This document shows positions 1-64,000 of a DNA stretch of 64,000 nucleotides, in pieces (positions within the stretch are counted from its first letter, which is position 1; every line of letters begins with the position of its first letter). Source of the DNA: an uncultured Gammaproteobacteria bacterium. Lineage in GTDB: Bacteria; Pseudomonadota; Gammaproteobacteria; DSM-16500. Below the pieces are notes generated by a model. The model ran no database searches, was not told where the DNA came from, and was given only the letters and a program-made list of their open reading frames with translations. The stretch is from NCBI GenBank assembly GCA_963719645.1, contig CAVRCT010000001.1, forward strand, positions 509,644-573,643. Reading direction: 5' to 3'. Position numbers and translations under genes: made by a program.

Positions 1-1250
1 AGCATAAATGGCAGCATTTTATGTATATCCATTATCATTGGATTAATATAAAAAAAACTATAAAAAATTAAGAACAGAGAGGCAGGTGCAATGGCTTCAA
101 TCAGCCAAAGCATGGTTTCTAATTTAAATGATTTTTCGAAATAGACCTTAGCCTTTAACAAATGATAAAGCCATCTGCGATGCATACTATATGCTACATT
201 AGAAGATCTAATTTTTTCTATCTGCATTAACGATTCATTTAAAAAAGAAATAGTTTTACTTTGTTGTGAAAAATAAGCATTTATTTGCTTCGCATTTCTA
301 GCCAGTGAAAATAATTTTATTATGAAAATAATGATATAAATTGTGAAATAAATAAAAGCAAGCAACAAACTGCAATATGCCATATAGACAAGCAAAAATA
401 TAAACGATAGCACGCCACAAACCACCATCAATACCGTTGCAAAAATGACTGACAAAGAAGCCTCATAGTCAGTAAGACGCTGAACAAAATCACTCGATGT
501 AAATTTCTTAACTGCACCAAAAGGCAGACGCAACATATAACTCCATGCAGATGGCAAAACAACGGCTAAGACTCTGATACTCAGTACTTTTAAATATAAA
601 TCACTTAGATAACAGACTAGAGAAGAGCCAACTACCGCCATTAAAGAAATCAAAAATAAAATAAAATTGTGACCCTCCTTTAAATCATGAACATGATTAA
701 AAATATAACCCGAGATCAGTGAAATCAGAAGCACTGAGAGTGACGATAAAAAACCAAGCCCGAAAGAAACAAGAAATCCTTTCTTAAAAAAACGAAAAAC
801 AAAAATAAGTAAACTTGATAAATTAACTGCAAAAAGTGAATGAGCTGGATAACATTGCCACGCCCCACTCAATTCATGACTACTGATACGTTCAGAATAG
901 TGTTCAAACTGTTTCAGCTTGGGATTATATAAATTCAGTCTGCCAAATTGATTAGGAATAAGAACTTTATATTGATCTGATCCCTTAAATTTCAATATTA
1001 TTGGATGCAAGAGTTTAGCAAATATATTTTCAAAGGATAACAATACTGGTTCAAAGATTAATCCAAATAACTCTTTACTTGAATTATCAAGATTAATAGT
1101 CAGTTTCTCTCTAGCAACTTCGTTCCAATCAATAGATACCTTTTGTTGCATCGCAACAAATTTAATGCAATTAATTAAGTCGCAATTCAAATGAGAAGAA
1201 CGAGCGACTTTGTCAAATGCCTGCTGGAAAAATGATGCTGTTAATCGCAT
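1..1250 (-). CDS. ABC exporter subunit, partial (runs off window start); second transporter of the RiPP export module
   Basis: Own minus-strand translation. ATG at 1250 overlaps the stop of the upstream PCAT gene (ATGCGATTAA). The frame stays open to base 1: MRLTASFFQQAFDKVARS...MQQKVSIDWNEVAREKL..., then long hydrophobic helices (LLIFVFRFF, LSVLLISLISGYIF, FILFLISLMAVVGSSLV, VLMVVCGVLSFIFLLVYMAYCSLLLAFIYFTIYIIIF) as in ABC-exporter TMDs. Not in the ORF track because it is edge-truncated. Confidence 0.6.
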   Translation of the reverse strand, partial: MRLTASFFQQAFDKVARSSHLNCDLINCIKFVAMQQKVSIDWNEVAREKLTINLDNSSKELFGLIFEPVLLSFENIFAKLLHPIILKFKGSDQYKVLIPNQFGRLNLYNPKLKQFEHYSERISSHELSGAWQCYPAHSLFAVNLSSLLIFVFRFFKKGFLVSFGLGFLSSLSVLLISLISGYIFNHVHDLKEGHNFILFLISLMAVVGSSLVCYLSDLYLKVLSIRVLAVVLPSAWSYMLRLPFGAVKKFTSSDFVQRLTDYEASLSVIFATVLMVVCGVLSFIFLLVYMAYCSLLLAFIYFTIYIIIFIIKLFSLARNAKQINAYFSQQSKTISFLNESLMQIEKIRSSNVAYSMHRRWLYHLLKAKVYFEKSFKLETMLWLIEAIAPASLFLIFYSFFYINPMIMDIHKMLPFM

Positions 1251-3445
1251 AGCATTGAATCACGCAATGTCGCTTCATTTGCAACTAAAGAATAATAATA
1301 ACTTTGATTCTCTATCAACTCTTGATGCTTTCCTTGTTCGACAATGCTACCCTTGTTTAAAACATAAATTTGATCGCAATGTTGAATCGTTGAGAGGCGA
1401 TGTGCAACAAATATTATTGTCTTATTGTTTTTACGTAAATTCTTTATGATAGCTTGTTCTGTATTTTCATCCATTGCAGATGTTGCCTCGTCAAGAATTA
1501 GTATCGGTGTATCCTGGATCAGTGCTCTTGCAAGATCAATCCTTTGCTTCTCACCACCACTAAAGTTACGTCCTTCTTCATCAACGACACCGCTCAACTT
1601 TCTATTTGCAATTAACTCTGATAAACAAGCATCGCTGATCGATTGCTCAAGAAGCACTTGGCTAGCATTCTCATTTGAAAACAGTAAATTTTGCAAAATT
1701 GTACCTGAAAAAAGTGAAACATCCTGAGAGACATAGGCATATAACGTTGCAAGTTCATCGGCGGAGTGATTTGATAATAGATTTTTATTAAATAAAATTT
1801 CTCCTTCGGTCGGGGGATAAAAACCACAAATTAATTTAGCAAGTGTTGATTTTCCCGATCCCGTTCCACCAACCAATGCAACATGATCACCTCGACTAAT
1901 TTTTAAATTAATATCGTTCAATACAGGTGATGAATTTTTATTATAATAAAATGTGACCTGAGAAAGAGAAATTATTTCCTTTTCATTAGCAGCAAATTTT
2001 TTTATGACTTGTTTAGGCGTAAAACGGGGATCTTTGTCATAAGATAAAATATCGTCAAGCCTCGTATTATTCGCATATACCGCTTGAGAATCTTGTAATC
2101 CTTGAAATATCCGAGATATGCCATTTTGGAAAATCAACAGTAATGAGTAATATCCCATTAAATTACCGAGCGACAGTGAACCGCAAGCAACTTGATAAGC
2201 GCCCAAATAGACGATAGAGAGTGACGAAACCTGATTTTGCATTCTTCTTAGCGACAGCGCTGTAATTGCAAGGAAATCGTCATTACCTTGGACACGCATT
2301 TTATTGAAAAATAATGTTCTCCATTTTTTAAAAATGGACTCTTCTAAGCCGCACGCTTTGATTGTTTCAATGTTTCGAATACTTGAAATACTGTGAGAAT
2401 ACAATTTACCGACTAGGTGTGCATTTGATTTTTCAGAGGAGGATTTTATTCTTGAGAGGTAAACAAACAGGATGAGTGAAATAACGGTCAGCAAAAGTGA
2501 TAGCAATGACAATACCCAGTCAATTTCTATCATGAATATGAAACAGACCGTGGATGTGATCATTCCAAGCATCAATACCAGTGCATTCTCAAAAATTAGA
2601 TTGGTCACAAACTCGGCTCTATTCAACACTGAAACAATTTCGCTGCGTTGACGCAATGAAAAAAATAGCATTGGCAATTGAAAAATATGGCTTAAAATTT
2701 CTGATATCTTTTTTAAGGAGGCTTTCGAATGTAATTTGAACTGAATTCTCTTATAAATAAACGTTAGAAATATGAGAATAGTCGATGTTAAGAATGTTAG
2801 AAAAATAATATCTGGAATCAGGTTGTTATTTTTTGCAAGGATACCTTGATCGATAAATATCTTAAACAAGACTGAACTTAAATAGGGAATAGTGCCAATC
2901 AACGACAATAGTAACAGTAGATAACATAATTCTGAATGAAAACCTGAAAACCATTTTTGGATGAATTTTAGCAATGAGAAGGTTTTTTTGCTGACAGTGA
3001 TGTGCTGCGTTGGTGTTATTTCAAGGATAACACCTGTAAATGCCTTGTCGAACGCAGCCATTGTGATTATCATTTCGCCATGAGCTGGATCATTGATTGA
3101 AACTTTATTTGCTTTGATGTTGTTGATGACAACATAATGATTGAAGTTCCAATACGCTATTACTGGAAGTGAGAATTCATTGAGACCATCGATATCAACT
3201 TTGTATGCTTCTGCGTTAAATCCATAGTGTTTAGCAACCGTTAAAAGTGTTTGTGCTTTGCATCCATCTCGTGAAACACCGCATTTTTCGCGTAATTTCT
3301 CTATGGAGAGATTCATTTTGTGATGGGCAAACACCATTGCGAGAGACGCTATGCCGCATTCTGTATCGGAAAATTGTAGAATGACTGGGACTTTCGTTTT
3401 CCAGACGAGGAATAAATTTTTTATTTTTAGGATTATTTTTTGCAT
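1241..3445 (-). CDS. Peptidase-C39 domain ABC transporter (PCAT; leader-cleaving bacteriocin/RiPP exporter)
   Basis: 734-aa ORF. N-terminal C39 signature QFSDTECGIASLAMVFAHH (catalytic Cys), multi-helix TMD, Walker A GGTGSGKST, ABC signature FSGGEKQR, Walker B ILILDEATS. Confidence 0.9.
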   Translation of the reverse strand: MQKIILKIKNLFLVWKTKVPVILQFSDTECGIASLAMVFAHHKMNLSIEKLREKCGVSRDGCKAQTLLTVAKHYGFNAEAYKVDIDGLNEFSLPVIAYWNFNHYVVINNIKANKVSINDPAHGEMIITMAAFDKAFTGVILEITPTQHITVSKKTFSLLKFIQKWFSGFHSELCYLLLLLSLIGTIPYLSSVLFKIFIDQGILAKNNNLIPDIIFLTFLTSTILIFLTFIYKRIQFKLHSKASLKKISEILSHIFQLPMLFFSLRQRSEIVSVLNRAEFVTNLIFENALVLMLGMITSTVCFIFMIEIDWVLSLLSLLLTVISLILFVYLSRIKSSSEKSNAHLVGKLYSHSISSIRNIETIKACGLEESIFKKWRTLFFNKMRVQGNDDFLAITALSLRRMQNQVSSLSIVYLGAYQVACGSLSLGNLMGYYSLLLIFQNGISRIFQGLQDSQAVYANNTRLDDILSYDKDPRFTPKQVIKKFAANEKEIISLSQVTFYYNKNSSPVLNDINLKISRGDHVALVGGTGSGKSTLAKLICGFYPPTEGEILFNKNLLSNHSADELATLYAYVSQDVSLFSGTILQNLLFSNENASQVLLEQSISDACLSELIANRKLSGVVDEEGRNFSGGEKQRIDLARALIQDTPILILDEATSAMDENTEQAIIKNLRKNNKTIIFVAHRLSTIQHCDQIYVLNKGSIVEQGKHQELIENQSYYYSLVANEATLRDSMLCD

Positions 3446-3501
3446 TGGATAGTGAACTCCGATAAGGCTTTATCTCTCTGCTCCTTCTCACTCCGTAAGC
3501 G

Positions 3502-3530
3502 TCAAGCTAAGCAAAATTTCCTTAGCTTGA
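3502..3530. repeat. Short hairpin repeat (family D: TCAAGCTAAG-N9-CTTAGCTTGA)
   Basis: Perfect 10-bp inverted arms just upstream of the PCAT start. Related copies or half copies at 12921-12949 and 13347-13367. Confidence 0.7.
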
Positions 3531-3655
3531 TGTCCATGGCGAGGAGAGGAAGTTGATGGATGAAGTTCTTTTAAAACGCTTAAGAAAGCGCATCATCCTG
3601 AGCGCTCCAACTCCCGAAAAAGAGGGGGCAGCATTGAATAAGAACTTCTTCTTTT

Positions 3656-4031
3656 TATACAAATCCCCCTTGCTCCCCCTTTTTCAAAGTGGGAGACCTT
3701 CTAAACAGCTTTCACTGTTAAAACACAGAGCTGTTTAGAAGGTCTCCCACTTTGAAAAAGGGGGAACAAGGGGCAATGGCACTAGCTTAAGAACTGTTGT
3801 CCCGGAATTTAGTAGCTCTTAACGAGCGCCTTTTGCTCGTTTAGAGCTACTTAATGTCCGGGATCCATCTTCAATTTATCGCCCTCTTGCTTTTAACTTA
3901 TATGCTTTAAGCAAAATGGATCCCGGACATTAACTGGCGCTAAATTCGCAAAAAGCGCTCATTAAGCGCCAGTAAATTCCGGGACGACAGTTCTTAAGCT
4001 AGTGCCATTGGGAACAAGGGGGATTTGTATA
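3656..4031. repeat. ~375-bp composite nested palindrome (family A units plus an embedded 90-bp hairpin)
   Basis: Outer arms TATACAAATCCCCCTTGCTCC (3656-3676) / GGAACAAGGGGGATTTGTATA (4011-4031). Inner hairpin 3675-3764 (CCCCCTTTTTCAAAGTGGGAGACCTTCTAAACAGC ... inverse). Then CAATGGCACTAGCTTAAGAACTGTTGTCCCGGAATTT...GGGATCCAT // ATGGATCCC...AAATTCCGGGACGACAGTTCTTAAGCTAGTGCCATTG. It sits between the HlyD-like and PCAT genes. Confidence 0.85.
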
Positions 4032-4131
4032 AAAAAAATAAATTTTTCTCTGTAGATACCCATGAAGGTGATTACAAAAAATCAAGAAACTCATTATGCG
4101 TCAGCACAAAAAGCGCATCCTTGACACGAGA

Positions 4132-4980
4132 CTAGCGCTGAGCCATCAATCGCGCTGGCGAACTTTTTTTATAAATTATCTTAGCAGACACCATGGTCCC
4201 CGGCTCAATGCGATAAGACGAACCACGCTTTGTAGTCCATGCTAGCCCACTGTCCGTCGATTTATCTCTTTGTAAACGAATTTTGACAACAAAAGGAGCG
4301 CCTCCCATAAAAAAATCATCCACTAAATTCATATTGCCCAGATACGAATAGACCAATTGTTTTGAAATCGGATACGCAGAAATACTAATCACTTTTCCGA
4401 CAATGTATCCATGCGCATACTGTGATATGTCATTAGATAATACATAAGCGTTCATCCCCACTACTATCTTTTTTCCATGCGTACGATCTGCAAAAACTAA
4501 CGCGTCTAATTGCGTGTTTGAACTATTCATCTCAGTGTTTGATAACAAATTTGTTAAAGGAGAATAAGCATTTCCATTCGGACTAGATAATTCTTCTTTA
4601 GCGGCAATAAGCTCAGATTTTGTTTTTAGTAAGTCCTCTAGCGTGACATAATGATTCTCAAACATTTTCTTCTTCTTATTGTATAAGTCTTCTAACAAAA
4701 CAATTTTTTCATTACGATCTTTCAACGCTTGACTAAAAAGAGTTTCAACTGCAATTAATTTTTCTTCCGGCAGAATCATGCCATTTGTATCAACACTCAA
4801 TGTAATCGTTCCAAACAATCCCCACAGCAAAATACAAACGAGTATTAACGCCGCAAAAATCATCCAGAGCCACTCGCTGGGATTAATCACTTGGAGTGCT
4901 GGGTATATTTCATCTAATGAGTTCAAATTATCAAGAGCATTTTGACGAAATAAATTATTATCAAAAGAAGATTTCAACAT
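4132..4980 (-). CDS. HlyD-family periplasmic adaptor / bacteriocin-system secretion protein (short form)
   Basis: 282-aa ORF. The N-terminus FRQNALDNLNSLDEIYPALQVINPSEWLWMIFAALILVCILLWGLFG (conserved R..AL..L.S.D.L motif plus a single TM anchor) resembles NHLM-type bacteriocin secretion proteins. A coiled-coil stretch and beta-barrel-like C-terminus follow. Located between the ATP-grasp and PCAT genes. Confidence 0.7.
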   Translation of the reverse strand: MLKSSFDNNLFRQNALDNLNSLDEIYPALQVINPSEWLWMIFAALILVCILLWGLFGTITLSVDTNGMILPEEKLIAVETLFSQALKDRNEKIVLLEDLYNKKKKMFENHYVTLEDLLKTKSELIAAKEELSSPNGNAYSPLTNLLSNTEMNSSNTQLDALVFADRTHGKKIVVGMNAYVLSNDISQYAHGYIVGKVISISAYPISKQLVYSYLGNMNLVDDFFMGGAPFVVKIRLQRDKSTDSGLAWTTKRGSSYRIEPGTMVSAKIIYKKSSPARLMAQR

Positions 4981-5003
4981 CTAGTCAACACTATTCCTTT
5001 AGG

Positions 5004-6086
5004 CTAAAAATTTTCAGGAATTTTATGGATACTTTCAGCGTGTTTTTTTATCACCATCATTTCCTTTTCAAAATCAAACAAAGATACACGTCGAGAATTT
5101 ATTTTTTCACAATGACCGCATCGGATCAAAAAATCAACGAAGCATTGAAGCATTTTAATTGTTGGGTTAACATCTTCAATCCACAAAAATTGACCTTGCT
5201 CGTTTATTTCTAAGAAATAATAGTCATCCTCTGGCGTAACAATAAAATCAAAACAGCCGAAAAGAATATTAAATTCACTCATCATTTTTTTACACAATCT
5301 ATCTAGCTTATCTGGAATAGTCACTCTTTCCAATGAAAGCTCTTTGGTCGGCGCAGATCGCCAATCTATTATTGCTTTCTCATGTTCTTGAGAATTAATT
5401 TTGACTGCAACATAATCATCACCAAAATAGGTAATTCTCAATTCATATTTTTTCGCTATTTTTTCTTGAAAAATGCCAGGAATACTTTGTAATATCGCAT
5501 CGCTTGGTAAATCAGACAGGGCTACTTGACTCGTATAACCCAACCGAGCTTCTTCTTTTTTTAGCCAAGCCATTGGATAAAGAGATTTATAGATCACATT
5601 TCCCGCGTGCATTTTAAGAAAGCGTTTAATGTCTTGGGGATTATTCGAGATGAGCGTTTTGGGAATTGTCATTCCAACGGCAGACGCTATTTTTAATTGG
5701 AGCAATTTTGAATTCACTCGCGTGACAGAATTGGGTGGATTGACCCAAACCGCATCCGGTTGGATCACTTGCCATAACGTTTGAAACAATATTCTATTTT
5801 CTTTTTTAGCATTCACTATATCGTCAGGATGCAAAATATCCGGCAATATTGGCTGTGCTGCTCTGCGATGCCAAACAATATCGTACTTTTTATCATGTCC
5901 GTCATAATCCACCCCTTTTAAATGCCATGAGATATTTTTACCCCTTATTTCGAATGAATGCGTTTGTTGCGATGGAAAATCTGCTGTATACCAAAGATCT
6001 GCTGCGTGACCCATTTTTTCAAGCGCTAATTTCACATAAATTGCGTGAGTGTCATCCGGTTTTGTTGGAATTAAAATTGTTAACAC
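5004..6086 (-). CDS. ATP-grasp ligase, microviridin MdnB/MdnC (MvdC/MvdD)-like RiPP macrocyclase
   Basis: 360-aa ORF. The N-terminus MLTILIPTKPDDTHAIYVKLALEKMGHAADLWYTADFP matches the characteristic start of MvdD/MdnC-family ATP-grasp enzymes (ILIVT...D.h...V...L...G......D.FP). Its size fits, and it lies immediately downstream of a small Thr/Asp-rich peptide ORF. Confidence 0.75.
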   Translation of the reverse strand: MLTILIPTKPDDTHAIYVKLALEKMGHAADLWYTADFPSQQTHSFEIRGKNISWHLKGVDYDGHDKKYDIVWHRRAAQPILPDILHPDDIVNAKKENRILFQTLWQVIQPDAVWVNPPNSVTRVNSKLLQLKIASAVGMTIPKTLISNNPQDIKRFLKMHAGNVIYKSLYPMAWLKKEEARLGYTSQVALSDLPSDAILQSIPGIFQEKIAKKYELRITYFGDDYVAVKINSQEHEKAIIDWRSAPTKELSLERVTIPDKLDRLCKKMMSEFNILFGCFDFIVTPEDDYYFLEINEQGQFLWIEDVNPTIKMLQCFVDFLIRCGHCEKINSRRVSLFDFEKEMMVIKKHAESIHKIPENF

Positions 6087-6115
6087 AGCTACCCTCTTTT
6101 CCTAAAATGATCGAA

Positions 6116-6138
6116 AACCCCTCTGATTCAGAGGGGTT
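6116..6138 (-). terminator. Stem-loop between precursor ORF and ATP-grasp gene (candidate attenuator/partial terminator)
   Basis: AACCCCTCTG-ATT-CAGAGGGGTT, a perfect 10-bp GC-rich stem 6 nt downstream of the precursor stop. On the minus strand it is followed by TTCGATCATTTT. Confidence 0.5.
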
Positions 6139-6143
6139 GATAC

Positions 6144-6305
6144 TTAAAAATCAACATTTACATCCATAGCCACATCTGATCCCCCTTGACGACCAAACGT
6201 TGTTGCGGTCGTCGCAACGGAGGTTCCACTGGCTGATACATTTTCAATTTCTGCCGCTGTTAATTTTTGGGATAGTTTGTGAGATAAGATTCTTTCATTT
6301 TTCAT
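6144..6305 (-). CDS. Candidate graspetide precursor peptide (53 aa), not in ORF track
   Basis: Own translation: MKNERILSHKLSQKLTAAEIENVSASGTSVATTATTFGRQGGSDVAMDVNVDF. ATG at 6305, TAA at 6144-6146. Leader spacing L-x3-E-I-x2-V-x-A-S mimics the double-glycine leader consensus. The core has a Thr/Ser-rich half followed by three Asp residues. Confidence 0.6.
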   Translation of the reverse strand: MKNERILSHKLSQKLTAAEIENVSASGTSVATTATTFGRQGGSDVAMDVNVDF

Positions 6306-6392
6306 AATTTACTCCGAAATTTTATTGATATTGTGCTTGTGACATGACAAGCAAAACCATTATCAGAAACTTCCTTTTTTAACACAATATAG

Positions 6393-6411
6393 TGGAAATA
6401 CAGTATTTCCA
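6393..6411. promoter_or_regulatory. 19-bp perfect palindrome upstream of the precursor ORF (candidate operator for the adjacent LuxR-type HTH protein)
   Basis: TGGAAATAC-A-GTATTTCCA, 9-bp arms around one central base, about 90 bp upstream of the precursor ATG and 26 bp downstream of the LuxR-type gene stop. Confidence 0.35.
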
Positions 6412-6436
6412 ATTTTGACAACATCATTTTTGACTG

Positions 6437-6640
6437 TTAATGGAGATTTATGATCCGCACTTTAAGCGCAATAAAAATAATATGCGCTGCATTTTTAGCG
6501 CCTAATTTTTTTCTAATGTTTGCCATATAGGTTTCAATTGTTCTGTGCTCAAGCCCTGTGATCCGCGCAATTTCTTTGGCCGTCAAACCACATGCGGTAT
6601 GTTTAATTATTTCAATTTCTCGACTGCTTAACTTTTGCAT
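6437..6640 (-). CDS. LuxR/GerE-family HTH protein (DNA-binding domain only)
   Basis: 67 aa: LSSREIEIIKHTACGLTAKEIARITGLEHRTIETYMANIRKKLGAKN is a textbook GerE/LuxR C-terminal HTH. Confidence 0.85.
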   Translation of the reverse strand: MQKLSSREIEIIKHTACGLTAKEIARITGLEHRTIETYMANIRKKLGAKNAAHIIFIALKVRIINLH

Positions 6641-6932
6641 AAATATCCTTGTTGTTGATTAACCGATGCGTTTTTGTAACTGCTTTGTGGGGATGATTTG
6701 GCGATAGGGAAATCTGGTTGAAATGGAATGAAGTGTTTGACTCATTACAATTGTGTAAATAAGTAGATTATGTAAATAGGGATGCGATGACTTGAGAGGG
6801 TTTAATCGAGTAACAGCGTATCTTGCTGAAAATCGCGTGGATAATATCTTGGCCGCTCATCGCTGTCAAGCTCGTGACTTAACAACTTTTCAGTGATGTT
6901 GTTGAGTTTCGCTTGCGCTCAACCCAACGAGG

Positions 6933-7253
6933 TATAAAGCAGCGAGATGCTTAAGAAAGGGCTGTCATCCTGAGTGCTTTTCGCTCCGAAGGATCCCACG
7001 CAAATTTCTGATGTTTGCTAAAAAATATTCTTAAGCATCTCTCTACTTTATAGGGAGATCCTTCGGAGCGAAAAGCACTCAGGATGACAGCCCTTTCTTA
7101 AACATCTCTCTACTTTATAGGGAGATCTTCGGAGCGAAAAGCGCTCAGGATGACAGCCCCCTCTTAAGCATCTCGCTGCTTCATAGGGGGATCCTTCGGA
7201 GCGAAAAGCACTCAGGATGACAGCCCTTTTTTAAGCACTCAGGATGACAGCCA
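6933..7253. repeat. Array of family B palindromic units (one forward, about 3.4 tandem inverted, ~65-bp period)
   Basis: GGGCTGTCATCCTGAGTGCTTTTCGCTCCGAAGGATCC at 6958-6995. Inverse units ...TTAAGCATCTC.CT.CTT.ATAGGG.GATCCTTCGGAGCGAAAAGCACTCAGGATGACAGCCC at about 7031-7093, 7094-7158 and 7159-7226, plus a truncated copy to 7251. Confidence 0.85.
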
Positions 7254-7345
7254 TTTCTTTAAATCAAGGCTCTCTTAATAATTCGTTAAGGTAGATTCTA
7301 TAAACTTTACAACTCACTAAGCCATTCATATAAGAGCAATGAACG

Positions 7346-10300
7346 ATGGATTCAAAACGGCAACCTTCCGTCAAACAAGAGAAGCCTACTTTTCTCAATA
7401 GCCCTGCAGGCAAACTGATTAAGACGCTGCTGGATGCGATTCATGTTGCGCAAAAAGAACTTGATAAAATAGCTCATCCAACACCGACAGAGAAACATGA
7501 ATTAAAAGAATTTCTTAAGTACCTAGAGGATACTGTTTCACGCGTTATTTCAATGTTGTCTCACTTTGATAATCAAAATATTCCCTGGTTATTGACCTTT
7601 GTCGATATTGTACTAGATGGATTTAAAATATATAAACAGTTCGATATAAAACGTCCTCTTTTTGAAGACAGCCGCATCATTGGACACCCGATCATTTCTC
7701 GCCTTGCCGCTGCAGTTTTACCAACAATAAAAGAATTTCCGCCCACTTTAAAAGAATTCATGCCTTTCTTAAATCCACAGGCTCTTCATGCTGTCGAAAG
7801 TGTATTAGATTATGATATGACAAAAAAAGCATTGGATCTTGATAACTCTCCTTCCTTTGAACAACATTCCGAGGGAATTACAAATACAGAAAGACCTTAT
7901 CGCTATCTCTTTTGTGAGAACGAAAACCTTCCTGATGAAATGCTTATCTTAGCGGTTGCAGAACCAACACCGGAAGTCATCGCTTCACTGAGAGGAGACG
8001 TTGAATTAATATCGATTTCGGATGTAGTCACTGAAGAAAATCTCGCCGAATTAGAATTCAAATCTAACGCCGCCTATGTGCGCTGCAAAATGTTTTTGAG
8101 CAATGACATAATAACAGAGCGGCTTTACTATATAGACCATCATTTTAAGACATATGCACTATTAGAAATGTCTCAGGAAGAACTGCAAGAACTCGATCAA
8201 GAATTAAAATTAGAAACAGACAGTCGAAAAAAATTAACTACCGATCAATTAAAAAAAATAATGACAGTAACGCCTTATCATCTCCGCAGTTTTGATTTAC
8301 CTTTCTTGCTCACTTGGGACAAAAAATTTTGGTTTTACGCCAACGGCAAAGAAGGAAAATGGTCATTCACAGCAGCGAATTCTGACGTATGTCAATGTTT
8401 ACCTTTTACGCCGGGGAAAATGGTATTTTTAAAAACTAAAAATTTACCTACAAAACTGCTAGTAGCCGTCACACCACCAAAAACCAAAACCCTCGATGAT
8501 GCAATGATGACTTCTATAAGAGGAAATTGCGAAATAGTGTGTCTGCCAAATATTGTGCGGGAAAGAGACGTTGAAAAATTAACATTCGAATCGAATGCCG
8601 CTTATATTCGTTGTAGAATGATTCTCAGCGATGAAAAAGCAGAAGAAACAGTTGTTACGGAACAACTCTATTATCGCGACAAACCACTTAAAACGTTTCA
8701 ACGGTTCCAAGACTTAGATGATGAAGCACTACACGCTTTCGATAAAGCGTTAGAACTCACGACCAAGACACGGCGAATTTTACTGCCTATCGATTTAAGA
8801 ATGATTGATAGAAGAACGCCCCCTCATGACAGAAGCGTTGACAACCATTGGCCGATATTGCTGAAACATGAGAAAGAATTCAGTCTCTATGAATACGATT
8901 CTAAAAGCCAGCGTGGTGAATTTACTCCAGTGAATGCCCTTGTTTGTAAAAAAATTAGTTTTCCTGCTGTCAATAAGATGGCAATGTTAGACTACACCGA
9001 CAGTCAATCGCCGCCGTTATTTCCTGTGTTTCAAGAAATTCATGCGAAAAAAATTCATAATTACGTTCCTATAATTATCGATGCAGATGCGCATTATGAA
9101 GGTTTTGGGCAAAGCCTGATGCATTATTTGCAAGATTTTCGTAGTATGAGCAACTCACCCCATCAAACTATTCTTGAGCAAATAAACACGTGGCTTAAAT
9201 CATTTATTAAACCCGATGATCAAGCAATCATTGAAGATGAATTCAAACAAATGCCAGATTTTATGCCACATAATTTGATGGTTGTGCCCAACGAATTTCA
9301 TTTAGATAAACATTTGTTATCCACTATCTCTTGCACCAGTTTTATTCGTCATCGTGATGGAATTTATTTATATGATTGTGACAGCCAGCGACTTCATGAG
9401 ATGAAGATGTCGGTTTCTCTGCAAGCTTTTGACGAACAATTTAAAACAAAAAACACTTCTCAACCGAATCCCATGATATCCATTACGCTTCCTTTGGATA
9501 AGCCATTAACATCGGAACTCCTTGAAAAATACTCCACCCTGGCTCCACCCTATAGGATTTATCCGATGAAGACTCAATTTACACAGGATTATAAATCCAT
9601 TGGAGATATTCCCGACTATAAAAAATTAGAAACTGCTGGACTACTCTCTTTTAAGAGTACTCCTTTTTATTTACGTTTTTTACTCGGAAAAGGAAAGAAA
9701 AAAGACACCCTCATCTACCGTGTTTTTTCTCGTCAAAAAGAACCTATCGAGGGAGAAATTTCACTAACGGATTTAAAACAGCAATTAAAAGAAAAATATT
9801 CGAATTTTGCGCCACTGTTGGCTAATTTTCCCATCCCAAATAAATCGATGCCTAATCAATTTAATCGCCAATTCTCGCCTTATTTAGCCGATTTTATTGA
9901 AATAGCTGCCAAGAGAGGTCATGTCTCTCCTCTGCAAAAACCTGTCATTGTACGACAAATCGATGAAGGCCCAGATCCTCACCCAGATTCGACCATCATT
10001 TCAGTCTTTGACTACTCTCCTGAAGAAAAAACATGGCGCGTCAAAAAGCTTGGTCTACACGAATTGCCCGAAAAAATGACAGCACCATCCTATCAAGGTC
10101 TATTTGTTTATGGTGTAGATGAAGCAGTTCGCCGAGAGATTGCACTTTGTGGTGCACACAGAGAAAACTTACCCTCATTAAAAGAAACAACACCCAATAT
10201 CGCCTATAGAAGACTTGCTGATAGCGAGATCAATGAATTGCAACAAATGATGCAGTTTTCAGCCAAAACAAATAAGCCGTTTGATCTCATTTATAGATGG

Positions 10301-11488
10301 TATGAAGCTTACCTTAACGTTTTTTCGCAAAACAACATCACTCTTCTTTATCAACCATTTTTGAAAAATCCACAGGGTTGGCTGGAGAAAGTAAAAAAAA
10401 TGAATCACTCTCAGCGCCAAGTTGAAATGAAAGCAGTTGCTGCGCCTGATGCACCTCTGCAAGCAACTATTACAAAAGGAAATGATGCAAAGGAAGAAGT
10501 CAAAGCAGCTCCTGCCTCTTCGTTACCTGCTGAAATTTTCCTAGCAGTACCGGCAACAGAGGCTGTAAACATACTGGATGCTAATATGGAAAAGAAGCAA
10601 GAAGCTACTCTATCGGAGAGTGCTTATGAACAATCTTCTGCATCCTATTGTACAGATGACGATGTGGATAAAATGTTTGCGGAAATCCATGCAGCGCTTG
10701 CTGAAGAACAGCGTTCACAAGAATCCCCATCTTCACAAACAGAAAAGGCGACTTCTTTAAGCAGCGACTTAACACCGTCTCTTCTTCCACAAGTGAGAAA
10801 AGAACTGAGTGAGGAAGACTTCACTCGGTTGATGAAAGAAAATGAAAACAGACCTACTCTTATAGAGACAACACCCCAAGAAGCTTCGTCACCCGCTCAA
10901 ATTGAATTAAACGAAGCGAAAAGAGGAGAAGAAAAAGCCTCTTCATCGAACGGCATTTCCGGCTCTTCTGCAACGTTAGTATTGAAAACCCCGCATTTCC
11001 CCAGCACGATGGGATTGTCAAAGCAATTAAATTTTAAGCAAGAGACAAACTTTCACGGCAAAAATTCGAATGGATTTTTTTCAGGCACGTTTGGTGGATT
11101 CTGCTGCGGATATGGATTGATTAGCTCTGTTGTCATTTATGCGCTGGCTTCTGCTGTAGCCAGCGCACTGACGTTGGGGATAGCGATAGGATTAATATTA
11201 TTTGGCACGGCTATTATCTTGACGCTTCGCGCACGACATCTGGAAAAAAGACCTTTAATCACGGCGAAATCTTCTTCGCCATCTTCTTTCACTCAAGGCA
11301 GATGTACTTCGAGAATGTGGCGCGCGCTTGGCTGCACGCGTCAACAACTTATGTGTGTCACTGCGCAAAGTGATGCAACTGTTGCAGAGCAGACTTCTCT
11401 TGCTAAAGATCGACAGGAAAATCTCCCTAGAGAAGAGATCAGAGAAGAAGCGTATTCATCTGCTAATTTTCGTCGAATAAAAACGTAG
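7346..11488 (+). CDS. Large orphan protein (1380 aa) with internal ~150-aa duplication, C-terminal bilobed hydrophobic domain and acidic tail; effector-like
   Basis: Long uninterrupted ORF. Repeat modules: residues ~200-330 (LILAVAEPTPEVIASLRGDVELISISDV...FKSNAAYVRCKMFLSND...ERLYYIDHHFKTY) and ~365-515 (LLVAVTPPKTKTL...IRGNCEIVCLPNIV...FESNAAYIRCRMILSDE...EQLYYRDKPLKTF). Hydrophobic FFSGTFGGFCCGYGLISSVVIYALASAVASALTLGIAIGLILFGTAIILTL. No family recognised. Confidence 0.75.
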   Translation: MDSKRQPSVKQEKPTFLNSPAGKLIKTLLDAIHVAQKELDKIAHPTPTEKHELKEFLKYLEDTVSRVISMLSHFDNQNIPWLLTFVDIVLDGFKIYKQFDIKRPLFEDSRIIGHPIISRLAAAVLPTIKEFPPTLKEFMPFLNPQALHAVESVLDYDMTKKALDLDNSPSFEQHSEGITNTERPYRYLFCENENLPDEMLILAVAEPTPEVIASLRGDVELISISDVVTEENLAELEFKSNAAYVRCKMFLSNDIITERLYYIDHHFKTYALLEMSQEELQELDQELKLETDSRKKLTTDQLKKIMTVTPYHLRSFDLPFLLTWDKKFWFYANGKEGKWSFTAANSDVCQCLPFTPGKMVFLKTKNLPTKLLVAVTPPKTKTLDDAMMTSIRGNCEIVCLPNIVRERDVEKLTFESNAAYIRCRMILSDEKAEETVVTEQLYYRDKPLKTFQRFQDLDDEALHAFDKALELTTKTRRILLPIDLRMIDRRTPPHDRSVDNHWPILLKHEKEFSLYEYDSKSQRGEFTPVNALVCKKISFPAVNKMAMLDYTDSQSPPLFPVFQEIHAKKIHNYVPIIIDADAHYEGFGQSLMHYLQDFRSMSNSPHQTILEQINTWLKSFIKPDDQAIIEDEFKQMPDFMPHNLMVVPNEFHLDKHLLSTISCTSFIRHRDGIYLYDCDSQRLHEMKMSVSLQAFDEQFKTKNTSQPNPMISITLPLDKPLTSELLEKYSTLAPPYRIYPMKTQFTQDYKSIGDIPDYKKLETAGLLSFKSTPFYLRFLLGKGKKKDTLIYRVFSRQKEPIEGEISLTDLKQQLKEKYSNFAPLLANFPIPNKSMPNQFNRQFSPYLADFIEIAAKRGHVSPLQKPVIVRQIDEGPDPHPDSTIISVFDYSPEEKTWRVKKLGLHELPEKMTAPSYQGLFVYGVDEAVRREIALCGAHRENLPSLKETTPNIAYRRLADSEINELQQMMQFSAKTNKPFDLIYRWYEAYLNVFSQNNITLLYQPFLKNPQGWLEKVKKMNHSQRQVEMKAVAAPDAPLQATITKGNDAKEEVKAAPASSLPAEIFLAVPATEAVNILDANMEKKQEATLSESAYEQSSASYCTDDDVDKMFAEIHAALAEEQRSQESPSSQTEKATSLSSDLTPSLLPQVRKELSEEDFTRLMKENENRPTLIETTPQEASSPAQIELNEAKRGEEKASSSNGISGSSATLVLKTPHFPSTMGLSKQLNFKQETNFHGKNSNGFFSGTFGGFCCGYGLISSVVIYALASAVASALTLGIAIGLILFGTAIILTLRARHLEKRPLITAKSSSPSSFTQGRCTSRMWRALGCTRQQLMCVTAQSDATVAEQTSLAKDRQENLPREEIREEAYSSANFRRIKT

Positions 11489-11614
11489 TGAGATACAGGA
11501 CTGCTTAGCCCCCCTTTTCTCATGCAGCTTGATTGGCTGTAAATTCAGATATGAATATATAGTCAAAAAAATGTTAAAATTAGAAATAGCTACCACAAAA
11601 TAAAGAGGCTCCTC

Positions 11615-12934
11615 ATGACATCATCATCTAATCAACGTCAAGCTATCACTGACGCCATCAATGAGCATATCCGCGAAACAATTACCTCGAGCGATCCCAA
11701 AATCACGCGATTAGCCGAACAAAAAGACCTTCAAAAAGGTGCTGTCAGATTTTGTTTTTTTGAATTTCATGATAATGAATGGTCGTTTCAGCTTGCTAAT
11801 GAATTAGTGAAAAAATTTGATATTGGTGTCATTGGGTTAGAGCATCCTATCCAGCGAACCGGCTATTTTGAACAAGATAATTATGGAGGCGATTTAGAAA
11901 CAGGCATAGATTATGATGCGCTTGATGACGAGAAAATGAGTGATGATGAAATAGAGCTCAACGTGGCATATTCACGTGCATTAACAACATTTGCTAAATC
12001 ACTTAAAAAAACAGCACCGCTTGTTTGCATAGATCTTGCGACGGAAGAGGAAGAGATACTCTGTAGCAAGCCTGCGATAAAAAGCTATATAACAGATACT
12101 GCTAAAAAATTGCCGCCCAATACTTATGATAAGTATGGTGCTGTCAGCATTCTCAGAGATTCATTGCGTAATCAATTTATGGCGCATACTATTTCTTATT
12201 TTACGTCGGCGCCGATGTCATTAACGATTACTGGCGCAGCTCATAAAAAAATTGTTGATGCATTATATGCGATTGAAAATAATGTGATTCCTATTCTCAT
12301 TAAATTTACCCTTTCAGAGTTAACGAATGCCATTGGCATTACTGTCGAAAATTACACTCCAGAAAAAAATGCAAATTTCTTACAAATAGTGTTGTCGGTA
12401 CCCGCTTTTGATGAATGCGATCCTCAACTTTTTAAAATGCTGATTGATGAGATAGCGAGTCCAATTACTCGATATCTTCAGCGGAGAAAAGAGGGAGTTC
12501 TTGAACCGGAAATCTCATTTCGCAAAATGATTTGCTTACCTGCACCTAAACCAAAAACATCTGGACATGCAGGAGATACAAAAAGTTCAGCAAGCTCATC
12601 GAGCTCTTCTTCAAGTTCTTCTTCGAGCTTTTCTTTGAACTCTTCTTTGAACTCTTCTTTGAGCTCTTCTTCGAGCTCTTCTTCAAGCGCGGCTCATGCA
12701 GCTTCAGATAATTCTGCAGCCCCAGGTGCTTCTTCTTCAGAAACATTGAAAATTGTATCAAAATCTACATTGCCTTTGGGCTTTGCTAAAAAACAAGAAA
12801 AATCTTCGAGTTCTTCAGAAGACGCATCAGATAATAAAAAAATATCTGGGCACAAGAGAAAAGAACATCCTGAAGCAGATCGAGATAATCAGAAACACAC
12901 TAAGCCCGGGTACAACCCATACGCGTCAAGCTAA
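11615..12934 (+). CDS. Orphan protein with C-terminal poly-serine low-complexity region
   Basis: 439-aa ORF with AGAGG RBS-like sequence upstream. SSASSSSSSSSSSSSFSLNSSLNSSLSSSSSSSSS tract encoded by imperfect tandem repeats (about 12590-12700). The last codons and stop lie inside the flanking palindromic repeat. Confidence 0.7.
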   Translation: MTSSSNQRQAITDAINEHIRETITSSDPKITRLAEQKDLQKGAVRFCFFEFHDNEWSFQLANELVKKFDIGVIGLEHPIQRTGYFEQDNYGGDLETGIDYDALDDEKMSDDEIELNVAYSRALTTFAKSLKKTAPLVCIDLATEEEEILCSKPAIKSYITDTAKKLPPNTYDKYGAVSILRDSLRNQFMAHTISYFTSAPMSLTITGAAHKKIVDALYAIENNVIPILIKFTLSELTNAIGITVENYTPEKNANFLQIVLSVPAFDECDPQLFKMLIDEIASPITRYLQRRKEGVLEPEISFRKMICLPAPKPKTSGHAGDTKSSASSSSSSSSSSSSFSLNSSLNSSLSSSSSSSSSAAHAASDNSAAPGASSSETLKIVSKSTLPLGFAKKQEKSSSSSEDASDNKKISGHKRKEHPEADRDNQKHTKPGYNPYASS

Positions 12935-13323
12935 GGAAATTTTCTTAGCACACTTTCACCCACAGAGCTTAGGTATTCCTCCGCTGTGTCGTCCTGAAAA
13001 ATCTTACGCCCGAATTATTTGACCGTAGTTATTGTAGTAGCGCGTAAGATTTATTCAGGATCCACGAACGAAGAACTGATTCTGGAATTTTTATGGATCA
13101 ATGATACTCAAGTGGATCCTGAATAAATATTCCGTGCGAGTACTATCGCTACGGTTAAAGTACGTTGACGTCATATTTTTCAGGACGACGCATGGGTGGA
13201 ATTTGCGTCGATCCGTCAGCCCTGTGGGCATAGGCGTCAAGCTGCTGTGTCGTCCCGCGCTAAAAGCCGCGCGGGACGACATAGCGGAGGCTTGTGTAGA
13301 TCCTTAGCTTGTGACGCGTATGG
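12917..13323. repeat. ~400-bp multi-level nested palindrome
   Basis: Paired arms, outermost to innermost: CCATACGCGTCAAGCTAAGG (12917-12936) / CCTTAGCTTGTGACGCGTATGG (13302-13323); CCTCCGCTGTGTCGTCC / GGACGACATAGCGGAGG; TGTCGTCCTGAAAAAT / ATTTTTCAGGACGACG; CGCGTAAGATTTATTCAGGATCCAC / GTGGATCCTGAATAAATATTCCGTGCG. There is also an embedded family C hairpin GTGTCGTCCCGCGCTAAAAGCCGCGCGGGACGACA. Confidence 0.85.
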
Positions 13324-13579
13324 CCCTTGCGGGGGAAGACATTCGAAGCAAAATTTCCTTAGCTTGAGGCTCATGGGATACAACCATAACCTTACCTATA
13401 AGTACAGTTGCAATACTTGTGACTCTGCAAAATTTGACCCCATACAAAACCTGGTTTACTTTGTCTATAATATTGCCCATGATGTAAAGATATGCTAAAT
13501 ATATAGCCAATTTTAAATTATTATTTCGCAAGAATCACACAGAGGCTCAATCATAGATTCAAGACCTAAAAAAAACTTA

Positions 13580-15191
13580 ATGCCCAGTAAAAAACATCCC
13601 CGCGACGAGGAATTGAAAGATGGGAATGAGCTCCCCACTAAACGTACAAAACGAGCAACGTATCAAGGTTCTTATAAAGAAAACTCTGGTTCTGGTTCTG
13701 ATGTTGAGATGGATGATAGCGACAGTGAAGAAAAAAAAAGACGCTGTGACAACGCCTAAAAAAGTAAAAAGCAAAAAAAGAAAGAGGCATGCTTTCAGCA
13801 CAACTGCTTTAGAAACCCCCGCTCCGGGTTTTAAAGCAACACTCCACTCAGAAGCCGCGTGGCCTACTGAGGGTGAAAAAAATGAAACTATTATAAAATT
13901 AACGGTCGGAAGCTCCTTCGACAGAAACAAATATGACAAGGCACTTATTGCGGCTAGACAAGCATATATCGATGCCAATCAAGTACCGCCGTTACCGGAA
14001 ATTGAGGAAGAATATAAAACCGGAATTTACAAACTTGCAATTTTTAACACAAGAAATAATAAGTTCTGCAAATATTCTTTCGCCGATAGAAATCTGCTGG
14101 GCTATATTAGGGCCACTGTCAAAAGAAAGAATAGTAGTAACTTGTTTGAAGCGAAAGGTAAACCCACTGAGAAACTAAAAGCTAAAATTATGCAGTTATT
14201 GAAAGGAGAGGCGCTGGGTACTAAAAAAGGCTCGAAGAAAAAAGAATTGGCTGCAGAAGTTGACACATTGCAGGGAGAAGAAAAAGAACAATATTTGCGT
14301 GCAATTCGATTTGCTGAGGTATGGGTTAATGAATTTTCATCGTTAAGAAATGCCGGTAATGCGCCGAAGAAAAAATCTAAATCTAAATCTGACTTTGTTG
14401 CAAAAGATTCTACAACATTAAGTTCTTCTAGTTCTTCTAGTTCTTCTAGTTCTTCTAGTTCTTCTAGCTCTTCTAACTCTTCTAGCTCTTCATCAGGTAA
14501 ATTTGGGGGCAAAGTGTCGGCGCGCTCAAGCTACAAGACTAAATTCAACTCTCAACCTACCATTGGATTTGAAAATAACACGGATTCTGTTGCAGATGAC
14601 TCTGCTAGATTAAGCTCCTCTAATTCCTCATCGAGTTCTTCGTCGAGTATGACAGCAGCAGCGCAACATCAGAAACAATCTAACCAAAGCCCGTTCGATT
14701 ATTCAGACGGCGATACTGCAAATACCCCAAAAAGGTTCGGGTTTTTTAGTTCATCTAGCTCTTCTAGCTCTTCTAGTTCCTTATCTAACGCCATAGAGGA
14801 AGCTTTGCTGTTTGGAGAGATGGACTTTTACGAGGACAACACTAATAGTTCTTCGTCTAGTTCTTCGTCCATTGCGCCTCTTTTTCCATCTTCTCCGATA
14901 GATTCGTCTCATTCCTCGACAGCAGGCGTCATGCAAGCAATGTCAGCTAGTCCTGCTAGACCAGCACGCTCAAATAGTTTTTCTGATAATCCAGTTTATA
15001 ACTCACTCAGTTCAGCATATTCATCTCACCCAGGATACTGCTTTTCTGATTCATCTCCTTACCCAATCGAGCCAATCGAACAACCCGAACCAAAATGGGA
15101 AAGGAGTCTTAGCGGCAATTCAGCCAATAACGATGAAATGCTAGAAGATAGCAAAGATGCAAAAGTTGATAAGACTTTCAGACCGTACTAG
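13580..15191 (+). pseudogene. Ser-rich, basic-cluster (NLS-like) orphan protein split by a frameshift at an A9 tract (or phase-variable/slippage gene)
   Basis: ATG 13580 gives MPSKKHPRDEELKDGNELPTKRTKRATYQGSYKENSGSGSDVEMDDSDSEEKKRR, stopping at 13757-13759. After A9 (13731-13739) the track ORF frame (13620..15191) reads KKKKDAVTTPKKVKSKKRKRHAFS... An A8 tract would fuse both into one ~536-aa ORF. The first ~35 aa of the track ORF (MGMSSPLNVQNEQRIKVLIKKTLVLVLMLRWMIATV) look like out-of-frame reading. Confidence 0.55.
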
Positions 15192-15214
15192 AAGATGCTA
15201 TTGGGGTCATGCCT

Positions 15215-15364
15215 CAATGGCACTCGCTTAAGAACTGTCGTCCCGGAATTTACTGGCGCTTAATGAGCGCCTTTTGCGAATTTAGCGCCAGTTAATATCC
15301 GGGATCCATTTTGCTTAAAGCACATAAGACGTAGGTTGGGTTAAGCGTCAGCGAAACCCAACAT
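15215..15364. repeat. Family A1 unit plus family E hairpin
   Basis: CAATGGCACTCGCTTAAGAACTGTCGTCCCGGAATTTACTGGCGCTTAATGAGCGCCTTTTGCGAATTTAGCGCCAGTTAATATCCGGGATCCATTTTGCTTAAAGCACATAAG, followed by GTTGGGTTAAGCGTCAGCGAAACCCAAC. Confidence 0.85.
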
Positions 15365-15532
15365 TTCCTCCCTGTATCCGCTTAAAAAAGACAATTACAG
15401 ACTTTTTTATCATCAAATGACTTATTTAGCACATTTATTGCAGATTGCAAATGAGTGAGCTTTCATATATAATTATCTTAATTAGGACAATTAAATTATA
15501 TTAATTCATTAAATGCTCTAAAGGAGTCAATT

Positions 15533-15850
15533 ATGAATACAATCTCCACCCCGCAAGAACTGGAGTTACAGCTAGGAGAACACATAAAAACCCTGCGCCT
15601 ACAGAAGAACATCAATCGACAAACACTCTGCTATCAAGCTGGGATTAGCGAAAATGCACTGAGACATCTTGAGGGAGGACAAGGAGCAACCATCAAGACA
15701 CTCGTGCGAGTGATTAAGGCACTGGGCCAAGAAAATTGGCTAGCCAGTTTAGCACCACGCGTCAGCATCAACCCTCTACACATGGTTCGAGAAAAACATC
15801 CCCGACAACGAGCAAGCAGAAGGTCGCATGAAAAAAACAAAGAAACCTGA
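15533..15850 (+). CDS. hipB: XRE-family HTH antitoxin, HipB-like
   Basis: 105 aa, AAGGAG RBS. HTH LGEHIKTLRLQKNINRQTLCYQAGISENALRHLEGGQGATIKTLVRVIKALG. Overlaps the hipA start by 23 nt. Confidence 0.8.
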   Translation: MNTISTPQELELQLGEHIKTLRLQKNINRQTLCYQAGISENALRHLEGGQGATIKTLVRVIKALGQENWLASLAPRVSINPLHMVREKHPRQRASRRSHEKNKET

Positions 15851-17141
15851 CCCCTATAAAAAAGTCGACCGAATTGAAGTTTTTCTTTGGGGAAAATTTG
15901 TGGGCGCCCTCGCCCTTGATCCAACATTAAATTACTACGTATTTGCCTACGATAAACAATTTGCTAAAAGCGGTATTGAACTTTCTCCTTTGCATATGCC
16001 ACTCAACGAAACAGAGCAACCCTATGTTTTTACCGATTTACCAGAAGCAACTTACAAACGACTGCCCGCGATGCTAGCCGATGCATTACCCGATGATTTT
16101 GGTAATGCAATCATCAATCGCTATATGGCAGAGAAAGGTATTTCTCTCACGCAAGTCACACAATTAGATCGACTGGCTTACATGAGCAAACGCGCGATGG
16201 GCGCACTTGAATTCAAGCCCGGACGCGGCCCCAAAACACAAAAACCCTCTGTTTTAAAGATGGGTAGTCTTGTAACTGAAGCAAGAAAAATGCTAACAGG
16301 AAATATCCAAGATGATGATCAAACTGACGCAGCCTTAAGAAGCATTATCGAAGTCGGAACATCAGCAGGCGGTGCACGCGCAAAAGCAGTCATTGCCTGG
16401 AATCCTGAGACAAAAGAAATACGCTCTGGGCAAGTCGACACAGAAGAAGGCTTTGAACATTGGCTGTTAAAATTTGACGGCATGGGAGTTGATCGGGAAC
16501 TGGGTTCAACCCAAGATTATGGACGAATCGAATATGCCTATTATTTGATGGCTATCGAAGCAGGCATCACCATGATGCCCTCCAGTTTGTTGATAGAAAA
16601 TGGCCGCGCACATTTCATGACGAAGCGATTTGACCGCGAAAAATCGACGATTAAACATCATATTCAAACTTTGTGCGCGCTAAATCATTTGGACTACAAA
16701 AAAAAATCCACCCATAGTTATGAACAATTATTTATGACGATTCATCAATTATCACTCGGCCACGCAACCCATGTTGAAGCATTTCGGCGCATGGTCTTTA
16801 ATGTGATGGCACGAAATTGCGATGACCACACGAAAAATTTTTCTTTCCTCTTACAACAAGGGGGGCATTGGCAATTCGCACCGGCTTACGATGTAACGTT
16901 TGCGCACAATCCGAATGGAGAATGGACAAGTCAGCATTTAATGTCAGCAAATGGAAAATTTAAAAATTTTACCCTGAATGATATGCTAACAGTTGCAGAT
17001 CGTTTCGGTGTGGGTGAAGCACTGCCTGTCATAGCAAACATAAAAAAAATTATTCAAGCATGGCCTATTTTTGCTAAAAAAGCTGGCGTGACGCAAAAAG
17101 AAATAAACCGTATTGGAAAATTGCATCTTATATTGAAATAA
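15828..17141 (+). CDS. hipA: HipA-family serine/threonine kinase toxin (type II TA)
   Basis: 437 aa. N-terminal coupling domain (IEVFLWGKFVGALALD), LDRLAYMSKRAMGALEF, GTSAGGARAKAV, catalytic NCDDHTKNFSFLL. Confidence 0.93.
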   Translation: MKKTKKPDPYKKVDRIEVFLWGKFVGALALDPTLNYYVFAYDKQFAKSGIELSPLHMPLNETEQPYVFTDLPEATYKRLPAMLADALPDDFGNAIINRYMAEKGISLTQVTQLDRLAYMSKRAMGALEFKPGRGPKTQKPSVLKMGSLVTEARKMLTGNIQDDDQTDAALRSIIEVGTSAGGARAKAVIAWNPETKEIRSGQVDTEEGFEHWLLKFDGMGVDRELGSTQDYGRIEYAYYLMAIEAGITMMPSSLLIENGRAHFMTKRFDREKSTIKHHIQTLCALNHLDYKKKSTHSYEQLFMTIHQLSLGHATHVEAFRRMVFNVMARNCDDHTKNFSFLLQQGGHWQFAPAYDVTFAHNPNGEWTSQHLMSANGKFKNFTLNDMLTVADRFGVGEALPVIANIKKIIQAWPIFAKKAGVTQKEINRIGKLHLILK

Positions 17142-17254
17142 ATCTTAATTCATTCATGCCGTTAGAAAATTTTTTAACTATCCGAAAAGAGTTAAGGTGG
17201 AGTTAAGATTTTATCAGTAAAATAGCTTCTTTCGCCTTAATGAGAGAATAACAA

Positions 17255-20110
17255 ATGTTTGGAAAAAGCCCTTCTAGTGATGCAAAACGTGGTGATGCAA
17301 ATCGTGGTGATGCAAAACAAAATGACGCAAAACGTGATAATGCACCCGTTGTGTTAGCTCAAGAACGTAAATTTGAACCATTAAGGCTGCCTAAATGGCC
17401 ATCGAGTAGGGGTGCGGATAATCCTTTTTATCTGCAAGCATTAGATCACCTCGAAAATGAAATCACGAAAAAAATTGCAATAAAACCTCTTGTAAAGATA
17501 GTGATAAACTATGTTATTTATTGCGATGAGCCTGCTGCCCGCTCCTATGCCTGGACGGCATTTCCTGGGGAAGATTACAGTATAGTGCCGTGGTTTAACT
17601 TATTGGATGGTAATTCCAATATACATTGCACTATAGATCAGCTTGTTGCGTACCGATTTCCAGGTCAAATAGCTGTCAATGCGATTGTCGATGAAGGAAG
17701 GAATATGGTTCAGTTGGACGTTGTACCGAATACTCCACAAAAAAGAGTATTGGATAATACAGTCAATCTTCATGTGTATGCGGATAGTAATCTGCCTCTT
17801 TTTTTGGCAATGGATAGTCCGCATATCTTTAAACGTGTTGAAAACATCAATGAATTAATTATGTATCATCCCTTCAGTGAGTTTTACGGTCACGTGATGG
17901 CAGCTCCGAACCACAAAAAAATTGGCGGCGCAGGGATGACATCATTTGCATCTTTCATAGCGCACTGTGAGGAAAGCCTCATTCGCTTTCCCGATAAATC
18001 TTTATCTATCATTCTCTGCGAACCGAATTTTTCAGCACAAGAGCTTGAACATTTTGAGTCTTATAATAAAAAAATAGGAGCTGCCGTAAAGCGCGCCGGG
18101 TTAAGAATGCTGCAAAATGCGCTAAGCGATGAAAAAGACAAAGCGGCTGTGAGTTGCTACGATGTCTCTAATTCTGGCGAAATTGGCTTAGCCGTCCCGG
18201 TTAATTTTCATGAAGAGGATGACGAAGTTATATTCCACGCAGTCAGTGAAGATGCTGAAAGCGTACTTGCAACTTATGTCGCAAAATTATCCGATGCGAT
18301 GTTACGGGATAAAATTTCTCAAATGCTCACGGATGATCAACGTCAAAGACCAGAAATAATGCTCTTAGCTTGTAATGAGCAGGTTGCAAACAGATATCAC
18401 GTTATTTTGTCAATGGGTAATCCACAGAGCAACACTTATATTGCTCTGCGCGGAATTAAAGATTGGTTTGTTAAATTTTTTGATAGCCAAGTAACTTCAA
18501 ATAAAGTTCCGGTCTCTATCGCTCAGATGCATCCTAATACGGAATCGGAGTGGACGCAGTTGTCTTGCCGTCCTTATTTTGGCACGAATGAACAAAACAC
18601 GATTTCTTTACCAATCATTGCTTCATCGCGAGATAAATCGGTGACCTATCGATTGACAGTAGATTCATTTGCCGTAGAAGTAAATGTGCCTTTGCGGTCT
18701 TTAGTTAAACCCCCTACAGAGCTGCCATTTAATGCCGCTGGATTGACTGCCTTTAACGCAATGAAAAAATGGCTCGTGGAAACAAAAGAGATTTATCCGT
18801 ATCAAGAAGATGGGTTGAGTTTAACTGAACTCGTATCACGGGGAGAAGCACAACAAACAATGCCGCACTATGCTCATTTTGTCAGGCAAGTTGACTGCAT
18901 TTTTTTTATGGCTAAATATCTAAGGAAATTGAACATTGACTCTTTTTATACTTTATTTTTGCTCAATTTTTCCTTATTGACTACCTATGATAGAAACTGT
19001 CCTAGCAAAGAATTTAATAACTTGCTGAAAAATTTTATTGATAACTTTGTGGCTCAGGTGGTCATTCTCAATGAAACTGACCAGTATGTTTTTTTTAAAG
19101 AGAACGAATTGATGCGTATCGTAACAATTGATAAAAAACAAAAAAAAACCTGGTTACATTCTTATGCTATAGATGCTTATAGAAATTTTAGAGAGCAAGC
19201 TGAGAAACAACAGAAAGCCCATGTTGCCAAAGAAGTATTTACTTCTTTTATCACTTATTTTCATAACGCAGCGAAGGCTCCTAAACATCATATTGAAAGT
19301 TTCCTGCGTGAAATTTTTTATCTATTCTATGATAAAAATATGTTCTGTGATAAAAATAATTTCTACTATGATAAAAATAAGTTAGCCAGATCTTTGGTAA
19401 ATTTGCCGAATGAAGTCAGGCCATTTGTTAACGATTTATTGTTGTATCTGGACGCACGCATTAAAGTGAATTACTTTAAACTTTTGCATCGCTGTATTTT
19501 AGAGCGCGGGCATTCAGAGCTGACGAATTTATTAACCAAAATCGTCAAAAAACTTGATGATAAATTTCCCCACTCTGTTGAGAATATTTATCGTGAACTC
19601 CTTGTGACTCTGGAATCAGACATTAAAAATAAAAAAACAAGAATGTGCTACCATCTGGCACAAGCGTGTTTACAGGCGAATGAAGCAGGCAAGAATTCAT
19701 TGGTGCACCTTTTACAAGAAATTTTGCTGGAAGACTTCGGCGTACCCCTAACATTTGATACACCTGTTTCATTGCGAGAATTGCGTGGTGCAGATGATAA
19801 AGCGGATGCGATCAACTTACTCGGGGATTTAGGTGTGCAAGGTTATGAGTTAATGCGTGAGGCAAAAGACAGCAGCTTTGCATCGATTGCTGAGAGATTG
19901 ATTGCTAATGTCCAGCAGCAAAGAGAAGGGTCTAGCTTATTAAATAGAACGAAACACGCAGCAGCGAATTGCGTAGTGGATGTGTTGAGGAAATATGATA
20001 TTCATATTCCAAAGAAATGTGCGACGGGTCAGTTGAAAGTTTATATTTTTGGGGCGCCAGAAGCTAAAGCAGAGGCTGCATCCTCTGTGCGACGAGTAAA
20101 AGTAAACTGA
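17255..20110 (+). CDS. Orphan 951-aa protein, effector-like; N-terminal 15-bp tandem repeats
   Basis: Long ORF. N-terminus AKRGDANRGDAKQNDAKRDNA is encoded by about 4 tandem 15-bp units (17278-17340). No recognisable domain. Confidence 0.7.
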   Translation: MFGKSPSSDAKRGDANRGDAKQNDAKRDNAPVVLAQERKFEPLRLPKWPSSRGADNPFYLQALDHLENEITKKIAIKPLVKIVINYVIYCDEPAARSYAWTAFPGEDYSIVPWFNLLDGNSNIHCTIDQLVAYRFPGQIAVNAIVDEGRNMVQLDVVPNTPQKRVLDNTVNLHVYADSNLPLFLAMDSPHIFKRVENINELIMYHPFSEFYGHVMAAPNHKKIGGAGMTSFASFIAHCEESLIRFPDKSLSIILCEPNFSAQELEHFESYNKKIGAAVKRAGLRMLQNALSDEKDKAAVSCYDVSNSGEIGLAVPVNFHEEDDEVIFHAVSEDAESVLATYVAKLSDAMLRDKISQMLTDDQRQRPEIMLLACNEQVANRYHVILSMGNPQSNTYIALRGIKDWFVKFFDSQVTSNKVPVSIAQMHPNTESEWTQLSCRPYFGTNEQNTISLPIIASSRDKSVTYRLTVDSFAVEVNVPLRSLVKPPTELPFNAAGLTAFNAMKKWLVETKEIYPYQEDGLSLTELVSRGEAQQTMPHYAHFVRQVDCIFFMAKYLRKLNIDSFYTLFLLNFSLLTTYDRNCPSKEFNNLLKNFIDNFVAQVVILNETDQYVFFKENELMRIVTIDKKQKKTWLHSYAIDAYRNFREQAEKQQKAHVAKEVFTSFITYFHNAAKAPKHHIESFLREIFYLFYDKNMFCDKNNFYYDKNKLARSLVNLPNEVRPFVNDLLLYLDARIKVNYFKLLHRCILERGHSELTNLLTKIVKKLDDKFPHSVENIYRELLVTLESDIKNKKTRMCYHLAQACLQANEAGKNSLVHLLQEILLEDFGVPLTFDTPVSLRELRGADDKADAINLLGDLGVQGYELMREAKDSSFASIAERLIANVQQQREGSSLLNRTKHAAANCVVDVLRKYDIHIPKKCATGQLKVYIFGAPEAKAEAASSVRRVKVN

Positions 20111-20160
20111 TTTGTTGCTGGTGTAGCAAGCTGGGGTTTTTGCGCAGCTTCAAAGCGCAG

Positions 20161-20277
20161 GGTGCAATCGGAGCTGTTGCGTAATTCACGGTGTCAATTC
20201 AGTGTCGTGCCAGCGTGCTTTTACTGGCACGACACTGAATTGGCACCGTGAATTACGCAACAACGCCGGTTGCACCC
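20161..20277. repeat. 117-bp long-stem palindrome
   Basis: GGTGCAATCGGAGCTGTTGCGTAATTCACGGTGTCAATTCAGTGTCGTGCCAG-CGTGCTTTTA-CTGGCACGACACTGAATTGGCACCGTGAATTACGCAACAACGCCGGTTGCACC, between convergent-free gene ends (terminator-like position after 17255..20110). Confidence 0.85.
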
Positions 20278-20465
20278 AGGTTACATACTAAGAAAATTTT
20301 ACTTAGATCGTTTTTCCCGTTCATTCGCATTCTGAATTGATAGAGGCGTAAATAGAATCGCCGGTGATCGCTCCCTGACGGTCGCGGCTCAGTTGTCTTT
20401 TTCTTAAGGTTTTATTAAGGATACATCGGTAGAATGGCAGCAACAAATTATACGTCGAGAAAATC

Positions 20466-23400
20466 ATGTCATTAGATCGCGTCAATCCTGCGGATTCAAA
20501 ACAAATTGACTCTAAAAATCTTATACCACTCTGTTCGCTTAGCCATCAACCGATTCGCAAGGTGGGTATGACGTCATGCCAGTGTGTTTTTGAGCTTGAA
20601 GTCATTCAACAATGGTTCTCTAAAGGAGGAAAAACATGCCCTTCTTGTAAGAAAAACATTCCAACCATCACGGTCCCAAACCCCAAATTACAAGAAACCA
20701 TTGACTCCATTGTCAAGTTAAACTCAATTCATCAAGCAGCCGTGTTGCAACATGAAACGATAATTGCTGACTTAAAACGACAAAATCAGGAATTAGCAGC
20801 CGATGTAAAACAGCAAGTAGAAGAGTTAGCTAAAACGAATTCTCTGTTAGAAATCTTGCGCTCCCATGAGGGGCCCAACGTATCTTTATCAAAAACAGCC
20901 AAACAAATTGCTAAAGCAGCTCAAATTGAAAATGCCCGTTTTCAAGAAATTAAAAAAGGCATGCCTTATTTCATTGCCTGGCATTGCTGTCATATAATCT
21001 TGTTAACCTATGACAATAAACATCGAGCAATACTGCGACAACTATGGGTTGCCAGAAAAAAATATCGCACTGATCAAGCAGCTTTTCAAGCTAACATGGT
21101 AAGCTTAGTCGAGGCGATTGATGCAATCAAGATAAGTGAAGTAAAAGATGAAAAACAAAGCCCATTTAAACAAGTAAAACAATGTCAGCAAACTTTTCGT
21201 CAGGTCATCAAAAATCGACAACGTGAAATGCACGATTTAAAACATGTATTTGATCATCTAAAAGAAGATATTCGACATTTGCATGCTATGTTGCGATCAT
21301 TAAGTAACAAGAGTGAATATCATCTTCAAAACATAGCAAAATTAGAACTGGAATTGGCTCGTTCATTGAGAAAGGCCCAAACAGTATTTACAGATTCTTT
21401 AGTTTTTCCTCAGACAGCATCCCACGATATTGGAGAACCCTTTGATGCCGAATTGGAACAAAAAATGCCGGACAATCTTCAAGACGCTCTTGCTCAATTA
21501 GAAAAAAGTCGACTTGAGCAATCGTCGCTTAAAAATAAGCTGAACAAAGCAAAACTCAAGTTTGGCATCTTTCTTGTCGATCTAGCGCAACGCCTAAATG
21601 CTGTTACTGATTCAACATCTACCACTAGCACATCATCTCTTATCCCCGAGGAAGACAAAACACCCTCCGAATTAAAACAACCCGTTCACGAAGTAAAAGA
21701 ATCAAAAAGCTCTGTCGTGCCAGCTGAAAAACAAGCAGCTTTTGTAAAAGCAATCACTGATAGCAAAATGGCAAACCGTTTTGATGTGATTAGTCAACTT
21801 GTTAGAGAATTTCCTTCATTATTAGAAATGCAGCTATTTTCAGGATTTAGTCAAGGTGCGCTTTTGACATCGCTTTTTACATCGATATGTGATCGAGACG
21901 CAAATTTAGTTAAATTATTATTAGAGTTGGGTGCTGATCCAAATCAAACCTATACAACTATTCACCCTACTGATCCTTCTAAAAATACATCAAAAAACAC
22001 TATGTTAATAGGTGTTACTGGCTCACTTATAAATTCTCATTCTGATGATGACCGCACCCAATTTAGAGAAATTTTTAAAATTCTTTTAGCATCTCCTTGC
22101 ATAGAGGTGAATCGTGCAAACGAATACAAAGTCACCGCACTGCATTATGCGGCATCCGATGATAGACAACTCGATCATGTATTCTTATTGCTACAACAAG
22201 GCGCAAATTTGTATCTTAAAGATAACACAGGCCATACTGCTTTAGATTATGCAGGAAAAAATAAACTAGCTATTTTGAAATTCTATCAACTTATACAAGA
22301 AAAAAGAGCTCAAACGATTGTTGACAATGAAAAAATGTTTCACGCCAATCATGAACAATGGCGTCATCTCAAAGTACGTCATACTCAATGGCTGCATGAA
22401 CATGCCGATCATTTAAATCGCTTGCAATTACTGAGAGAACACTTACCTCAACATGATTCAATGTTACGCGCACATCGCAAGGAATTGTTGCAGCGAATCA
22501 ACGGCTGTCGATCTGAACAGGATTTAAATTCTTTAGCATGGGAATTTAAAACATATGAACAAGAGCGACGAGATAATTTACGCATGCAGCAAGATAGGCA
22601 ACAACTCACTGAATTAGTTGATCCCGTACTAAAAGATTATACGAGCAACCAAAAAAAATATGCTGTCCTTCTTCCTGATGGCCTAGACAATCAGAAGCTC
22701 GTGATTCAAAGACGTTGGTTTTTAAATTGGAAAAAAAATAAAGTCACTCTCACGGCAAAAGAATGGTCATTATTATTGAAACCCGCCTCTTGGGAAGAAG
22801 TTGCAAAAATAGTTGTTAATTTGCCACTTGACAGAAAACATCTGACTGCTTTGTTATTAAAAAACTATCAACATGAAAATTTATTGGGAAACGATCCAGC
22901 AGGCTTAAAGCTGTTATTTCATTACTATACTCGAATCATTCATGATATAGAATTTCGTCAATTATTTCGCTTGATTGGAGATGCCTTTGAATTACTGCCC
23001 TCTCAATATAAACTGAGAATAGCCGTCATTTATCAACAATTAATTATTTTAAGCAATATGAATCAATCACTGGAAGTGCGCATTGATTGCATCAAAGCTT
23101 ATCTTGCCAGTCAATACTTAGATTTACGCGTGGAGAGTAAAAAAAGTGAAAATTCGCCATTGACACATACATTAAATGATATTCTGGTTAAACACTTTAA
23201 TCTAACGTTACCTCGCATTTTTGATACCCCTATTACTGCACGCATGCCTCATCAATCTTTTGCTGAAAGGCAAGAGGAATGTCGGAATTTAAGGCAAGCT
23301 CTCGTTAAAATTTATGATAAAGAAGTTCCAAGCCAAAATACAGAGGAAAAATCAATACTTGATTTAGTTAAAAATTCTTTTGATCAGTTAGTCGAATTTG

Positions 23401-23606
23401 CTATTCAAAAAATTAAGCAGCATAAAGAAGAAATGACAAGATTAGGATTTTTTGAAAAGAAACCGTTCCGCAATAAAATTAATGCGCTTAAAAAAATATT
23501 AAGAGAAGTAGATGTCTATATCCCAGATTCGTTGATGGATTATACAAAACGAAGCCATGATGTATGGTCATCCAATTTACCCCCGGCTTATAGAAGTCGG
23601 CCTTAA
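20466..23606 (+). CDS. U-box/RING-like + coiled-coil + ankyrin-repeat protein (eukaryote-like E3-ligase-type effector candidate)
   Basis: 1046 aa. Residues ~18-70 LIPLCSLSHQPIRKVGMTSCQCVFELEVIQQWFSKGGKTCPSCKKNI follow the U-box pattern (C.L....I......C.H.FE...I..W......CP.C). ANK repeats: DANLVKLLLELGADPNQ and TALHYAASDDRQLDHVFLLLQQGANLYLKDNTGHTALDYAGKN. Confidence 0.75.
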   Translation: MSLDRVNPADSKQIDSKNLIPLCSLSHQPIRKVGMTSCQCVFELEVIQQWFSKGGKTCPSCKKNIPTITVPNPKLQETIDSIVKLNSIHQAAVLQHETIIADLKRQNQELAADVKQQVEELAKTNSLLEILRSHEGPNVSLSKTAKQIAKAAQIENARFQEIKKGMPYFIAWHCCHIILLTYDNKHRAILRQLWVARKKYRTDQAAFQANMVSLVEAIDAIKISEVKDEKQSPFKQVKQCQQTFRQVIKNRQREMHDLKHVFDHLKEDIRHLHAMLRSLSNKSEYHLQNIAKLELELARSLRKAQTVFTDSLVFPQTASHDIGEPFDAELEQKMPDNLQDALAQLEKSRLEQSSLKNKLNKAKLKFGIFLVDLAQRLNAVTDSTSTTSTSSLIPEEDKTPSELKQPVHEVKESKSSVVPAEKQAAFVKAITDSKMANRFDVISQLVREFPSLLEMQLFSGFSQGALLTSLFTSICDRDANLVKLLLELGADPNQTYTTIHPTDPSKNTSKNTMLIGVTGSLINSHSDDDRTQFREIFKILLASPCIEVNRANEYKVTALHYAASDDRQLDHVFLLLQQGANLYLKDNTGHTALDYAGKNKLAILKFYQLIQEKRAQTIVDNEKMFHANHEQWRHLKVRHTQWLHEHADHLNRLQLLREHLPQHDSMLRAHRKELLQRINGCRSEQDLNSLAWEFKTYEQERRDNLRMQQDRQQLTELVDPVLKDYTSNQKKYAVLLPDGLDNQKLVIQRRWFLNWKKNKVTLTAKEWSLLLKPASWEEVAKIVVNLPLDRKHLTALLLKNYQHENLLGNDPAGLKLLFHYYTRIIHDIEFRQLFRLIGDAFELLPSQYKLRIAVIYQQLIILSNMNQSLEVRIDCIKAYLASQYLDLRVESKKSENSPLTHTLNDILVKHFNLTLPRIFDTPITARMPHQSFAERQEECRNLRQALVKIYDKEVPSQNTEEKSILDLVKNSFDQLVEFAIQKIKQHKEEMTRLGFFEKKPFRNKINALKKILREVDVYIPDSLMDYTKRSHDVWSSNLPPAYRSRP

Positions 23607-23720
23607 TCTCTCTTTTTCAGATCGCTTAGGATCATGTACTGATGCATCGACACGAATTTAATTTAACACTCTGATTAAAATGCTCTCCCTCCTGCAAAGA
23701 TATCTTCACAAGCCACCCAT

Positions 23721-23756
23721 GTGTCGTCCCGCGCTAAAAGCCGCGCGGGACGACAC
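23721..23756. repeat. Family C hairpin
   Basis: GTGTCGTCCCGCGC-TAAAAGCC-GCGCGGGACGACAC. Near-identical copy at about 13248-13284. Followed by TATAAAGCAGCGAGATGCTTAG, also seen at 6933-6954. Confidence 0.85.
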
Positions 23757-23856
23757 ACACTATAAAGCAGCGAGATGCTTAGAAATATAGTTAGCAAAGC
23801 CTCAGAAATTTGCGCGATTTTTAAAAATGCATCCTGAGATAAGTCTATATCTAAAA

Positions 23857-23937
23857 TTGACGGGGGAAAAATTAAATTTGCTCGAACAGAAAATTGATGT
23901 TGCCATCCGCCTTACCCATACACCACCACTCAATTAA
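23857..23937 (+). pseudogene. LysR-family regulator internal fragment
   Basis: Own translation LTGEKLNLLEQKIDVAIRLTHTPPLN* resembles the substrate-binding-domain segment (...DVAIR...) of LysR regulators. No start and no HTH. Confidence 0.35.
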
Positions 23938-24085
23938 TCGCGTTTACTGGAAATAATAAGCCTAAACGTAAACAACTATCCAATCTTGTCGACTAATTTC
24001 ATCTCTAAAAATGCCAAATCTGATTTATAATATCATCACATCCAGTAAGATTTATCCAAATTATACTCAAGACGATGAATTGTTA

Positions 24086-25327
24086 TTATCGTCTAACAAC
24101 TAATCCCCAATTTTGATCCCATATCTTTTGAGCTTGATGATTACCAGCTAGTTTTGCAACATCAAGTTCACTTTGAAATTCCTTCAGAGATGGACCAAAA
24201 ATTGAAAAAGGTATGACACTAACACATAGGTTATCATCACTTAATGTAGTCTTTGTATTGCCTAGACTAGAGATGATCAACTCTAATCTATCTATCCTAT
24301 GTAATTCTTCATCATCTATCTCTTCAGCTAATCTACCATATGATTTTTCGCCACCTATCATTTCAAATAGTGATTTCTGTGTAACAGTAATGCAATTTAC
24401 TTTAGGCAAATGCGACAATGATTCAGGAGATAATATGGCTTTTGCTAAATTCTGATATTGAGCTTCTAATTTTCGATAAAAATTAGCGAATTCTCCTAAT
24501 GCTATCTTTTTACCAACAATATCTAATTCTAATTTATAATCGACAACATCATCTATTCTTAAACCGTTTATCATTTTATAAATTTGGTCTAAAAGAATAA
24601 TGGTTTTTGTAGCTGTTAAGATTTCACCACCTGGTTTATATTGATAAGATTCGGGAGCACCTTTTGGTGCTTCTTCAAGATGCATCAATTCATGATAGGC
24701 AACGACATGAGGCGGTAAAAAACCGTCATATTTTTCATTATGAATCCCGTTGTCCGCTTCTACTGCAACATGCAGTCTCCATGTATTAAATTCATTTTCC
24801 AAATCAGACAACCATGTTTTATTGCTCTCTTCTCCTGGATATCCCGACTTTTTCCACGATACGCAGTTTTCTTCTGTTACACCATAGGTTTTATATTTTT
24901 CAATATAATCAAGAAAAATTTGTCTTGCAAATTTATTAGCTGCGTCACGTTGGTGATTAGGAATGATATATAAATATCTTGACTGGTAAATAGCTTTTTC
25001 AAAATTATGCAGGACATAATAGTCTGGCAAATTCATTGCTGTAATAATGTCGGTTAATTCCTCAGAACGTGTACCTACCACGGGACTCTGACGGGAGTGA
25101 AAACCTGGTGTATTAAGATAATTTAATTTTCTTTCGAGAGTTTGCTGGTGTTGTATATCTTTATGTTCGGCATTATTCATTTGAGGTTTAAATTCTACTA
25201 AAGCTGAATTTAAAATCCTAACAGGGGTAATACCAATGTTAACGATGCTTAAATTTTTTATTTTCACAAAAATTACTCCGATAATATCAGAAAAGGGGTC
25301 AGGTACTGAGCATATCGTTACCCACAA
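24086..25327 (-). CDS. Orphan protein with HExxH zinc-metalloprotease-like motif
   Basis: 413-aa track ORF. VVAYHELMHLEE (HELMH encoded at 24680-24694). The first ~20 codons lie in the flanking repeat, so the true start is probably the GTG at 25267 (GGAG 8 nt upstream) or M50. Confidence 0.6.
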   Translation of the reverse strand: MWVTICSVPDPFSDIIGVIFVKIKNLSIVNIGITPVRILNSALVEFKPQMNNAEHKDIQHQQTLERKLNYLNTPGFHSRQSPVVGTRSEELTDIITAMNLPDYYVLHNFEKAIYQSRYLYIIPNHQRDAANKFARQIFLDYIEKYKTYGVTEENCVSWKKSGYPGEESNKTWLSDLENEFNTWRLHVAVEADNGIHNEKYDGFLPPHVVAYHELMHLEEAPKGAPESYQYKPGGEILTATKTIILLDQIYKMINGLRIDDVVDYKLELDIVGKKIALGEFANFYRKLEAQYQNLAKAILSPESLSHLPKVNCITVTQKSLFEMIGGEKSYGRLAEEIDDEELHRIDRLELIISSLGNTKTTLSDDNLCVSVIPFSIFGPSLKEFQSELDVAKLAGNHQAQKIWDQNWGLVVRR

Positions 25328-25447
25328 GTCTAAAAAGCCCTACGGCTCCAGCTTAAAAGTAGGCTGTCGTCCCGGAATTTACTGGCGCTTAATGAGCGCA
25401 TTTTGCGAATTTAGCGCCAGTTAATGTCCGGGATCCATTTTGCTTAG
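25311..25447. repeat. Family A1 unit with extended left flank
   Basis: CATATCGTTACCCACAAGTCTAAAAAGCCCTACGGCTCCAGCTTAAAAGTAGGCTGTCGTCCCGGAATTTACTGGCGCTTAATGAGCGCATTTTGCGAATTTAGCGCCAGTTAATGTCCGGGATCCATTTTGCTTAG. The same flank occurs at both ends of the 27344-27651 composite. Confidence 0.85.
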
Positions 25448-25466
25448 GAACTGTGGGATACGCGAC

Positions 25467-25617
25467 CCCTTTACTTTTACATAGGTATCTACACAGCTAT
25501 ACATAAGTAGAAAAAAGTGTTTTTTTGGTAGGGTGGCACGATGCAAAAAGCGCGTCGTGCCACCCTACAAATTTTCAAAAAAACACTTGTGTAGATACCT
25601 ATGTTACTTTTATAGGG
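25467..25617. repeat. 150-bp three-level nested palindrome
   Basis: Outer arms CCCTTTACTTTTACATAGGTATCTACACA / TGTGTAGATACCTATGTTACTTTTATAGGG. Middle AAGTGTTTTTTT / AAAAAAACACTT. Core GGTAGGGTGGCACGA...TCGTGCCACCCTAC. The right arm contains the last codons and stop of 25610..26950. Confidence 0.85.
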
Positions 25618-26950
25618 AAAAATTATTTTTTACAGGATGCGGGGGTGGATCGCTACGATCGAGTTCAGCGCTATCATTTTTTGCATCAGGAATACACCCA
25701 TCATCCTTAGCAATCGGAGTGGGTAGTACTGAGTCATTACCCTCAGTCACTGAATTCTCAGAAGCAGCACGTTGTTCGACTGGTCGACTAGCAGGTGCAA
25801 GCGGTGCTCCTTGTTTCATTAATTGCTGATAGGTTGGTTGCATCGGTGAATTAGGGGTTTTATCAAGCATAACTGAAGGTCTGTTGCCTTGCACCAAAGG
25901 AGTAGTCAGCGGTCCAGATACAGGCGTAAAATGGCTCCAATGCACGTTATCTGCAGCTGCATAATGCATATTGGTTTTTTGCGCATCTAGATAGAAGCTG
26001 TAAGCGAGTGAAGCTATAAAGACACCAAGCGGAATAAATAACATTGCTTGGCCTACCACTGGAATGAGGCTCAACACGAGTCCGCAGATACCCGATAGCG
26101 CGGCAAGACCTAACACGTAATTTCGTTTTTGGGCGACTTTTGCTTCTTTGGATTGATTAAACACTTCCGCATAGCCTCTGGATCGAATGAAAGAACCTTC
26201 ACCGTGAGAAAACTGAGAGACGCTTTTCGAATTGATTAGCCTTTCCAGTTCTTTTGTATGAGCGTCTGAATCTGCTTCCACGGTCATGTCTGTCAACACT
26301 AGATTTTGCGATGATTGATTTACTGAATAAGTCGTCGTGCACCGACCGTCAATTTCAAAAATTGGTGCCTCAAAAAATCTAACACGATATCCTACAAAAT
26401 AACCATCTTCGATATTTGTTACGCGGTTCTCGCCAAGATGAAGCGTCGTTATAACCTTCTTGGGAACTACACGCACTGATGAGCAATCAATATCACGACG
26501 AAGCTGTTTCCAATGATATGGTGGTTCAGGATTTTCGGCTGCCTTTAGCGAAAAGACGGAAGAAAGTGCTTCTGCAGAAAAATGACAATCTGCTTGTGTT
26601 AATCGCTCTTCAAAGAAAGCGAGATCTCGGATTGCGCTTGATTCTGCTGCCTTTTCATCGACTTCAAGGTTTGCTTGCTGCTGCTTTTGAACAGTTATCG
26701 CTTTAATCGCTGCGATCAATTGCTCACGCGATTGTCCTTCATATTTAATAAAGTCACTGCCCACTTCCAAAAAAATTTCATGGCGGGTGGGATTTACTGA
26801 ATCGGGTTTATTGGGAATAAAAATAGTTTCTTTTGAATCAAGTGCTACTGCACGCGTTTCTAGATTATGGCTAGCCCGTTCAATCACATAGCGATTTTTT
26901 GAATTAGCCAGACTGCTAACAGAGGAAAGTACTTCTTTAAGAGTTGCCAT
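25610..26950 (-). CDS. Orphan membrane protein with bilobed hydrophobic domain (Inc-like topology), Pro-rich C-terminus
   Basis: 446-aa ORF. YVLGLAALSGICGLVLSLIPVVGQAMLFIPLGVFIASLAYSFYL (two adjacent TM helices, about 25972-26104). No family recognised. Confidence 0.7.
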   Translation of the reverse strand: MATLKEVLSSVSSLANSKNRYVIERASHNLETRAVALDSKETIFIPNKPDSVNPTRHEIFLEVGSDFIKYEGQSREQLIAAIKAITVQKQQQANLEVDEKAAESSAIRDLAFFEERLTQADCHFSAEALSSVFSLKAAENPEPPYHWKQLRRDIDCSSVRVVPKKVITTLHLGENRVTNIEDGYFVGYRVRFFEAPIFEIDGRCTTTYSVNQSSQNLVLTDMTVEADSDAHTKELERLINSKSVSQFSHGEGSFIRSRGYAEVFNQSKEAKVAQKRNYVLGLAALSGICGLVLSLIPVVGQAMLFIPLGVFIASLAYSFYLDAQKTNMHYAAADNVHWSHFTPVSGPLTTPLVQGNRPSVMLDKTPNSPMQPTYQQLMKQGAPLAPASRPVEQRAASENSVTEGNDSVLPTPIAKDDGCIPDAKNDSAELDRSDPPPHPVKNNFSL

Positions 26951-27087
26951 TTATTTACCTTTTTTAGGGAGTTAAAATTATTGCAGGGCTTGTTATTCTT
27001 ACAAGAATACCATGGGTTATTCGTACAAAATATACAAAAATCTGAGCGATAGTAGATGTAATATAGCAGAGAAAAATTAACAAATTC

Positions 27088-27249
27088 TTAAGAAGTCAGT
27101 TTTTTTGTAGCATTTTGCAAATCATGATCCAGCGTGTAAAAACGTTTTGCACCATTATTTTGTGCGATGGCTAAATGTAATTCATCGCCTGCGCGTAATC
27201 CCGTGTTGGGATGTTGGAGCAATGATGTTGCTAAATTATAATCGGCAAG
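27088..27249 (-). pseudogene. PIN-domain VapC toxin, C-terminal remnant
   Basis: Own translation LADYNLATSLLQHPNTGLRAGDELHLAIAQNNGAKRFYTLDHDLQNATKKLTS* (the D.LHLA.A ... T.D pattern of PIN/VapC C-terminal halves). The reading frame is cut upstream by a TGA inside the family F palindrome at 27257-27332. Confidence 0.5.
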
Positions 27250-27256
27250 TATGAAT

Positions 27257-27332
27257 CGGGGTCAGGCTTGCACAATTGCACATTCCTACGCCTGATTAAA
27301 AGTGCAATTGTGCAAGCCCCGTTTTGACCCCG
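27257..27332. repeat. Family F palindrome, unoccupied copy
   Basis: CGGGGTCAGGCTTGCACAATTGCAC-ATTCCTACGCCTGATTAAAA-GTGCAATTGTGCAAGCC-CCGTTT-TGACCCCG. Inner 17-bp and outer 8-bp stems. Confidence 0.85.
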
Positions 27333-27343
27333 TTTCGCGCCTA

Positions 27344-27651
27344 AGTCTAAAAGGCCCTACACCTCTAGCTTAAAAGTAGGCTGTCATCCCGGAATTTAGT
27401 AGCTCTAAACGAGCGCTTTTGCTCGTTTAGAGCTACTTAATGTCCGGGATCCATTTTCAATTTACCGCCTTCTTGCTTTTTAACTTGCGTGCTTTAAGCA
27501 AAATGGATCCCGGACATTAACTGGCGCTAAATTCGCAAAAAGCGCTCATTAAGCGCCAGTAAATTCCGGGACGACAGCCTACTTTTAAGCTAGAGGTGTA
27601 GGGCTTTTTAGACTTGTGGGTAACGATATGAGTGCAACCATATCATTACCC
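27344..27651. repeat. ~300-bp composite palindrome, same architecture as 3656-4031 (A2 unit + central segment + inverted A1 unit, extended arms)
   Basis: AGTCTAAAAGGCCCTACACCTCTAGCTTAAAAGTAGGCTGTCATCCCGGAATTTAGTAGCTCTAAACGAGCGCTTTTGCTCGTTTAGAGCTACTTAATGTCCGGGATCCAT ... ATGGATCCCGGACATTAACTGGCGCTAAATTCGCAAAAAGCGCTCATTAAGCGCCAGTAAATTCCGGGACGACAGCCTACTTTTAAGCTAGAGGTGTAGGGCTTTTTAGACT, then a GGGTAACGATATG/CATATCATTACCC hairpin. Confidence 0.85.
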
Positions 27652-27835
27652 ATAAATTTTTTGTGCTTATGTACGAACAATCATATGCAATTTTTTATAT
27701 CCCCCTTTTTTTCAAAAGGCAAAGTTGCATAATTCAACTCGTAACGTAAGTTTCAGATTTTAATAGCGTTTTTTATGTTAAAAACAGCAATAATTAATAC
27801 ATGTTATAATTAGAGGATATCAACTTTTTGCGTGG

Positions 27836-28309
27836 ATGGTTTTTATGTCTATCCCAAGAAAAGGCGAGCCCCAACCATATACTTTTGCACAATTGAAAAA
27901 TTTTGCAAAACCTAATAAAGATAAGAAAATTCCTAAATCTCATGACTTGTATTGTACTAAAGATAATAAGAGTGTTTGGATTTTTACGAGAAGTGAAGAG
28001 TATGTCAAATATCCAGAACGCTTCGAATATTCCGGCTGCAAAATACATTTCAATATTCAAAATCCTACGGATATTGCTAAATCTTATGATGCAATTGCAA
28101 AGATTAGATTGAAATATAAAAAATTTTTCCCAGTCTCAAAAGTGCTCGATTTTGAAATGTTACGAGTTGATTACAAAACTCAAAAAAAACTTGCAGATGG
28201 ACATCCACTTTTTCCAAACGCATTATCGTATGATGCTATTGATGGTAAGATTTATCTACGTGAAAATGCAGAGAAAGTTAGTAAGCGTCAATATATCCAC
28301 ATCCTTTAG
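27836..28309 (+). CDS. Orphan protein whose 3' end runs into the IS66 left inverted repeat (probably C-terminally truncated)
   Basis: 157-aa ORF. From codon ~149 (base 28281) the sequence is the IS66 terminal repeat GTAAGCGTCAA..., so the last ~9 residues (SKRQYIHIL) are IS-derived. Confidence 0.5.
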   Translation: MVFMSIPRKGEPQPYTFAQLKNFAKPNKDKKIPKSHDLYCTKDNKSVWIFTRSEEYVKYPERFEYSGCKIHFNIQNPTDIAKSYDAIAKIRLKYKKFFPVSKVLDFEMLRVDYKTQKKLADGHPLFPNALSYDAIDGKIYLRENAEKVSKRQYIHIL

Positions 28310-28367
28310 CTTTCCCGCGCACGTGAATATGCTATCCAAATCACAACCTTGATAAGGATACGCCACC

Positions 28368-28721
28368 ATGATCACGCCAAATCAGCATCAATCAAATAAA
28401 TCTGAATCTATACCACCAGATACAAATATCGATTGGGTCAATATAATCAAGCAATGGAAAACAAGCGGTCTACCTCAAGCAGCCTATTGTGAGGCAAATA
28501 AAATTAACTACAATCAATTTACTTATCAAAAAGCAAAGCTATCACTTCATATCAAGACTAGTTCGAAATTGTTACCCGTAAAAGTCACTCAACACGAGTC
28601 AACTTCAACTGTAGGAAACAATTTTATTTTACATTATTCAAACGGATTGAAAGTGCATATACCAGTTAACGCTCACCCAGAAGCAATTAAGGTATTAATC
28701 AATTGCCTGGAGAAGCATTAA
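28368..28721 (+). CDS. tnpA: IS66 accessory protein TnpA-like
   Basis: 117 aa, first ORF of the IS66 unit. WVNIIKQWKTSGLPQAAYCEANKINYNQFTYQK resembles the IS66 Orf1 HTH region. Overlaps tnpB. Confidence 0.8.
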   Translation: MITPNQHQSNKSESIPPDTNIDWVNIIKQWKTSGLPQAAYCEANKINYNQFTYQKAKLSLHIKTSSKLLPVKVTQHESTSTVGNNFILHYSNGLKVHIPVNAHPEAIKVLINCLEKH

Positions 28722-29077
28722 TGTTAACCGTATCTTCTGAGGCGAAAATATATGTTTATACCGAACATACTGATATGCGTCGATCCATAGATGGTCTGGT
28801 CGTGATGCTCGCAGATATTTACAAGTTAAATCCTCAAACGGGAGATTTGTTTATATTCACGAATAAATCAAAAAATAAAATCAAGCTTCTGTTCTGGGAT
28901 AAAAATGGTTTTGTGCTTTATTATAAAAAACTAGATCGCGGGCGATTTAATTACTCGCGATATATACAGAACCAAACCATTATAATTTCAACAAAGCAGC
29001 TGCAAGCATTATTGATGGGGTTGGATTTTCATTTAATTGGGCAATATCAACACGAAATATGTCATGATTTTTTTTAA
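28703..29077 (+). CDS. tnpB: IS66 Orf2 (TnpB)
   Basis: 124 aa. IYVYTEHTDMRRSIDGLVVMLADIYKLNPQTGDLFIFTNKSKNKIKLLFWDKNGFVLYYKKLDRGRF is the canonical IS66 TnpB pattern. Confidence 0.92.
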   Translation: MPGEALMLTVSSEAKIYVYTEHTDMRRSIDGLVVMLADIYKLNPQTGDLFIFTNKSKNKIKLLFWDKNGFVLYYKKLDRGRFNYSRYIQNQTIIISTKQLQALLMGLDFHLIGQYQHEICHDFF

Positions 29078-29127
29078 TTAATTTAAAAAAATTCGATAAT
29101 TATGCTGTAAATTGATATTATCGTCGC

Positions 29128-30762
29128 ATGAATAAATTAGAACAAATCGTTACAAATGCAGACCCGGAAACCAGAAAAATTCTGGAAGAATTTGTTCATA
29201 CATTTGCTGGTGCCATCAGGGAAATTAATACGCTCAAGCAAAAGATCGATTATATTGCTCATGACAATCGCTTACTAAGAAAGCGATTATTTAGAAGCTC
29301 CTCTGAAAAATTAGCTCTGGAAGAGCCGACCACACAAGATGAATTGTATTTATTTAACGAGTTTGAATTAATTGGCCAGCAAGTGGAGCTAGAGGAAATT
29401 GAGCCACTAGATATTCCCATTACCACTCCTGTTACCAAGAAAATATCTGGTCGAAAAGCGCTACCGAATCATCTTCCACGGAATATTATTTGCCATGATT
29501 TAACCCTCGAAGAAAAGCTCTGTGCGTGTGGAAATGAAATGGAGTGCATTGGAGCGCAAGTCAGTGAAGAGCTGGAATATGTACCTGCCAAGGTTGAAGT
29601 AACGCAGCATCGATGCATGAAGTACATCTGCGATTGTTGCGCAAAGAAAAAGGAAAGTAACGAAACTATACAAGTTACTTCCAGAACTGCTAAAAAACCA
29701 GCGCAATTGATCGAAAGAAGTATCGCGAGTCCAGGTCTATTAGCAAATATTGCAGTATCTAAATTCTGCGATCATTTACCACTTTATCGCCAAGAATATA
29801 TTTTTAAACGTTTATTGATAGATCTATCTCGCCAAACAATGAGTGTATGGATGTTAAAAACTGGTAACTCTATCACTCCATTGATCAATCTCATGCAAGA
29901 TAATATCTTGAGTTACGATATTGCTTTTGCTGATGAAACGACTGTTCAAGTGCTGAATGAGCCTGGTCGGCGAGCACAAGCTAAATCATATATGTGGTGT
30001 TTCATCGGAGGGTCACCTGAGAAGCGGGTTGTTTTTTATCAATATCATCAAACACGTGAAGCTGATGTTGCCAATCAATTCTTTGCTGAATACGAAGGCG
30101 GCCTTCATTGCGATGGGTACAGCGGATATAACGCTTTATTTAAAACCAAAGGTATTATCGGCATTAATTGCTGGGCACATGTGCGCCGTAAATTTATCGA
30201 AGCACTTCCTCAGGGAAAAGAAAAAGGTGTGTCTGGACATATTGTTCGGATGATTCGCGCGCTTTACAAAATAGAAGAGAAATTAAAGGCTGAACATGCA
30301 GATGATGATATGGTCAAGAGTATCAGGCATCAGCAAGCAAAGCCTATTCTGGATGACCTTAAAAAATATCTGGATGAAAAATCCCCTTCAGTATTGCATT
30401 CCAGTAAATTAGGAACAGCCATTGAGTACGCACGAAAACGCTGGCCATATTTGCTGACATACCTGCAAGACGGTCGTTATGAAATCGACAATAACCGTAG
30501 CGAAAGGACTGTTAAGCCGTTCGTTTGTGGTCGAAAAAATTGGCTCTTCTCTAATAGCGTGGATGGCGCACATGCCAGCGCTAATCTGTTTAGCTTAATC
30601 GAGAGTGCTAAGCTGCATGATCTCGACCCTGTTAAGTATCTTACCCATGTTTTTAAAGAGCTACCAAACTGCAAGATTGTTGCTGATTATGAAGCATTAC
30701 TACCTTATGCTATTTGTGATGAGAAATTTAAAATTAGCAAGAATGATGGAATGGGGAAATAA
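29128..30762 (+). CDS. tnpC: IS66-family DDE transposase (TnpC)
   Basis: 544 aa. Leucine zipper N-terminus, CxxC...CxxC zinc-finger region (CACGNEMECIG...CDCCAKK), DHLPLYRQ, ADETTVQVL, NNRSERTVKPF. Confidence 0.95.
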   Translation: MNKLEQIVTNADPETRKILEEFVHTFAGAIREINTLKQKIDYIAHDNRLLRKRLFRSSSEKLALEEPTTQDELYLFNEFELIGQQVELEEIEPLDIPITTPVTKKISGRKALPNHLPRNIICHDLTLEEKLCACGNEMECIGAQVSEELEYVPAKVEVTQHRCMKYICDCCAKKKESNETIQVTSRTAKKPAQLIERSIASPGLLANIAVSKFCDHLPLYRQEYIFKRLLIDLSRQTMSVWMLKTGNSITPLINLMQDNILSYDIAFADETTVQVLNEPGRRAQAKSYMWCFIGGSPEKRVVFYQYHQTREADVANQFFAEYEGGLHCDGYSGYNALFKTKGIIGINCWAHVRRKFIEALPQGKEKGVSGHIVRMIRALYKIEEKLKAEHADDDMVKSIRHQQAKPILDDLKKYLDEKSPSVLHSSKLGTAIEYARKRWPYLLTYLQDGRYEIDNNRSERTVKPFVCGRKNWLFSNSVDGAHASANLFSLIESAKLHDLDPVKYLTHVFKELPNCKIVADYEALLPYAICDEKFKISKNDGMGK

Positions 30763-30783
30763 CGTTGTTGATTTGACGCTTAC

Positions 30784-32389
30784 GTTGGAATTAAGTAATA
30801 CCGATGAAGCAGATCAAAAAACAGAAAATGAAAATGATGAAATACGAGAAGCACAATTCAAGAAAATAAATGATTTAATCACTCAAGCAAATTCCCTATT
30901 GGCAGATGATAAATTTGCAGCTGGAAGTGATAAAATCCACGAATTATTCGCAGCAGTTACTCAATTTAAATCATCATTTGATCGAGCGTATGGCTATTGT
31001 GGCATGCTTAGCATGTTACTCGAAAATGCCTATCGTTTATTTAGTGATCCTCTTCCCTCACAGCCAGATCATTTTGATGGGAATCATTTCGCAATTCTTA
31101 ATCAATTTTTGACAGATGGATTAGAAAACTTATTTGCAAATCAATTTCAATTTGAAAAAACGAAAGAAGAAAACGCGGAGCGAGTAGAATTAATCCTAGT
31201 TGTCAGCTCATTACTAGCGATACTGGGAGTCCTTCTTTATAACCAGAAAAATATCCAAGATGGCTTTGAAAAAATCGATCAAGCTTTGAAAATGCTGAAT
31301 CTCATTGCTGATGAATGTAGAGAAAACGTATTTTTTTTCAAAAGAAGAGCCGAAATCGAAGCTTACAATCAAACCATGCAGACAGATGCCTATAATAAAA
31401 TAAAAAACATTCAAAACCATATGATCAATAATTTGTCTGCATTACAAGAAAAAATAAAGTTAATCCCGCATACTGCAGAACAGAAAAACATTTTGTCAAA
31501 TGCAGAGTACACTGACTTTTATACAATATTTGATGATTTAGAACTCTGTTTTGATTTTTACAGCCAAATACCGAAAAATTTTCAACTTGCAAATAAAGCT
31601 ATTTTTCTTAATCAATTTTTAGCCTATCTTAACGAAGCTTATGATTTTTATAGTGAAAAAGATTTCGATAGCTTCATGCAATATCTTGAGTATGCAATCA
31701 GCTTTGCAATACATGAATCGCGAGATAGCTTTGATCAAGCTGTAAACTTGAATGATGAAATTTGTGAATATTTTGAAAATCAACATTATGGAAAAGCAAA
31801 CAAAAAAATCGAATATCAAATTTCAGCAATTGATTATCTTTCAAATGATGCCGAGAAAAATTTGGTTGTTTGTAATTTAAATAAATTAATTGCGGTTTAT
31901 ATTTCTTCAGTGACTGAAACGCCGCACTTTGATCGTATGTATATCCTCTTTAATGAAGCAATTGAAAAATTTATGGCAATATCTTTCAATCCTGAACAAG
32001 ATAACGTTGAAATCCTAGACTTTATCGATGCCACCCTAACAATAGCGGAAGGATTAAAAGAATTAGCTAAATACTTTAAACAAAATAATCTCTTGGATTC
32101 TGCAAAAAAATGTAGCGAGAGAGCGCTCAACATTCTCAAAAAAATTCCTGCCGATGCTTTGCAGGGTAACTTAAAAGAGCGATATGAAGCCATTTTCGAA
32201 CACCCTAGTTTCAATAAGGCTCACATAACTAAACACAAAACCAACGATGGTAAAAAATCTGATGCTGAGTTTGTATTCCCGGAAAATAATTTATTATCGA
32301 GTAATAGTAAATTTAAAAATAATTCCAGCAATCAATCGTCGCCTTCTCAACACAGAACTTTACGATTACCGTCTCATAGTAATTTATAA
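30784..32389 (+). CDS. Orphan helical-repeat protein; native 5' end uncertain (abuts the IS66 right end)
   Basis: The track ORF 30605..32389 is open, but its first 60 codons read through the IS66 terminus out of frame with tnpC. The non-IS part starts ...LELSNTDEADQKTENENDEIREAQFKKINDL. No family recognised. Confidence 0.55.
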
Positions 32390-32590
32390 CTCTATTGATT
32401 TTGACAACGAAAACAGATCCCATAAATATTTAAACTATAATATGAAATAACTTTTTTACCTTTTTGTGAGCCATTAGAAATTCGATAATTAATCGAGTAA
32501 CTCTGGTGCTGCCTCATGTCGTCACTCACTGTATCAGTCGAGAGATAACAATTTTCCGCATCATACTCAATCAAACTTGATCGTTCAACA

Positions 32591-32655
32591 ATCGGGGTCA
32601 GGCTTTCACAATTGCACATTCCTACACCTGATTGAAAGTGCAATTGTGCAAGCCA
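32591..32655. repeat. Family F palindrome, unoccupied copy (one arm mismatch)
   Basis: ATCGGGGTCAGGCTTTCACAATTGCACATTCCTACACCTGATTGAAAGTGCAATTGTGCAAGCC. Confidence 0.85.
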
Positions 32656-32747
32656 GACCACGTTTCTTGAAATCCAAGATAGGTCAACATTTGTTAAATT
32701 TTCGCTTAAGCAATATATTATTTCTATTTTTTAAATCAATAGCTTAC

Positions 32748-33965
32748 TTACATTGAAGACACAGGCCCCTCATTTTCAACAGAATAGCTTATAACTAAAC
32801 GAGAGACAGCATTGGACGCTCCTATTTTGCTGAAAAAGGATGTCAAATAATGTCGTTTGATTGCTTCTGCGTGACGATCAATATACTTTTTTGCTGGAAT
32901 ATTTGCACCCTGAGCGATAGTAGCCGCTTTTTTTAAATGCGGAATAGCTTCCTCGTATGAACAAGTCTCATCTGATTCCGCTAACTTGAATAAGCTAGAA
33001 CCCAAATTGAATTCGCAGGTTAGCAAAGAGGAAAATTTAGTTGGAGTCGATTCTGGAGTGGCTTGCCAAAAACTGACTTCTCTTACGAAGCCAGTGACCG
33101 CTCTTTGATATTCACCTGCTTTATAACACTTCACAGCTTCCGCATGTTGCAATTCCAATCTTCTCCGCTCATCAGCATTATTAAATCCCTCACAGGAATC
33201 AATGCATTTAGTTAAAATTATTTGATGACGGTACATTGTCTCAATAAGCTCAACAAATCCTGCTGCATGCGCACTGCCAAAAATAAGTACCACTTGCTTT
33301 TTTCCACTTTTTTTGGCTGCGACAAGAACAAATTCTAAAGCTTCTTTTTCTCTATGATAAAACATGTCTGGATTTTTTTGACGAACTTCTTTTTTAAATT
33401 TTTCATATTCTTCTATTTCGTCTAAAGTATCTAAATTTTTTAAAGATAAGCTTCCATTTTGAAGAGCCTTGACAGCAAGTATTGGGTAATTCTTTAAACA
33501 TTCTCGATAAGAATCAGCGTAAGCTGTAGTTAGTCTACGCATGTCCAATTTTGTTTTCGCTGTTTGATAAATACATGGAGTAATTCCCATATGTAATAAA
33601 ATTTGGACACCTAGATTGTTAGTTAAAACTGTTATTTGATTTTCCGTCAATTTATCAAATTTCATCTCATGAAGATTTTTATATTCAGGAAAAATCAGTC
33701 TGAAAATAGTGCCACTCTCACCTTTTACATGGCTCGGAGTGACATCGCAGTGATTTCCTTCTGTTAACACAGCAGCATCAGGATATCTCTGCACTATTTT
33801 CATCGTATTAAATTGCGAATAAATAGTTTCAGTTTTCTCATCATCCAATGTGAAATCGCCACTGACATTCTTTGCATCCACTGGATGCTTCTGTAGAACT
33901 AAGATTAATTCAATCTTTTCTTCCTTATGTAAATCATCAGGAATGGATACAGAAGCTGAAAACAT
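32748..33965 (-). CDS. Orphan 405-aa protein, TPR-like C-terminal helices; effector-like
   Basis: Long ORF. C-terminal AEAVKCYKAGEYQRAVTGF...LGSSLFKLAESDETCSYEEAIPHLKKAATIAQG is TPR-like. No confident family. Confidence 0.65.
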   Translation of the reverse strand: MFSASVSIPDDLHKEEKIELILVLQKHPVDAKNVSGDFTLDDEKTETIYSQFNTMKIVQRYPDAAVLTEGNHCDVTPSHVKGESGTIFRLIFPEYKNLHEMKFDKLTENQITVLTNNLGVQILLHMGITPCIYQTAKTKLDMRRLTTAYADSYRECLKNYPILAVKALQNGSLSLKNLDTLDEIEEYEKFKKEVRQKNPDMFYHREKEALEFVLVAAKKSGKKQVVLIFGSAHAAGFVELIETMYRHQIILTKCIDSCEGFNNADERRRLELQHAEAVKCYKAGEYQRAVTGFVREVSFWQATPESTPTKFSSLLTCEFNLGSSLFKLAESDETCSYEEAIPHLKKAATIAQGANIPAKKYIDRHAEAIKRHYLTSFFSKIGASNAVSRLVISYSVENEGPVSSM

Positions 33966-33999
33966 AAATTCCTCTTTAAAAATATTTTATAAAGTTTAT

Positions 34000-34114
34000 A
34001 GGTTGAGTTGAGCACAAGCGAAACCCAACAACATTACTCAGAACTCACGCCCTTCTACCAAGCAGCCGATGAATGGTGGGAAATATTGGGTTTTGCGATT
34101 GCTCAACCCAACCT
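34000..34114. repeat. Inverted pair of family E units
   Basis: AGGTTGAGTTGAGCACAAGCGAAACCCAACAA (34000-34031) and ATATTGGGTTTTGCGATTGCTCAACCCAACCT (34083-34114). Each unit is itself a GTTGGGTT...AACCCAAC hairpin. Other copies at 6898-6927, 15336-15364 and 36731-36790. Confidence 0.8.
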
Positions 34115-34470
34115 AAGTGACTCCCCTTAATTATTAATAGCTTATCAGATAAGCTAAGACTCTGTCTTTGCCTACTAAGCAGCAATTATGCGTATTTTAA
34201 CTTACAAAACTTAAGCAATTCTTAAGTGTTACAAATAAGGATGCCTGCATGAACGGTTAGCTAGCCCGTAAAAAACCGGGTCAGGCTTGCACAATTGCAC
34301 TTTCAATATAGCACCTAATAACCTCAAGCTCGACATCATCAGATAACGACATCCCGCTCAAGCCTCGTGAAAATGTAGAAATATCACGACTAAAGTAAGT
34401 AGCTATCTCCGTCAAGTTCGCAACCTTGAATTGAACAACAAGTCTCGCGCTCATAAGTCTTATTTTTGAA

Positions 34471-34534
34471 AATCGGGGTCAGGCTTGCACAATTGCACAT
34501 TCCTACACCTGATTGAATGTGCAATTGTGCAAGC
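34471..34534. repeat. Family F palindrome, occupied by the IS110-family element
   Basis: ATCGGGGTCAGGCTTGCACAATTGCACATTCCTACACCTGATTGAATGTGCAATTGTGCAAGCC, immediately followed by the IS. The distal TGACCCCGTTTC reappears at 36091-36102. A half copy lies at 34276-34305. Confidence 0.85.
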
Positions 34535-36090
34535 CTGATAATCATCTAGCCGAACTCCTCCCACAACGATTAATCTAACGTTGTTACGGACGTTAATTTA
34601 ATTAGGAGGAATTCATATGCAACTATATGCAGGAATTGATTTACATTCAAATAATAGTTTTTTAGTAGTTATGCAATCAGACAATAAGATTGTCTATGAA
34701 AAGCGCTTACCAAATATTATTGATCGAATCGTAAATGAATTAGATCCTTTTAAGGAAGATTTAGTAGGTGTTGTAGTTGAATCTACATATAACTGGTATT
34801 GGTTAGTAGATGGTTTAAAAGCTGAGGGGCACAAGGTATCTTTGGCAAATACGACCGCCATCCAGCAATACAATGGATTAAAGCAAACTAATGACAAGAC
34901 GGATGCTCGTTGGTTAGCGAAGTTATTGCAGTTAAATATTCTTCCTACAGGATATATTTATCCTAAAGAGAAACGAGGTGTAAGAGATTTGTTACGTAAA
35001 CGTATGCAAATGGTGCAACAACGAACGTTACATCTCCTGAGCTTACAAACATTGATTGAACGTAATACGAGCATACAACTTAAAGCAAATGAAATAAAAA
35101 AACTAACTGAAGAAGACTTGAAAAAATATTTTTCCGATGAAACAATTATTCTTGCAGCAAAAAGTAATTTACTTGTCATGCAGTGTATTGACGAACAAGT
35201 TAATGCAACGGAAAAAGAAGTATTAAAACGAGCACGATTGAGCGAAGTATATGAAAAATTATTAACAGTCGATGGAATAGGAAAAATACTTGCTTTAACC
35301 ATTATGATGGAAACCGGTGAAATAAATAGATTTCGTCAAGTTGGAAATTATGCTTCTTACTGCCGATGCGTAAACAGCAAGAAAATCAGTAATGGGAAAA
35401 AGAAAGGTGAAAATAATCGAAAGAACGGTAACCGATATCTCGCATGGGCTTATGTTGAAGCAGCAAATTTTGCAATTCGATTTAATCCCATTATAAAAAA
35501 GTATTATCAAAAGAAAAAAGCTAAAACAAGTAACGTTGTTGCGATTAAAACAATAGCGCACAAGCTTGCTCGTGCTTGTTTTTATATTTTAAAAGACGGA
35601 GTAAATTTTGATGTAAATAAAAGTTTTTGATAGGGATATCCAGGTTGGCTGGGGCAGCATAACCAGTATTGGGGTTGGTAAAACCATTTGGTCTGATTGG
35701 CTGCTGTCTCATCCATTTAATTGAAGATGAAGTTTAAAAGCTGTTAAACTGAGATGCCTATACCGTGAGCCTATAAGAGGTATGGAACTGGAAACAGTAG
35801 CCAATATGCCTGTGATATTGCATCACTTGGACACGGTATGGCACTTAAGATTTTCTGGGGCATTTTATAATGCCAGGGGTTTGCCATAAGCTTTAGGCTT
35901 GGGCTTATACCTTGATCCTGATGGGTGACTGTTGCAACTCGGTGGCGAGTTGACAACTTAAGACGAAAATTTGGGTGCATGTCCTTTACAGCTATATAAA
36001 ACTTTTAAAAATATCTTCAATAAAAATGCGAAATTAAAAATATTTCGTAGCGGGGCCATTTTTTCTATTGACCGGAGTTCGGCTAATGGG
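34535..36090 (+). mobile_element. IS110-family (IS1111-like) insertion sequence inserted in a family F palindrome
   Basis: Boundaries inferred by comparison with the empty sites at 27257-27332 and 32591-32655. Sub-terminal 12-bp inverted repeats TAGCCGAACTCC (34546-34557) / GGAGTTCGGCTA (36074-36085). Single transposase ORF. Confidence 0.8.
34617..35630 (+). CDS. IS110-family transposase
   Basis: 337 aa. N-terminal MQLYAGIDLHSNN (DEDD-type motif 1) and C-terminal DGIGKILALTIMMETGEINRFRQVGNYASYCR...SNGKKKG are typical of IS110/IS1111 transposases. Confidence 0.93.
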   Translation: MQLYAGIDLHSNNSFLVVMQSDNKIVYEKRLPNIIDRIVNELDPFKEDLVGVVVESTYNWYWLVDGLKAEGHKVSLANTTAIQQYNGLKQTNDKTDARWLAKLLQLNILPTGYIYPKEKRGVRDLLRKRMQMVQQRTLHLLSLQTLIERNTSIQLKANEIKKLTEEDLKKYFSDETIILAAKSNLLVMQCIDEQVNATEKEVLKRARLSEVYEKLLTVDGIGKILALTIMMETGEINRFRQVGNYASYCRCVNSKKISNGKKKGENNRKNGNRYLAWAYVEAANFAIRFNPIIKKYYQKKKAKTSNVVAIKTIAHKLARACFYILKDGVNFDVNKSF

Positions 36091-36204
36091 TGACCCCGTT
36101 TCTCGTTTCTTTTCTAGTCAAAACAGACGGGGTCTAGTATTCATTTGACATTTGTTAAATGCCAAATGAATACTTGAACATCCCTCATTAAATTTCTTTT
36201 GAAA

Positions 36205-36615
36205 TTAAACTTTTGCTTTCGTCATATCGACTTGAATATCAGCAGGATAATCATAAGCTGCGCCATCCGCCATATCTACGCCTGCACCAATGACGCCACC
36301 AAAAAGGATATTACCGAACGCCATACCCTTTGTAGATGAAGCAATGCTTTTCTCACCATGATAATACCCATTTTTGTCACAAGTTATGTGCAAATCATGA
36401 TAACTTCGTTGCACTGTTACACTACCCGGTGTGTTACTTACAAACCACTTACCTTTATTATTTTCTAATGCGCAGGTCGCCCCTTTTGCCATTGGTGTAT
36501 TGACTGAAACAGACTGATTTTGACCATTGACAATAGAAGCACAGCTCATTAATTCTATTACTAATAGGCTCAACGTAAGAACTTGGCTAATTTTTTTTAA
36601 TAATTGTAAAATCAC
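36205..36615 (-). CDS. Small lipoprotein
   Basis: 136 aa. Signal peptide with lipobox-like LMSC (LTLSLLVIELMSCAS), Gly-rich C-terminal segment GNILFGGVIGAGVDMADGAAYDYP. Confidence 0.7.
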   Translation of the reverse strand: MILQLLKKISQVLTLSLLVIELMSCASIVNGQNQSVSVNTPMAKGATCALENNKGKWFVSNTPGSVTVQRSYHDLHITCDKNGYYHGEKSIASSTKGMAFGNILFGGVIGAGVDMADGAAYDYPADIQVDMTKAKV

Positions 36616-36730
36616 AGCCTAACTCCTCTCTTGGTGTAAAAAAGAGGCTATCGTGCCACTATCTGAATATTATGTAAACATTTTATTAGACTGAGTTACA
36701 TTGAGCATGTCCGCCCTTCATTCTCAACAC

Positions 36731-36790
36731 TGACGTTGGGTTGAGCGTCACCTATGTAGCCGGTCTATACACGTCAGCGAAACCCAACAT
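36731..36790. repeat. Family E unit interrupted by a ~25-bp insert
   Basis: TGACGTTGGGTTGAGCGTCA[CCTATGTAGCCGGTCTATACACGTCA]GCGAAACCCAACAT, compared with the uninterrupted GTTGGGTTAAGCGTCAGCGAAACCCAACAT at 15336-15366. Confidence 0.7.
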
Positions 36791-36947
36791 TCCCCTTATC
36801 ATCTTGCTATGCTGAAGCTTCATGCGGGATGGTGATACTATTGGGTTACACTTGCATGTAACCCAATGAACTTTGATAATTTAATAAAACAGATTGAACA
36901 ACTAAATCAGTTGCTCTTAGAATGATTGAAACCAGAGGAAATCATGC

Positions 36948-37598
36948 ATGAATCTCAAAAATACTAACCGCTACTGCGTCCCAACCGATGAAGACTTTGA
37001 ACCAGACTCAAACAACGAAGTCCTAAAAAATTATCTCGGCATTAAATCCGCAAATACCATGGGGGAAGTAGAGGAACAAGAACTCGAACGAACTGAAGAA
37101 GAGCTGTCCAATATATTCGATAACAATCATCAATTCACTGCTGAAGATATTTGTAATATTCATGACTTATGGCTTGGAGATATTTACCCCAGCGCCGGCA
37201 AATATCGCACTGTTACCATGTCAAAAGATAACTTCCCTTTTGCCGCACCTCAACGCATTGAATCATCCATGCAAGAATTTGAAAAAAATTATCTTGCCAA
37301 ATATACTCCCTGCCATCATTCCAACTTAGAGGAGCTCGCTTTTGCCTTAGGTATTGTCCATGTTGAATTGATTGTGATTCACCCATTCCGCGAAGGAAAT
37401 GGTAGAACAGCACGCTTATTGGCAGACTTAATGGTTATGCAGGTTAATATGCCACCATTAAATTTTTACTTGATAGATCAAACAGAAAATACAGAAGGCT
37501 TCAAGCAATATGTATTAGCCATTCACGCAGGAGTAAACGGAGATTATGAGCCTATTCAAAAGATTTTTCGGACGTTGCTAACACAGTCTGCTATTTAG
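36948..37598 (+). CDS. Fic-domain protein (AMPylase-type, Fic/Doc family)
   Basis: 216 aa with canonical Fic motif HPFREGNGRTAR. I found no (S/T)xxxE(G/N) inhibitory motif within the protein itself. Confidence 0.9.
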   Translation: MNLKNTNRYCVPTDEDFEPDSNNEVLKNYLGIKSANTMGEVEEQELERTEEELSNIFDNNHQFTAEDICNIHDLWLGDIYPSAGKYRTVTMSKDNFPFAAPQRIESSMQEFEKNYLAKYTPCHHSNLEELAFALGIVHVELIVIHPFREGNGRTARLLADLMVMQVNMPPLNFYLIDQTENTEGFKQYVLAIHAGVNGDYEPIQKIFRTLLTQSAI

Positions 37599-37773
37599 AG
37601 ACCTTGTAAATCTTCTTATCTCGTCTACGGGGAATTTCGAAACGAACAACATTGACAGGGGCTTTAATTCCTTCTACACCGCACGATGTCCTTACTGACC
37701 GCGAAATTAATTTCTTTCGCATATCTGCATCTCTCAAATAAGGATTTGTTTCAATAAGTGGTTTATTTTTCAT
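37591..37773 (-). CDS. Small ORF with VbhA/YhfG-type SxxxEG motif (candidate Fic antitoxin), convergent with fic
   Basis: 60 aa: MKNKPLIETNPYLRDADMRKKLISRSVRTSCGVEGIKAPVNVVRFEIPRRRDKKIYKVSK. SCGVEG fits the (S/T)xxxE(G/N) inhibitory motif. Its 3' end overlaps the fic 3' end by 8 bp. Confidence 0.4.
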   Translation of the reverse strand: MKNKPLIETNPYLRDADMRKKLISRSVRTSCGVEGIKAPVNVVRFEIPRRRDKKIYKVSK

Positions 37774-37814
37774 GCTTATATTTTAACAGAATAATAAATA
37801 TTTTTCATCGCAAG

Positions 37815-37925
37815 ATGAAACTAATACAACGTAGGGCTTATGGTTTTCGGAACTTTGAAAATTATAGATTACGAGTTAGAGTGCTGTGCTCATAGGCGAA
37901 GTGCCCCCTAAAGTGGGAAAGAGCC
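37815..37925 (+). mobile_element. ISL3-family remnant (last ~26 codons of the transposase plus probable terminal repeat)
   Basis: Own translation MKLIQRRAYGFRNFENYRLRVRVLCS* matches the conserved ISL3 transposase C-terminus (...RAYGFRN.E.F...). Followed by GGCGAAGTGCCCCCTAAAGTGGGAAAGAGCC. Confidence 0.55.
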
Positions 37926-37948
37926 AAAAGAGCCGCTAGAATGCGCCG

Positions 37949-39032
37949 GGGGGCGCATTCTAGCTCCAAATGCGACAATCATTTTTGTACTGCTGTATAA
38001 ACACTTCGTTGGGCGTTTTGTACCCTAAACATTTTCGAGGGCATCGGTTCATTTGAGCAGCCAGTTGATCTAGCTCCTCTTGAGTCATTTTGGCAATTTC
38101 TGTTTCCCTGGGCAAGTAACGTCTCAATCGACCATTCATATTTTCATTACTACCTTTCTGCCAGGGAGAATGTGTTTCACAGTAATAAACTTTACATTTT
38201 ATTTCTTGCTCAAGCGTTCGATAATCAGCAAACTCACAACCTTGATCAAAGGTAATAGTCTTACACATTTTTGCAGGTAGATTTTTAAATTTTATTTTTA
38301 TTTTATCCATCACTCCATGCGAATGTTTGCTGTTATTTTTTATTAAAAAAACTACTCGCGATTTTCGCTCAACAAGTGTTGTTACTACTTTTTCTTTTGT
38401 ACCTTTAAATTCAATTGTGTCGCCTTCCCAGTGACCAAATTTTTTTCGTGTAGCAATTTCTTCAGGACGTTGCGTAATTAAGCGTATTTTTCCATATCTA
38501 CAAGGGCTTTTTTGCCTGCTATAACGTTTTTTCCTCTTTGGTTTCTTGTAGGGTAAACAATGATACAGTTCTTTGTTTTTTGATTGATAGACAAATTGAT
38601 ATATTGTTTCAGGACACACATAAATTGTTAATTTATGAAATTTCATTCGCCCTGAAATTTGTTCAGGACTCCAACCTTTCTGTAAACTTCTCACAACATA
38701 GTCTCGCAGATAAGCATCTTTTTCGGTTTTACTTAATCGTTTCTGCTTCGCTCGCTCTTCTGTCTTTAACTGAGCTGTCCTGGGTAAGTATCCTTCTGCT
38801 TCACTATTCCGATCGAGTTCTCGATACAGCGTTGACCTATGCTTGTCTAATTTTTTAGCAATCTCAGATATTGATAATTTCATTTCAAGAAAAGTGTAAA
38901 AACGACGTCGATCTGTAATCGACAAATGCGTATACTTGCCCATGCGACAGTCTCCTTTGCTATTCAAGTTCCCCAAGAACATGAATATACAGCATTTTTA
39001 GACTGTCGCACTTCTACTTAGAATTTGCCCCC
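37949..39032 (-). mobile_element. IS30-family insertion sequence
   Basis: Imperfect 32-bp terminal inverted repeats GGGGGCGCATTCTAGCTCCAAATGCGACAATC (37949-37980) and the reverse complement of 39001-39032 (GGGGGCAAATTCTAAGTAGAAGTGCGACAGTC). Single transposase ORF. Confidence 0.8.
37960..38982 (-). CDS. IS30-family DDE transposase
   Basis: 340 aa. N-terminal HTH MGKYTHLSITDRRRFYTFLEMKLSISEIAKKLDKHRSTLYRELDRN, DDE region HWEGDTI...TFDQGCEFA...HSPWQKGSNEN. The true start may be the internal MGKY. Confidence 0.93.
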   Translation of the reverse strand: MFLGNLNSKGDCRMGKYTHLSITDRRRFYTFLEMKLSISEIAKKLDKHRSTLYRELDRNSEAEGYLPRTAQLKTEERAKQKRLSKTEKDAYLRDYVVRSLQKGWSPEQISGRMKFHKLTIYVCPETIYQFVYQSKNKELYHCLPYKKPKRKKRYSRQKSPCRYGKIRLITQRPEEIATRKKFGHWEGDTIEFKGTKEKVVTTLVERKSRVVFLIKNNSKHSHGVMDKIKIKFKNLPAKMCKTITFDQGCEFADYRTLEQEIKCKVYYCETHSPWQKGSNENMNGRLRRYLPRETEIAKMTQEELDQLAAQMNRCPRKCLGYKTPNEVFIQQYKNDCRIWS

Positions 39033-39061
39033 AAAAACGTATTACAACCTGTTGATTTTAC

Positions 39062-39106
39062 TGGTGGGCCGTGTTGGGATCGAACCAACGACCTATTGAT
39101 TAAGAG
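39062..39106 (-). other. 45-nt 3' segment of a tRNA-Lys(CUU)-like gene (anticodon loop to CCA), att-site-type remnant and not a functional tRNA
   Basis: Minus strand reads CTCTTAATCAATAGGTCGTTGGTTCGATCCCAACACGGCCCACCA: anticodon loop CUCUUAA, 3' anticodon stem, variable loop, T-arm GTTGG-TTCGATC-CCAAC, acceptor 3' strand and CCA. The sequence 5' of it cannot form the anticodon stem, D-arm or acceptor 5' strand. Confidence 0.65.
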
Positions 39107-39248
39107 ACCTATTCAAACTATATTCTGCAATACATCACAATCAATAATAACAATTAAATCAATCAGTTAGTGAAATTTTAGTGTCGTCATTTATTGGGCG
39201 ATCTTGCTATTTATTATCTCTGAGTGCCCCGCCAGTGCCCCATAAATT

Positions 39249-40298
39249 TCATTTAATTCCATCCAGCAATTTTGCAATTAACTCTGGCGCAGGTAGTTGC
39301 TTTTGCAATTCTTTGGGTAACTGATTAAAAAGCTTATATTCCGCCACTCCAATAGGCTTGCTGGCATCATGAAGCGAGTACTCGACAATTGTTTTACTTT
39401 TGCTCTTACAAAGAATAATACCAATTGAGAAATTTTCATCATTCAACCGCACAGTCTCATCAAGCGCACGCAAATAAAATTGCATCTTACCCACATACTC
39501 AGGCTTAAACTCACCTACCTTTAATTCGATTGCAACCAAACATTTCATGTGCCGGTGGTATAACATAATGTCGATAAAAAACTCTTTGCCATCGACTTCT
39601 AAACGATACTGACTACCGAGGAAAGTAAAAAGACCACCCATTTCTCGCAGGAAAGGCTCTATTTTTAAGAGAATGGCTTCCTCTAGTTGCTTTTCGCTAT
39701 GTTCCTCACCCAGCTCCAGAAAATCAAAGGTATATTCATCTTTTACAGCTAATTTGGCTTGCTGAAGTAATGTGTCAGGGAGAGTTTTATCAAAATTTGT
39801 TTGATTTAATAGCGTCTTTTCATATGATTGATTCTCGATCTGATGAATTAGAACGTTCTTTGTCCAGCCATGTTTTCGGGTCATTCTAATATAAAATTCC
39901 CGCTCCAAATCGTCCTTACACTTCTCCATGATAATAATGTTATGGCTCCATCCAATTTCTCGCACCATTGGTGCGAGTTTTTGATTAGCTCCATAAACGT
40001 CGAAAAATAGCCTCATTCGCCATAGGCTAGCTGCTGAGAAGCCACGAACCCCAGGATAGGATAACTGCAAGTCATGCGCCAATTGTTCTACGATGCTATT
40101 CCCCCACCCTTCGGTTTGCTGTCGTTCGACAACAGCTCGGCCTATATCCCAATACAATGCGATTAATTCTTTGTTAACAGCTTTTAAAGCCTCATACTGC
40201 GCTCCCGCAATCCGAGCTTTAATTGCTCCTAGCAGCTCTGTATATGCAGCATCTTTGACATTCGTTACCATTATCATTCCTAAAATTTTAGTCACCAT
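39249..40298 (-). CDS. DUF1016/YhcG-family PD-(D/E)XK nuclease-domain protein
   Basis: 349 aa. YTELLGAIKARIAGAQYEALKAVNKELIALYWDIGRAVVERQQTEGWGNSIVEQLAHDLQLSYPGVRGFSAASLWRMRLFF is the hallmark YhcG N-terminus. C-terminal ...DIMLYHRHMKCLVAIELKVGEFKPEYVGKMQFYL is the PDDEXK core. Confidence 0.88.
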   Translation of the reverse strand: MVTKILGMIMVTNVKDAAYTELLGAIKARIAGAQYEALKAVNKELIALYWDIGRAVVERQQTEGWGNSIVEQLAHDLQLSYPGVRGFSAASLWRMRLFFDVYGANQKLAPMVREIGWSHNIIIMEKCKDDLEREFYIRMTRKHGWTKNVLIHQIENQSYEKTLLNQTNFDKTLPDTLLQQAKLAVKDEYTFDFLELGEEHSEKQLEEAILLKIEPFLREMGGLFTFLGSQYRLEVDGKEFFIDIMLYHRHMKCLVAIELKVGEFKPEYVGKMQFYLRALDETVRLNDENFSIGIILCKSKSKTIVEYSLHDASKPIGVAEYKLFNQLPKELQKQLPAPELIAKLLDGIK

Positions 40299-40397
40299 TT
40301 ATTTCAAATTGTCAGGTACGATATAGCTATGACAATCTATGGTCAAGTACTGCAAGCACCTAAATTGACTATGATCAACTCTCATAGGAGAAATTTT

Positions 40398-40667
40398 ATG
40401 AAGACTATCCCTTATAAGAACTGCGAGATAAGATCGACTCCTTTCAATGTGGTCAAAGGTCCGTATAAATATTCAGTAAATGGTGTCATTCAGATTAATA
40501 GCAAAAAATTTATTTATGATATTCCAGCAGATTTATTAGGTGTGTCTAATGAAGAATGGTTACATGCTACAGAGGATGAAGCTGATGCGATCTTTATTAA
40601 ATATGCAAAAATTTGGATAAAACAATATCGAAATAGATTAAGAGAAAACTCTGAGAGACCGAACTAA
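40398..40667 (+). CDS. Small hypothetical protein (89 aa)
   Basis: In-frame ATG at 40398 preceded by AGGAG (40386-40390). The track ORF starts earlier at 40329 without an RBS. Confidence 0.5.
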   Translation: MKTIPYKNCEIRSTPFNVVKGPYKYSVNGVIQINSKKFIYDIPADLLGVSNEEWLHATEDEADAIFIKYAKIWIKQYRNRLRENSERPN

Positions 40668-40682
40668 CAAAAGGAGATATTT

Positions 40683-41336
40683 ATGAACTTTACGCCAGAT
40701 CAAAAAGTAAGAATAGTCTCCGCTTGGTTTAATGAAATCGAAGGAACTATTAACGAGCTGGAAAACATATCAACGAACAAATATTATAAAAAAATAGCTG
40801 CGCCAACTCTTTATAGTCTTCTCGAACGAATGGCCTGGTTTCGTTATCGTCAAGAATATTCTGAGTCAAGTAAACGATTTAAAAAACTTCTTTTTACCTA
40901 TTCTAATCTCAATTCTGCACTTGAAAAAATCGATCTAGCTTTTTTGTATCACTGGGATGATTCTGAGCATAGAGAAACACCAAAATATAAAAAAGCTATC
41001 GAAAAAATTCACAAAAAAATTAAAATAGCGCTGAGCGAATTATATGGCACAATCGATACCCATATGGTAAATCGCTTTATTGATCCGAACACTCTTTATC
41101 AAGATTTGATAAGAAAAAATACTCTCCCTGATTGTCTTACACTAGAAAATTTACAGTTATTTAGTGCTTGCGAGGTTATATATAGATTCGGCAGATGTAA
41201 AATGGTTCATCAAGGAGAATTTGTTTCTACTGGCTTTATCGATATTGACCTTCTAATACACCTTACAAAAAACATTGCCAACAATTTAAAAAGTATTTGC
41301 ATAGAAAATAAGAAATTTGCCGATGAACTGGAATAA
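40683..41336 (+). CDS. Hypothetical protein with HEPN-like Rx4H motif near the C-terminus
   Basis: 217 aa, AAGGAG RBS. ACEVIYRFGRCKMVHQGEF resembles the HEPN catalytic helix (..Y..R....H.G). All-helical composition. Weak assignment. Confidence 0.3.
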   Translation: MNFTPDQKVRIVSAWFNEIEGTINELENISTNKYYKKIAAPTLYSLLERMAWFRYRQEYSESSKRFKKLLFTYSNLNSALEKIDLAFLYHWDDSEHRETPKYKKAIEKIHKKIKIALSELYGTIDTHMVNRFIDPNTLYQDLIRKNTLPDCLTLENLQLFSACEVIYRFGRCKMVHQGEFVSTGFIDIDLLIHLTKNIANNLKSICIENKKFADELE

Positions 41337-41589
41337 ACTAAGATAAATAAATTAAACGTGCCTAGGCCATAGCCCTTCAATATGAAATATTATGATTTGT
41401 TTGATAGGAGTCCTGGGCTATCCGCCCAGGCTACGCGCTAAGTTGCATTTGAATTTATTCGGAATAATATAGTCTTAATCTCAGAAACGCAACTTACTGC
41501 TTTCTAAGGGGTGGCTACATTCATAAAGAAACTTATTTATGAGAAATGAATACATATAAAATTAGTACGCTTAAATTTATGGAGATTAC

Positions 41590-42741
41590 ATGTTTAAAAA
41601 TAAAACCTTATTTATACTGGGCGCTGGAGCAAGTCATCCATTTGGCTATCCTTTAGGAAGGCAATTAATTAAGGATATTATAAAAGATATAAAAACTGAC
41701 TCAGTTTATGTACCTATGAGTCCAGAAAAAATAAGGCAATTTCAATTAAATACATATTCAACTTCGATTATCAAATTCAAACTAGATGATTTTATAAGTG
41801 AACTAAAAATAATTATTCAAAGTGATTTCAATAAAGACGGTCAGCAAGCTCTCGTAAATCTAATTTCATTCAAAGGTAAAACATACGCTAAAATCCCTCT
41901 TAGACAAATAGAAGAGCTTATTAATTTGATGAGTGCACTGGAGCAATTTGATCCTGTTTCAATCGATTCATTTCTTAATAATCACAAATCACATTCTCTC
42001 GCTGGAAAAATAATGATTGTTTATACATTGTTAAAATGTGAAGACAAATCAGAATTCGAGCTTTATGCTAAAAGTAATGACAATTGGTATAGTTACCTTA
42101 TAGGCGATATTTTATCCGGTTGTAACGAAGCAAAAGATATATTAGGGAACAACCTTGATTTTATCTCATTCAACTATGATTTAAGCCTAGATTACTGTCT
42201 TTTAAAAAAACTTTCCAATGTTGAAATCCTCAAGGATGATCGAGACGCACAAGGTTATATTAATCAACTTGTAACACAAAAAATAAAACATGTTTACGGG
42301 AAATTGTATGATGATAAATTAATTGATAGATATAGCATGTACCAATCAACTCCATCGAATCAGACCACCTCAATGCAAACGGAACGTTTTTTGAAAGCAA
42401 TTGAATCAAGAGATTTAATTAAATTAATTAATGAAGAAAGGTTAAGTGGCGATACAGAAGTATATGCTTCTCTGATTAAAGAAGCCGAAAAGGTTATAAT
42501 CATTGGATTTGGTTTTGATAGAGACAACCTAAATATATTGGGTTTCCCCAGCCAATTATCAGACTATGCTAATGTTTTACACTCCAAAAAAATACTTTAC
42601 ATGGATTACGAAGGAAAAATGAAATCTCTTTCAGCGCAGTTTGAAGAGCTAAATATAAGATGCAACGCTTATGTAACGCGATCTGTCTCAACATCAATTA
42701 TTGACGCATATCAAAACGATTTCAAAATTTACTTATATTAG
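41590..42741 (+). CDS. SIR2-like (SIR2_2 type) protein, candidate NAD-consuming defence effector
   Basis: 383 aa, GGAG RBS. N-terminal LFILGAGASHPFGYPLGRQL (the GAGxS...P....L dinucleotide-binding start of defence SIR2 proteins), FISFNYDLSLDY (compare TTNYD), IKHVYGKL (compare KLHG), VIIIGFGFDRDNLNIL (compare the GYS..D motif). Confidence 0.5.
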   Translation: MFKNKTLFILGAGASHPFGYPLGRQLIKDIIKDIKTDSVYVPMSPEKIRQFQLNTYSTSIIKFKLDDFISELKIIIQSDFNKDGQQALVNLISFKGKTYAKIPLRQIEELINLMSALEQFDPVSIDSFLNNHKSHSLAGKIMIVYTLLKCEDKSEFELYAKSNDNWYSYLIGDILSGCNEAKDILGNNLDFISFNYDLSLDYCLLKKLSNVEILKDDRDAQGYINQLVTQKIKHVYGKLYDDKLIDRYSMYQSTPSNQTTSMQTERFLKAIESRDLIKLINEERLSGDTEVYASLIKEAEKVIIIGFGFDRDNLNILGFPSQLSDYANVLHSKKILYMDYEGKMKSLSAQFEELNIRCNAYVTRSVSTSIIDAYQNDFKIYLY

Positions 42742-42877
42742 TAAAAACCAAAAGAAAAGGTTATCTTGAAAAATGTAAAAATGGTGACTTACATATTTTC
42801 GCCTATATACCAAGCCAGACCTTGCTCAATGATGCGCATCATCGAACGGTAACCGTTCCGCAATCCACACCAATCAG

Positions 42878-44419
42878 CTAAAGCTGTATAAACTGCGGCA
42901 ACAACTTGCGGTAATCATCTTCGGTAACGCATCCACGGATTCGAGTTAACATAGCGCATAAATATCGATAAGGTTCGATATTGTTTGCTTTGCAAGTTTC
43001 AATGAGCGAATAGAAGATAGCACCTGCTTTTGCTCCACTCGGACTTGCATTGAATAACCAGTTTTTGCGACCAATCGCAAATGGGCGTATGGCATTTTCA
43101 ACTAGGTTATTATCTATTTCGACACGACCATTAATTAAATAATTATTCAATTCTGTCCAGTTACCGACACAGTAACGAATAGCTTTACCAATAGCGCCTT
43201 GTTCTGAGGTTTTAGGTGTGTGATGATCAAGCCATTTTTTAAATGCTGCAAGTACAGGAACAGATTTTTCTTGGCGTAATTTATATCGCTCTTCTGGCGT
43301 TAATTGGTTATCTCGTGCTTCGCTTTCAACCGCATAAAGCTTTCGATAAAACTTTATAGCTTCATGCGCAAGACCAGATGTTTTTTGTGTTTTTGCTAAC
43401 TCAGCAAATGGTCTTCTTGCATGAGCGTGACATCCAACACGTAAAATTTCTTCTTTATCATTCGCCCAGTTATAACCGGAGAATGCATCACTTTGTAAAT
43501 AGCCTTCAAACCCCAACAAAAATTGTTGCGCGTGGTAACCACCGCGAGTTTCTTGATATTCATAAACAATACAAGGATTACTTCCTCCGCCGCGATAAAC
43601 CCACATATAAGATTTGGTGCGATTATCACGTCCAACTTCATTTAAAACTTGTACGCTTGTTTCATCGACTTGAACATAATCGTTAGAAATAATAATTTTT
43701 TGTAATAACCTAACAAGAGGTACAGCAAATTCTGCAGTTTTTAACACCCAACCACATAAACTGCTGCGTGGCATATCTATTTCCATGCGCTTCCACATTT
43801 CTTCTTGTCGATAAAGCGGAAGATGATCACAATATTTTGAGACGACAACATGAGCAACTAATTCGGGTGTCGCGATGCTTTTTGGTAAAAGCAATACGGG
43901 CATTGGTGCAATTTTTACATTCTCTTGACAAGGCTTACATGCATACTTCGGTCTCACATGCTGGATTACACTGACTTTCGCAGGGATGTATTTGAGTTGT
44001 TCGCTAATTTCATTACCTATATGCATTAGAGGCGTGCCACAACCACAGATTTTTTCCATTTCAGATATATCGTGCATTATAACTTCACGTGGAAGATAGG
44101 CTGGTAACGGCTTGCGTATTGGGTGTTTTTTACGAACATGCGACTGAACTTTTATTTCTTCATCTTCAATATGCTCTTTGACTTCATCTGGCAAGTCAAT
44201 GCCAGCTTCATCGAACATGTCTGGCTGTAAAATATTTTTTTCTGATGATGGCGAAAAATATCGTTGCTTTGATAAGCGAATCTCTTCAAGAAGATTCGCA
44301 TATTTTATTTTGTATTCTGCAAATTCATTTTGATTTTTATGCAGAGCTTCTTGCAGATGAAGAATGATGTTTTTTAATTCTTCTTCTGATTTTGGTAAGT
44401 TTTCAATATTAAATTTCAT
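42878..44419 (-). CDS. tnpC: IS66-family DDE transposase (TnpC)
   Basis: 513 aa. CGCGTPLMHIG...CKPCQ zinc finger, DHLPLYRQ, VDETSVQVL, DNNLVENAIRPF. Confidence 0.95.
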   Translation of the reverse strand: MKFNIENLPKSEEELKNIILHLQEALHKNQNEFAEYKIKYANLLEEIRLSKQRYFSPSSEKNILQPDMFDEAGIDLPDEVKEHIEDEEIKVQSHVRKKHPIRKPLPAYLPREVIMHDISEMEKICGCGTPLMHIGNEISEQLKYIPAKVSVIQHVRPKYACKPCQENVKIAPMPVLLLPKSIATPELVAHVVVSKYCDHLPLYRQEEMWKRMEIDMPRSSLCGWVLKTAEFAVPLVRLLQKIIISNDYVQVDETSVQVLNEVGRDNRTKSYMWVYRGGGSNPCIVYEYQETRGGYHAQQFLLGFEGYLQSDAFSGYNWANDKEEILRVGCHAHARRPFAELAKTQKTSGLAHEAIKFYRKLYAVESEARDNQLTPEERYKLRQEKSVPVLAAFKKWLDHHTPKTSEQGAIGKAIRYCVGNWTELNNYLINGRVEIDNNLVENAIRPFAIGRKNWLFNASPSGAKAGAIFYSLIETCKANNIEPYRYLCAMLTRIRGCVTEDDYRKLLPQFIQL

Positions 44420-44459
44420 GCGCTCAATATAGCAAAGAATAGCTATATTTTCGAGTATT

Positions 44460-44810
44460 TTAGCAAAAACTTTCTATCTGGCTTGACCTCATATTATTGA
44501 TTCGAGAATATTTGTCGCTTGCTAGCAACCATTTTAAATGCTCTCTGCTCATCTCAATACAACCTTCCGCATCACGAGCAAAAACAAACCTGCCTCTCTC
44601 TAATCGACGGTACCACAAAGTAAAACAATTCATCTCATAATAAAGAGCTTTTAATTTGTTACCACTTTTCCCGCGAAATAGAAATAAACTTCCGTCAATT
44701 GGATTCATTTTCATGATTTCAGAAATCAAAATATTAAGAGTATCAATTGACTTTCTCATATCAACCGGCTGAGTATAAAAATAAATTTTCACATCATCAG
44801 GTATTAACAT
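44460..44810 (-). CDS. tnpB: IS66 Orf2 (TnpB)
   Basis: 116 aa. IYFYTQPVDMRKSIDTLNILISEIMKMNPIDGSLFLFRGKSGNKLKALYYEMNCFTLWYRRLERGRF. Confidence 0.92.
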   Translation of the reverse strand: MLIPDDVKIYFYTQPVDMRKSIDTLNILISEIMKMNPIDGSLFLFRGKSGNKLKALYYEMNCFTLWYRRLERGRFVFARDAEGCIEMSREHLKWLLASDKYSRINNMRSSQIESFC

Positions 44811-45118
44811 GCCAATAATACCTCTACTAGTTTTTTAATGTGCAATGCATCTACAGCAGAAGAAAACACGCATTGAAATCCATTTGGTAAATTCAAACGT
44901 ATTTCTTTTTCGTTTGATTGTTGATTGATTTTAACCGAAGCAAACGATCCGACTGGTTTTAGATCTTTCAAAGGTTTTGGCTTTAAAATACCGCGATAAT
45001 ATCCAAATTGTGCTGAGGATAAATTTTTTTGTTTGCAAAAATTAATTTGGGACAGGCCACTTTGTTCTTGCTCTTCGATTAAGATTTTCCACTTTTCTCG
45101 TTGCTCGACTTTATCCAT
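44804..45118 (-). CDS. tnpA: IS66 accessory protein TnpA-like
   Basis: 104 aa: MDKVEQREKWKILIEEQEQSGLSQINFCKQKNLSSAQFGYY... The identical N-terminus is encoded at 63846-64000. Confidence 0.85.
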   Translation of the reverse strand: MDKVEQREKWKILIEEQEQSGLSQINFCKQKNLSSAQFGYYRGILKPKPLKDLKPVGSFASVKINQQSNEKEIRLNLPNGFQCVFSSAVDALHIKKLVEVLLAC

Positions 45119-45195
45119 TTATTTGCTCCTTGATTATTGAAGGAAATAGGATGGAGTAATTTTAGGGGGTTGAGAAGATGGGGTTGGCTAAACGC

Positions 45196-46512
45196 TTACG
45201 TCGAAATAAATCCGCGGATGCGTACAAAAATATCAGCTCCTTTTGCTGATCGAAATCCACCTGATATTTTTTGTTTACACTTCATCATACGAATATCTCG
45301 TTCAGCTTGGTTATTTGTAAATGGAACAAGTGGATTCATCAAAAACCTTAACACATCATCGCGATAGTTTTTTAGCCTTAAAAGTAAATTGTGGCCTGCG
45401 CGGCGTGCTTTTCGCCCGCGATTCTCTTTATCTGAGAATAAAGGTAAATTTTCATGATAAAAAACACCTTCATCCACAATGGCATTGTATAAATGAGTTA
45501 GTCGATTTAATTTATCATCCGGAATAAATTGGTCTCCATAAGCATGTCGATAGCGCAATCCAAATTGCAAAAATCGCCGCATTTTCCTCGCCCATGGTTC
45601 TTTGTCATATTCAATCAGCGCTTTTAGTTCACGCATATGATGCTGATTACATAACGCATGTAACACATCAGATAATTGATAATAAGGTTTCCAATGATCG
45701 TGCACTACGATGCCTTTCAACTTTTCTAAAAGAGATTTTCGTTTTTTTGAAACATGGTAATACGTTAGATGCTTCGTTGATGCAACATGCAGCCATTGTG
45801 TACAGCCTGTTACTCGAAACCCTGTTTCATCCAAATGTTTTACCGGTGCCGCTTGAATGTTTGACAACACTGCCTTATCAAAATCGTCTAATTTGTTATA
45901 TGCCGATTCACTAAAATGATTGAGCGTTGCTGTTGCTAGATTGACATTGAATAAATCGCGAAATGTTTCTTGCAAGCGATCTTCTGGAATAAGCTGTTGG
46001 TGCTGAAAATAGAGGCTATAACTCTGAATAACTTTTCCATATTGAACAGGTGCATTGATGCCTTCAGGAAAAACAGCCATGACACGTCGATGGCAGCACG
46101 AGCACATTTTTATTTCTGCTTGATGTTCAGTGACTTCAAGCGTTGGTAGTGGAATATCAAAAACTTGTCGTTTTAAAATGCCTAACACTTCCACTTTTGT
46201 CAACGATGTCAAGCAATGAGGGCATGTTGATAGTGCATGACGTTCAAATCTATTCGGTGCTTGAACTTGCTTCAGTGTTTCGCCTTTATGACCCACTTGA
46301 CCACCGCTTTTCTGTTTGCTTTTTTGTCGCAATGAGCTTGTTCGGGGTGGCTTTGATAAACCGTCACTTGAGGGTGGTTTTGAGCTATTGCTGCTATTCT
46401 TATCCAAGCGTTTTTCTAACTCAGCAATTCTGGCTGCCTGTTGTTTGACGATCTGCTCAAACACAGCAATTTTGTCCATGAGCTTTTGAATAAGTAAGTC
46501 TTTTTCGTCCAT
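45196..46512 (-). pseudogene. Single-ORF IS66-family transposase, 3'-truncated by the IS66 member-2 insertion
   Basis: 438 aa. Coiled-coil N-terminus, PPSSDG...GGQVGHKG, CPHC...CSCC zinc finger, HLDETGFRVTG..WLHV, NNQAERDIRMMK. The ORF ends ...RIRGFIST* exactly at the 45199 IS boundary. Confidence 0.8.
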
Positions 46513-46593
46513 GCGCGTATTTCAACACATTTGCGTTGAATCTGCAAAAAGGAAAGGTATCATGGTGTTATTGTATTAATCGGATGAATACGC

Positions 46594-47079
46594 TTGAAAT
46601 CCATTGGCAAACAACATCGCTGGCACTTTGCAGATATGCTGGATACAGGGCGTCGATTGTTTGCAAAAATTCATAAACGAAAACATTCTGCTAATTATAA
46701 CCACGAAATCCATTTTTTAGCACGCGAACTCAATGACTGGCTGCCAAAAGGCATTCAATCCATGATTGATGGCAATTACACGCCGCGACATTTGAAACGT
46801 TATTATTTTGTAGATGAGATGGTGGATCAGCTGTATGTATCAGACCGTATTTTCCAGCATGTTTTGCTGAAACAATTAAAACCGACATTCAAGTATGTAA
46901 TGAATCCCAATTGCTTGCATCTCTATGGCCCATCGGGTGTGAAGCGTGCAACGCAACGAATTCGTGAGGTATTGGAAAAAGAAAAGCCGGAATACATTAT
47001 TCGTGCAGACATCAAATCATTCTACAAATCCATCCCACATCATAAATTAACTCAAAATGGGCACGTTGGTGGGCAATGA
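46594..47079 (+). pseudogene. Reverse transcriptase (RVT_1-like) N-terminal fragment
   Basis: 161 aa (TTG start in the track). ...GNYTPRHLKRYYF...DRIFQHVLLKQLKP...IIRADIKSFYKSIPHHKL corresponds to RT motifs 1-2/2a and then stops. No YxDD motif. The 5' side abuts the IS66-family element. Confidence 0.55.
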
Positions 47080-47087
47080 CTTCAGCT

Positions 47088-47116
47088 GCGTGGAGTCACG
47101 AAGAATTACTCCACGC
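47088..47116. terminator. Hairpin between convergent genes
   Basis: GCGTGGAGT-CACGAAGAATT-ACTCCACGC followed by ATTTATT. Confidence 0.5.
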
Positions 47117-47137
47117 ATTTATTCAAACGTGTTGGGA

Positions 47138-48496
47138 TTATCGTCTTGCTGCAGTTGCAGTAGGGCTGCTTGAAAGCCCATCATTAGCAAGCGCTACCTC
47201 TTGCGATACTCGGGTTGCTGCGTAAGCGCGCGTTTTTGCTGCTGTCTTTGTTTGACGAAAGTTTTGCAATGTGCGCGGCGCGACGTGCTCCCGGGCCCAC
47301 GGCACCCCCCCGCCCGCCGCCCCGAGCCCCGCGTATTTTGTACCAGAGAAAAAACCATAAACCTCGGATACGCCTATGTCTGCCAATCTCTTTAAAGCAT
47401 CATTAGATCGCATGTCAAAACGACTTGGTCTTTTATTGCCGTCAGCAACCTGCCCGGCACCTGCATCCAATACTTCAAGATCACAGAGTTGAGCGAAACG
47501 GTGTACGGCAAGGTAGACCGCTACATCTACGATCCATGCTTTTCTTTCAGTATATCGCCCTAGTGTGGGTTGCGTCGGGTCGTCTCTGGTGGTATCCGGT
47601 ATCATGTCTTGTTCGTCAATGAACTGATTGAATAAATCAATAAAGTCGCCAAGAAACCGCCAAACATCAAGTGCCACCAGACCAAACTCCCCATTATCAA
47701 ACTCCTCCTCCTTCTCAGCGTCATTTAGCTGAAAGGCAGTCTGAATGAAATCCTGTACGAGCTTTGTCTTAAGATCGCTATCAAAGTCTCTTTGAGTCTC
47801 AGGGTCGTTTGAAATTTCATTGCATTGGATGACGTCTACAATAAATTTTCTGGTTCTAGCCACTTTACGTTGATGACGTTTTTCAGTTGCGAGCTGATGT
47901 TCCTGACTGGATGCTTTTGCAATTTGTTTGACTATTTTTTCTTGAACAGGAGGTTTACCAGGAAACAATGCTTGCATGCTTGGAATGATTGCGCAGGGTT
48001 CTGTCTTAGCATCTGGCGTTGTCACATCATACTCACCCAGCGCATCAAGTCCGCTGATAAGGCAATCTCGGTTTGCGGCTATCTGTCCGCCACGACCTCT
48101 CACTATTAGCTTAAATGGAAACTGAAGCTCGTCTAAAATATCGGGTCCACTTTTTATGGCGGCGAATGTGTCTTTAACATCAAGACGGCTCACTAAATTA
48201 AAAAGGGCTTGTTGTGCTCTTGCAGGCTGATAGAATTTATCATGCTTCTCGCGAAGTTGCTTGCTCACACGAAGGAAGGTAAGCGTTTCACTAGGCGTTA
48301 AAAAAGGCATGCAAGCCTGCTGTAGCGGATTAGGAAGCTGCTCAAAAGAGAACTGCTTCGCCGCTCCGCGAATAACGGCTTTTTCATCGGAAGACGCCGG
48401 TTTTTTTGGTTCAGGTGACGCAGATGATGTAGCTGTCGCTGATTTGGATTGCTGCGACCCAAACCACTTTTTAAAGGCGGATCTAATTGAAGCCAT
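47138..48496 (-). CDS. F-box-like motif protein (eukaryote-like effector candidate)
   Basis: 452 aa. Residues ~50-95 FSFEQLPNPLQQACMPFLTPSETLTFLRVSKQLREK fit the F-box pattern LP.E.L..I..FL...D.....VSK.W. The GC-rich, Ala/Gly-rich C-terminus contrasts with the local AT-richness. Confidence 0.6.
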   Translation of the reverse strand: MASIRSAFKKWFGSQQSKSATATSSASPEPKKPASSDEKAVIRGAAKQFSFEQLPNPLQQACMPFLTPSETLTFLRVSKQLREKHDKFYQPARAQQALFNLVSRLDVKDTFAAIKSGPDILDELQFPFKLIVRGRGGQIAANRDCLISGLDALGEYDVTTPDAKTEPCAIIPSMQALFPGKPPVQEKIVKQIAKASSQEHQLATEKRHQRKVARTRKFIVDVIQCNEISNDPETQRDFDSDLKTKLVQDFIQTAFQLNDAEKEEEFDNGEFGLVALDVWRFLGDFIDLFNQFIDEQDMIPDTTRDDPTQPTLGRYTERKAWIVDVAVYLAVHRFAQLCDLEVLDAGAGQVADGNKRPSRFDMRSNDALKRLADIGVSEVYGFFSGTKYAGLGAAGGGVPWAREHVAPRTLQNFRQTKTAAKTRAYAATRVSQEVALANDGLSSSPTATAARR

Positions 48497-48660
48497 TATT
48501 TTATCCTCGTTGTGTGAAAATATATGGCGACATTATAGCAGGCGCACCCTTAAGGCTTGATTAAATTTGCTTAAAATAAGCTAACTTGCAGATTTGACAG
48601 ATTTTTTTTTGATATCTAAATAGCAAAATTTTCGAAAAATCAGAGGAAGTAGCTGGGGAG

Positions 48661-50226
48661 TTACAATATTTTTTGGAAAAATGCCGATAAGAATTTTCGG
48701 TTTTCAGGGGTATCATCCATCTGGCAAGGGTTAAAACCCGTTGGTATACCAGGTTTGATGTTTTCATAAATACCGCGCATCGCTCTGACTAAAATTTCTA
48801 AGCCTCGGTCTTTATCAAAAATGATCCGTTTGCCACCGAATTTCATACTTTGTAGGATGAGGAAGCCGATCAATACTGTTTTACCAATGCCCATTGCACC
48901 AAATATCAAGAAGTTTCCAACATCCTTATAGTGAAAATTGAAGTAGTAAGGGCTTCCTGACAACGTTTCAAATACAGTGACCGCATCTCCCCAATGATTG
49001 CCGCTTCGGTTCCCAGAGGTGAAATTATGTAAGCTAGCGAATGAAGCCATGTTCTTTGTTGAAATATCCGCTGCACGAAGGATAAAACCGAAATTGCCAG
49101 GAAGCTGCGCCCAGAAACCGCATTCAGCCGCTATATCTTCTTTTACACATGCAATATCAATATCGGAAAACTTTGCTGTGATTTTTGCGACGTGTTTATT
49201 AAGCTCATCTTGTGAATCTGCATAGCAAACCAGAGTTAGATGATGACGGCCATATCCCACTTCACCGCTTGCCGTATCGTCGAACGCTTCATCGATTTGC
49301 TCAGTTTGAGTAATTGATTCATCCTTGGATTGCAGCATTTCTTTCTGCTGATCACGCAATTTTTGCTTTGCAATTTGTCTATCATAAAATCGGAAGGATT
49401 GCGTAATAACGTATTCAACTTTGAGCAGACCCAATTCGTCTAAGATGCCTGGATAAGTAACAGGCTGGTATGCCTTGATAGATAAAACCGCAGCAAATTT
49501 CTTGCTGCCATCACCTGAGCGCATTTCAACGGCACCCGATTTAGCATTGAAAAAAAAGCGCTTTCTAGGTAAAGCAACCGATGAATCCATCAGGTGAGCT
49601 GGCACAGAGCTTTTGTCAAAGTTCACAATCTGCGATAACAGCTCAAGAGGTTCTGAATATTTAACATTATTTTTTTCATAAAAAGACAGTAGTCTTGGTT
49701 GATAATCTATTAATGAGCTTAATACCTTTTGAGTAACATCACCGAGCTCTTTATGTCGATCAATCAAATACTGCTGTTTTAAATGCTTGTCCGTAGCAAT
49801 CTGTAATTGTTTTAAAAAATTAAATCCTTTATTGATAAAACCTTCCGCTGGCTTGGTAATAATTGCTAGATAAAGTTCTTTGTGGAACATTTCTGCCAGT
49901 TGAATTTTACCTCTATATTTTTTGTTTACGTCCGCTGCGAATCCATCGGAAAAATCACCGTTGGGATACTCAATTGATTTTCTTCTGACTTCCCAAAAAT
50001 ACATGGCAAATTCAGAGGAGAAATTTTTAAATAAATTATTCCGATTATTTTTATAAGAATTCAAAACCTGACTGCTTTCAGATATGGAATCAATTCCTGC
50101 TAGATGTATGATCTTAATTAACTTTCCACTTTTATCTAACAACGTCCCATCGTCATAATGCCTTAAGACATTTATAAATTTTGAAACGGGTTCTTCTCTC
50201 TGTATTTTTTTATTAACATTGTTCAT
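48661..50226 (-). pseudogene. virB4: VirB4/TrbE-family T4SS ATPase, 3'-truncated
   Basis: 521 aa. N-terminal CagE/TrbE/VirB domain and Walker A GAMGIGKT are present. The ORF ends about 60 aa after Walker A (…NRKFLSAFFQKIL*), so Walker B and the C-terminal roughly one-third are missing. Confidence 0.8.
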
Positions 50227-50232
50227 GATTGT

Positions 50233-50532
50233 TTACCAAGGTATATAGCTGTTTGTCTTGCCCCAAAAACTGTAATTCAATATAGGTGGCGTCTTAAAAA
50301 ATGACTTAGCCCAGAGATTAAAGAAATTAGGTTCTTTGATAGAAAGCTTGACCATCACTAGATGGTTAAGAACTAGTAATGGAATTCCCCAAAAGGTATG
50401 AGCATCAATACAAACCAAAGCGAAAACTGCTACGTTTGCAAAAAATAGTCGTATATTGATACCCATAAACATAGGAGATTTTGTCAATCCAACGGCGAGA
50501 TGATCGACTTCTAATAAATTTTCATTTGTCAT
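50233..50532 (-). CDS. virB3: VirB3-family T4SS inner-membrane protein
   Basis: Start taken at the internal ATG 50532: MTNENLLEVDHLAVGLTKSPMFMGINIRLFFANVAVFALV... (the L..GLT+P..F.G pattern). The track ORF extends to 50616, overlapping virB2. Confidence 0.8.
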   Translation of the reverse strand: MTNENLLEVDHLAVGLTKSPMFMGINIRLFFANVAVFALVCIDAHTFWGIPLLVLNHLVMVKLSIKEPNFFNLWAKSFFKTPPILNYSFWGKTNSYIPW

Positions 50533-50542
50533 ATTTTTTTGA

Positions 50543-50875
50543 CTAAAAGCCGTGTGAAACAAGGGATGTGATACCGGATACGATTGAGCCAGCGCCAAAA
50601 ATAATTGAAATGCCAATGATGGTGTAGCCGAGTGCTGACCACTTCAACACATGGCCTAAGCAAAGCAATCCGACAATCATCACTGCAATAGTTGAGATTG
50701 CAATACCAGTGGCGCCATACATTGCACTGGTGATGTAACGCAATCCATCACTCACTGGTGTATCACCAGCAGCAAAGGTAATAGAAGGTGTGGCAACTAA
50801 CATCAGCGCTATCAGTTTTTCAGAAATGGATTTAACCTTTTTACAAATTTTTTGCATGAAAATCCCCCGACTCAT
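50543..50875 (-). CDS. virB2: VirB2/TrbC-family T4SS pilin
   Basis: Signal peptide ...LIALMLVATPSITFAAG, then two hydrophobic helices (GATGIAISTIAVMIVGLLCLG, ALGYTIIGISIIFGAGSIVSGI). The likely true start is the second ATG at 50857 (GGGGGA 7 nt upstream). Confidence 0.8.
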   Translation of the reverse strand: MSRGIFMQKICKKVKSISEKLIALMLVATPSITFAAGDTPVSDGLRYITSAMYGATGIAISTIAVMIVGLLCLGHVLKWSALGYTIIGISIIFGAGSIVSGITSLVSHGF

Positions 50876-50922
50876 TTAAGAGCCTGATTGTTTAAAATGA
50901 TTGATGGAAGAGAAAACGAAAA

Positions 50923-50950
50923 AAGCCAAACCTGTGTCCAAGTTTGGCTT
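50923..50950. terminator. Hairpin AAGCCAAAC-N10-GTTTGGCTT
   Basis: 9-bp stem flanked by A-run and T-run, in the gap between 51105..51779 and virB2. Confidence 0.45.
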
Positions 50951-50963
50951 TTGGTGTCCAGAA

Positions 50964-50995
50964 ATAAAAAAACCCGCATTTTGGCGGGTTTTTCT
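50964..50995. terminator. Bidirectional rho-independent-type terminator
   Basis: AAAAAAAACCCGC-ATTTTG-GCGGGTTTTTCTT. GC stem with an A-run on one side and a T-run on the other. Confidence 0.6.
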
Positions 50996-51104
50996 TACAA
51001 CTATTTCAGTATGGTGTATTTTTACCAAAACCCTATAGCAGTGTCAAGCGCCCTCTTGCTTCTTAACTTATGTGCTTTAAGCAACATGGATCCCGGCCAA
51101 TCAA

Positions 51105-51779
51105 TTAACCTCTATATCCAGGTAAAATGTATTTATCAGGATCAGAATCTACTTTATTTGCAGTGGCGAAAGCCGATTTTGTCAGTCCATCATTTTTATC
51201 TAAACCGGTATAACCTAATGCAGTTGCTTCAGTGAAGGTAATTACTTTGTCTCGAACCGCTTTTTGTAAAAATTCGGTATGGGTAAAAAATACAGTATTT
51301 CTTGATTCGTTAAGTGCTTTAGCAAGCCAATCCTCCGTAGAACCACCTGAGGCAATATGACTTAATATGGCTTCTCTTTCTTTAAATGGATTTTTTTTAT
51401 ATTTCATAGCAAGTTGTAAAAAAATAAAATACTCTCGCGTTGAAAATTTTTCGCAGGAGACAATCTTGCTCACAGGGAAAAGGTTATGAACACCATTCAC
51501 TTTGATAGCCATACAATCTTTTAAATCACCAAAGTCACTGCTAATAACCGCCAGTCGTTTTGGATCGGAAGCAGCTTTGCTCTTCAGTGCATCAATAAAG
51601 CTCTCCCCAGTTTCAACACTGTAAGCAATCTTCGATTCCTTAAGCGCACCTTCCATTTTTTTTAATTCATCCTTAGATGAAAGAAAAAGACGGAAATTGG
51701 GATTGTTTCCTTCAGGATTGATATAAAAAGCTTTATATTCTTTTGAATTCAATTTGTTTCTTATAAATGTAGCTGGCAT
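51105..51779 (-). CDS. Hypothetical protein (224 aa)
   Basis: Clean ORF. No family recognised. Confidence 0.55.
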   Translation of the reverse strand: MPATFIRNKLNSKEYKAFYINPEGNNPNFRLFLSSKDELKKMEGALKESKIAYSVETGESFIDALKSKAASDPKRLAVISSDFGDLKDCMAIKVNGVHNLFPVSKIVSCEKFSTREYFIFLQLAMKYKKNPFKEREAILSHIASGGSTEDWLAKALNESRNTVFFTHTEFLQKAVRDKVITFTEATALGYTGLDKNDGLTKSAFATANKVDSDPDKYILPGYRG

Positions 51780-52368
51780 AAAATGACTCCTCTTTGTCGT
51801 TTTTTAAAAACCTGGTGAAAATAATAGCAAAAAAAGCTTTTAAATAACACATTTTTTTGTGTAAAAATTGTATCTAGTATTGCTACTCTCTATTTTTACA
51901 CAACGTTAAATGAAGACGACGCCACTGAGTCTAAAGATTCATTAAATGATAGCAAGCAAACCGTTTTTTTTTGTAAATTCTGACAATGATGTTATAGACA
52001 TAACCTCTGCTAATAAAGAAAAATAACAAATCAACAGCCCAACGTTGAAGCTCAGCCTTTGCTTGAATTAGTTATTCACGATCCCGCTCCTTCTTCTTAT
52101 AGATTACAATCTGCATGTCGCGAACAACCTATTGGATTGCTATCACAATAGCTATCAGGAGCCATCGCTAAACCCGTGACGCCTCAAGTTCCCATCCTAG
52201 ATGAAAAGTGCGAACCTGTATTAGAAAAACGTTTTGTTTAATTTATATCGAATAATATAATACAAAACATGTATCGTTACTGTAAAAATAATGTATGCAT
52301 GATAAAGTAAGGTTTTTATTTGAGGCAATGCGGTGCACAAATTTATTTATAATTTATCTCGAAAACCG

Positions 52369-53088
52369 CTATTTCTTATTGCTCGTAATTTTATAAATGT
52401 CTATTGCTGTCAGATATTCAACGATAGCGTAATTTTTATGGCTAAATGCATCTTTAAAAGCTTTATCATTTTCAGCATGGATATCTACACCATGATCGAC
52501 TAGAAACCGAACTGCATCAATATAGCCATTCGCGCATGCATCTAATAATTTTTTCTCAAATCCCGTTTTAAAATTTACACCTAATGACTTTAAACATTTA
52601 AAATTATATAGGAGATGATTTTGAAGGGTTTTAGAAAACTTATGTTTGTCATTACATTTTGTAAAAAATAGCTTGGTATTGTTATGCTTAATAAAAATAT
52701 CGGTATGATCTTGTTTAATTGTTGAAAAAAAGTAATCTGTGAACTCGCATGCTCTTATTAGCATCGCATCATCAATATTATTAAAATGAAAAATGCTTTT
52801 TATAAATCTTAAGCATTCTTTCAGATTTTCAGCTCTCTCTTTTGTTAAGGTCGAATTACTATTAATATCTTTTAAAAAGACTACAAGCCTGGCAAGTTTT
52901 TTCTTCTTATTTTTCTTAGCATCTCCAGTTAAAAATGTTACATTATTCAGATCCCAATAAGGACATCCAAATTCCAAATAGACACCGCCAGCGGAAATTT
53001 CAAATAATTTTTCTCTCAGCTTACTAAGCCAATTGAAATCGTCAAAGATAACAGCCACCTCATCGAATGATATTTTTCCAGTATTCAT
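52369..53088 (-). CDS. Orphan protein: N-terminal domain paralogous to 53107..53577, plus C-terminal ankyrin repeat(s)
   Basis: 239 aa. ANK: LLDACANGYIDAVRFLVDHGVDIHAENDKAFKDAFSHKNYAIVEYL. N-terminal NWLSKLREKLFEISAGGVYLEFGCPYW aligns with AWLKYLCSSLKKIIDGYVYLSFGSPYR of the neighbour. Confidence 0.65.
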   Translation of the reverse strand: MNTGKISFDEVAVIFDDFNWLSKLREKLFEISAGGVYLEFGCPYWDLNNVTFLTGDAKKNKKKKLARLVVFLKDINSNSTLTKERAENLKECLRFIKSIFHFNNIDDAMLIRACEFTDYFFSTIKQDHTDIFIKHNNTKLFFTKCNDKHKFSKTLQNHLLYNFKCLKSLGVNFKTGFEKKLLDACANGYIDAVRFLVDHGVDIHAENDKAFKDAFSHKNYAIVEYLTAIDIYKITSNKK

Positions 53089-53106
53089 AGTATTTGCTCT
53101 ATCAAA

Positions 53107-53577
53107 TTAATCATTCTGTCTTTCTTTTCTATATACAATTTCATCAAAGTAAGGTCTAAAATATAAGGTTTTAATGAAATCGTAAGCCCTAAATCGTCGC
53201 GAATCGTCTGGAGAATCAATAATCGTATTTACCAACTCTAGACATGCCTCAATTTTTTCTTTTGCTATACCACTCAGTTCATTTTTGTTAGAAAATTTTT
53301 CATCTCTTAGATACAAAATAAATTCGGCAAGCTCTGAAATGACTCCATTAATTTTTTTTCTATCTTCTTTTAGCATAAACCTTTCGATCTTAATACAACG
53401 ATAAGGAGAACCAAATGACAAATAGACATAACCATCAATTATTTTTTTTAAAGATGAACAGAGATATTTTAACCAAGCATTCTCATTATCGTTATCGTTA
53501 TCGTTTTGTGAAACGAGAACAATCAGATGATCATTTTTTCGATTATAATTGAATTTGGAATTTATACTATTGTTCAT
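53107..53577 (-). CDS. Orphan protein, paralogue of the N-terminal domain of 52369..53088
   Basis: 156 aa. Shared blocks VYL.FG.PY, E..E.CL..., FRAYDF/IRACEF. Confidence 0.6.
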   Translation of the reverse strand: MNNSINSKFNYNRKNDHLIVLVSQNDNDNDNENAWLKYLCSSLKKIIDGYVYLSFGSPYRCIKIERFMLKEDRKKINGVISELAEFILYLRDEKFSNKNELSGIAKEKIEACLELVNTIIDSPDDSRRFRAYDFIKTLYFRPYFDEIVYRKERQND

Positions 53578-53651
53578 GTAAAAACCCTCGAAATCTATAG
53601 TCTCTTATTATTAATTTTTGACTTTGAATAATAAGTAAGTTTTAAATTAGA

Positions 53652-54041
53652 TCAAGTATTGCTTTTGTTTTCTATCGATACCCCTTTGATTAGCTCAAAA
53701 AGAACTGGTATGTCGCTCTTGTTAAGCACAAGTTGATTATTTACTAATTCTAAATTAGCAAGTTCTTCGAACATCGGCATGTATTTGGTGAGGAATATTT
53801 TTTGCTTCGCTTCTAAAATAGCTTCTCTTTCCTGATGCTCTTTATTAATTATGGCAAATTGGAGTGACATCTTATCCAATTCATTATATATTTTTTTATT
53901 CTCCTCAATAAAATTCAGGATGATTTGTATTTTAAATATTTCCTCAGAAATTTTCTCTACTGATTTTTTTGTTAAATCAATATCGTGAATATTTTTTATC
54001 GCATTTTTTTTGGAATGTGAACCAGCTTTTTTTTTCACCAT
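53652..54041 (-). CDS. Coiled-coil orphan protein (129 aa)
   Basis: Heptad-rich sequence. C-terminal FEELANLELVNNQLVLNKSDIPVLFELI weakly parallels IFELSNLIILESDKVIIPGEFASRVSELL in the next gene. Confidence 0.55.
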   Translation of the reverse strand: MVKKKAGSHSKKNAIKNIHDIDLTKKSVEKISEEIFKIQIILNFIEENKKIYNELDKMSLQFAIINKEHQEREAILEAKQKIFLTKYMPMFEELANLELVNNQLVLNKSDIPVLFELIKGVSIENKSNT

Positions 54042-54102
54042 ACACCTCCAATAATCATTAGGACTTTGTCTTAACTATAAAGGAGAATATTTAAATTTAC
54101 CC

Positions 54103-54513
54103 TTATTGTGGCTTTAATTCATGCCTTAATAATTTGTCAAGCAACTCAGAAACACGCGATGCAAACTCGCCTGGAATTATTACTTTGTCACTTTCCAGAA
54201 TTATTAAATTGGATAATTCAAAGATAATACATTTTATTTCCATCTCTACCTGTTCATAATGGTTTAACAAAGAATCGCTGCTTAATTTCATTTTTTCGCT
54301 TGATACACGAATTTCTTTTAATAATTGAGCTTTTTTTAACAATTCTTTCTGTAATTCACGATTGCTCGTGGTGAGACTAGTAACTTCATCATCAATATCT
54401 TTTAATGTGATATTGCCGTTTGCCAAATCACTGAGGGATGACTGTAATTTTCTAATACCAGCGTTGAACTGTCTAATTGTAGAATCTAATTTCAACTTTG
54501 CCATATGATTCAT
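54103..54513 (-). CDS. Coiled-coil orphan protein (136 aa)
   Basis: Heptad-rich. Possible distant paralogue of 53652..54041. Confidence 0.55.
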   Translation of the reverse strand: MNHMAKLKLDSTIRQFNAGIRKLQSSLSDLANGNITLKDIDDEVTSLTTSNRELQKELLKKAQLLKEIRVSSEKMKLSSDSLLNHYEQVEMEIKCIIFELSNLIILESDKVIIPGEFASRVSELLDKLLRHELKPQ

Positions 54514-54572
54514 TTGACTATCCTCGTAATTTTTTTTTCACCAGATAGTTAATATTGAGCATCAACTTATTT

Positions 54573-55700
54573 TTATTTTGGGTGTGGTAATTCATGTGAC
54601 ACTTCACTTTCATCTTCTTCATCATCGTCATCATCATTTTTATTGAGCAAATCTTGAAAACTTGCAGTTTTCACTTTTTCATTTTCGTAGATTTCCTTTG
54701 GTAAGCTCTCAAGTTTATCTGCAAATTGTAACAATTCATCCATTTCAGTTAAGTGGCCATCTATATCGCTGTCAACTGCATCATAGTGATCTACAGCTTT
54801 GTATACTTTGCTCACATCCAGTCTTCCTGCATCATATTCCTCTCGCATGATCTTTGCATTATTAAGCACTTCATCTCCTCTTGTTTTACAATTTAATAAA
54901 GCGTCATGTTTCTCAATAATACGTTCTTGTACTGTTAATAGTGTTGAATCATGCTTAAGCTTTTCTGCCATTTGAGTTGCTGCATCAAAAATTGATTCCA
55001 GTGTTTTATCAGGCGACGTTCTACCTTTAAATTCTTTTGCGTCAACAACAACACTTTCAACCGATTTATTTTTGTAGGATTGTATTGTTTCAGAAACTCT
55101 TTCAAAATACATTGATGACCTAATTTCTCCTTCTATCAACTGAGCGCCTAATTGATTTATATTTTTTATGAATGATTTTTTTGAATTCAAATTTTCTGCA
55201 CCAAAACATTCGAGGTGCATATCGGCAACATGATTATTCATTCGATCAACTATTTTTTTGGAATTTTCTTTTCGCGATTTTTTGATTAGATTAATACGTG
55301 GCTCAATCTTCTTAATATAGCTTTTTAACTCATCCATCGCTTTATGAAATATTTTCAGATGTTCTTCAAAATTTTTATACTTTTTTTCCAATTCAAGGCG
55401 GATTTGCAAGTCAAGTTGACTTTTTTTATATTTTTCAGCGTCTTGACGTTGGGCATCGTTGTATTTCTCATTGAAAGTCTTTTCACTTTCGAAAAGTTTT
55501 TTAACCTTATCTTCTTCTTCCGATCTGCTTTCTTCTTTTCCAATATATGCTTTGCGAAACATAATTATTAAATATGCATTATCTCTAGCTGAATATTGTA
55601 TTTGAGCATACAATATATCTTCATCTTCTTTTTTACGTTGATAAAATGAATCTGCATCAGTTTTATTATTATAATTTTCTTGTTTAAATTTTGCATTCAT
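54573..55700 (-). CDS. Coiled-coil orphan protein (375 aa) with strongly acidic C-terminus; effector-like
   Basis: Lys/Glu-rich coiled-coil. C-terminal NKNDDDDDEEDESEVSHELPHPK. Confidence 0.65.
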   Translation of the reverse strand: MNAKFKQENYNNKTDADSFYQRKKEDEDILYAQIQYSARDNAYLIIMFRKAYIGKEESRSEEEDKVKKLFESEKTFNEKYNDAQRQDAEKYKKSQLDLQIRLELEKKYKNFEEHLKIFHKAMDELKSYIKKIEPRINLIKKSRKENSKKIVDRMNNHVADMHLECFGAENLNSKKSFIKNINQLGAQLIEGEIRSSMYFERVSETIQSYKNKSVESVVVDAKEFKGRTSPDKTLESIFDAATQMAEKLKHDSTLLTVQERIIEKHDALLNCKTRGDEVLNNAKIMREEYDAGRLDVSKVYKAVDHYDAVDSDIDGHLTEMDELLQFADKLESLPKEIYENEKVKTASFQDLLNKNDDDDDEEDESEVSHELPHPK

Positions 55701-55856
55701 GTAGTATCTCCTATATCGAGAAACTTCAATAAAATCACCCCTACATATAGTAATTATACGCCTATTAATCAGTGTATTTTTTAGCTGATTTAATTTATAA
55801 TACTCAACTGTTATTTTATATATTCAAATTAATTATTTGATTAAAAAGGGGAATAT

Positions 55857-56489
55857 ATGTCCGCCGTACGTCCTAGACTTGCCGCCACATCACCAAGTGA
55901 TGATAAAAGTGCTAATAAAACTATGAGTTTAGAATCACAATTAGTTTTAATACAAAACACCATAATAAGTACAGTTGCCTCTCGTTCTAATGAATTGGCT
56001 CGATTTGAAAAAGAATTCAAAACATGTTTGAGTGGTGATTATGTTAAAATGGCGAAAAATATCAAGCGGTTGAGAAAAATAGTATCAAATTTGAAAACAT
56101 TTGAAGTGAGCCTTGAAGGCCATGTCACCGACTTAACACTAATGACTAGCTCACCGGAAAATGCTGAAAAATTATCCGATATAAATGGGTTAATTCAGGG
56201 CTGCAAAAAGGCTATTGCGAATGGTAAACGTGGCATTGAAACATCAGAACGCTGCGCTAACACTGCATATACTAAAGCATCTGAAATTTTTGAGGCCAGG
56301 ATGAATAATTCTGTAAATCAGAATGCGGGTAAAGAAAATGCCGCAATTCATTCTGCTGCTAGTCAAACAGCTAATGCTGGAGCCGCTGTTGCCGCAGGTA
56401 ATGATAATAAAGTTTCTCCTCTCACTAGCGCTAGTGTTGCAGGTGCTAGAGAAGAACGCAGGCCTGGGCCTGGTCTAGCTGCGCGATAG
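55857..56489 (+). CDS. Orphan protein (210 aa), helical N-terminus, Ala/Gly-rich C-terminus
   Basis: ORF with GGGGAA upstream. No family recognised. Confidence 0.55.
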   Translation: MSAVRPRLAATSPSDDKSANKTMSLESQLVLIQNTIISTVASRSNELARFEKEFKTCLSGDYVKMAKNIKRLRKIVSNLKTFEVSLEGHVTDLTLMTSSPENAEKLSDINGLIQGCKKAIANGKRGIETSERCANTAYTKASEIFEARMNNSVNQNAGKENAAIHSAASQTANAGAAVAAGNDNKVSPLTSASVAGAREERRPGPGLAAR

Positions 56490-56498
56490 TTTAATCAA

Positions 56499-56535
56499 CC
56501 ATGGGCATATATGGCAATAATCACATATGCCCATG
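56499..56535. terminator. Hairpin between convergent genes
   Basis: CCATGGGCATAT-ATGGCAATAATCAC-ATATGCCCATG. Confidence 0.5.
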
Positions 56536-56564
56536 ACCTACATCTAATTAAATATTCCTCACTT

Positions 56565-56948
56565 CTACATATAAGCACTTAGCCTACCAGCCAGCCATTG
56601 GCGAGCCATTCCTACATAAACTCTAAACTGCGGATAAGAAACTCCAAGCTTTTGCGCACGCTTGACGATAGACCCGCGACCAAAATACTGTAAACGTAAC
56701 GCCGAAGCCAACTTTCTACCCTGGCCTTCCAATTCGACAACCAACGCTTCAATCTGTTCAGCGCTTTCGTTACTGGGCAGCGTATTTTGAACTGTTGATG
56801 GAATTAAATCAGCCTTCATAATTTTATATTCCTGAGTACATGTGGGATAACCCAAGCCGTACCAATTACCTTTGGCATACCAATTTGCCCATTCTTCTAA
56901 ACGTTGATCAACGTAATTTAGAAAATCACTTTTCGTAGCCGAATTCAT
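56565..56948 (-). CDS. Phage antitermination protein Q-like
   Basis: 127 aa. VDQRLEEWANWY...GLGYP... and the C-terminal HTH-like ALRLQYFGRGSIVKRAQKLGVSYPQFRVYVGMARQWLAGRL resemble Q-type antiterminators. Moderate confidence. Confidence 0.45.
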   Translation of the reverse strand: MNSATKSDFLNYVDQRLEEWANWYAKGNWYGLGYPTCTQEYKIMKADLIPSTVQNTLPSNESAEQIEALVVELEGQGRKLASALRLQYFGRGSIVKRAQKLGVSYPQFRVYVGMARQWLAGRLSAYM

Positions 56949-57220
56949 GCGCCATACCTCATTAATGTTTCAAGCTCATGTTCTAATAGCAATATCTGCA
57001 TTCTTAGATTTTTTAATGTTGAGTGATAACGCTCATCATCTTCTGCTTTACGCTTTATAAACGCAGCCCTATCACAGTAATCACCACCTTTAATTGTTAA
57101 GCGTCCCTCAGCATAGCCATGCAACAATTCTATGCTTTCCTGATACGAATTTAAATCAACTTTGATTTCATCAATACGATTTCGAGTTATTTGCGATTTT
57201 TTTACATATGAGATTTTCAT
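56945..57220 (-). CDS. Hypothetical phage-like small protein (91 aa)
   Basis: ORF overlapping neighbours by 4 bp (ATGA-type coupling). Confidence 0.5.
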   Translation of the reverse strand: MKISYVKKSQITRNRIDEIKVDLNSYQESIELLHGYAEGRLTIKGGDYCDRAAFIKRKAEDDERYHSTLKNLRMQILLLEHELETLMRYGA

Positions 57221-57234
57221 TTTTATTTTTCACC

Positions 57235-57522
57235 TTATGATTTTTCCGCTGCCTCTAAAGCAGCAATAGCCTTTTGAGGATCGTTTGCAGCTTTCCAATG
57301 AGCTGAACATATCCACATAACATTTTGTCGAATTGAGGTACAAATTGTGCCTTTTGCAGGGCATCGTCTTTTCTCGTAGACAAATTCACATCGATAATCT
57401 CGAACAGTCACCACTTGAATTTCAGCACGCCATCCACATGGGCAATACTTAGTATTGCTACTCAGCCCACATCCACATTCAGGACAGCAATTAATTTTTA
57501 CCATCTTTTTTACCCTCCTCAT
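57235..57522 (-). CDS. Cys-rich zinc-ribbon small protein (95 aa)
   Basis: CCPECGCGLSSNTKYCPCGW, plus further Cys/His (CEFVYEKRRCP...CTS...CSAHW). Confidence 0.55.
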   Translation of the reverse strand: MRRVKKMVKINCCPECGCGLSSNTKYCPCGWRAEIQVVTVRDYRCEFVYEKRRCPAKGTICTSIRQNVMWICSAHWKAANDPQKAIAALEAAEKS

Positions 57523-58324
57523 TCAGCCTCACTAATTCACCAATGTAAGACTCAAATTTCCTAGGATTGAATAGCGTTTCAGGTCTGACAAATTTTGCCA
57601 TATTGGGATTATCCTTCCATTCACGATATTTTTTAGCAATGATTTGTCGACAGTCTGCAACTGATGCGCCTGTTTTTAAACGTGCAATGACAAGATTGAT
57701 GTTTGTGTCTGTTAAGCGATACATACGATCAGTTTTTTCATTCAAGAAGTTTAAAACCTCAATCGCTTTTGATCTCAGCGTGGGTTCAACTGAGCGCATT
57801 TCCTCAGCAATATGTTTTGTATCCTGATCCTGATTCTGTTCCTGATCCTGTTCCTTATCTGCAACACATTCCTCGGAAAGAGTTTCAGAAGTTTTTTGCA
57901 GGGTTTGTAAACGGTCAACAAACCCTTTATTTAGAAATTTACCATACGTTAACAAACCCTTTATTAACGGTTCCATAACAGTTAATTCTCTTGGTACAAA
58001 TTCAAATATTTTTTCTATACCGACACCTTGCCGTGGATTTTGAATTGGATTCCATTTCAAAAAATGATGAATAACTACCCAAGAAGAAATTTGATCTCTT
58101 GTTAAGAAATCAATTTTAGATAGCTCAGAAAACGCCTCCTGAGTGCTTTGGCTATCCCATTTCAAATCCTCCACAATATAACCATCAGGCAATCGAAAAC
58201 ACCCTAGCATGTTGCTATGCGGCGCTGTTAACAAATAAAGAGCAAGCAATTTTGATCGGTCTGATAAATTCTGAATATCATTATTTTCCCAGAATGAAAC
58301 CTGGATAGAGCCATAAATTCGCAT
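57491..58324 (-). CDS. Phage replication-protein-like (conserved phage C-terminal domain, DnaD/O-like)
   Basis: 277 aa. C-terminal AIEVLNFLNEKTDRMYRLTDTNINLVIARLKTGASVADCRQIIAKKYREWKDNPNMAKFVRPETLFNPRKFESYIGE matches the conserved phage C-terminus domain pattern (VL.YLN...G+.F......I.ARL..G......+.VI......W......YLRP.TLF...KFE.Y). Confidence 0.6.
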   Translation of the reverse strand: MRIYGSIQVSFWENNDIQNLSDRSKLLALYLLTAPHSNMLGCFRLPDGYIVEDLKWDSQSTQEAFSELSKIDFLTRDQISSWVVIHHFLKWNPIQNPRQGVGIEKIFEFVPRELTVMEPLIKGLLTYGKFLNKGFVDRLQTLQKTSETLSEECVADKEQDQEQNQDQDTKHIAEEMRSVEPTLRSKAIEVLNFLNEKTDRMYRLTDTNINLVIARLKTGASVADCRQIIAKKYREWKDNPNMAKFVRPETLFNPRKFESYIGELVRLNEEGKKDGKN

Positions 58325-58419
58325 TTTAGAATTTCCTTAAAAATTTTACATAACGATGCCTTACGTTTAGCACCTAGAATGCCAAACACAGGAAATAAGA
58401 AATTAAATACGACTATGGT

Positions 58420-58719
58420 TTAACCTGAACAAAAATCCTGGCTCATTGCCGAGTCATTTAATAACGAAAAATCAAGAGATTTACGAAATTTTTTGATGCG
58501 TTTTTCAAACTTTTCTAGTCTATTAAGCAAAAAAATCTTTGAATTATCCGCAGAGGGTAAGCATTTGATGTGTTGCTCATAAACTTCTAATCTATCAGTT
58601 ATTGGTGCATCAATACCAATGCTAACAATACCGCTTTCATTTTTTAGAACTTTAACAATAATTTCTGCCCGCTTGCCAATTATGATGGATTGGCCACTCA
58701 TTCGATGTAACACTAACAT
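58420..58719 (-). CDS. CsrA-family RNA-binding regulator paralogue with C-terminal extension
   Basis: 99 aa. MLVLHRMSGQSIIIGKRAEIIVKVLKNESGIVSIGIDAPITDRLEVYEQ aligns with CsrA [48 protein letters not shown]. Confidence 0.75.
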   Translation of the reverse strand: MLVLHRMSGQSIIIGKRAEIIVKVLKNESGIVSIGIDAPITDRLEVYEQHIKCLPSADNSKIFLLNRLEKFEKRIKKFRKSLDFSLLNDSAMSQDFCSG

Positions 58720-58868
58720 AATAATGTTCTCACATATTTTTTTCTCTAGTCCTCCTAAATTGGAATATACCCAACTATCCTAAACGCAAAATTCGCATAT
58801 TAAAAAAACTCTGTCAACAATTTTTCATTTATTAACCTCTCTAAAAATTATATTGATGCTTTGTATAT

Positions 58869-59767
58869 TGCGTATTTCAGTCGGAACGAACACTCATTTC
58901 AGTCTAAAAGCGAACACTAATTTCACTTTTACTCGAACAGTCATTTCACAATTTTTCGAACGGTCGAGTCAGTTCACGGGTTGCATTATCTGTTAAGATT
59001 TTTCTTCTTGTAAAGTTTTTTTATTTTTCCGTAGAGAATCCCCCTTTAACTCAAGACGTACAGCATTATGCAAAAGCCTGTCCAGAATGGCGTCTGCAAG
59101 AGTAGCGTCATTTAAATGTTCATGCCAATGTGTTGTGGGCAGCTGGCTCGTAATAATGGTAGACCGTTGCTGGTAGCGGTCATCCAGAATTTCAAGTAAA
59201 TCACGATGCTGCTCATCGATAGGTGAAACAAGCCACCAATCATCCAGAATTAAAAGATCAATTTTGGCGAGTTGAGACAGCCATTGTGTATATGTGCCAT
59301 CTGCTTTTGCAATTTTAAGCTCATGCCAAAGGCGAGGAAGTCGATAATAGCGAGAAGTGAATCCAATTAAGCATGCTTTATGCGCTATAGCACAGGCCAA
59401 GTAGGTTTTTCCACATCCGGTAGGTCCGGTAATTAATAAATTTAAATGCTGCCGAATCCATTGTCCATGCGCCAACTCTAAGATATTTGGTTTATTCAAT
59501 CCACGTGAATGCTTAAAATCAATATCTTCCATACAAGCAGACTGTTGTAGTTTTGCTTGAGTCAGTCGTCTTTTTAGCCGCTTATTTTCTCTTAAATACC
59601 ATTCTCGTTCGATCAATAATCCTAAACGCGATTCAAAATCTAGATCGGATAATGGATTTGTAAGCTGCTCTTGAAAAGCATCAGCCATGAAATGAGCGTT
59701 CGGGAGAAAGTGAAATCAGTGTTCGACTAGTAGTGAAATGGGCGTTCGATTTAGGGTGAAATACACA
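58869..59767 (-). mobile_element. IS21-family derivative lacking istA (both multi-repeat ends + istB only)
   Basis: Ends TGCGTATTTCAG (58869) / GTGAAATACACA (59767). Left end carries CGAACACTCATTTCA, CGAACACTAATTTCA, CGAACAGTCATTTCA. Right end carries the inverse TGAAATGAGCGTTCG, TGAAATCAGTGTTCG, TGAAATGGGCGTTCG. Only about 900 bp in total. Confidence 0.7.
58993..59688 (-). CDS. istB: IS21-family helper ATPase IstB
   Basis: 231 aa. Walker A GPTGCGKTYLACAI, Walker B LLILDDW, typical IstB C-terminus. The N-terminus is slightly short. Confidence 0.92.
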   Translation of the reverse strand: MADAFQEQLTNPLSDLDFESRLGLLIEREWYLRENKRLKRRLTQAKLQQSACMEDIDFKHSRGLNKPNILELAHGQWIRQHLNLLITGPTGCGKTYLACAIAHKACLIGFTSRYYRLPRLWHELKIAKADGTYTQWLSQLAKIDLLILDDWWLVSPIDEQHRDLLEILDDRYQQRSTIITSQLPTTHWHEHLNDATLADAILDRLLHNAVRLELKGDSLRKNKKTLQEEKS

Positions 59768-59943
59768 CATCGTGCCTACGAGGCTCTAACTCTGCCAATG
59801 ATCAGGTAAATTAGAAAAAGATGATTCAAAGTCTATGAGAACATCCACAGGCAATATTGTGTTCATAACTTCCTCTTTTTAAATAACTTGATTTCCAGCT
59901 TCAATATTAAAAAACAAATCCAATATTTTTACCTCAACATACA

Positions 59944-60597
59944 TTAAGTTAATGAAGTGACAGGACGCGTAGTGAGATTAATAATAGTTGGATTAATAGC
60001 ATTTAATAAAACATTATCATGAGATGCAGTAATAATAATTTTTTCCAGAGACATTTTCTGAATGATCTCTTGCAATAGCTTACTTGACGCATCATCCAAA
60101 GCATTTGTGGGTTCATCCATGATGATTAGCTGACTATCACCCATTGCAATAGTTGTGAGAAATATTTTTTTTTGAGTTCCTAACGACATATCTTTAAACT
60201 TTGTACCTAAGTGCGGAGTTAATTTAAATCCATCTATTAATGAGTCAATATAATCATTAGACTTCTTGCCTCGTTTAATCGATGAAATAAAGCTTAAAAA
60301 ATCATTGCCCGTTGCGTCAGGAAAGAACGAAGGCCTTCCAGGTATGTATGTTAAGTTCTGCTTATAGTGCAGTGAGTGATTGTTACCTATCCCTCGCAAA
60401 TAAATTTCTCCAACATCTTGTAAGGAAACGCCTGCTAGCATTTCAATTAACACAGTTTTTCCCATGCCATTTGCGCCAACAATTGCATAACTACCCATTT
60501 CAAATGAATATGAAATGTTATGATAAATTCTTTTTTTCTCAAATGCCTTAGAGGCATTTTTTATTTCTAATAAACATGACATATTATATTCCTGCAA
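59944..60597 (-). CDS. ABC transporter ATP-binding protein
   Basis: 217 aa. Walker A GANGMGKT, signature MSLGTQKK, Walker B LIIMDEPT. Abuts the stop of the upstream permease gene. Confidence 0.88.
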   Translation of the reverse strand: MQEYNMSCLLEIKNASKAFEKKRIYHNISYSFEMGSYAIVGANGMGKTVLIEMLAGVSLQDVGEIYLRGIGNNHSLHYKQNLTYIPGRPSFFPDATGNDFLSFISSIKRGKKSNDYIDSLIDGFKLTPHLGTKFKDMSLGTQKKIFLTTIAMGDSQLIIMDEPTNALDDASSKLLQEIIQKMSLEKIIITASHDNVLLNAINPTIINLTTRPVTSLT

Positions 60598-61384
60598 TTA
60601 TATTAATAAATAGTCCACATATAAAAATACAAACATCAAACAGAATGAAACAAAAAATCCATACCTCCGAAACTTGATCTGAGGTAGATAACTAGCTGCT
60701 AAAAAGACGGTAGCCAACAAAAATGCTGTAGTAATTTTAGCTACAAGATCATTTCCCAATAAAAAAGCCGCCACAAAGATGATAATCAAGTTAAACAACA
60801 TAGTAATGCTCAAGGCAATCATTAAAGTGTTTTTAAATACTAAAATTTTATTAATAGGAAGAGAAGCAAGATAACCAGAAAACTCCTGCCACTGCATATG
60901 AATACGCTTAAAAATATTACTGACTGATAATGAATTTAGTAGCATAATTATTGACAAAAAGAATGGTAGAAGTGGATTAGTTTTGCCGTACACCATTAGC
61001 ATGATAGCTATTAGTAAAATAATGAACATGACCGAAAACATCATGATTAATTGTGATGAATGCTCAATTAAGTTTTTTATTTGTATTCTTAATATAGGTA
61101 CGGATTGTTTATAATTAGCCCTGCTAATGCAAGCAGGAGGCTCTCTTTTTTCAACCACTGACTTCGGGGCTTGATTTTTATAGCAATTACTTATCATAAC
61201 GTAAATAACAGCTATCAAAAGAATCATTATTATCAATTGCGATAAGTGACTGAAAGAGATGGAAGAAAAAATAATGCACGAGTTGATTAGTAAAAAAGTA
61301 ATCCACATATAACGTTTTGACTTAATCAATAAAATTTGCGCCAGTAAAGTTACACCAATAAACATAATACACTTTGTTATGATT
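60598..61384 (-). pseudogene. Polytopic membrane (ABC-permease-like) protein, C-terminal part, separated from its N-terminal part by an IS
   Basis: The track ORF 60598..61413 begins with a GTG inside the IS inverted repeat. Native sequence resumes at 61384 (…IITKCIMFIGVTLLAQ…). In frame with 62701..63142 once the IS and one TGATT copy are removed. Confidence 0.75.
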
Positions 61385-61451
61385 TGTAACGCTCCCCGCT
61401 TAAACCAGTCCACCTAGTTATTAAATAACGACTAGGAATAAGACTAGTAAT

Positions 61452-61847
61452 ATGACTATATCAAACACAGTAGAACCAATAGAAATCATCCACTCTACCC
61501 AACGCAGAAAGCGCTGGGCAGCCATAGAAAAGCAGCAAATTGTTCAAGAAACATATCAACCAGGAGCAACGGTCTCGTATATTGCGCGTAAACATGGTAT
61601 ACCCCCGAGTCAATTATTCTATTGGCGTAAGATGATGGAGAGCGGTGCATTGACCAGCATTAAATCAGAGGAAGAAGTCGTTCCAGTAAGCGAAGTAAAT
61701 GAGCTGAAAAGACGTATCAAGCAGCTAGAGCGCGTACTCGGCCAGAAAACATTAGATATCGAAATTCTGCGTGAAGCAGTTAAAATTGGCCGCGAAAAAA
61801 AACTCATATCGCGACAACCATTGCCGGGCTTGGAAGACATGGACTGA
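61452..61847 (+). CDS. IS3-family OrfA (HTH)
   Basis: 131 aa. RRKRWAAIEKQQIVQETYQPGATVSYIARKHGIPPSQLFYWRKMMESG resembles IS2 InsC. Confidence 0.92.
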   Translation: MTISNTVEPIEIIHSTQRRKRWAAIEKQQIVQETYQPGATVSYIARKHGIPPSQLFYWRKMMESGALTSIKSEEEVVPVSEVNELKRRIKQLERVLGQKTLDIEILREAVKIGREKKLISRQPLPGLEDMD

Positions 61848-61870
61848 GAGCTATTGCGCGCGCATTAAAA

Positions 61871-62671
61871 GTGGCGCGCTCTAACATCATGGAGAAATTC
61901 AAAAAAATGAAAAAGCGTATAACACGTTATAATCAGCAAGAAGATGAAGCGTTGTTGCCGTATATTCGTGAAATTGCGGATCAGCGTGGAAGTTATGGTT
62001 ATCGTCGTATCACGACATTACTAAACCATAAGTTGCAAAAGGAAGGGAAAAACAAGGTAAATCATATACGTATTTATCGCATCATGAAATTAAACAGGTT
62101 ACTTTTGCCAGCATATGGGGAAAAGTCAACTCGTTCACATGACGGTAAGATTATCACGCTTCGAAGCAACACACGCTGGTGCTCAGATGCATTTACGATC
62201 CAATGTCAGAATGGTGACAGAGTCTTTGTTGCCTTCGCGTTAGATACCTGTGATCATGAGATACTTGGCTACATTGCAACTACCGTTGGAATTGATGGCG
62301 CATCGATTCGCGACTTAATGGTTGAGTGTGTTGAAAAGCGATTTGGCAAAATTACAAAGCTGCCTCAAGCCATTCAATGGTTGACAGATAACGGACCCTG
62401 CTACGTATCTCATAAAACGGTGGCATTTGCACGAGGGCTAGGTTTTGATGTGTGCACCACACCTTCATATAGTCCTGAGAGTAATGGTATGGCAGAGGCA
62501 TTTGTAAAGACCTTTAAACGAGATTATGCGTCATTGGATAAGCTTGAAAATATGCATGATGTGATGAGCAAACTTGCAAGCTGGTTTGAGGACTATAATG
62601 AAAACGCACCCCATCAAGGATTGAAAATGATGTCACCACGTCAATTTTTACGGGTTGCAAACGGGAAATAG
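61871..62671 (+). CDS. IS3-family OrfB (DDE integrase domain), expressed as OrfAB via -1 frameshift
   Basis: 266 aa. RWCSDAF...AFALDTCDHE...WLTDNGPCY...PESNGMAEAF (DDE). The -1 frame from the A8 run (61795-61802) reads KKTHIATTIAGLGRHGLRAIARALKVARSNIMEKF into this ORF. Confidence 0.92.
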   Translation: MARSNIMEKFKKMKKRITRYNQQEDEALLPYIREIADQRGSYGYRRITTLLNHKLQKEGKNKVNHIRIYRIMKLNRLLLPAYGEKSTRSHDGKIITLRSNTRWCSDAFTIQCQNGDRVFVAFALDTCDHEILGYIATTVGIDGASIRDLMVECVEKRFGKITKLPQAIQWLTDNGPCYVSHKTVAFARGLGFDVCTTPSYSPESNGMAEAFVKTFKRDYASLDKLENMHDVMSKLASWFEDYNENAPHQGLKMMSPRQFLRVANGK

Positions 62672-62700
62672 GTGGTCCGGTTTAGCGGGGGGCAAGTCCA

Positions 62701-63142
62701 TGATTAATAAAATTGAATAGAGTGAAAAAGACGATTCAAAAATTGATGCAATACTTGCCAGTAGTAATGGTATCCACATGATAATATCGACAAATAGTAG
62801 CAAGCTAACATCAATTAATTTTTTTTGACTACTTGATAATGGCAATGTAACTAAATATTTTTGCCATGGCTGCTTAAATAGGATTATATATAGCATAGAT
62901 ATCCAAATTACGGCAAAAACTTGATAGAAAAACAATGAACCGCACAAGGCCATCACATTTGTGACAGGATATAAAAAAAGAGATTTTAAAGGAAGAGTAA
63001 ACAAATTAATTAAACTAGCTAATGTTGGGCATATCAATAAAATACAAAATAATGTTAGTATTTTGTAGCGAAATAATATATCTCGCATTGCTCTACCATA
63101 CCATTGCAGATTAAATTTCAGCATAGTAATTACAACATTCAT
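62701..63142 (-). pseudogene. Polytopic membrane (ABC-permease-like) protein, N-terminal part
   Basis: The track ORF 62648..63142 has its last 16 residues (DLPPAKPDHLFPVCNP) encoded by the IS end. The native part is MNVVITMLKFNLQWYG...SFSLYSILLI. Confidence 0.75.
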
Positions 63143-63719
63143 AACTTGGTATCCTTAAACCAGAAACGATAAAATAAACATGAATCATCTCGAGTAAATG
63201 CTGTTCTGCCATGAAGAATATTACTATTATCAAATAGGAATATCTGTCCGGGTTTTAATTTGATTCTCAGCTAATTATATCGAGAATGTGCATACTTTGT
63301 AATATAATCAAATAATTTAAACACCTCTTCACTACACCACATTTTATGTAAGGTAGCTGAATAGCTAATATCCAACTCAACAGAAAAGAAATCATTAATA
63401 AAAAATTTCATGCCATTACTTGGTAATCAATGAAATGCACCAGATACTCTGAAATTTCCATACAATCTACCTCATGAATCCGGTTATAAATAAACTCTTC
63501 TTCACTCTTAAATTCACCATGAAAACATTCCATTATCAACCGACACCCATCATCGATGTCACCACCAACATGAGAAAGTACTGCTGCATACAATTCAACC
63601 AACACTTTGATTAGCGCTGATCCAATTGAATGAGCAGCCATACCGACCGCTCGTTCCACAGCGCACTCACAAGATTCGGCTCGTTTTGAAATTATCTGTG
63701 AAATACGAACATGAAAGTT
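63139..63719 (-). pseudogene. TauD/gamma-butyrobetaine-hydroxylase-type Fe(II)/2-oxoglutarate dioxygenase, decayed (frameshift + in-frame stop, 5' end lost)
   Basis: Own translation. 63139-63270 gives LRIKLKPGQIFLFDNSNILHGRTAFTRDDSCLFYRFWFKDTKL* (the PG....FDN...LHGR.AF motif of the TauD superfamily). It is preceded in frame by TAG (63271-63273) and MKFFINDFFSVELDISYSATLHKMWCSEEVFKLFDYITKYAHSRYN. The segment further upstream (track ORF 63408..63659) is in another frame. The stop overlaps the permease ATG (ATGA). Confidence 0.5.
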
Positions 63720-63764
63720 TTTTTAGGCAGAATCAATTTATATTTAATTTTGTATGGTTTTTTA

Positions 63765-64000
63765 GTAAGCGTTTAGCCAACCCCATCTTCTCAACCCCCT
63801 AAAATTACTCCATCCTATTTCCTTCAATAATCAAGGAGCAAATAAATGGATAAAGTCGAGCAACGAGAAAAGTGGAAAATCTTAATCGAAGAGCAAGAAC
63901 AAAGTGGCCTGTCCCAAATTAATTTTTGCAAACAAAAAAATTTATCCTCAGCACAATTTGGATATTATCGCGGTATTTTAAAGCCAAAACCTTTGAAAGA
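63765..64000 (+). mobile_element. IS66-family member 2, second copy (partial; continues beyond window end), inverted relative to 42849-45199
   Basis: GTAAGCGTTTAGCCAACCCCATCTTCTCAACCCCCTAAAATTACTCCATCC... equals the reverse complement of 45150-45199. The distance from terminus to tnpA ATG is the same (81 bp). Confidence 0.9.
63846..64000 (+). CDS. tnpA: IS66 TnpA-like, partial (edge-truncated)
   Basis: MDKVEQREKWKILIEEQEQSGLSQINFCKQKNLSSAQFGYYRGILKPKPLK..., identical to the start of 44804..45118. Confidence 0.88.
   Translation, partial: MDKVEQREKWKILIEEQEQSGLSQINFCKQKNLSSAQFGYYRGILKPKPLK

Follow-up and report, generated by a model that had tools for sequence, protein, structure and literature searches.

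Among the graspetides, OEPs of the thuringinin and plesiocin type are ring-within-ring (hairpin) peptides. Ring-within-ring graspetides are recognized as a general class (PMC13097080), and graspetide group 8, in the numbering of Ramesh 2021 and Carter 2026, has TIGR03796 in 43% and HlyD in 39% of its 230 BGCs (PMC13097080 supplement). Group 8 includes Gra-7A and Gra-7B of Legionella pneumophila, whose synthetase is WP_106184356.1 (Ayikpoe et al. 2022, PMC9576775). Both peptides lose three waters through the action of a single ATP-grasp enzyme, and cleavage with LahT150 placed the modifications of Gra-7A in its core; the yields of the Gra-7 peptides were too low for MS/MS (PMC9576775). LahT150 binds hydrophobic leader residues at positions -4, -7 and -12 (PMC6363468), and the canonical variants of the double-glycine site are GG, GA and GS (PMC6363468, PMC10885120).

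Here we describe a related locus in a 64,000-nucleotide stretch of DNA from an uncultured gammaproteobacterium, referred to as the window. Comparison of its genes with those of related loci indicates that it very probably encodes a genuine graspetide precursor, which would be modified by the adjacent ATP-grasp enzyme and processed and exported by a PCAT system.

A precursor gene under purifying selection

The precursor gene, its two parts and its ribosome-binding site are as follows.

6144..6305, minus strand: precursor peptide gene, 53 codons plus stop (ORF and translation, public-collection matches, homologues, codon changes, leader HMM)
6228..6305, minus strand: leader, residues 1-26 (ungapped alignment to about 95 related precursors)
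6147..6227, minus strand: core, residues 27-53, GTSVATTATTFGRQGGSDVAMDVNVDF, with donors T28/T32/T36, loop FGRQGGS, acceptors D44/D48/D52 and C-terminal F53
6312..6315, minus strand: Shine-Dalgarno-like GGAG, 6 nt upstream of the precursor ATG (read from the sequence)

The ATG-start ORF at 6144-6305 on the minus strand translates to MKNERILSHKLSQKLTAAEIENVSASGTSVATTATTFGRQGGSDVAMDVNVDF, exactly the 53-residue peptide that an earlier note on this DNA had written out, and every residue number quoted there is correct (L15, E19, I20, V23, A25, S26, T28, S29, T32, T33, T35, T36, D44, D48, D52). The plus-strand reading of the same stretch is riddled with stops and was rejected. Likewise, a 41-aa ORF at 6302-6427 that overlaps the precursor start is without family support and was treated as spurious. 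The gene had been called unannotated; this holds only for the 60-aa ORF track from which it was missing, because the identical peptide is already called as an unnamed gene product in NCBI, ENA and Logan.

Four homologous peptides share 68-71% identity with the window precursor, and VSASGTSVAT, T36, G42, D44, D48 and D52 are invariant across these close homologues. When the window precursor was compared with that of locus L001, codon differences were synonymous in 23 and non-synonymous in 15 cases (11 and 3, respectively, in the leader part), and codons 23-32 carried nine synonymous changes with zero amino-acid changes. Judged by this pattern of codon changes, the precursor is a genuine gene under purifying selection.

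Searching the window with a leader-only HMM ranked the precursor ORF at the top and as the sole match, and no second precursor was found there with this model. About 100 related precursors, most of them from Legionellales, were recovered with the same leader-only HMM beside homologous ATP-grasp genes. Homologous short ORFs beside ATP-grasp genes, which the earlier note had made the test of its own reading, were found directly upstream of these genes in dozens of genomes, and across ~80 loci the precursors strictly adjoin ATP-grasp homologues.

Two triads define the core

The view of this peptide as a precursor for multiple omega-ester rings draws support from comparative evidence for a Thr-donor/Asp-acceptor core. 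The proposed acceptors D44, D48 and D52 correspond to an acid triad that is found family-wide and is invariant in close homologues. Among the six Thr/Ser donors suggested earlier, T28, T32 and T36 are conserved in the right spacing while the other three are not; T33 and T35 belong to the latter, and the conserved donor pattern is T28-x3-T32-x3-T36 instead of TTxTT. Neither S29 nor S43 showed family-wide conservation in the precursor alignments.

The C-terminal acid triad occurs in 73 of the ~100 precursors collected with the leader HMM. The complete C-terminal pattern, [TS]x3[TS]x3[TS]...[DE]x3[DE]x3[DE], is present in 62 of the 100 family members, whereas shuffles give an expectation of 0.04. 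Both triads are present in 59 of 86 global representatives, and none of 2000 shuffles of the window core reproduced the double-triad pattern. Across the family the loop is 1 to 14 residues long, most often 7, as in the window peptide, and the spacings of both triads are fixed. The window core is without Lys, and therefore only esters are possible.

The motif had been thought to lie outside the described graspetide groups. It is not new, because the Gra-7 precursors share both leader and core pattern and were published as group 8: the Gra-7A core reads TTRYTTKQT...DVGADIEWD and that of Gra-7B TVNRTQKLT...DFEFDQVWD, each of the form TxxxTxxxT...DxxxDxxxD seen in the window (PMC9576775, PMC13097080 supplement). 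Legionella precursors of the family are also listed in Makarova 2022.

The adjacent ATP-grasp enzyme is a probable graspetide synthetase of a divergent subfamily

5004..6086, minus strand: ATP-grasp graspetide synthetase, 360 aa, GTG start (TIGR04187/TIGR04185/TIGR04184, MdnC/MdnB structures)

On their shared strand, the precursor gene ends with its stop at 6144 and the ATP-grasp gene starts 57 nt downstream, at 6086. The enzyme matches TIGR04187, TIGR04185 and TIGR04184 with E-values of 1e-52 to 2e-53, all below the curated NCBIfam family cut-offs, and therefore represents a divergent subfamily; its closest solved structures are MdnC (5IG9, 3e-38) and MdnB (5IG8). There are 794 ATP-grasp homologues at E<=1e-10; in the contig profile search, a single ATP-grasp sequence as query found nothing and an alignment query succeeded. 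With the ATP-grasp enzyme of locus L080, which stands beside Gra-7A/B-like precursors, the window enzyme shares 42% identity (278 bits). By our own rough estimate, in which the L080 enzyme is a proxy, this is equivalent to an alignment score of ~78, set against the group-8 SSN threshold of 70.

The locus has what is expected of a graspetide precursor, a short ORF co-oriented with an ATP-grasp gene and a conserved donor/acceptor core, and its core pattern agrees with group 8 when set beside the Gra-7A and Gra-7B sequences. The co-occurring genes of group 8 are present as well (TIGR03796 at 7e-185 and TIGR03794 at 5e-36). On these comparisons, the peptide appears to be a GraA-type, group-8-type graspetide precursor of a Legionellales-like bacterium and to belong to a family that is already catalogued.

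Regulatory, export and spacer elements of the operon

The remaining elements of the locus are the following.

6437..6640, minus strand: small LuxR/GerE-type HTH protein, 67 aa, directly upstream of the precursor (Pfam GerE 7e-15)
6116..6138, minus strand: G+C-rich stem-loop of 10 bp, AACCCCUCUG/CAGAGGGGUU followed by UUUCGAUCAUUUU, between the precursor stop and the ATP-grasp start
4132..4980, minus strand: short HlyD-type membrane fusion protein, 282 aa (TIGR03794 NHLM_micro_HlyD 5e-36)
1241..3445, minus strand: PCAT, 734 aa, with a C39 domain at about residues 19-147, window 3005-3391 (Pfam and TIGR03796)
1..1244, minus strand: second ABC transporter subunit, NHLM ABC2-like, without a peptidase domain and running through the left edge of the window (tblastn)

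The conserved operon order is LuxR-type HTH, precursor, ATP-grasp, short HlyD, C39-ABC transporter and second ABC subunit; the synteny from GerE through precursor, ATP-grasp and HlyD to PCAT is kept in L001, L082, L084 and more than 13 further loci. In 13 related loci, as well as in L082 and L084, the gene immediately before the precursor encodes a homologue of the HTH protein (48-73% identity in the 13 loci), which makes this protein a candidate operon regulator. The HlyD protein, whose best stretch covers positions 266-414 of the 421-position TIGR03794 profile, occupies this place in 15 related loci too. The second ABC subunit was identified by a tblastn search in which residues 1-383 aligned with the ABC2 protein of L082 at 32% identity in an uninterrupted frame (E 1e-57), and in L082 and L084 this gene also comes after that of the PCAT.

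The stem-loop gives a terminator-like match and has a fold energy of -18.8 kcal/mol (z = -2.1), and 12 of 13 related loci have a strong hairpin, unrelated in sequence, in this spacer. It is probably a partial terminator or a transcript-stabilizing hairpin that sets the precursor:enzyme ratio.

The PCAT contains Peptidase_C39 (8e-41), ABC_membrane and ABC_tran domains and matches TIGR03796 at the E-value given above. The closest solved structure to its C39 domain is that of LahT150 (6MPZ, E 9e-35, ~55% identity), and Q24, C30, H103 and D119 align with LahT Q21, C27, H101 and D117, which leaves the catalytic set intact.

A leader with Ala-Ser in place of Gly-Gly

The leader carries a conserved E4-R-I-L-S-H motif, which is probably recognized by the ATP-grasp enzyme. 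Downstream of it, L15, E19, I20 and V23 followed by A25-S26 probably make up the recognition and cleavage motif of the C39 protease. The spacing proposed for these residues is borne out: V23, I20 and L15 are at -4, -7 and -12 and E19 at -8, and the arrangement is kept across the family alignment, with V/I at -4, L/I at -7 and L, I or another hydrophobic residue at -12. As had also been claimed, Ala-Ser replaces Gly-Gly, since the ungapped alignment sets A25-S26 on the Gly-Gly pair of the Legionella peptides including Gra-7B. This site is the sole unusual feature of the precursor. The leader would work like those of the double-glycine class, yet it is not a strict member, because the in-register pair is Ala25-Ser26 and not one of the canonical GG, GA or GS.

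Gly-free pairs are not confined to the window peptide. In the genome loci (~95 precursors) the -2/-1 pairs are GG in 65, AA in 15, AG in 4, GA in 4, GS in 3 and AS in 2, and among 86 global representatives AA in 42, GG in 9, GA in 8, AG in 8, AS in 7 and GS in 4; in the subclade of the window peptide the pair is mostly Ala-Ala. Precursors with AA, GG, AG and GS occur mixed within single loci, which implies that one protease tolerates all of them. Of the Gly-free pairs, 43 of 49 and 15 of 17 had Gly at +1; for pairs that contain Gly, the figures were 13 of 29 (p = 8e-5) and 17 of 76 (p = 6e-7). Because a Gly comes after almost every Gly-free pair, the precise bond that is cut is uncertain; with the hydrophobic leader positions in register, we consider cleavage after S26 (AS|G) probable and favour it over SG|T.

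Proposed pathway

The precursor would be translated from its own GGAG/ATG, and the hairpin after its stop would probably keep precursor transcripts in excess of those of the enzyme genes. By homology, the ATP-grasp ligase is expected to bind the N-terminal leader motif ERILSH... and, with ATP, to esterify T28, T32 and T36 to D44, D48 and D52, giving three macrolactones (-54 Da). The predicted product is a beta-hairpin with a three-rung ladder and the Gly-rich FGRQGGS as its turn. The LahT-like C39 domain would dock L15, I20 and V23 (-12, -7 and -4) and remove the leader after A25-S26, putatively a double-glycine-type site without Gly in the pair but with Gly retained at P1'. Export of the 27-residue tricyclic peptide (predicted [M+H]+ 2650.22) may then be performed by the PCAT together with the second ABC subunit and the short HlyD. 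By analogy with other graspetides, our best guess is that the peptide, under LuxR-type control, inhibits a protease or serves as a different kind of secreted effector or signal.

Alternative readings

A chance ORF, or a double-glycine-type bacteriocin or signal peptide that merely sits beside an ATP-grasp gene and stays unmodified, might account for the fact that the peptide matches no Pfam or NCBIfam model. This is very improbable: the conservation and the synonymous/non-synonymous pattern oppose a chance ORF, the adjacency to ATP-grasp homologues is strict, the Thr and Asp triads are far above chance, and the homologous Gra-7 peptides are demonstrably modified. That the cluster is decaying in this genome, so that the peptide may be made by a system that is no longer fully functional, we regard as rather unlikely, albeit less remote. 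A HEAT-like gene of ~350 aa follows the ATP-grasp gene in 61 of 79 related loci, and no homologue was found anywhere in the 64-kb window; in addition, the HlyD and PCAT genes are separated by a repeat element, since palindromic repeats that recur at other places in the window are clustered at positions 3446-4131. These two features could compromise expression or export. A degraded gene at 3446-4131 was rejected, as tblastx against all related loci gave none and the region is repeat DNA. Against decay, frames and catalytic motifs are undamaged in each of the five genes that remain, the precursor is under purifying selection, the Gra-7 ATP-grasp enzyme alone is enough for triple dehydration, and the accessory gene could sit elsewhere in the genome. 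Moreover, a second public assembly (L081), on a contig that stops 117 bases beyond the HlyD gene and short of the transporter gene, has the LuxR-type gene, precursor, ATP-grasp and HlyD, with HlyD directly after ATP-grasp and without the accessory gene.

Within the preferred reading of a modified and exported peptide, the ring topology and the scissile bond each allow two solutions. We lean towards a nested three-rung ladder, T36-D44, T32-D48 and T28-D52: the residue numbers of each pair add up to 80 (i + j = 80) and the spacing is 4 in both triads, so that a ring-within-ring ladder is predicted as most likely. The same spacing also keeps j - i constant (16) if the esters are offset or interlocked (e.g. 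T28-D44, T32-D48, T36-D52), and interlocked tri-lactones do occur among graspetides, as in rosaritide and microviridin-type cages (PMC13097080). Such a cage, or one formed through S29 or S43, is possible with a lower probability than the ladder, because the loop varies from 1 to 14 residues while the triad spacings are fixed, a variation that a nested ladder absorbs in one ring and that in an offset arrangement alters all three; in addition, the loop is Gly-rich and turn-like, and the two serines are not conserved family-wide. As for the leader, a cut one residue later, after the pair S26-G27, would yield a 26-mer starting at T28 (tri-lactone [M+H]+ 2593.20). The enrichment of +1 Gly after Gly-free pairs speaks for it, as do the invariance of G27 in the close clade and the sequences of L011 (SAGG-TSVAT), L084 (SAAG-TSVAT) and the window (SASG-TSVAT), in which Gly always stands immediately before TSVAT. 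We nevertheless consider this cut unlikely. It would place S24, E21 and T16 at -4, -7 and -12, where LahT150-type proteases need hydrophobic residues, and leader length up to the pair is constant in L009 and L014 even though these loci mix GG and AA precursors; furthermore, AA-S variants without +1 Gly exist (L007, L017), and a P1' Gly requirement has a precedent in MrsT/mersacidin (PMC10885120).

Implications

Read jointly, these observations tentatively suggest that in a Legionellales/Coxiellaceae subclade a LahT-like C39 protease may process its precursors at Ala-Ala or Ala-Ser, pairs without Gly, with a near-obligatory P1' Gly as compensation and with C-G-[ILVM]-A instead of C-G-A-A at the catalytic Cys of the protease. 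The product, secreted by bacteria that are intracellular and amoeba-associated, may then represent the first three-rung ester ladder on a beta-hairpin to be defined in group 8. If cleavage does occur after Ala-Ser, Gly at -2 is no requirement of this protease family. The Ala-Ser/Ala-Ala site with Gly at +1 offers a natural test of glycine strictness in LahT-like C39 proteases, which is of practical relevance because LahT150 is a widely used leader-removal tool. For graspetide group 8, known so far by mass shifts only, the peptide is also a clean further member that lends itself to experiment; its topology should be easily solved because it is short, Lys-free and has exactly three Thr and three Asp placed symmetrically. 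The locus documents a conserved LuxR-linked RiPP system, predicted to be secreted, across Legionellales. Current concepts are unchanged: the result is a solid annotation with a modest twist.

Comparison with known systems

The locus resembles the microviridins (group 1) in an ATP-grasp enzyme homologous to MdnC and MdnB and in the predicted leader-guided macrolactonization of side chains, Thr/Ser onto Asp/Glu. It falls outside that group by core, leader and ATP-grasp number (motif definitions partly from Makarova 2022): it is without the TxKxPSDx(E/D)(D/E) core and the PFFARFL leader, its operon has one ATP-grasp gene instead of two, a Lys-Glu lactam is impossible, and a hairpin ladder is predicted in place of the microviridin cage. 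With the thuringinin/plesiocin-type peptides the window peptide shares donors on the N-terminal arm, acceptors on the C-terminal arm and predicted nested macrolactones; it differs in a motif with three rungs at i, i+4 and i+8 on both arms and in the synthetase group.

The C39 protease has the same Gln/Cys/His/Asp set as LahT150 in a TIGR03796-type transporter, and its presumed leader substrate offers the matching hydrophobic residues at -4, -7 and -12 plus Glu at -8. In contrast, LahT substrates end in GG, GA or GS, whereas the window pair is AS and that of its clade mostly AA, and the window leader is short (26 aa) and not Nif11/NHLP-like. After Cys-Gly, the window's clade has Ile, Leu, Val or Met where LahT and PCAT1 have Ala; when enlarged S1/S2 pockets were sought by comparing C39 domains, this C-G-[ILVM]-A difference, which would take structural coordinates to interpret and is confounded by phylogeny, was the only one.

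In comparison with Gra-7, the pair is Gly-Gly there and Ala-Ser here, the window ATP-grasp enzyme is only ~42% identical to the Gra-7-like one, and identity between the window's C39 domain and those of the Legionella clade is no more than 27-36%. There are two precursors in the Gra-7 system and one in the window, and the Gra-7 cores contain Lys, which makes a lactam possible, whereas the window core is ester-only. The two systems are alike in a leader of the form (N/E)R(I/V)L(A/S)(Y/H)K...(E/D)L..(I/V)S followed by a small-small pair at the same fixed length, in a core of TxxxTxxxT, loop, DxxxDxxxD and one C-terminal residue, in a single ATP-grasp enzyme, in the host order Legionellales and in a group associated with an NHLM-type PCAT; and the three dehydrations of Gra-7 equal the number of Asp acceptors in the window peptide.

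A probable graspetide precursor gene and its operon

The 53-codon ORF at 6144-6305, which an earlier note had read as an unannotated precursor peptide, is encoded on the minus strand; on the plus strand this interval is full of stops, and that reading was rejected. The translation in that note was exact, and every residue number it quoted was correct. The surrounding features are given below.

Features of the probable graspetide operon, in operon order
6437-6640, minus strand: LuxR/GerE HTH gene, 67 aa, first in the operon, before the precursor
6 nt upstream of the precursor ATG, minus strand: GGAG
6144-6305, minus strand: precursor ORF, 53 codons plus stop, ATG start, translation MKNERILSHKLSQKLTAAEIENVSASGTSVATTATTFGRQGGSDVAMDVNVDF
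5004-6086, minus strand: ATP-grasp gene, after the precursor
4132-4980, minus strand: short HlyD-type gene, after the ATP-grasp gene
3446-4131: ORF-free gap of 686 bp between the HlyD-type gene and the transporter gene
1241-3445, minus strand: C39-peptidase ABC transporter (PCAT)
1244 to 1, minus strand: second ABC subunit, continuing past the window edge

ORF 6144-6305 is a gene. The exact peptide is already present in NCBI, ENA and Logan data, called but unnamed, and it has four homologues (68-71% identity) in which VSASGTSVAT, T36, G42, D44, D48 and D52 are invariant. Comparison with the precursor gene of the related locus L001 revealed 23 synonymous and 15 non-synonymous codon differences (11 versus 3 in the leader alone), with nine synonymous and zero amino-acid changes in codons 23-32. 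Gene order around the precursor copies in L001 and in two further related loci, L082 and L084, is the same as in the window. Directly 3′ of the precursor stop lies a G+C-rich hairpin (6116-6138, -18.8 kcal/mol); a hairpin of unrelated sequence recurs in this spacer in 12 of 13 related loci, and would fit a partial terminator or stabiliser that sets precursor:enzyme stoichiometry.

Three large plus-strand ORFs beside the cluster match no Pfam family: 7346-11488 (1380 aa), 11615-12934 (439 aa, with long poly-Ser tracts) and 13620-15191 (523 aa). Legionellales typically encode orphan, effector-like proteins, which these three resemble, and the equivalent side of L001 carries a T4SS_Ceg14 effector gene. 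A HipA-family toxin kinase gene is found at 15828-17141 on the plus strand (HipA_C 1e-48, Couple_hipA 1e-18).

The precursor family and its core motif

Alignment of ATP-grasp homologues yielded 399 related loci in species-representative genomes, 79 of which were fetched. Most belong to Legionellales (Legionella species, Coxiellaceae, Berkiella, Tatlockia) and some to Acidobacteriota; the best match among these representatives, a set that does not include the window's own genome, was 53-56% identical in the ATP-grasp search. An HMM built from the leader only, with the core excluded, was run on all 7,715 small ORFs of the fetched loci and retrieved 95 peptides (E<1e-3), almost all of them encoded immediately upstream of an ATP-grasp gene, as the earlier note had proposed to look for. 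Together with the homologous proteins P0002-P0004 and the Legionella pneumophila precursors Gra-7A and Gra-7B, these made up a set of 100 peptides. A C-terminal [DE]x3[DE]x3[DE] followed by 0-3 residues is present in 73 of them, and 62 also carry [TS]x3[TS]x3[TS] upstream of the acid triad; shuffled cores contained both triads at 0.04 per 100, and shuffled window cores in 0 of 2000 cases. The commonest spacer between the triads is 7 residues, which is also that of the window peptide. Likewise, when 1.84 billion representative proteins were searched with a profile, the closer RILS(Y/H) subfamily yielded 86 representatives, and 59 of these have both triads. The motif is TxxxTxxxT-x7-DxxxDxxxD-x, with T28, T32 and T36 as the conserved donors. 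The Asp triad noted earlier is part of it; the 'TTxTT' element is incidental, T33 and T35 being variable among close homologues.

In many Legionella loci, a second subtype of precursor shares the leader but has a core of roughly PT(I/V)xVTGxxxxPD..., without the Asp triad (L021 7593-7757, L030 7720-7881, L053 7556-7714, L059 7626-7889, L045 7698-7928 and others), and a single synthetase may serve two core types there. In ten Acidobacteriota (Thermoanaerobaculia) loci (L023, L026, L027, L035, L037, L038, L043, L044, L067, L069), where the ATP-grasp shares 43-44% identity with that of the window, the precursor is of another type: its leader follows the pattern RILGRRLARELTREELEKATG(G/S), and its core is short, ...CWTLTDPPDGPY(R/H)D(H/N).

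Putative leader cleavage site

No indels interrupt the leader between the conserved E-R-I-L and the small-residue pair, and this stretch is constant in length. The pair in this register is GG in 65, AA in 15, AG in 4, GA in 4, GS in 3 and AS in 2 peptides of the genome loci, and AA in 42, GG in 9, GA in 8, AG in 8, AS in 7 and GS in 4 of the 86 closer-subfamily representatives; AS is also found in L082 and P0002-P0004. In the window peptide, V23, I20, L15 and E19 stand at -4, -7, -12 and -8, positions that the C39 protease domain LahT150 binds or that its substrates conserve (PMC6363468), which supports the earlier placement of Ala-Ser where Gly-Gly is expected. Since the canonical published variants are GG, GA and GS (PMC6363468, PMC10885120), a Gly-free pair is atypical. 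By sequence comparison, the Ala-Ser pair is a predicted Gly-free processing site common to a mostly Ala-Ala subclade. Single loci mix AA with GG (L009, L014) or AA with AG or GS (L007, L017), so that one protease must accept all four.

Gly follows at +1 after Gly-free pairs (AA, AS) in 43/49 representatives and 15/17 locus peptides, compared with 13/29 and 17/76 after Gly-containing pairs (proteins P0128-P0212 and loci L002-L080; Fisher p = 8e-5 and 6e-7 respectively, uncorrected for phylogeny). This pattern suggests that one Gly may be required somewhere in P2 to P1′. With moderate confidence, we favour a cut that stays after Ala-Ser, with a P1′ Gly required where P1 and P2 are bulkier, because the hydrophobic register is then preserved; MrsT/mersacidin offers a precedent for a required P1′ Gly (PMC10885120). 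A cut shifted by one residue, to after Ser-Gly, would fit the same prevalence of Gly at +1, but it would lose that register and is less favoured. The computed [M+H]+ of the tri-lactone is 2650.22 if the cut follows Ala-Ser (27-mer) and 2593.20 if it follows Ser-Gly (26-mer).

Proposed modification, export and ring topology

The window ATP-grasp matches the RiPP-maturase NCBIfam models TIGR04187, TIGR04185 and TIGR04184 at ∼1e-52, below their family-specific cut-offs; among solved structures, the microviridin ligases MdnC and MdnB come closest to it. The transporter belongs to the NHLM-type PCATs (TIGR03796, 7e-185). LahT150 (6MPZ, E 9e-35) is the closest match to its C39 domain, in which Q24, C30, H103 and D119 align with the LahT catalytic residues Gln21, Cys27, His101 and Asp117.

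From the catalytic Cys, 17/17 clade C39 domains (loci from L001-L017, L082, L084) read C-G-[I/L/V/M]-A (window 3350-3358, minus strand, PCAT residues 30-32), whereas LahT150 and PCAT1 read C-G-A-A; this difference may be linked to Ala-Ala/Ala-Ser acceptance, a comparison confounded by phylogeny. The HlyD-type protein has 282 aa against 421 TIGR03794 profile positions and aligns best to positions 266-414, which suggests that a large share of the central region is absent; homologues in related loci are similarly short (241-282 aa).

In the proposed pathway, the ATP-grasp would recognise the N-terminal leader motif and make three Thr-Asp esters, lactams being impossible because the core has no Lys. 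The rings would be nested (T36-D44, T32-D48, T28-D52): i + j = 80 for all three pairs, a spacing of 4 holds the residues on one beta-strand face, the spacer is Gly-rich, and a ladder absorbs the loop-length variation of the family (1-14) more easily than an offset topology. Leader removal would then fall to the C39 domain, and export of the product to the PCAT together with the second ABC subunit and HlyD. By analogy, our guess is that the mature peptide is a protease inhibitor or other secreted effector.

A missing conserved gene and a probable repeat insertion

A gene of ∼350 aa with an N-terminal hydrophobic segment follows the ATP-grasp gene in 61/79 related loci, in both Legionella and Coxiellaceae-like clades (L001 7220-8293; L082 8096-9178; L084 8143-9192). 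Its HEAT_2 match is weak (E 8e-6 to 6e-5, below cut-off). The Thermoanaerobaculia loci lack it, and a search throughout the 64-kb window found no homologue. Ring formation probably does not depend on this gene, given that Gra-7 underwent triple dehydration in its absence; its role may lie in immunity or in assisting export. The 3446-4131 gap consists of nested palindromic repeats (arms 3774-3871/3913-4010, 3666-3710/3729-3773 and 3640-3677/4010-4047) with a GC content of 42.6%, compared with 37% for the operon. A 237-nt repeat unit recurs with 90-99% identity at four further window sites (27365-27593, 15215-15328, 25364-25446, 51049-51099), and the gap resembles an insertion of a MITE- or REP-like element into the operon. 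The missing HEAT-like gene and this apparent insertion could both be taken as signs that the system is decaying in this genome; decay is possible but not indicated, because all retained genes are intact.

Relation to Gra-7 and graspetide group 8

The refactored Gra-7 cluster from Legionella pneumophila has two precursors, MRKQTQKDRTLAYKTANLITNEDLLKISGGANPGCNTTRYTTKQTFDTHGNWDVGADIEWD and MKQYNRILAYKKSIELSLEHLLEISGGSSKATVNRTQKLTNVYPSGNDFEFDQVWD, each of which was triply dehydrated upon co-expression with a single ATP-grasp, at yields too low for MS/MS (Ayikpoe et al., 2022, PMC9576775). Comparable precursors from Legionella appear in Makarova et al. (2022) as well. Near-copies of Gra-7A/Gra-7B are present in the related loci L077 and L080, whose ATP-grasp shares 42% identity (278 bits) with that of the window. 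This published dehydration of homologues, together with the leader-HMM relatives beside ATP-grasp genes, supports the earlier reading of the peptide as a graspetide precursor. Specialists might wish to pursue just two points, the variant cleavage site and the topology of the rings. The earlier note did not recognise the core motif from described groups, but Gra-7A and Gra-7B have the same leader motif and both triads as the window peptide, and Gra-7 (WP_106184356.1) was placed in graspetide group 8 by Ayikpoe et al. (2022, PMC9576775) and Carter et al. (2026). Of the 230 BGCs in that group, 43% contain TIGR03796 and 39% contain HlyD (PMC13097080). By the proxy of these homologues, the window peptide would be a new member of group 8 or of its sister clade.

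What the first reader, a model, noticed from the sequence alone, without database searches (positions are those of the whole stretch)
39249..42741. Possible defence islet next to the att remnant: YhcG-type nuclease, HEPN-like protein and a stand-alone SIR2-like protein
Immediately beside the tRNA fragment are these genes:
- A DUF1016/YhcG PD-(D/E)XK protein (minus strand).
- On the plus strand, an 89-aa ORF.
- A 217-aa helical protein ending in …VIYRFGRCKMVHQGEF (an Rx4H motif in a context like HEPN catalytic helices).
- A 383-aa protein with the motif series of defence-type SIR2 domains: LFILGAGAS…P.G, FNYD, K-H-x-Y-G-K-L, IIIGFGFDRDN.

SIR2 (NAD+ depletion) and HEPN (RNase) modules are recurrent effectors of abortive-infection systems. 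I do not recognise this particular 89-aa + HEPN-like + short SIR2 combination as a named system (not Thoeris, DSR, SIR2-HerA or pAgo-SIR2 by architecture). A 250-bp gap with a CCTGGGCTATCCGCCCAGG hairpin separates the last two genes, so they may be independent.
Basis: inference. Interest (0 to 1): 0.6.

Follow-up and report, generated by a model that had tools for sequence, protein, structure and literature searches.

The report
Three unlinked defence-type genes, island remnant
An insertion-sequence-flanked leftover of a tRNA-Lys genomic island in a Legionella-like bacterium carries three separate defence-type genes (a YhcG nuclease, a rare unclassified helical protein and a stand-alone SIR2-fold enzyme) that do not travel together elsewhere, so it is an ordinary defence-island patchwork rather than a new multi-gene system.

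Summary
YhcG is certain (Pfam 2e-59; PADLOC candidate PDC-S02, 9e-145).

The 383-aa protein has a SIR2 fold. Its model has pLDDT 94, and the 26 best PDB matches are defence or NADase SIR2 proteins. Its GAGAS, FNYD and GFGFD motifs are conserved across 62 aligned relatives. It falls below every curated SIR2 or AbiH model. Its invariant His sits two residues before the canonical His column (HxYG).

The 217-aa protein belongs to a rare family absent from all libraries searched (42 representatives in 1.8 billion). The family has invariant D84, Y167, R171 and H176 (RCxxVH). HEPN membership could not be tested: the fold model was poor, and my profile test could not link even two true HEPN families.

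The genes are not a system:
- No 217-family gene lies within 8 kb of 80 SIR2-like loci.
- No SIR2-like gene lies beside 8 other 217-family genes.
- The 89-aa ORF's only homologue sits elsewhere.

Close SIR2-like relatives sit beside integrases, type I R-M and Abi/toxin genes. Distant relatives sit among housekeeping genes.

A related genome has an intact tRNA-Lys with a similar island, which supports the att-remnant reading.

Verdict: new members of known kinds, of moderate interest.

The parts
37960..38982 (-). IS30-family transposase gene (left flank of the islet)
   Evidence: HTH_38 2e-11 and rve 6e-9; ORF.
39062..39106 (-). Orphan 3' fragment of tRNA-Lys(CUU), running from the anticodon loop to CCA. 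It is the displaced att copy of a tRNA-targeting island.
   Evidence: ARAGORN finds no complete tRNA in the window. The sequence is shown. It is 93% identical over 42 nt to the 3' part of the intact tRNA-Lys(CUU) of related genome G262. The intact gene of this genome is on another contig, C7:641038-641111.
39204..39242 (.). Short segment with two GTGCCCC repeats. It is shared with the island side of tRNA-Lys in G262 and may be an integrase arm-type site.
   Evidence: blastn gives 87% identity over 39 nt to L159 7248-7286; sequences. The function is inferred.
39249..40298 (-). YhcG-type protein: DUF1016 N-domain plus PD-(D/E)XK nuclease domain, 349 aa. It is a candidate single-gene defence protein (PADLOC PDC-S02).
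   Evidence: Pfam YhcG_C 2.3e-59 and DUF1016_N 2.6e-44. PADLOC PDC-S02 9.1e-145. The D...ELK nuclease motif is intact (FFIDIML...VAIELK).
40398..40667 (+). 89-aa ORF (alternative start at 40329 gives 112 aa), probably co-transcribed with the 217-aa gene. Function unknown.
   Evidence: AGGAG lies 8 nt before ATG 40398, and the stop is 15 bp before the next start. No family in Pfam, PADLOC or NCBIfam. The single homologue in 5.8 billion proteins (51% identity) is not next to a 217-family gene. No homologue lies beside any other 217-family gene.
40683..41336 (+). 217-aa all-helical protein of a rare family not found in any library searched, with invariant D84, Y167, R171 and H176 (RCxxVH = Rx4H). 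It is a candidate HEPN-like toxin or abortive-infection gene (inferred).
   Evidence: 42 representatives in 1.84 billion proteins. Invariant columns. No hit in Pfam, PADLOC, NCBIfam, PHROGs or PDB sequences. Relatives lie tail-to-tail with Abi_2 genes (3 of 8) or behind TumE/HVO_A0114 pairs (2 of 8).
41337..41589 (+). 253-bp intergenic region holding the hairpin at 41412-41430 and the ribosome-binding site (GGAG) of the SIR2-like gene.
   Evidence: Sequence. The hairpin is unique in the window. No terminator-like T-run. The fold z-score is -2.9 against shuffles. No Rfam family.
41590..42741 (+). Stand-alone 383-aa SIR2-fold ('SIRim'/SIR2_2-like) protein, a predicted NAD+-consuming effector with no extra sensor domain.
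   Evidence: AF2 model pLDDT 94, pTM 0.92. Foldseek PDB ranks 1-26 are all SIR2 proteins of SIR2-HerA, SPARSA, KomC or ThsA, best E 1.5e-5. Invariant GAG, FNY, H234, G237, G306 and N313. 13 of 62 relatives hit Pfam SIR2_2. The own sequence has only weak N-terminal PADLOC SIR2 hits.
42878..45118 (-). IS66-family element (tnpC 42878-44419, tnpB 44460-44810, tnpA 44804-45118), the right flank of the islet.
   Evidence: DDE_Tnp_IS66 3.8e-93; ORFs.

Best explanation
The 3.5-kb stretch is the surviving cargo end of an integrative island that once sat in tRNA-Lys(CUU). It is now cut off from that tRNA and boxed in by an IS30 and an IS66 element. It carries three functionally independent, defence-type units rather than one system.

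1. A YhcG/DUF1016 PD-(D/E)XK nuclease. This identity is shown. The defence role is only a database candidate.

2. A probable two-gene transcript: an orphan 89-aa ORF plus a 217-aa helical protein. The 217-aa family keeps an Asp, a Tyr and an R-C-x-x-V-H motif invariant. I infer a metal-independent, HEPN-like RNase toxin or abortive-infection protein. The variable upstream ORF may be a neutraliser or may be unrelated.

3. A separately transcribed, stand-alone SIR2-fold protein of the immune ('SIRim', SIR2_2-like) branch. I infer that it destroys NAD+ when triggered, probably through self-assembly, because it has no sensor domain and no conserved partner. The catalytic pair would be N195 and the invariant H234.

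Shown: gene identities, the SIR2 fold, motif conservation, lack of co-occurrence, mobile and patchy distribution, and the tRNA-Lys island origin. Inferred: NADase activity, RNase activity, and any anti-phage phenotype.
For: Identity and fold:
- YhcG.
- SIR2 fold: AF2 pLDDT 94. The top 26 PDB fold matches are all SIR2 proteins that act as defence or NADase effectors.
- The SIRim hallmarks GxG and xxNxD, and a C-terminal GxGxD motif, are invariant in 62 relatives. 13 of 62 relatives hit PF13289.
- The motifs align colinearly with KomC and with a solved 'SIR2-like domain' protein, 9jap.

Independence of the genes:
- 0 of 80 genome loci with a SIR2-like gene hold a 217-family gene within 8 kb.
- 0 of 8 other 217-family loci hold a SIR2-like gene.
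- In the 86 genomes of the same order, 8 have the SIR2-like gene and 2 have the 217 family. Only this genome has both.
- No neighbour is conserved. The largest cluster is integrases, in 7 of 81 loci.

Mobility and defence context of the close clade (16 loci, +-3 genes):
- Phage_integrase 6, type I R-M 4, AbiJ 2, and one each of DarT, HipA and AbiEii.
- One cluster at 90% identity is shared by L. pneumophila and L. micdadei.

217 family:
- Invariant D84, Y167, R171 and H176.
- Neighbours are Abi_2, TumE, AbiE and HigB-like genes.

Island origin.
Against: - No activity or phenotype has been measured for any of the three genes.
- The window's own SIR2-like sequence fails every curated SIR2, SIR2_2 or AbiH model. 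Fold-match TM-scores are only 0.3-0.4.
- In sequence alignments to KomC and AbiH, the canonical catalytic His column falls on Y236. The invariant His is two residues earlier.
- The distant half of the SIR2-like family (25-30% identity) lies next to housekeeping genes: acs, lepA, gidA, argS and uvrB. So 'defence' cannot be extended to the whole family.
- HEPN status of the 217-aa protein is unproven. The AF2 model, built from only 4 sequences, was poor (pLDDT 48), and its fold search was meaningless. Profile-profile scores were at noise level.
- I ran no matched random-gene control for defence-gene enrichment.
Confidence: 0.6

Rival explanations
1. The 89-aa, 217-aa and SIR2-like genes (with or without YhcG) form one new multi-gene defence system. 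A HEPN-like protein and a SIR2 effector would work together.
For: All three are adjacent on one strand within 2.4 kb. SIR2 and HEPN modules are both common abortive-infection effectors (general knowledge).
Against: - They never co-occur elsewhere: 0 of 80 SIR2-like loci, 0 of 8 other 217-family loci, and only this genome among 86 of the order.
- A 253-bp gap with its own ribosome-binding site separates the last two genes.
- The 89-aa ORF's only homologue stands alone.
- In relatives, the slot after the 217-aa gene holds a convergent Abi_2 gene instead.
Confidence: 0.04
2. The SIR2-like protein is not an anti-phage gene. It could be a cellular regulatory enzyme (a deacylase or ADP-ribosyltransferase, for example acting on acetyl-CoA synthetase). 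In these intracellular bacteria it could instead be a secreted protein acting on host NAD+.
For: - Immediate neighbours of 63 distant family members are housekeeping genes. They include acs directly upstream in 2 loci and lepA in 3.
- The close clade is almost confined to Legionella, Coxiellaceae and Berkiella. Several distant members come from Rickettsiales, Holosporales, Micavibrio and Bdellovibrio-like lineages.
- The register of the catalytic His is atypical.
Against: - No conserved Cys tetrad for Zn and acyl-lysine binding: no Cys is among the invariant or nearly invariant columns. Per bioRxiv 10.1101/2024.09.18.613514, this absence separates immune SIR2s from deacylating sirtuins.
- The top structural matches are defence NADases, not sirtuin deacylases. 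SIRT3 appears only at rank 28, with E 0.2.
- The distribution is patchy: 8 of 86 genomes of the order.
- Close relatives lie beside integrases, R-M and Abi/toxin genes.
- All database names are 'hypothetical' or 'SIR2-like'. None is annotated as an effector.
Confidence: 0.15
3. The 217-aa protein is not a HEPN RNase. Its invariant D, Y, R and H serve another chemistry or a binding role. It could be a different toxin fold, a regulator, or an anti-defence or accessory protein of the island.
For: - No HEPN or any other family is detected by HMMER in five libraries, for 32 family members.
- The residue after the Arg is an almost invariant Cys, not the Asn typical of HEPN motifs (Abi_2 comparison).
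- In the low-confidence model the motif sits at the end of a helix, not the start.
Against: - Rx4H is strictly invariant across a family that is only about 29% identical on average.
- The protein is all-helical and about 220 aa, with the motif about 45 residues from the C-terminus, as in RiboL-PSP-type HEPN proteins.
- hhalign, though not significant, pairs its R and H with the R and H of both Abi_2 and RiboL-PSP profiles.
- Neighbours are Abi and toxin-antitoxin genes.
Confidence: 0.4

Closest known systems
AbiH (Lactococcus lactis; Pfam PF14253), single-gene abortive-infection protein with a sirtuin-like fold
   Same: - It is a single gene of about 300-350 aa consisting only of a SIR2-like Rossmann domain.
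- The motif series is colinear (N-terminal G-x-G, FNY(D/T), (H)G, then a G-x-x-x-D strand) in the hhalign alignment.
- It is carried on mobile elements (PMC13064643).
   Different: - No PF14253 hit for the window's protein, and only 1 of 62 relatives hits it, at 6e-4.
- Profile-profile probability is below 5%.
- The N-terminal motif is GAGAS here and GNGFD in AbiH. Here the signature is HxYG; in AbiH it is HG.
SIR2 subunit of SIR2-HerA (Nezha), PDB 8sub, 8suw, 8uae
   Same: It is the best structural match over the full length (Foldseek E 1.5e-5, probability 1.0, about 400 aa). It is also a SIR2 NADase without a fused sensor domain.
   Different: - There is no HerA/DUF87 gene next to it or next to any of 80 relatives.
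- Sequence identity is 12-15% and TM-scores are below 0.4.
KomC (Kongming) and ThsA (Thoeris) SIR2 NADases
   Same: - Weak but motif-anchored sequence alignments to KomC cover GAGxS, (T/F)NYD and the His region.
- Both are fold matches.
- The N-to-H spacing is 39 residues, against 40 in ThsA (N112/H152).
   Different: - There are no KomA/KomB or ThsB partners and no SLOG domain.
- The catalytic His column of KomC aligns with Y236, not H234.
HEPN abortive-infection proteins (Abi_2 = AbiD/AbiF family PF07751; RiboL-PSP/MAE_28990 HEPN families)
   Same: For the 217-aa protein:
- It has an invariant Rx4H motif in an all-helical protein.
- Its size and motif position are like RiboL-PSP HEPN.
- It is found in the same islands, and in 3 relatives it lies tail-to-tail with an Abi_2 gene.
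   Different: - No detectable profile similarity.
- The motif is R-C-x-x-V-H rather than R-N-x-x-x-H.
- The fold has not been established.
PADLOC candidate system PDC-S02 (YhcG/DUF1016 nucleases)
   Same: The window's YhcG matches the PDC-S02 models end to end (9e-145) and both Pfam domains.
   Different: Nothing differs at the sequence level. PDC-S02 itself is a computational candidate. A literature search found no experimental test of it.

Membership tests
Immune SIR2 ('SIRim', SIR2_2-like; definition from bioRxiv 10.1101/2024.09.18.613514) | Rossmann-type SIR2 fold with seven or more central strands | tested here: met
   The AF2 model (pLDDT 94) has seven core strands: 6-10, 38-42, 189-193, 232-234, 301-305, 334-338 and 361-365. 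The Foldseek top 26 matches are all SIR2 proteins. TM-scores are low (0.3-0.4).
Immune SIR2 ('SIRim', SIR2_2-like) | GxG motif after strand 1 and xxNxD motif | tested here: met
   G11-A12-G13 and F194-N195-Y196 are invariant, and D197 is at least 90% conserved, in 62 relatives. The same holds in the distant subfamily.
Immune SIR2 ('SIRim', SIR2_2-like) | Catalytic His about 40 residues after the Asn, in the 'HG' position | tested here: inconclusive
   H234 is invariant and lies 39 residues after N195, at the end of strand 232-234. In alignments to KomC and AbiH the canonical His column falls on Y236, giving the signature H-x-Y-G. Model coordinates could not be inspected.
Immune SIR2 ('SIRim', SIR2_2-like) | No Zn-binding Cys tetrad (present in deacylating sirtuins) | tested here: met
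   No Cys appears among the invariant or nearly invariant columns. The sequence has four scattered Cys and no CxxC pair.
Pfam SIR2_2 (PF13289) | Score above the curated model threshold | tested here: not met
   The window's protein gives no PF13289 hit at E <= 1. 13 of 62 relatives hit it at E <= 0.01, best 4e-7.
AbiH (PF14253) | Match to the AbiH model or profile | tested here: not met
   No hit for the window's protein. hhalign against four AbiH sequences gives probability below 5%.
SIR2-HerA (Nezha) | Adjacent HerA (DUF87) ATPase gene | tested here: not met
   The downstream gene is an IS66 transposase. No DUF87 appears among the neighbour tallies of 79 relatives' loci, and no neighbour is conserved.
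Thoeris / DSR / pAgo-SIR2 | Fused SLOG, large C-terminal sensor or APAZ domain, or a TIR or pAgo partner gene | tested here: not met
   The whole 383 aa model forms one SIR2 domain with insertions. The neighbouring genes are YhcG, the 89-aa ORF, the 217-aa ORF and IS66.
HEPN superfamily (217-aa protein) | Conserved Rx4-6H motif | tested here: met
   R171 and H176 are invariant in 32 family members. C172 and V175 are at least 90% conserved.
HEPN superfamily (217-aa protein) | Four-helix HEPN core detectable by profile or structure comparison | tested here: inconclusive
   - No HEPN hit by HMMER.
- The AF2 model was poor (pLDDT 48) and its Foldseek results were noise.
- hhalign against Abi_2 and RiboL-PSP gave probability 0.1-0.5%. 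The positive control, Abi_2 against RiboL-PSP, gave only 0.65%, so the test had no power.
YhcG / DUF1016 nuclease (PADLOC PDC-S02) | DUF1016_N plus YhcG_C PD-(D/E)XK domains above threshold, with the D...ExK motif | tested here: met
   Scores of 151 and 200 bits against cut-offs of about 33. PDC-S02 9e-145. The motif FFIDIML...AIELK is present.
Single multi-gene defence system (89 + 217 + SIR2) | Recurrent co-occurrence of the component genes in other genomes | tested here: not met
   plus the neighbourhoods.

The most novel reading that the evidence does not exclude
Two undescribed single-gene immune modules sit side by side.

(a) The 217-aa D/Y/RCxxVH family would be a new, very rare HEPN-like (or entirely new-fold) abortive-infection toxin. 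It occupies the same island slot as AbiD/F-type genes.

(b) The 'HxYG' SIR2 clade would be a sensor-less, partner-less NADase that senses infection through its own helical and beta-hairpin insertions (residues 42-186 and 244-298) or by filament assembly. Its close branch has spread almost only among amoeba-associated Legionella and Coxiella relatives. That could mean it targets the mobile elements or viruses met in that niche.
Probability: 0.2. Interest if true: 0.55.

Novelty: new member of a known kind. Interest (0 to 1): 0.35.

Why it matters
If the stand-alone SIR2-fold clade is an NADase defence gene, it adds a compact, partner-less branch to the immune sirtuins. That group includes AbiH, DSR, ThsA, the SIR2 subunit of SIR2-HerA, KomC and human FAM118/SIRanc. 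The clade has an unusual H-x-Y-G catalytic signature, which would be useful for asking how such enzymes are kept off without a sensor domain.

The 217-aa family is absent from every library I could search. It keeps four residues invariant, so it is a cheap and well-defined target for structure prediction and toxicity tests.

Defence repertoires of Legionella and Coxiella relatives are poorly charted. This islet, together with its counterpart next to tRNA-Lys in a related genome, marks a cargo-swapping hot spot.

As a 'system' the finding is ordinary: a mosaic of independent cargo genes in a decayed island.

Tried and rejected
1. One-system reading. Rejected by the neighbourhood data.

2. AbiH membership. 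Rejected.

3. HerA partner lost to the IS66 insertion. Rejected, because no relative has a HerA neighbour.

4. HEPN test by structure.
- The model was poor (pLDDT 48) and the fold search was uninformative.

5. HEPN test by hhalign against Abi_2 and RiboL-PSP alignments that I built from 30 and 18 genome hits.
- It gave noise-level scores.
- The control between the two true HEPN families was just as low, so the test says nothing either way.

6. Conserved partner for the 217-aa gene.
- The upstream ORFs differ among relatives (72, 123, 192 and 198 aa; TumE/HVO_A0114; a membrane ORF).
- None resembles the 89-aa ORF.

7. Plasmid, phage and viral-structure searches for the SIR2-like protein, and a plasmid search for the 217-aa protein: no match.

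8. Rfam on 38.9-43.0 kb: nothing above noise.

9. Metagenome pattern scan for the 217 family: only one short extra locus. The 32-sequence alignment was too divergent for the pattern tool.

10. Hairpin as intrinsic terminator or repeat-family member. It has no T-run and is single-copy in the window.

Full report
**1. Observation**

- YhcG, 39249-40298 (-).
- A small ORF, 40329-40667 (+). Its 89-aa form starts at ATG 40398, behind AGGAG.
- A 217-aa ORF, 40683-41336 (+), 15 bp after the small ORF's stop and with its own AGGAG.
- A 383-aa ORF, 41590-42741 (+), after a 253-bp gap.

The hairpin CCTGGGCTATCCGCCCAGG is at 41412-41430. It is unique in the window and has no T-run. All quoted motifs are present. 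One correction: the RCKMVH motif of the 217-aa protein is at residues 171-176, and 41 residues follow it, so it is not at the end.

The islet is bracketed by an IS30-family transposase gene (37960-38982) and an IS66 element (42878-45118). A 45-nt tRNA-Lys(CUU) 3' fragment lies at 39062-39106, and ARAGORN finds no whole tRNA in the window.

**2. YhcG**

- Pfam: YhcG_C 2.3e-59 and DUF1016_N 2.6e-44.
- PADLOC: PDC-S02 9.1e-145.
- The D...ELK nuclease motif is intact.

The identity is secure. The defence role is only a PADLOC candidate, and a literature search found no experimental test.

**3. The 383-aa protein**

Its own sequence hits no Pfam or NCBIfam family. In PADLOC only the N-terminal GAGAS stretch hits SIR2 models (best 4e-5).

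It has 359 homologues in 5.8 billion clusters and more than 410 in the species-genome set. In a 62-sequence alignment, G11, A12, G13, P21, D126, W166, F194, N195, Y196, H234, G237, G306 and N313 are invariant. 13 of the 62 members hit Pfam SIR2_2 (best 4e-7).

AlphaFold2 with this alignment gives pLDDT 94 and pTM 0.92. The model is a single Rossmann-type domain with seven core strands and two large insertions.

Foldseek against the PDB returns only SIR2 proteins for ranks 1-26: the SIR2 of SIR2-HerA/Nezha, SPARSA, KomC and ThsA. The best E is 1.5e-5 with probability 1.0, but TM-scores are only 0.3-0.4. Deacylating SIRT3 first appears at rank 28, with E 0.2.

Weak HMMER alignments to KomC and to a solved 'SIR2-like domain' protein (9jap) line up GAGxS, (T/F)NYD, the His region and the C-terminal G-x-G-x-D strand.

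These features match the published definition of immune sirtuins, or 'SIRims': GxG, xxNxD, a catalytic Asn/His pair, no Zn Cys tetrad, and seven or more strands (bioRxiv 10.1101/2024.09.18.613514).

One deviation exists. In every alignment the canonical His column falls on the nearly invariant Y236, and the invariant H234 lies two residues earlier. This gives a family-wide H-x-Y-G signature. H234 ends strand 232-234 in the model, so it may still be the structural equivalent. I could not inspect coordinates.

The protein is not AbiH. It gives no PF14253 hit, and hhalign probability is below 5%. It is also not SIR2-HerA, Thoeris, DSR or pAgo-SIR2 by architecture.

**4. Context of the SIR2-like family**

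No neighbour is conserved. The largest BLAST cluster among +-3 neighbours of 81 loci is tyrosine integrases, in 7 loci. Next is a small XRE-type HTH gene in 5 loci, overlapping the SIR2-like start by 4 bp in two of them.

The close clade (35-50% identity) is found in Legionella, Coxiellaceae, Berkiella and unnamed Gammaproteobacteria. The +-3 neighbours of its 16 loci include:
- Phage_integrase in 6.
- Type I R-M in 4.
- AbiJ in 2.
- One each of DarT, HipA and AbiEii.

A 90%-identity cluster is shared by L. pneumophila and L. micdadei. Within the window's own order, 8 of 86 genomes carry the gene. This is the pattern of mobile accessory cargo in defence islands.

By contrast, the +-1 neighbours of 63 distant members (25-30% identity, many phyla) are housekeeping genes: acs, lepA, gidA, argS and uvrB. 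A defence role therefore cannot be extended to the whole family, and I ran no matched random control.

There are no plasmid, phage or viral-structure matches.

**5. The 217-aa protein**

Only three homologues appear in the 5.8-billion-cluster search. An exhaustive profile search finds 42 representatives in 1.84 billion proteins.

In 32 aligned members (mean column identity 29%), D84, Y167, R171 and H176 are invariant, and C172 and V175 are nearly so. The motif is R-C-x-x-V-H.

No family is hit in Pfam, PADLOC, NCBIfam, PHROGs or PDB sequences.

The structure job used the 4-sequence alignment and gave a poor all-helical model (pLDDT 48). Its fold search was noise.

I built Abi_2 (30 sequences) and RiboL-PSP (18 sequences) alignments from genome hits and ran hhalign:
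- 217 family against Abi_2: probability 0.14%.
- 217 family against RiboL-PSP: probability 0.45%.
- Control, Abi_2 against RiboL-PSP (both true HEPN families): only 0.65%.

The test therefore has no power. In all three alignments the Rx4H motifs are what gets paired. HEPN remains a reasonable but unproven guess, at about even odds.

**6. Context of the 217 family and the 89-aa ORF**

Eight other loci were examined:
- Three have a convergent Abi_2 (AbiD/F-type HEPN) gene 14-300 bp downstream.
- Two have a TumE + HVO_A0114 pair upstream.
- One contig also carries AbiEi/AbiEii.
- None has a SIR2-like gene.

The upstream ORFs differ, and none resembles the 89-aa ORF. The 89-aa ORF has a single homologue (51% identity), which stands next to a Y1 transposase gene rather than a 217-family gene.

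In the 86 genomes of the order, the 217 family occurs only here and as a frameshifted copy in G262, which lacks the SIR2-like gene. The three plus-strand genes are therefore not a system. In this genome the SIR2-like gene simply occupies the slot that Abi_2 occupies in relatives.

**7. Island origin**

In G262 the 217-family pseudogene lies in a stretch with these genes, in order:
- A primase-helicase-like 932-aa gene.
- An integrase fragment.
- A YhcG N-terminal fragment.
- A HigB-like toxin and HTH pair.
- An intact tRNA-Lys(CUU).
- tRNA-His, tRNA-Arg, tRNA-Pro and folD.

The window's fragment is 93% identical to the 3' part of that tRNA. A nearby 39-nt segment with two GTGCCCC repeats is also shared. 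The intact tRNA-Lys of this genome is on another contig.

The islet is therefore the cargo end of a tRNA-Lys island that has been cut off by rearrangement. This fits the IS elements on both sides and the decayed conjugative backbone that other readers noted further along the window.

**8. Mechanism, with what is shown and what is inferred**

Shown:
- Gene identities and the SIR2 fold.
- Invariant motifs.
- Independence of the genes.
- Mobile, patchy distribution.
- Island origin.

Inferred:
- The SIR2-like protein hydrolyses NAD+ through N195 and H234 after an unknown trigger, probably by self-assembly, because it has no sensor domain or partner.
- The 217-aa protein is a HEPN-like RNase toxin, possibly restrained by the product of the co-transcribed upstream ORF.
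- YhcG cleaves nucleic acid.

No phenotype is known for any of them.

**9. Verdict**

- Novelty: new members of known kinds. These are an unnamed stand-alone immune-SIR2 clade with an HxYG signature, plus a rare helical family missing from every library searched.
- Interest is moderate to low, because stand-alone SIR2 candidates are frequent in this scan and nothing here demands a new principle.

Noticed in passing
window 39204-39242 and L159 7248-7286: A 39-nt segment with two direct GTGCCCC repeats lies about 100 bp from the tRNA-Lys fragment here and about 70 bp from the intact tRNA-Lys in G262. It is on opposite sides of the tRNA sequence in the two genomes. It may be an integrase arm-type binding site present on both att arms.
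   Followed up: partly
L159 (G262:C2:12500-25500): A related genome has, next to an intact tRNA-Lys/His/Arg/Pro cluster and folD, an island with these genes: a 932-aa primase-helicase-like gene, an integrase fragment, a YhcG N-terminal fragment, a HigB-like/HTH pair, a membrane ORF and a frameshifted 217-family gene. It is the same island family as here, with different cargo and a different stage of decay.
   Followed up: partly
window 41337-41589: The 253-bp spacer before the SIR2-like gene folds more stably than shuffled sequence (-60.1 kcal/mol, z = -2.9, 0 of 200 shuffles as stable). It matches no Rfam family. It could be a structured leader or a relic.
   Followed up: partly
L014 7732-7995 and L015 7726-7995: In Legionella waltersii and a Legionellaceae MAG, an 87-89-aa XRE-type HTH gene overlaps the start of the SIR2-like gene by 4 bp. 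Five loci in all have such a small HTH neighbour, which may be a dedicated regulator in part of the clade. It is absent from this window.
   Followed up: partly
L024, L027 (acs); L023, L051, L054 (lepA): Distant SIR2-like family members in Alphaproteobacteria, Rickettsiales, Micavibrio and Holosporales lie directly downstream of acetyl-CoA synthetase or lepA on the same strand. The acs link recalls CobB-Acs regulation and deserves a separate look.
   Followed up: no
L001 1423-2340, L089 1912-2871, and the JGI contig of P0123: Three close relatives of the 217-aa gene are tail-to-tail with an Abi_2 (AbiD/F-type) gene only 14-300 bp away. This genome has no Abi_2 gene at all. This could be slot sharing or a loose functional link.
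   Followed up: partly
L015 1629-2732 and L026 2-775: YhcG homologues (35-40% identity) lie within 8 kb of the SIR2-like gene in 2 of 80 loci. In L026 the YhcG homologue is directly upstream of a truncated SIR2-like copy. This is probably shared island residency, not a pair.
   Followed up: partly
window 36948-37773: A Fic-domain gene (Pfam Fic 1e-20) lies just left of the IS30 element, with a convergent 60-aa ORF overlapping its 3' end. It is another toxin-type cargo gene of the same region.
   Followed up: no
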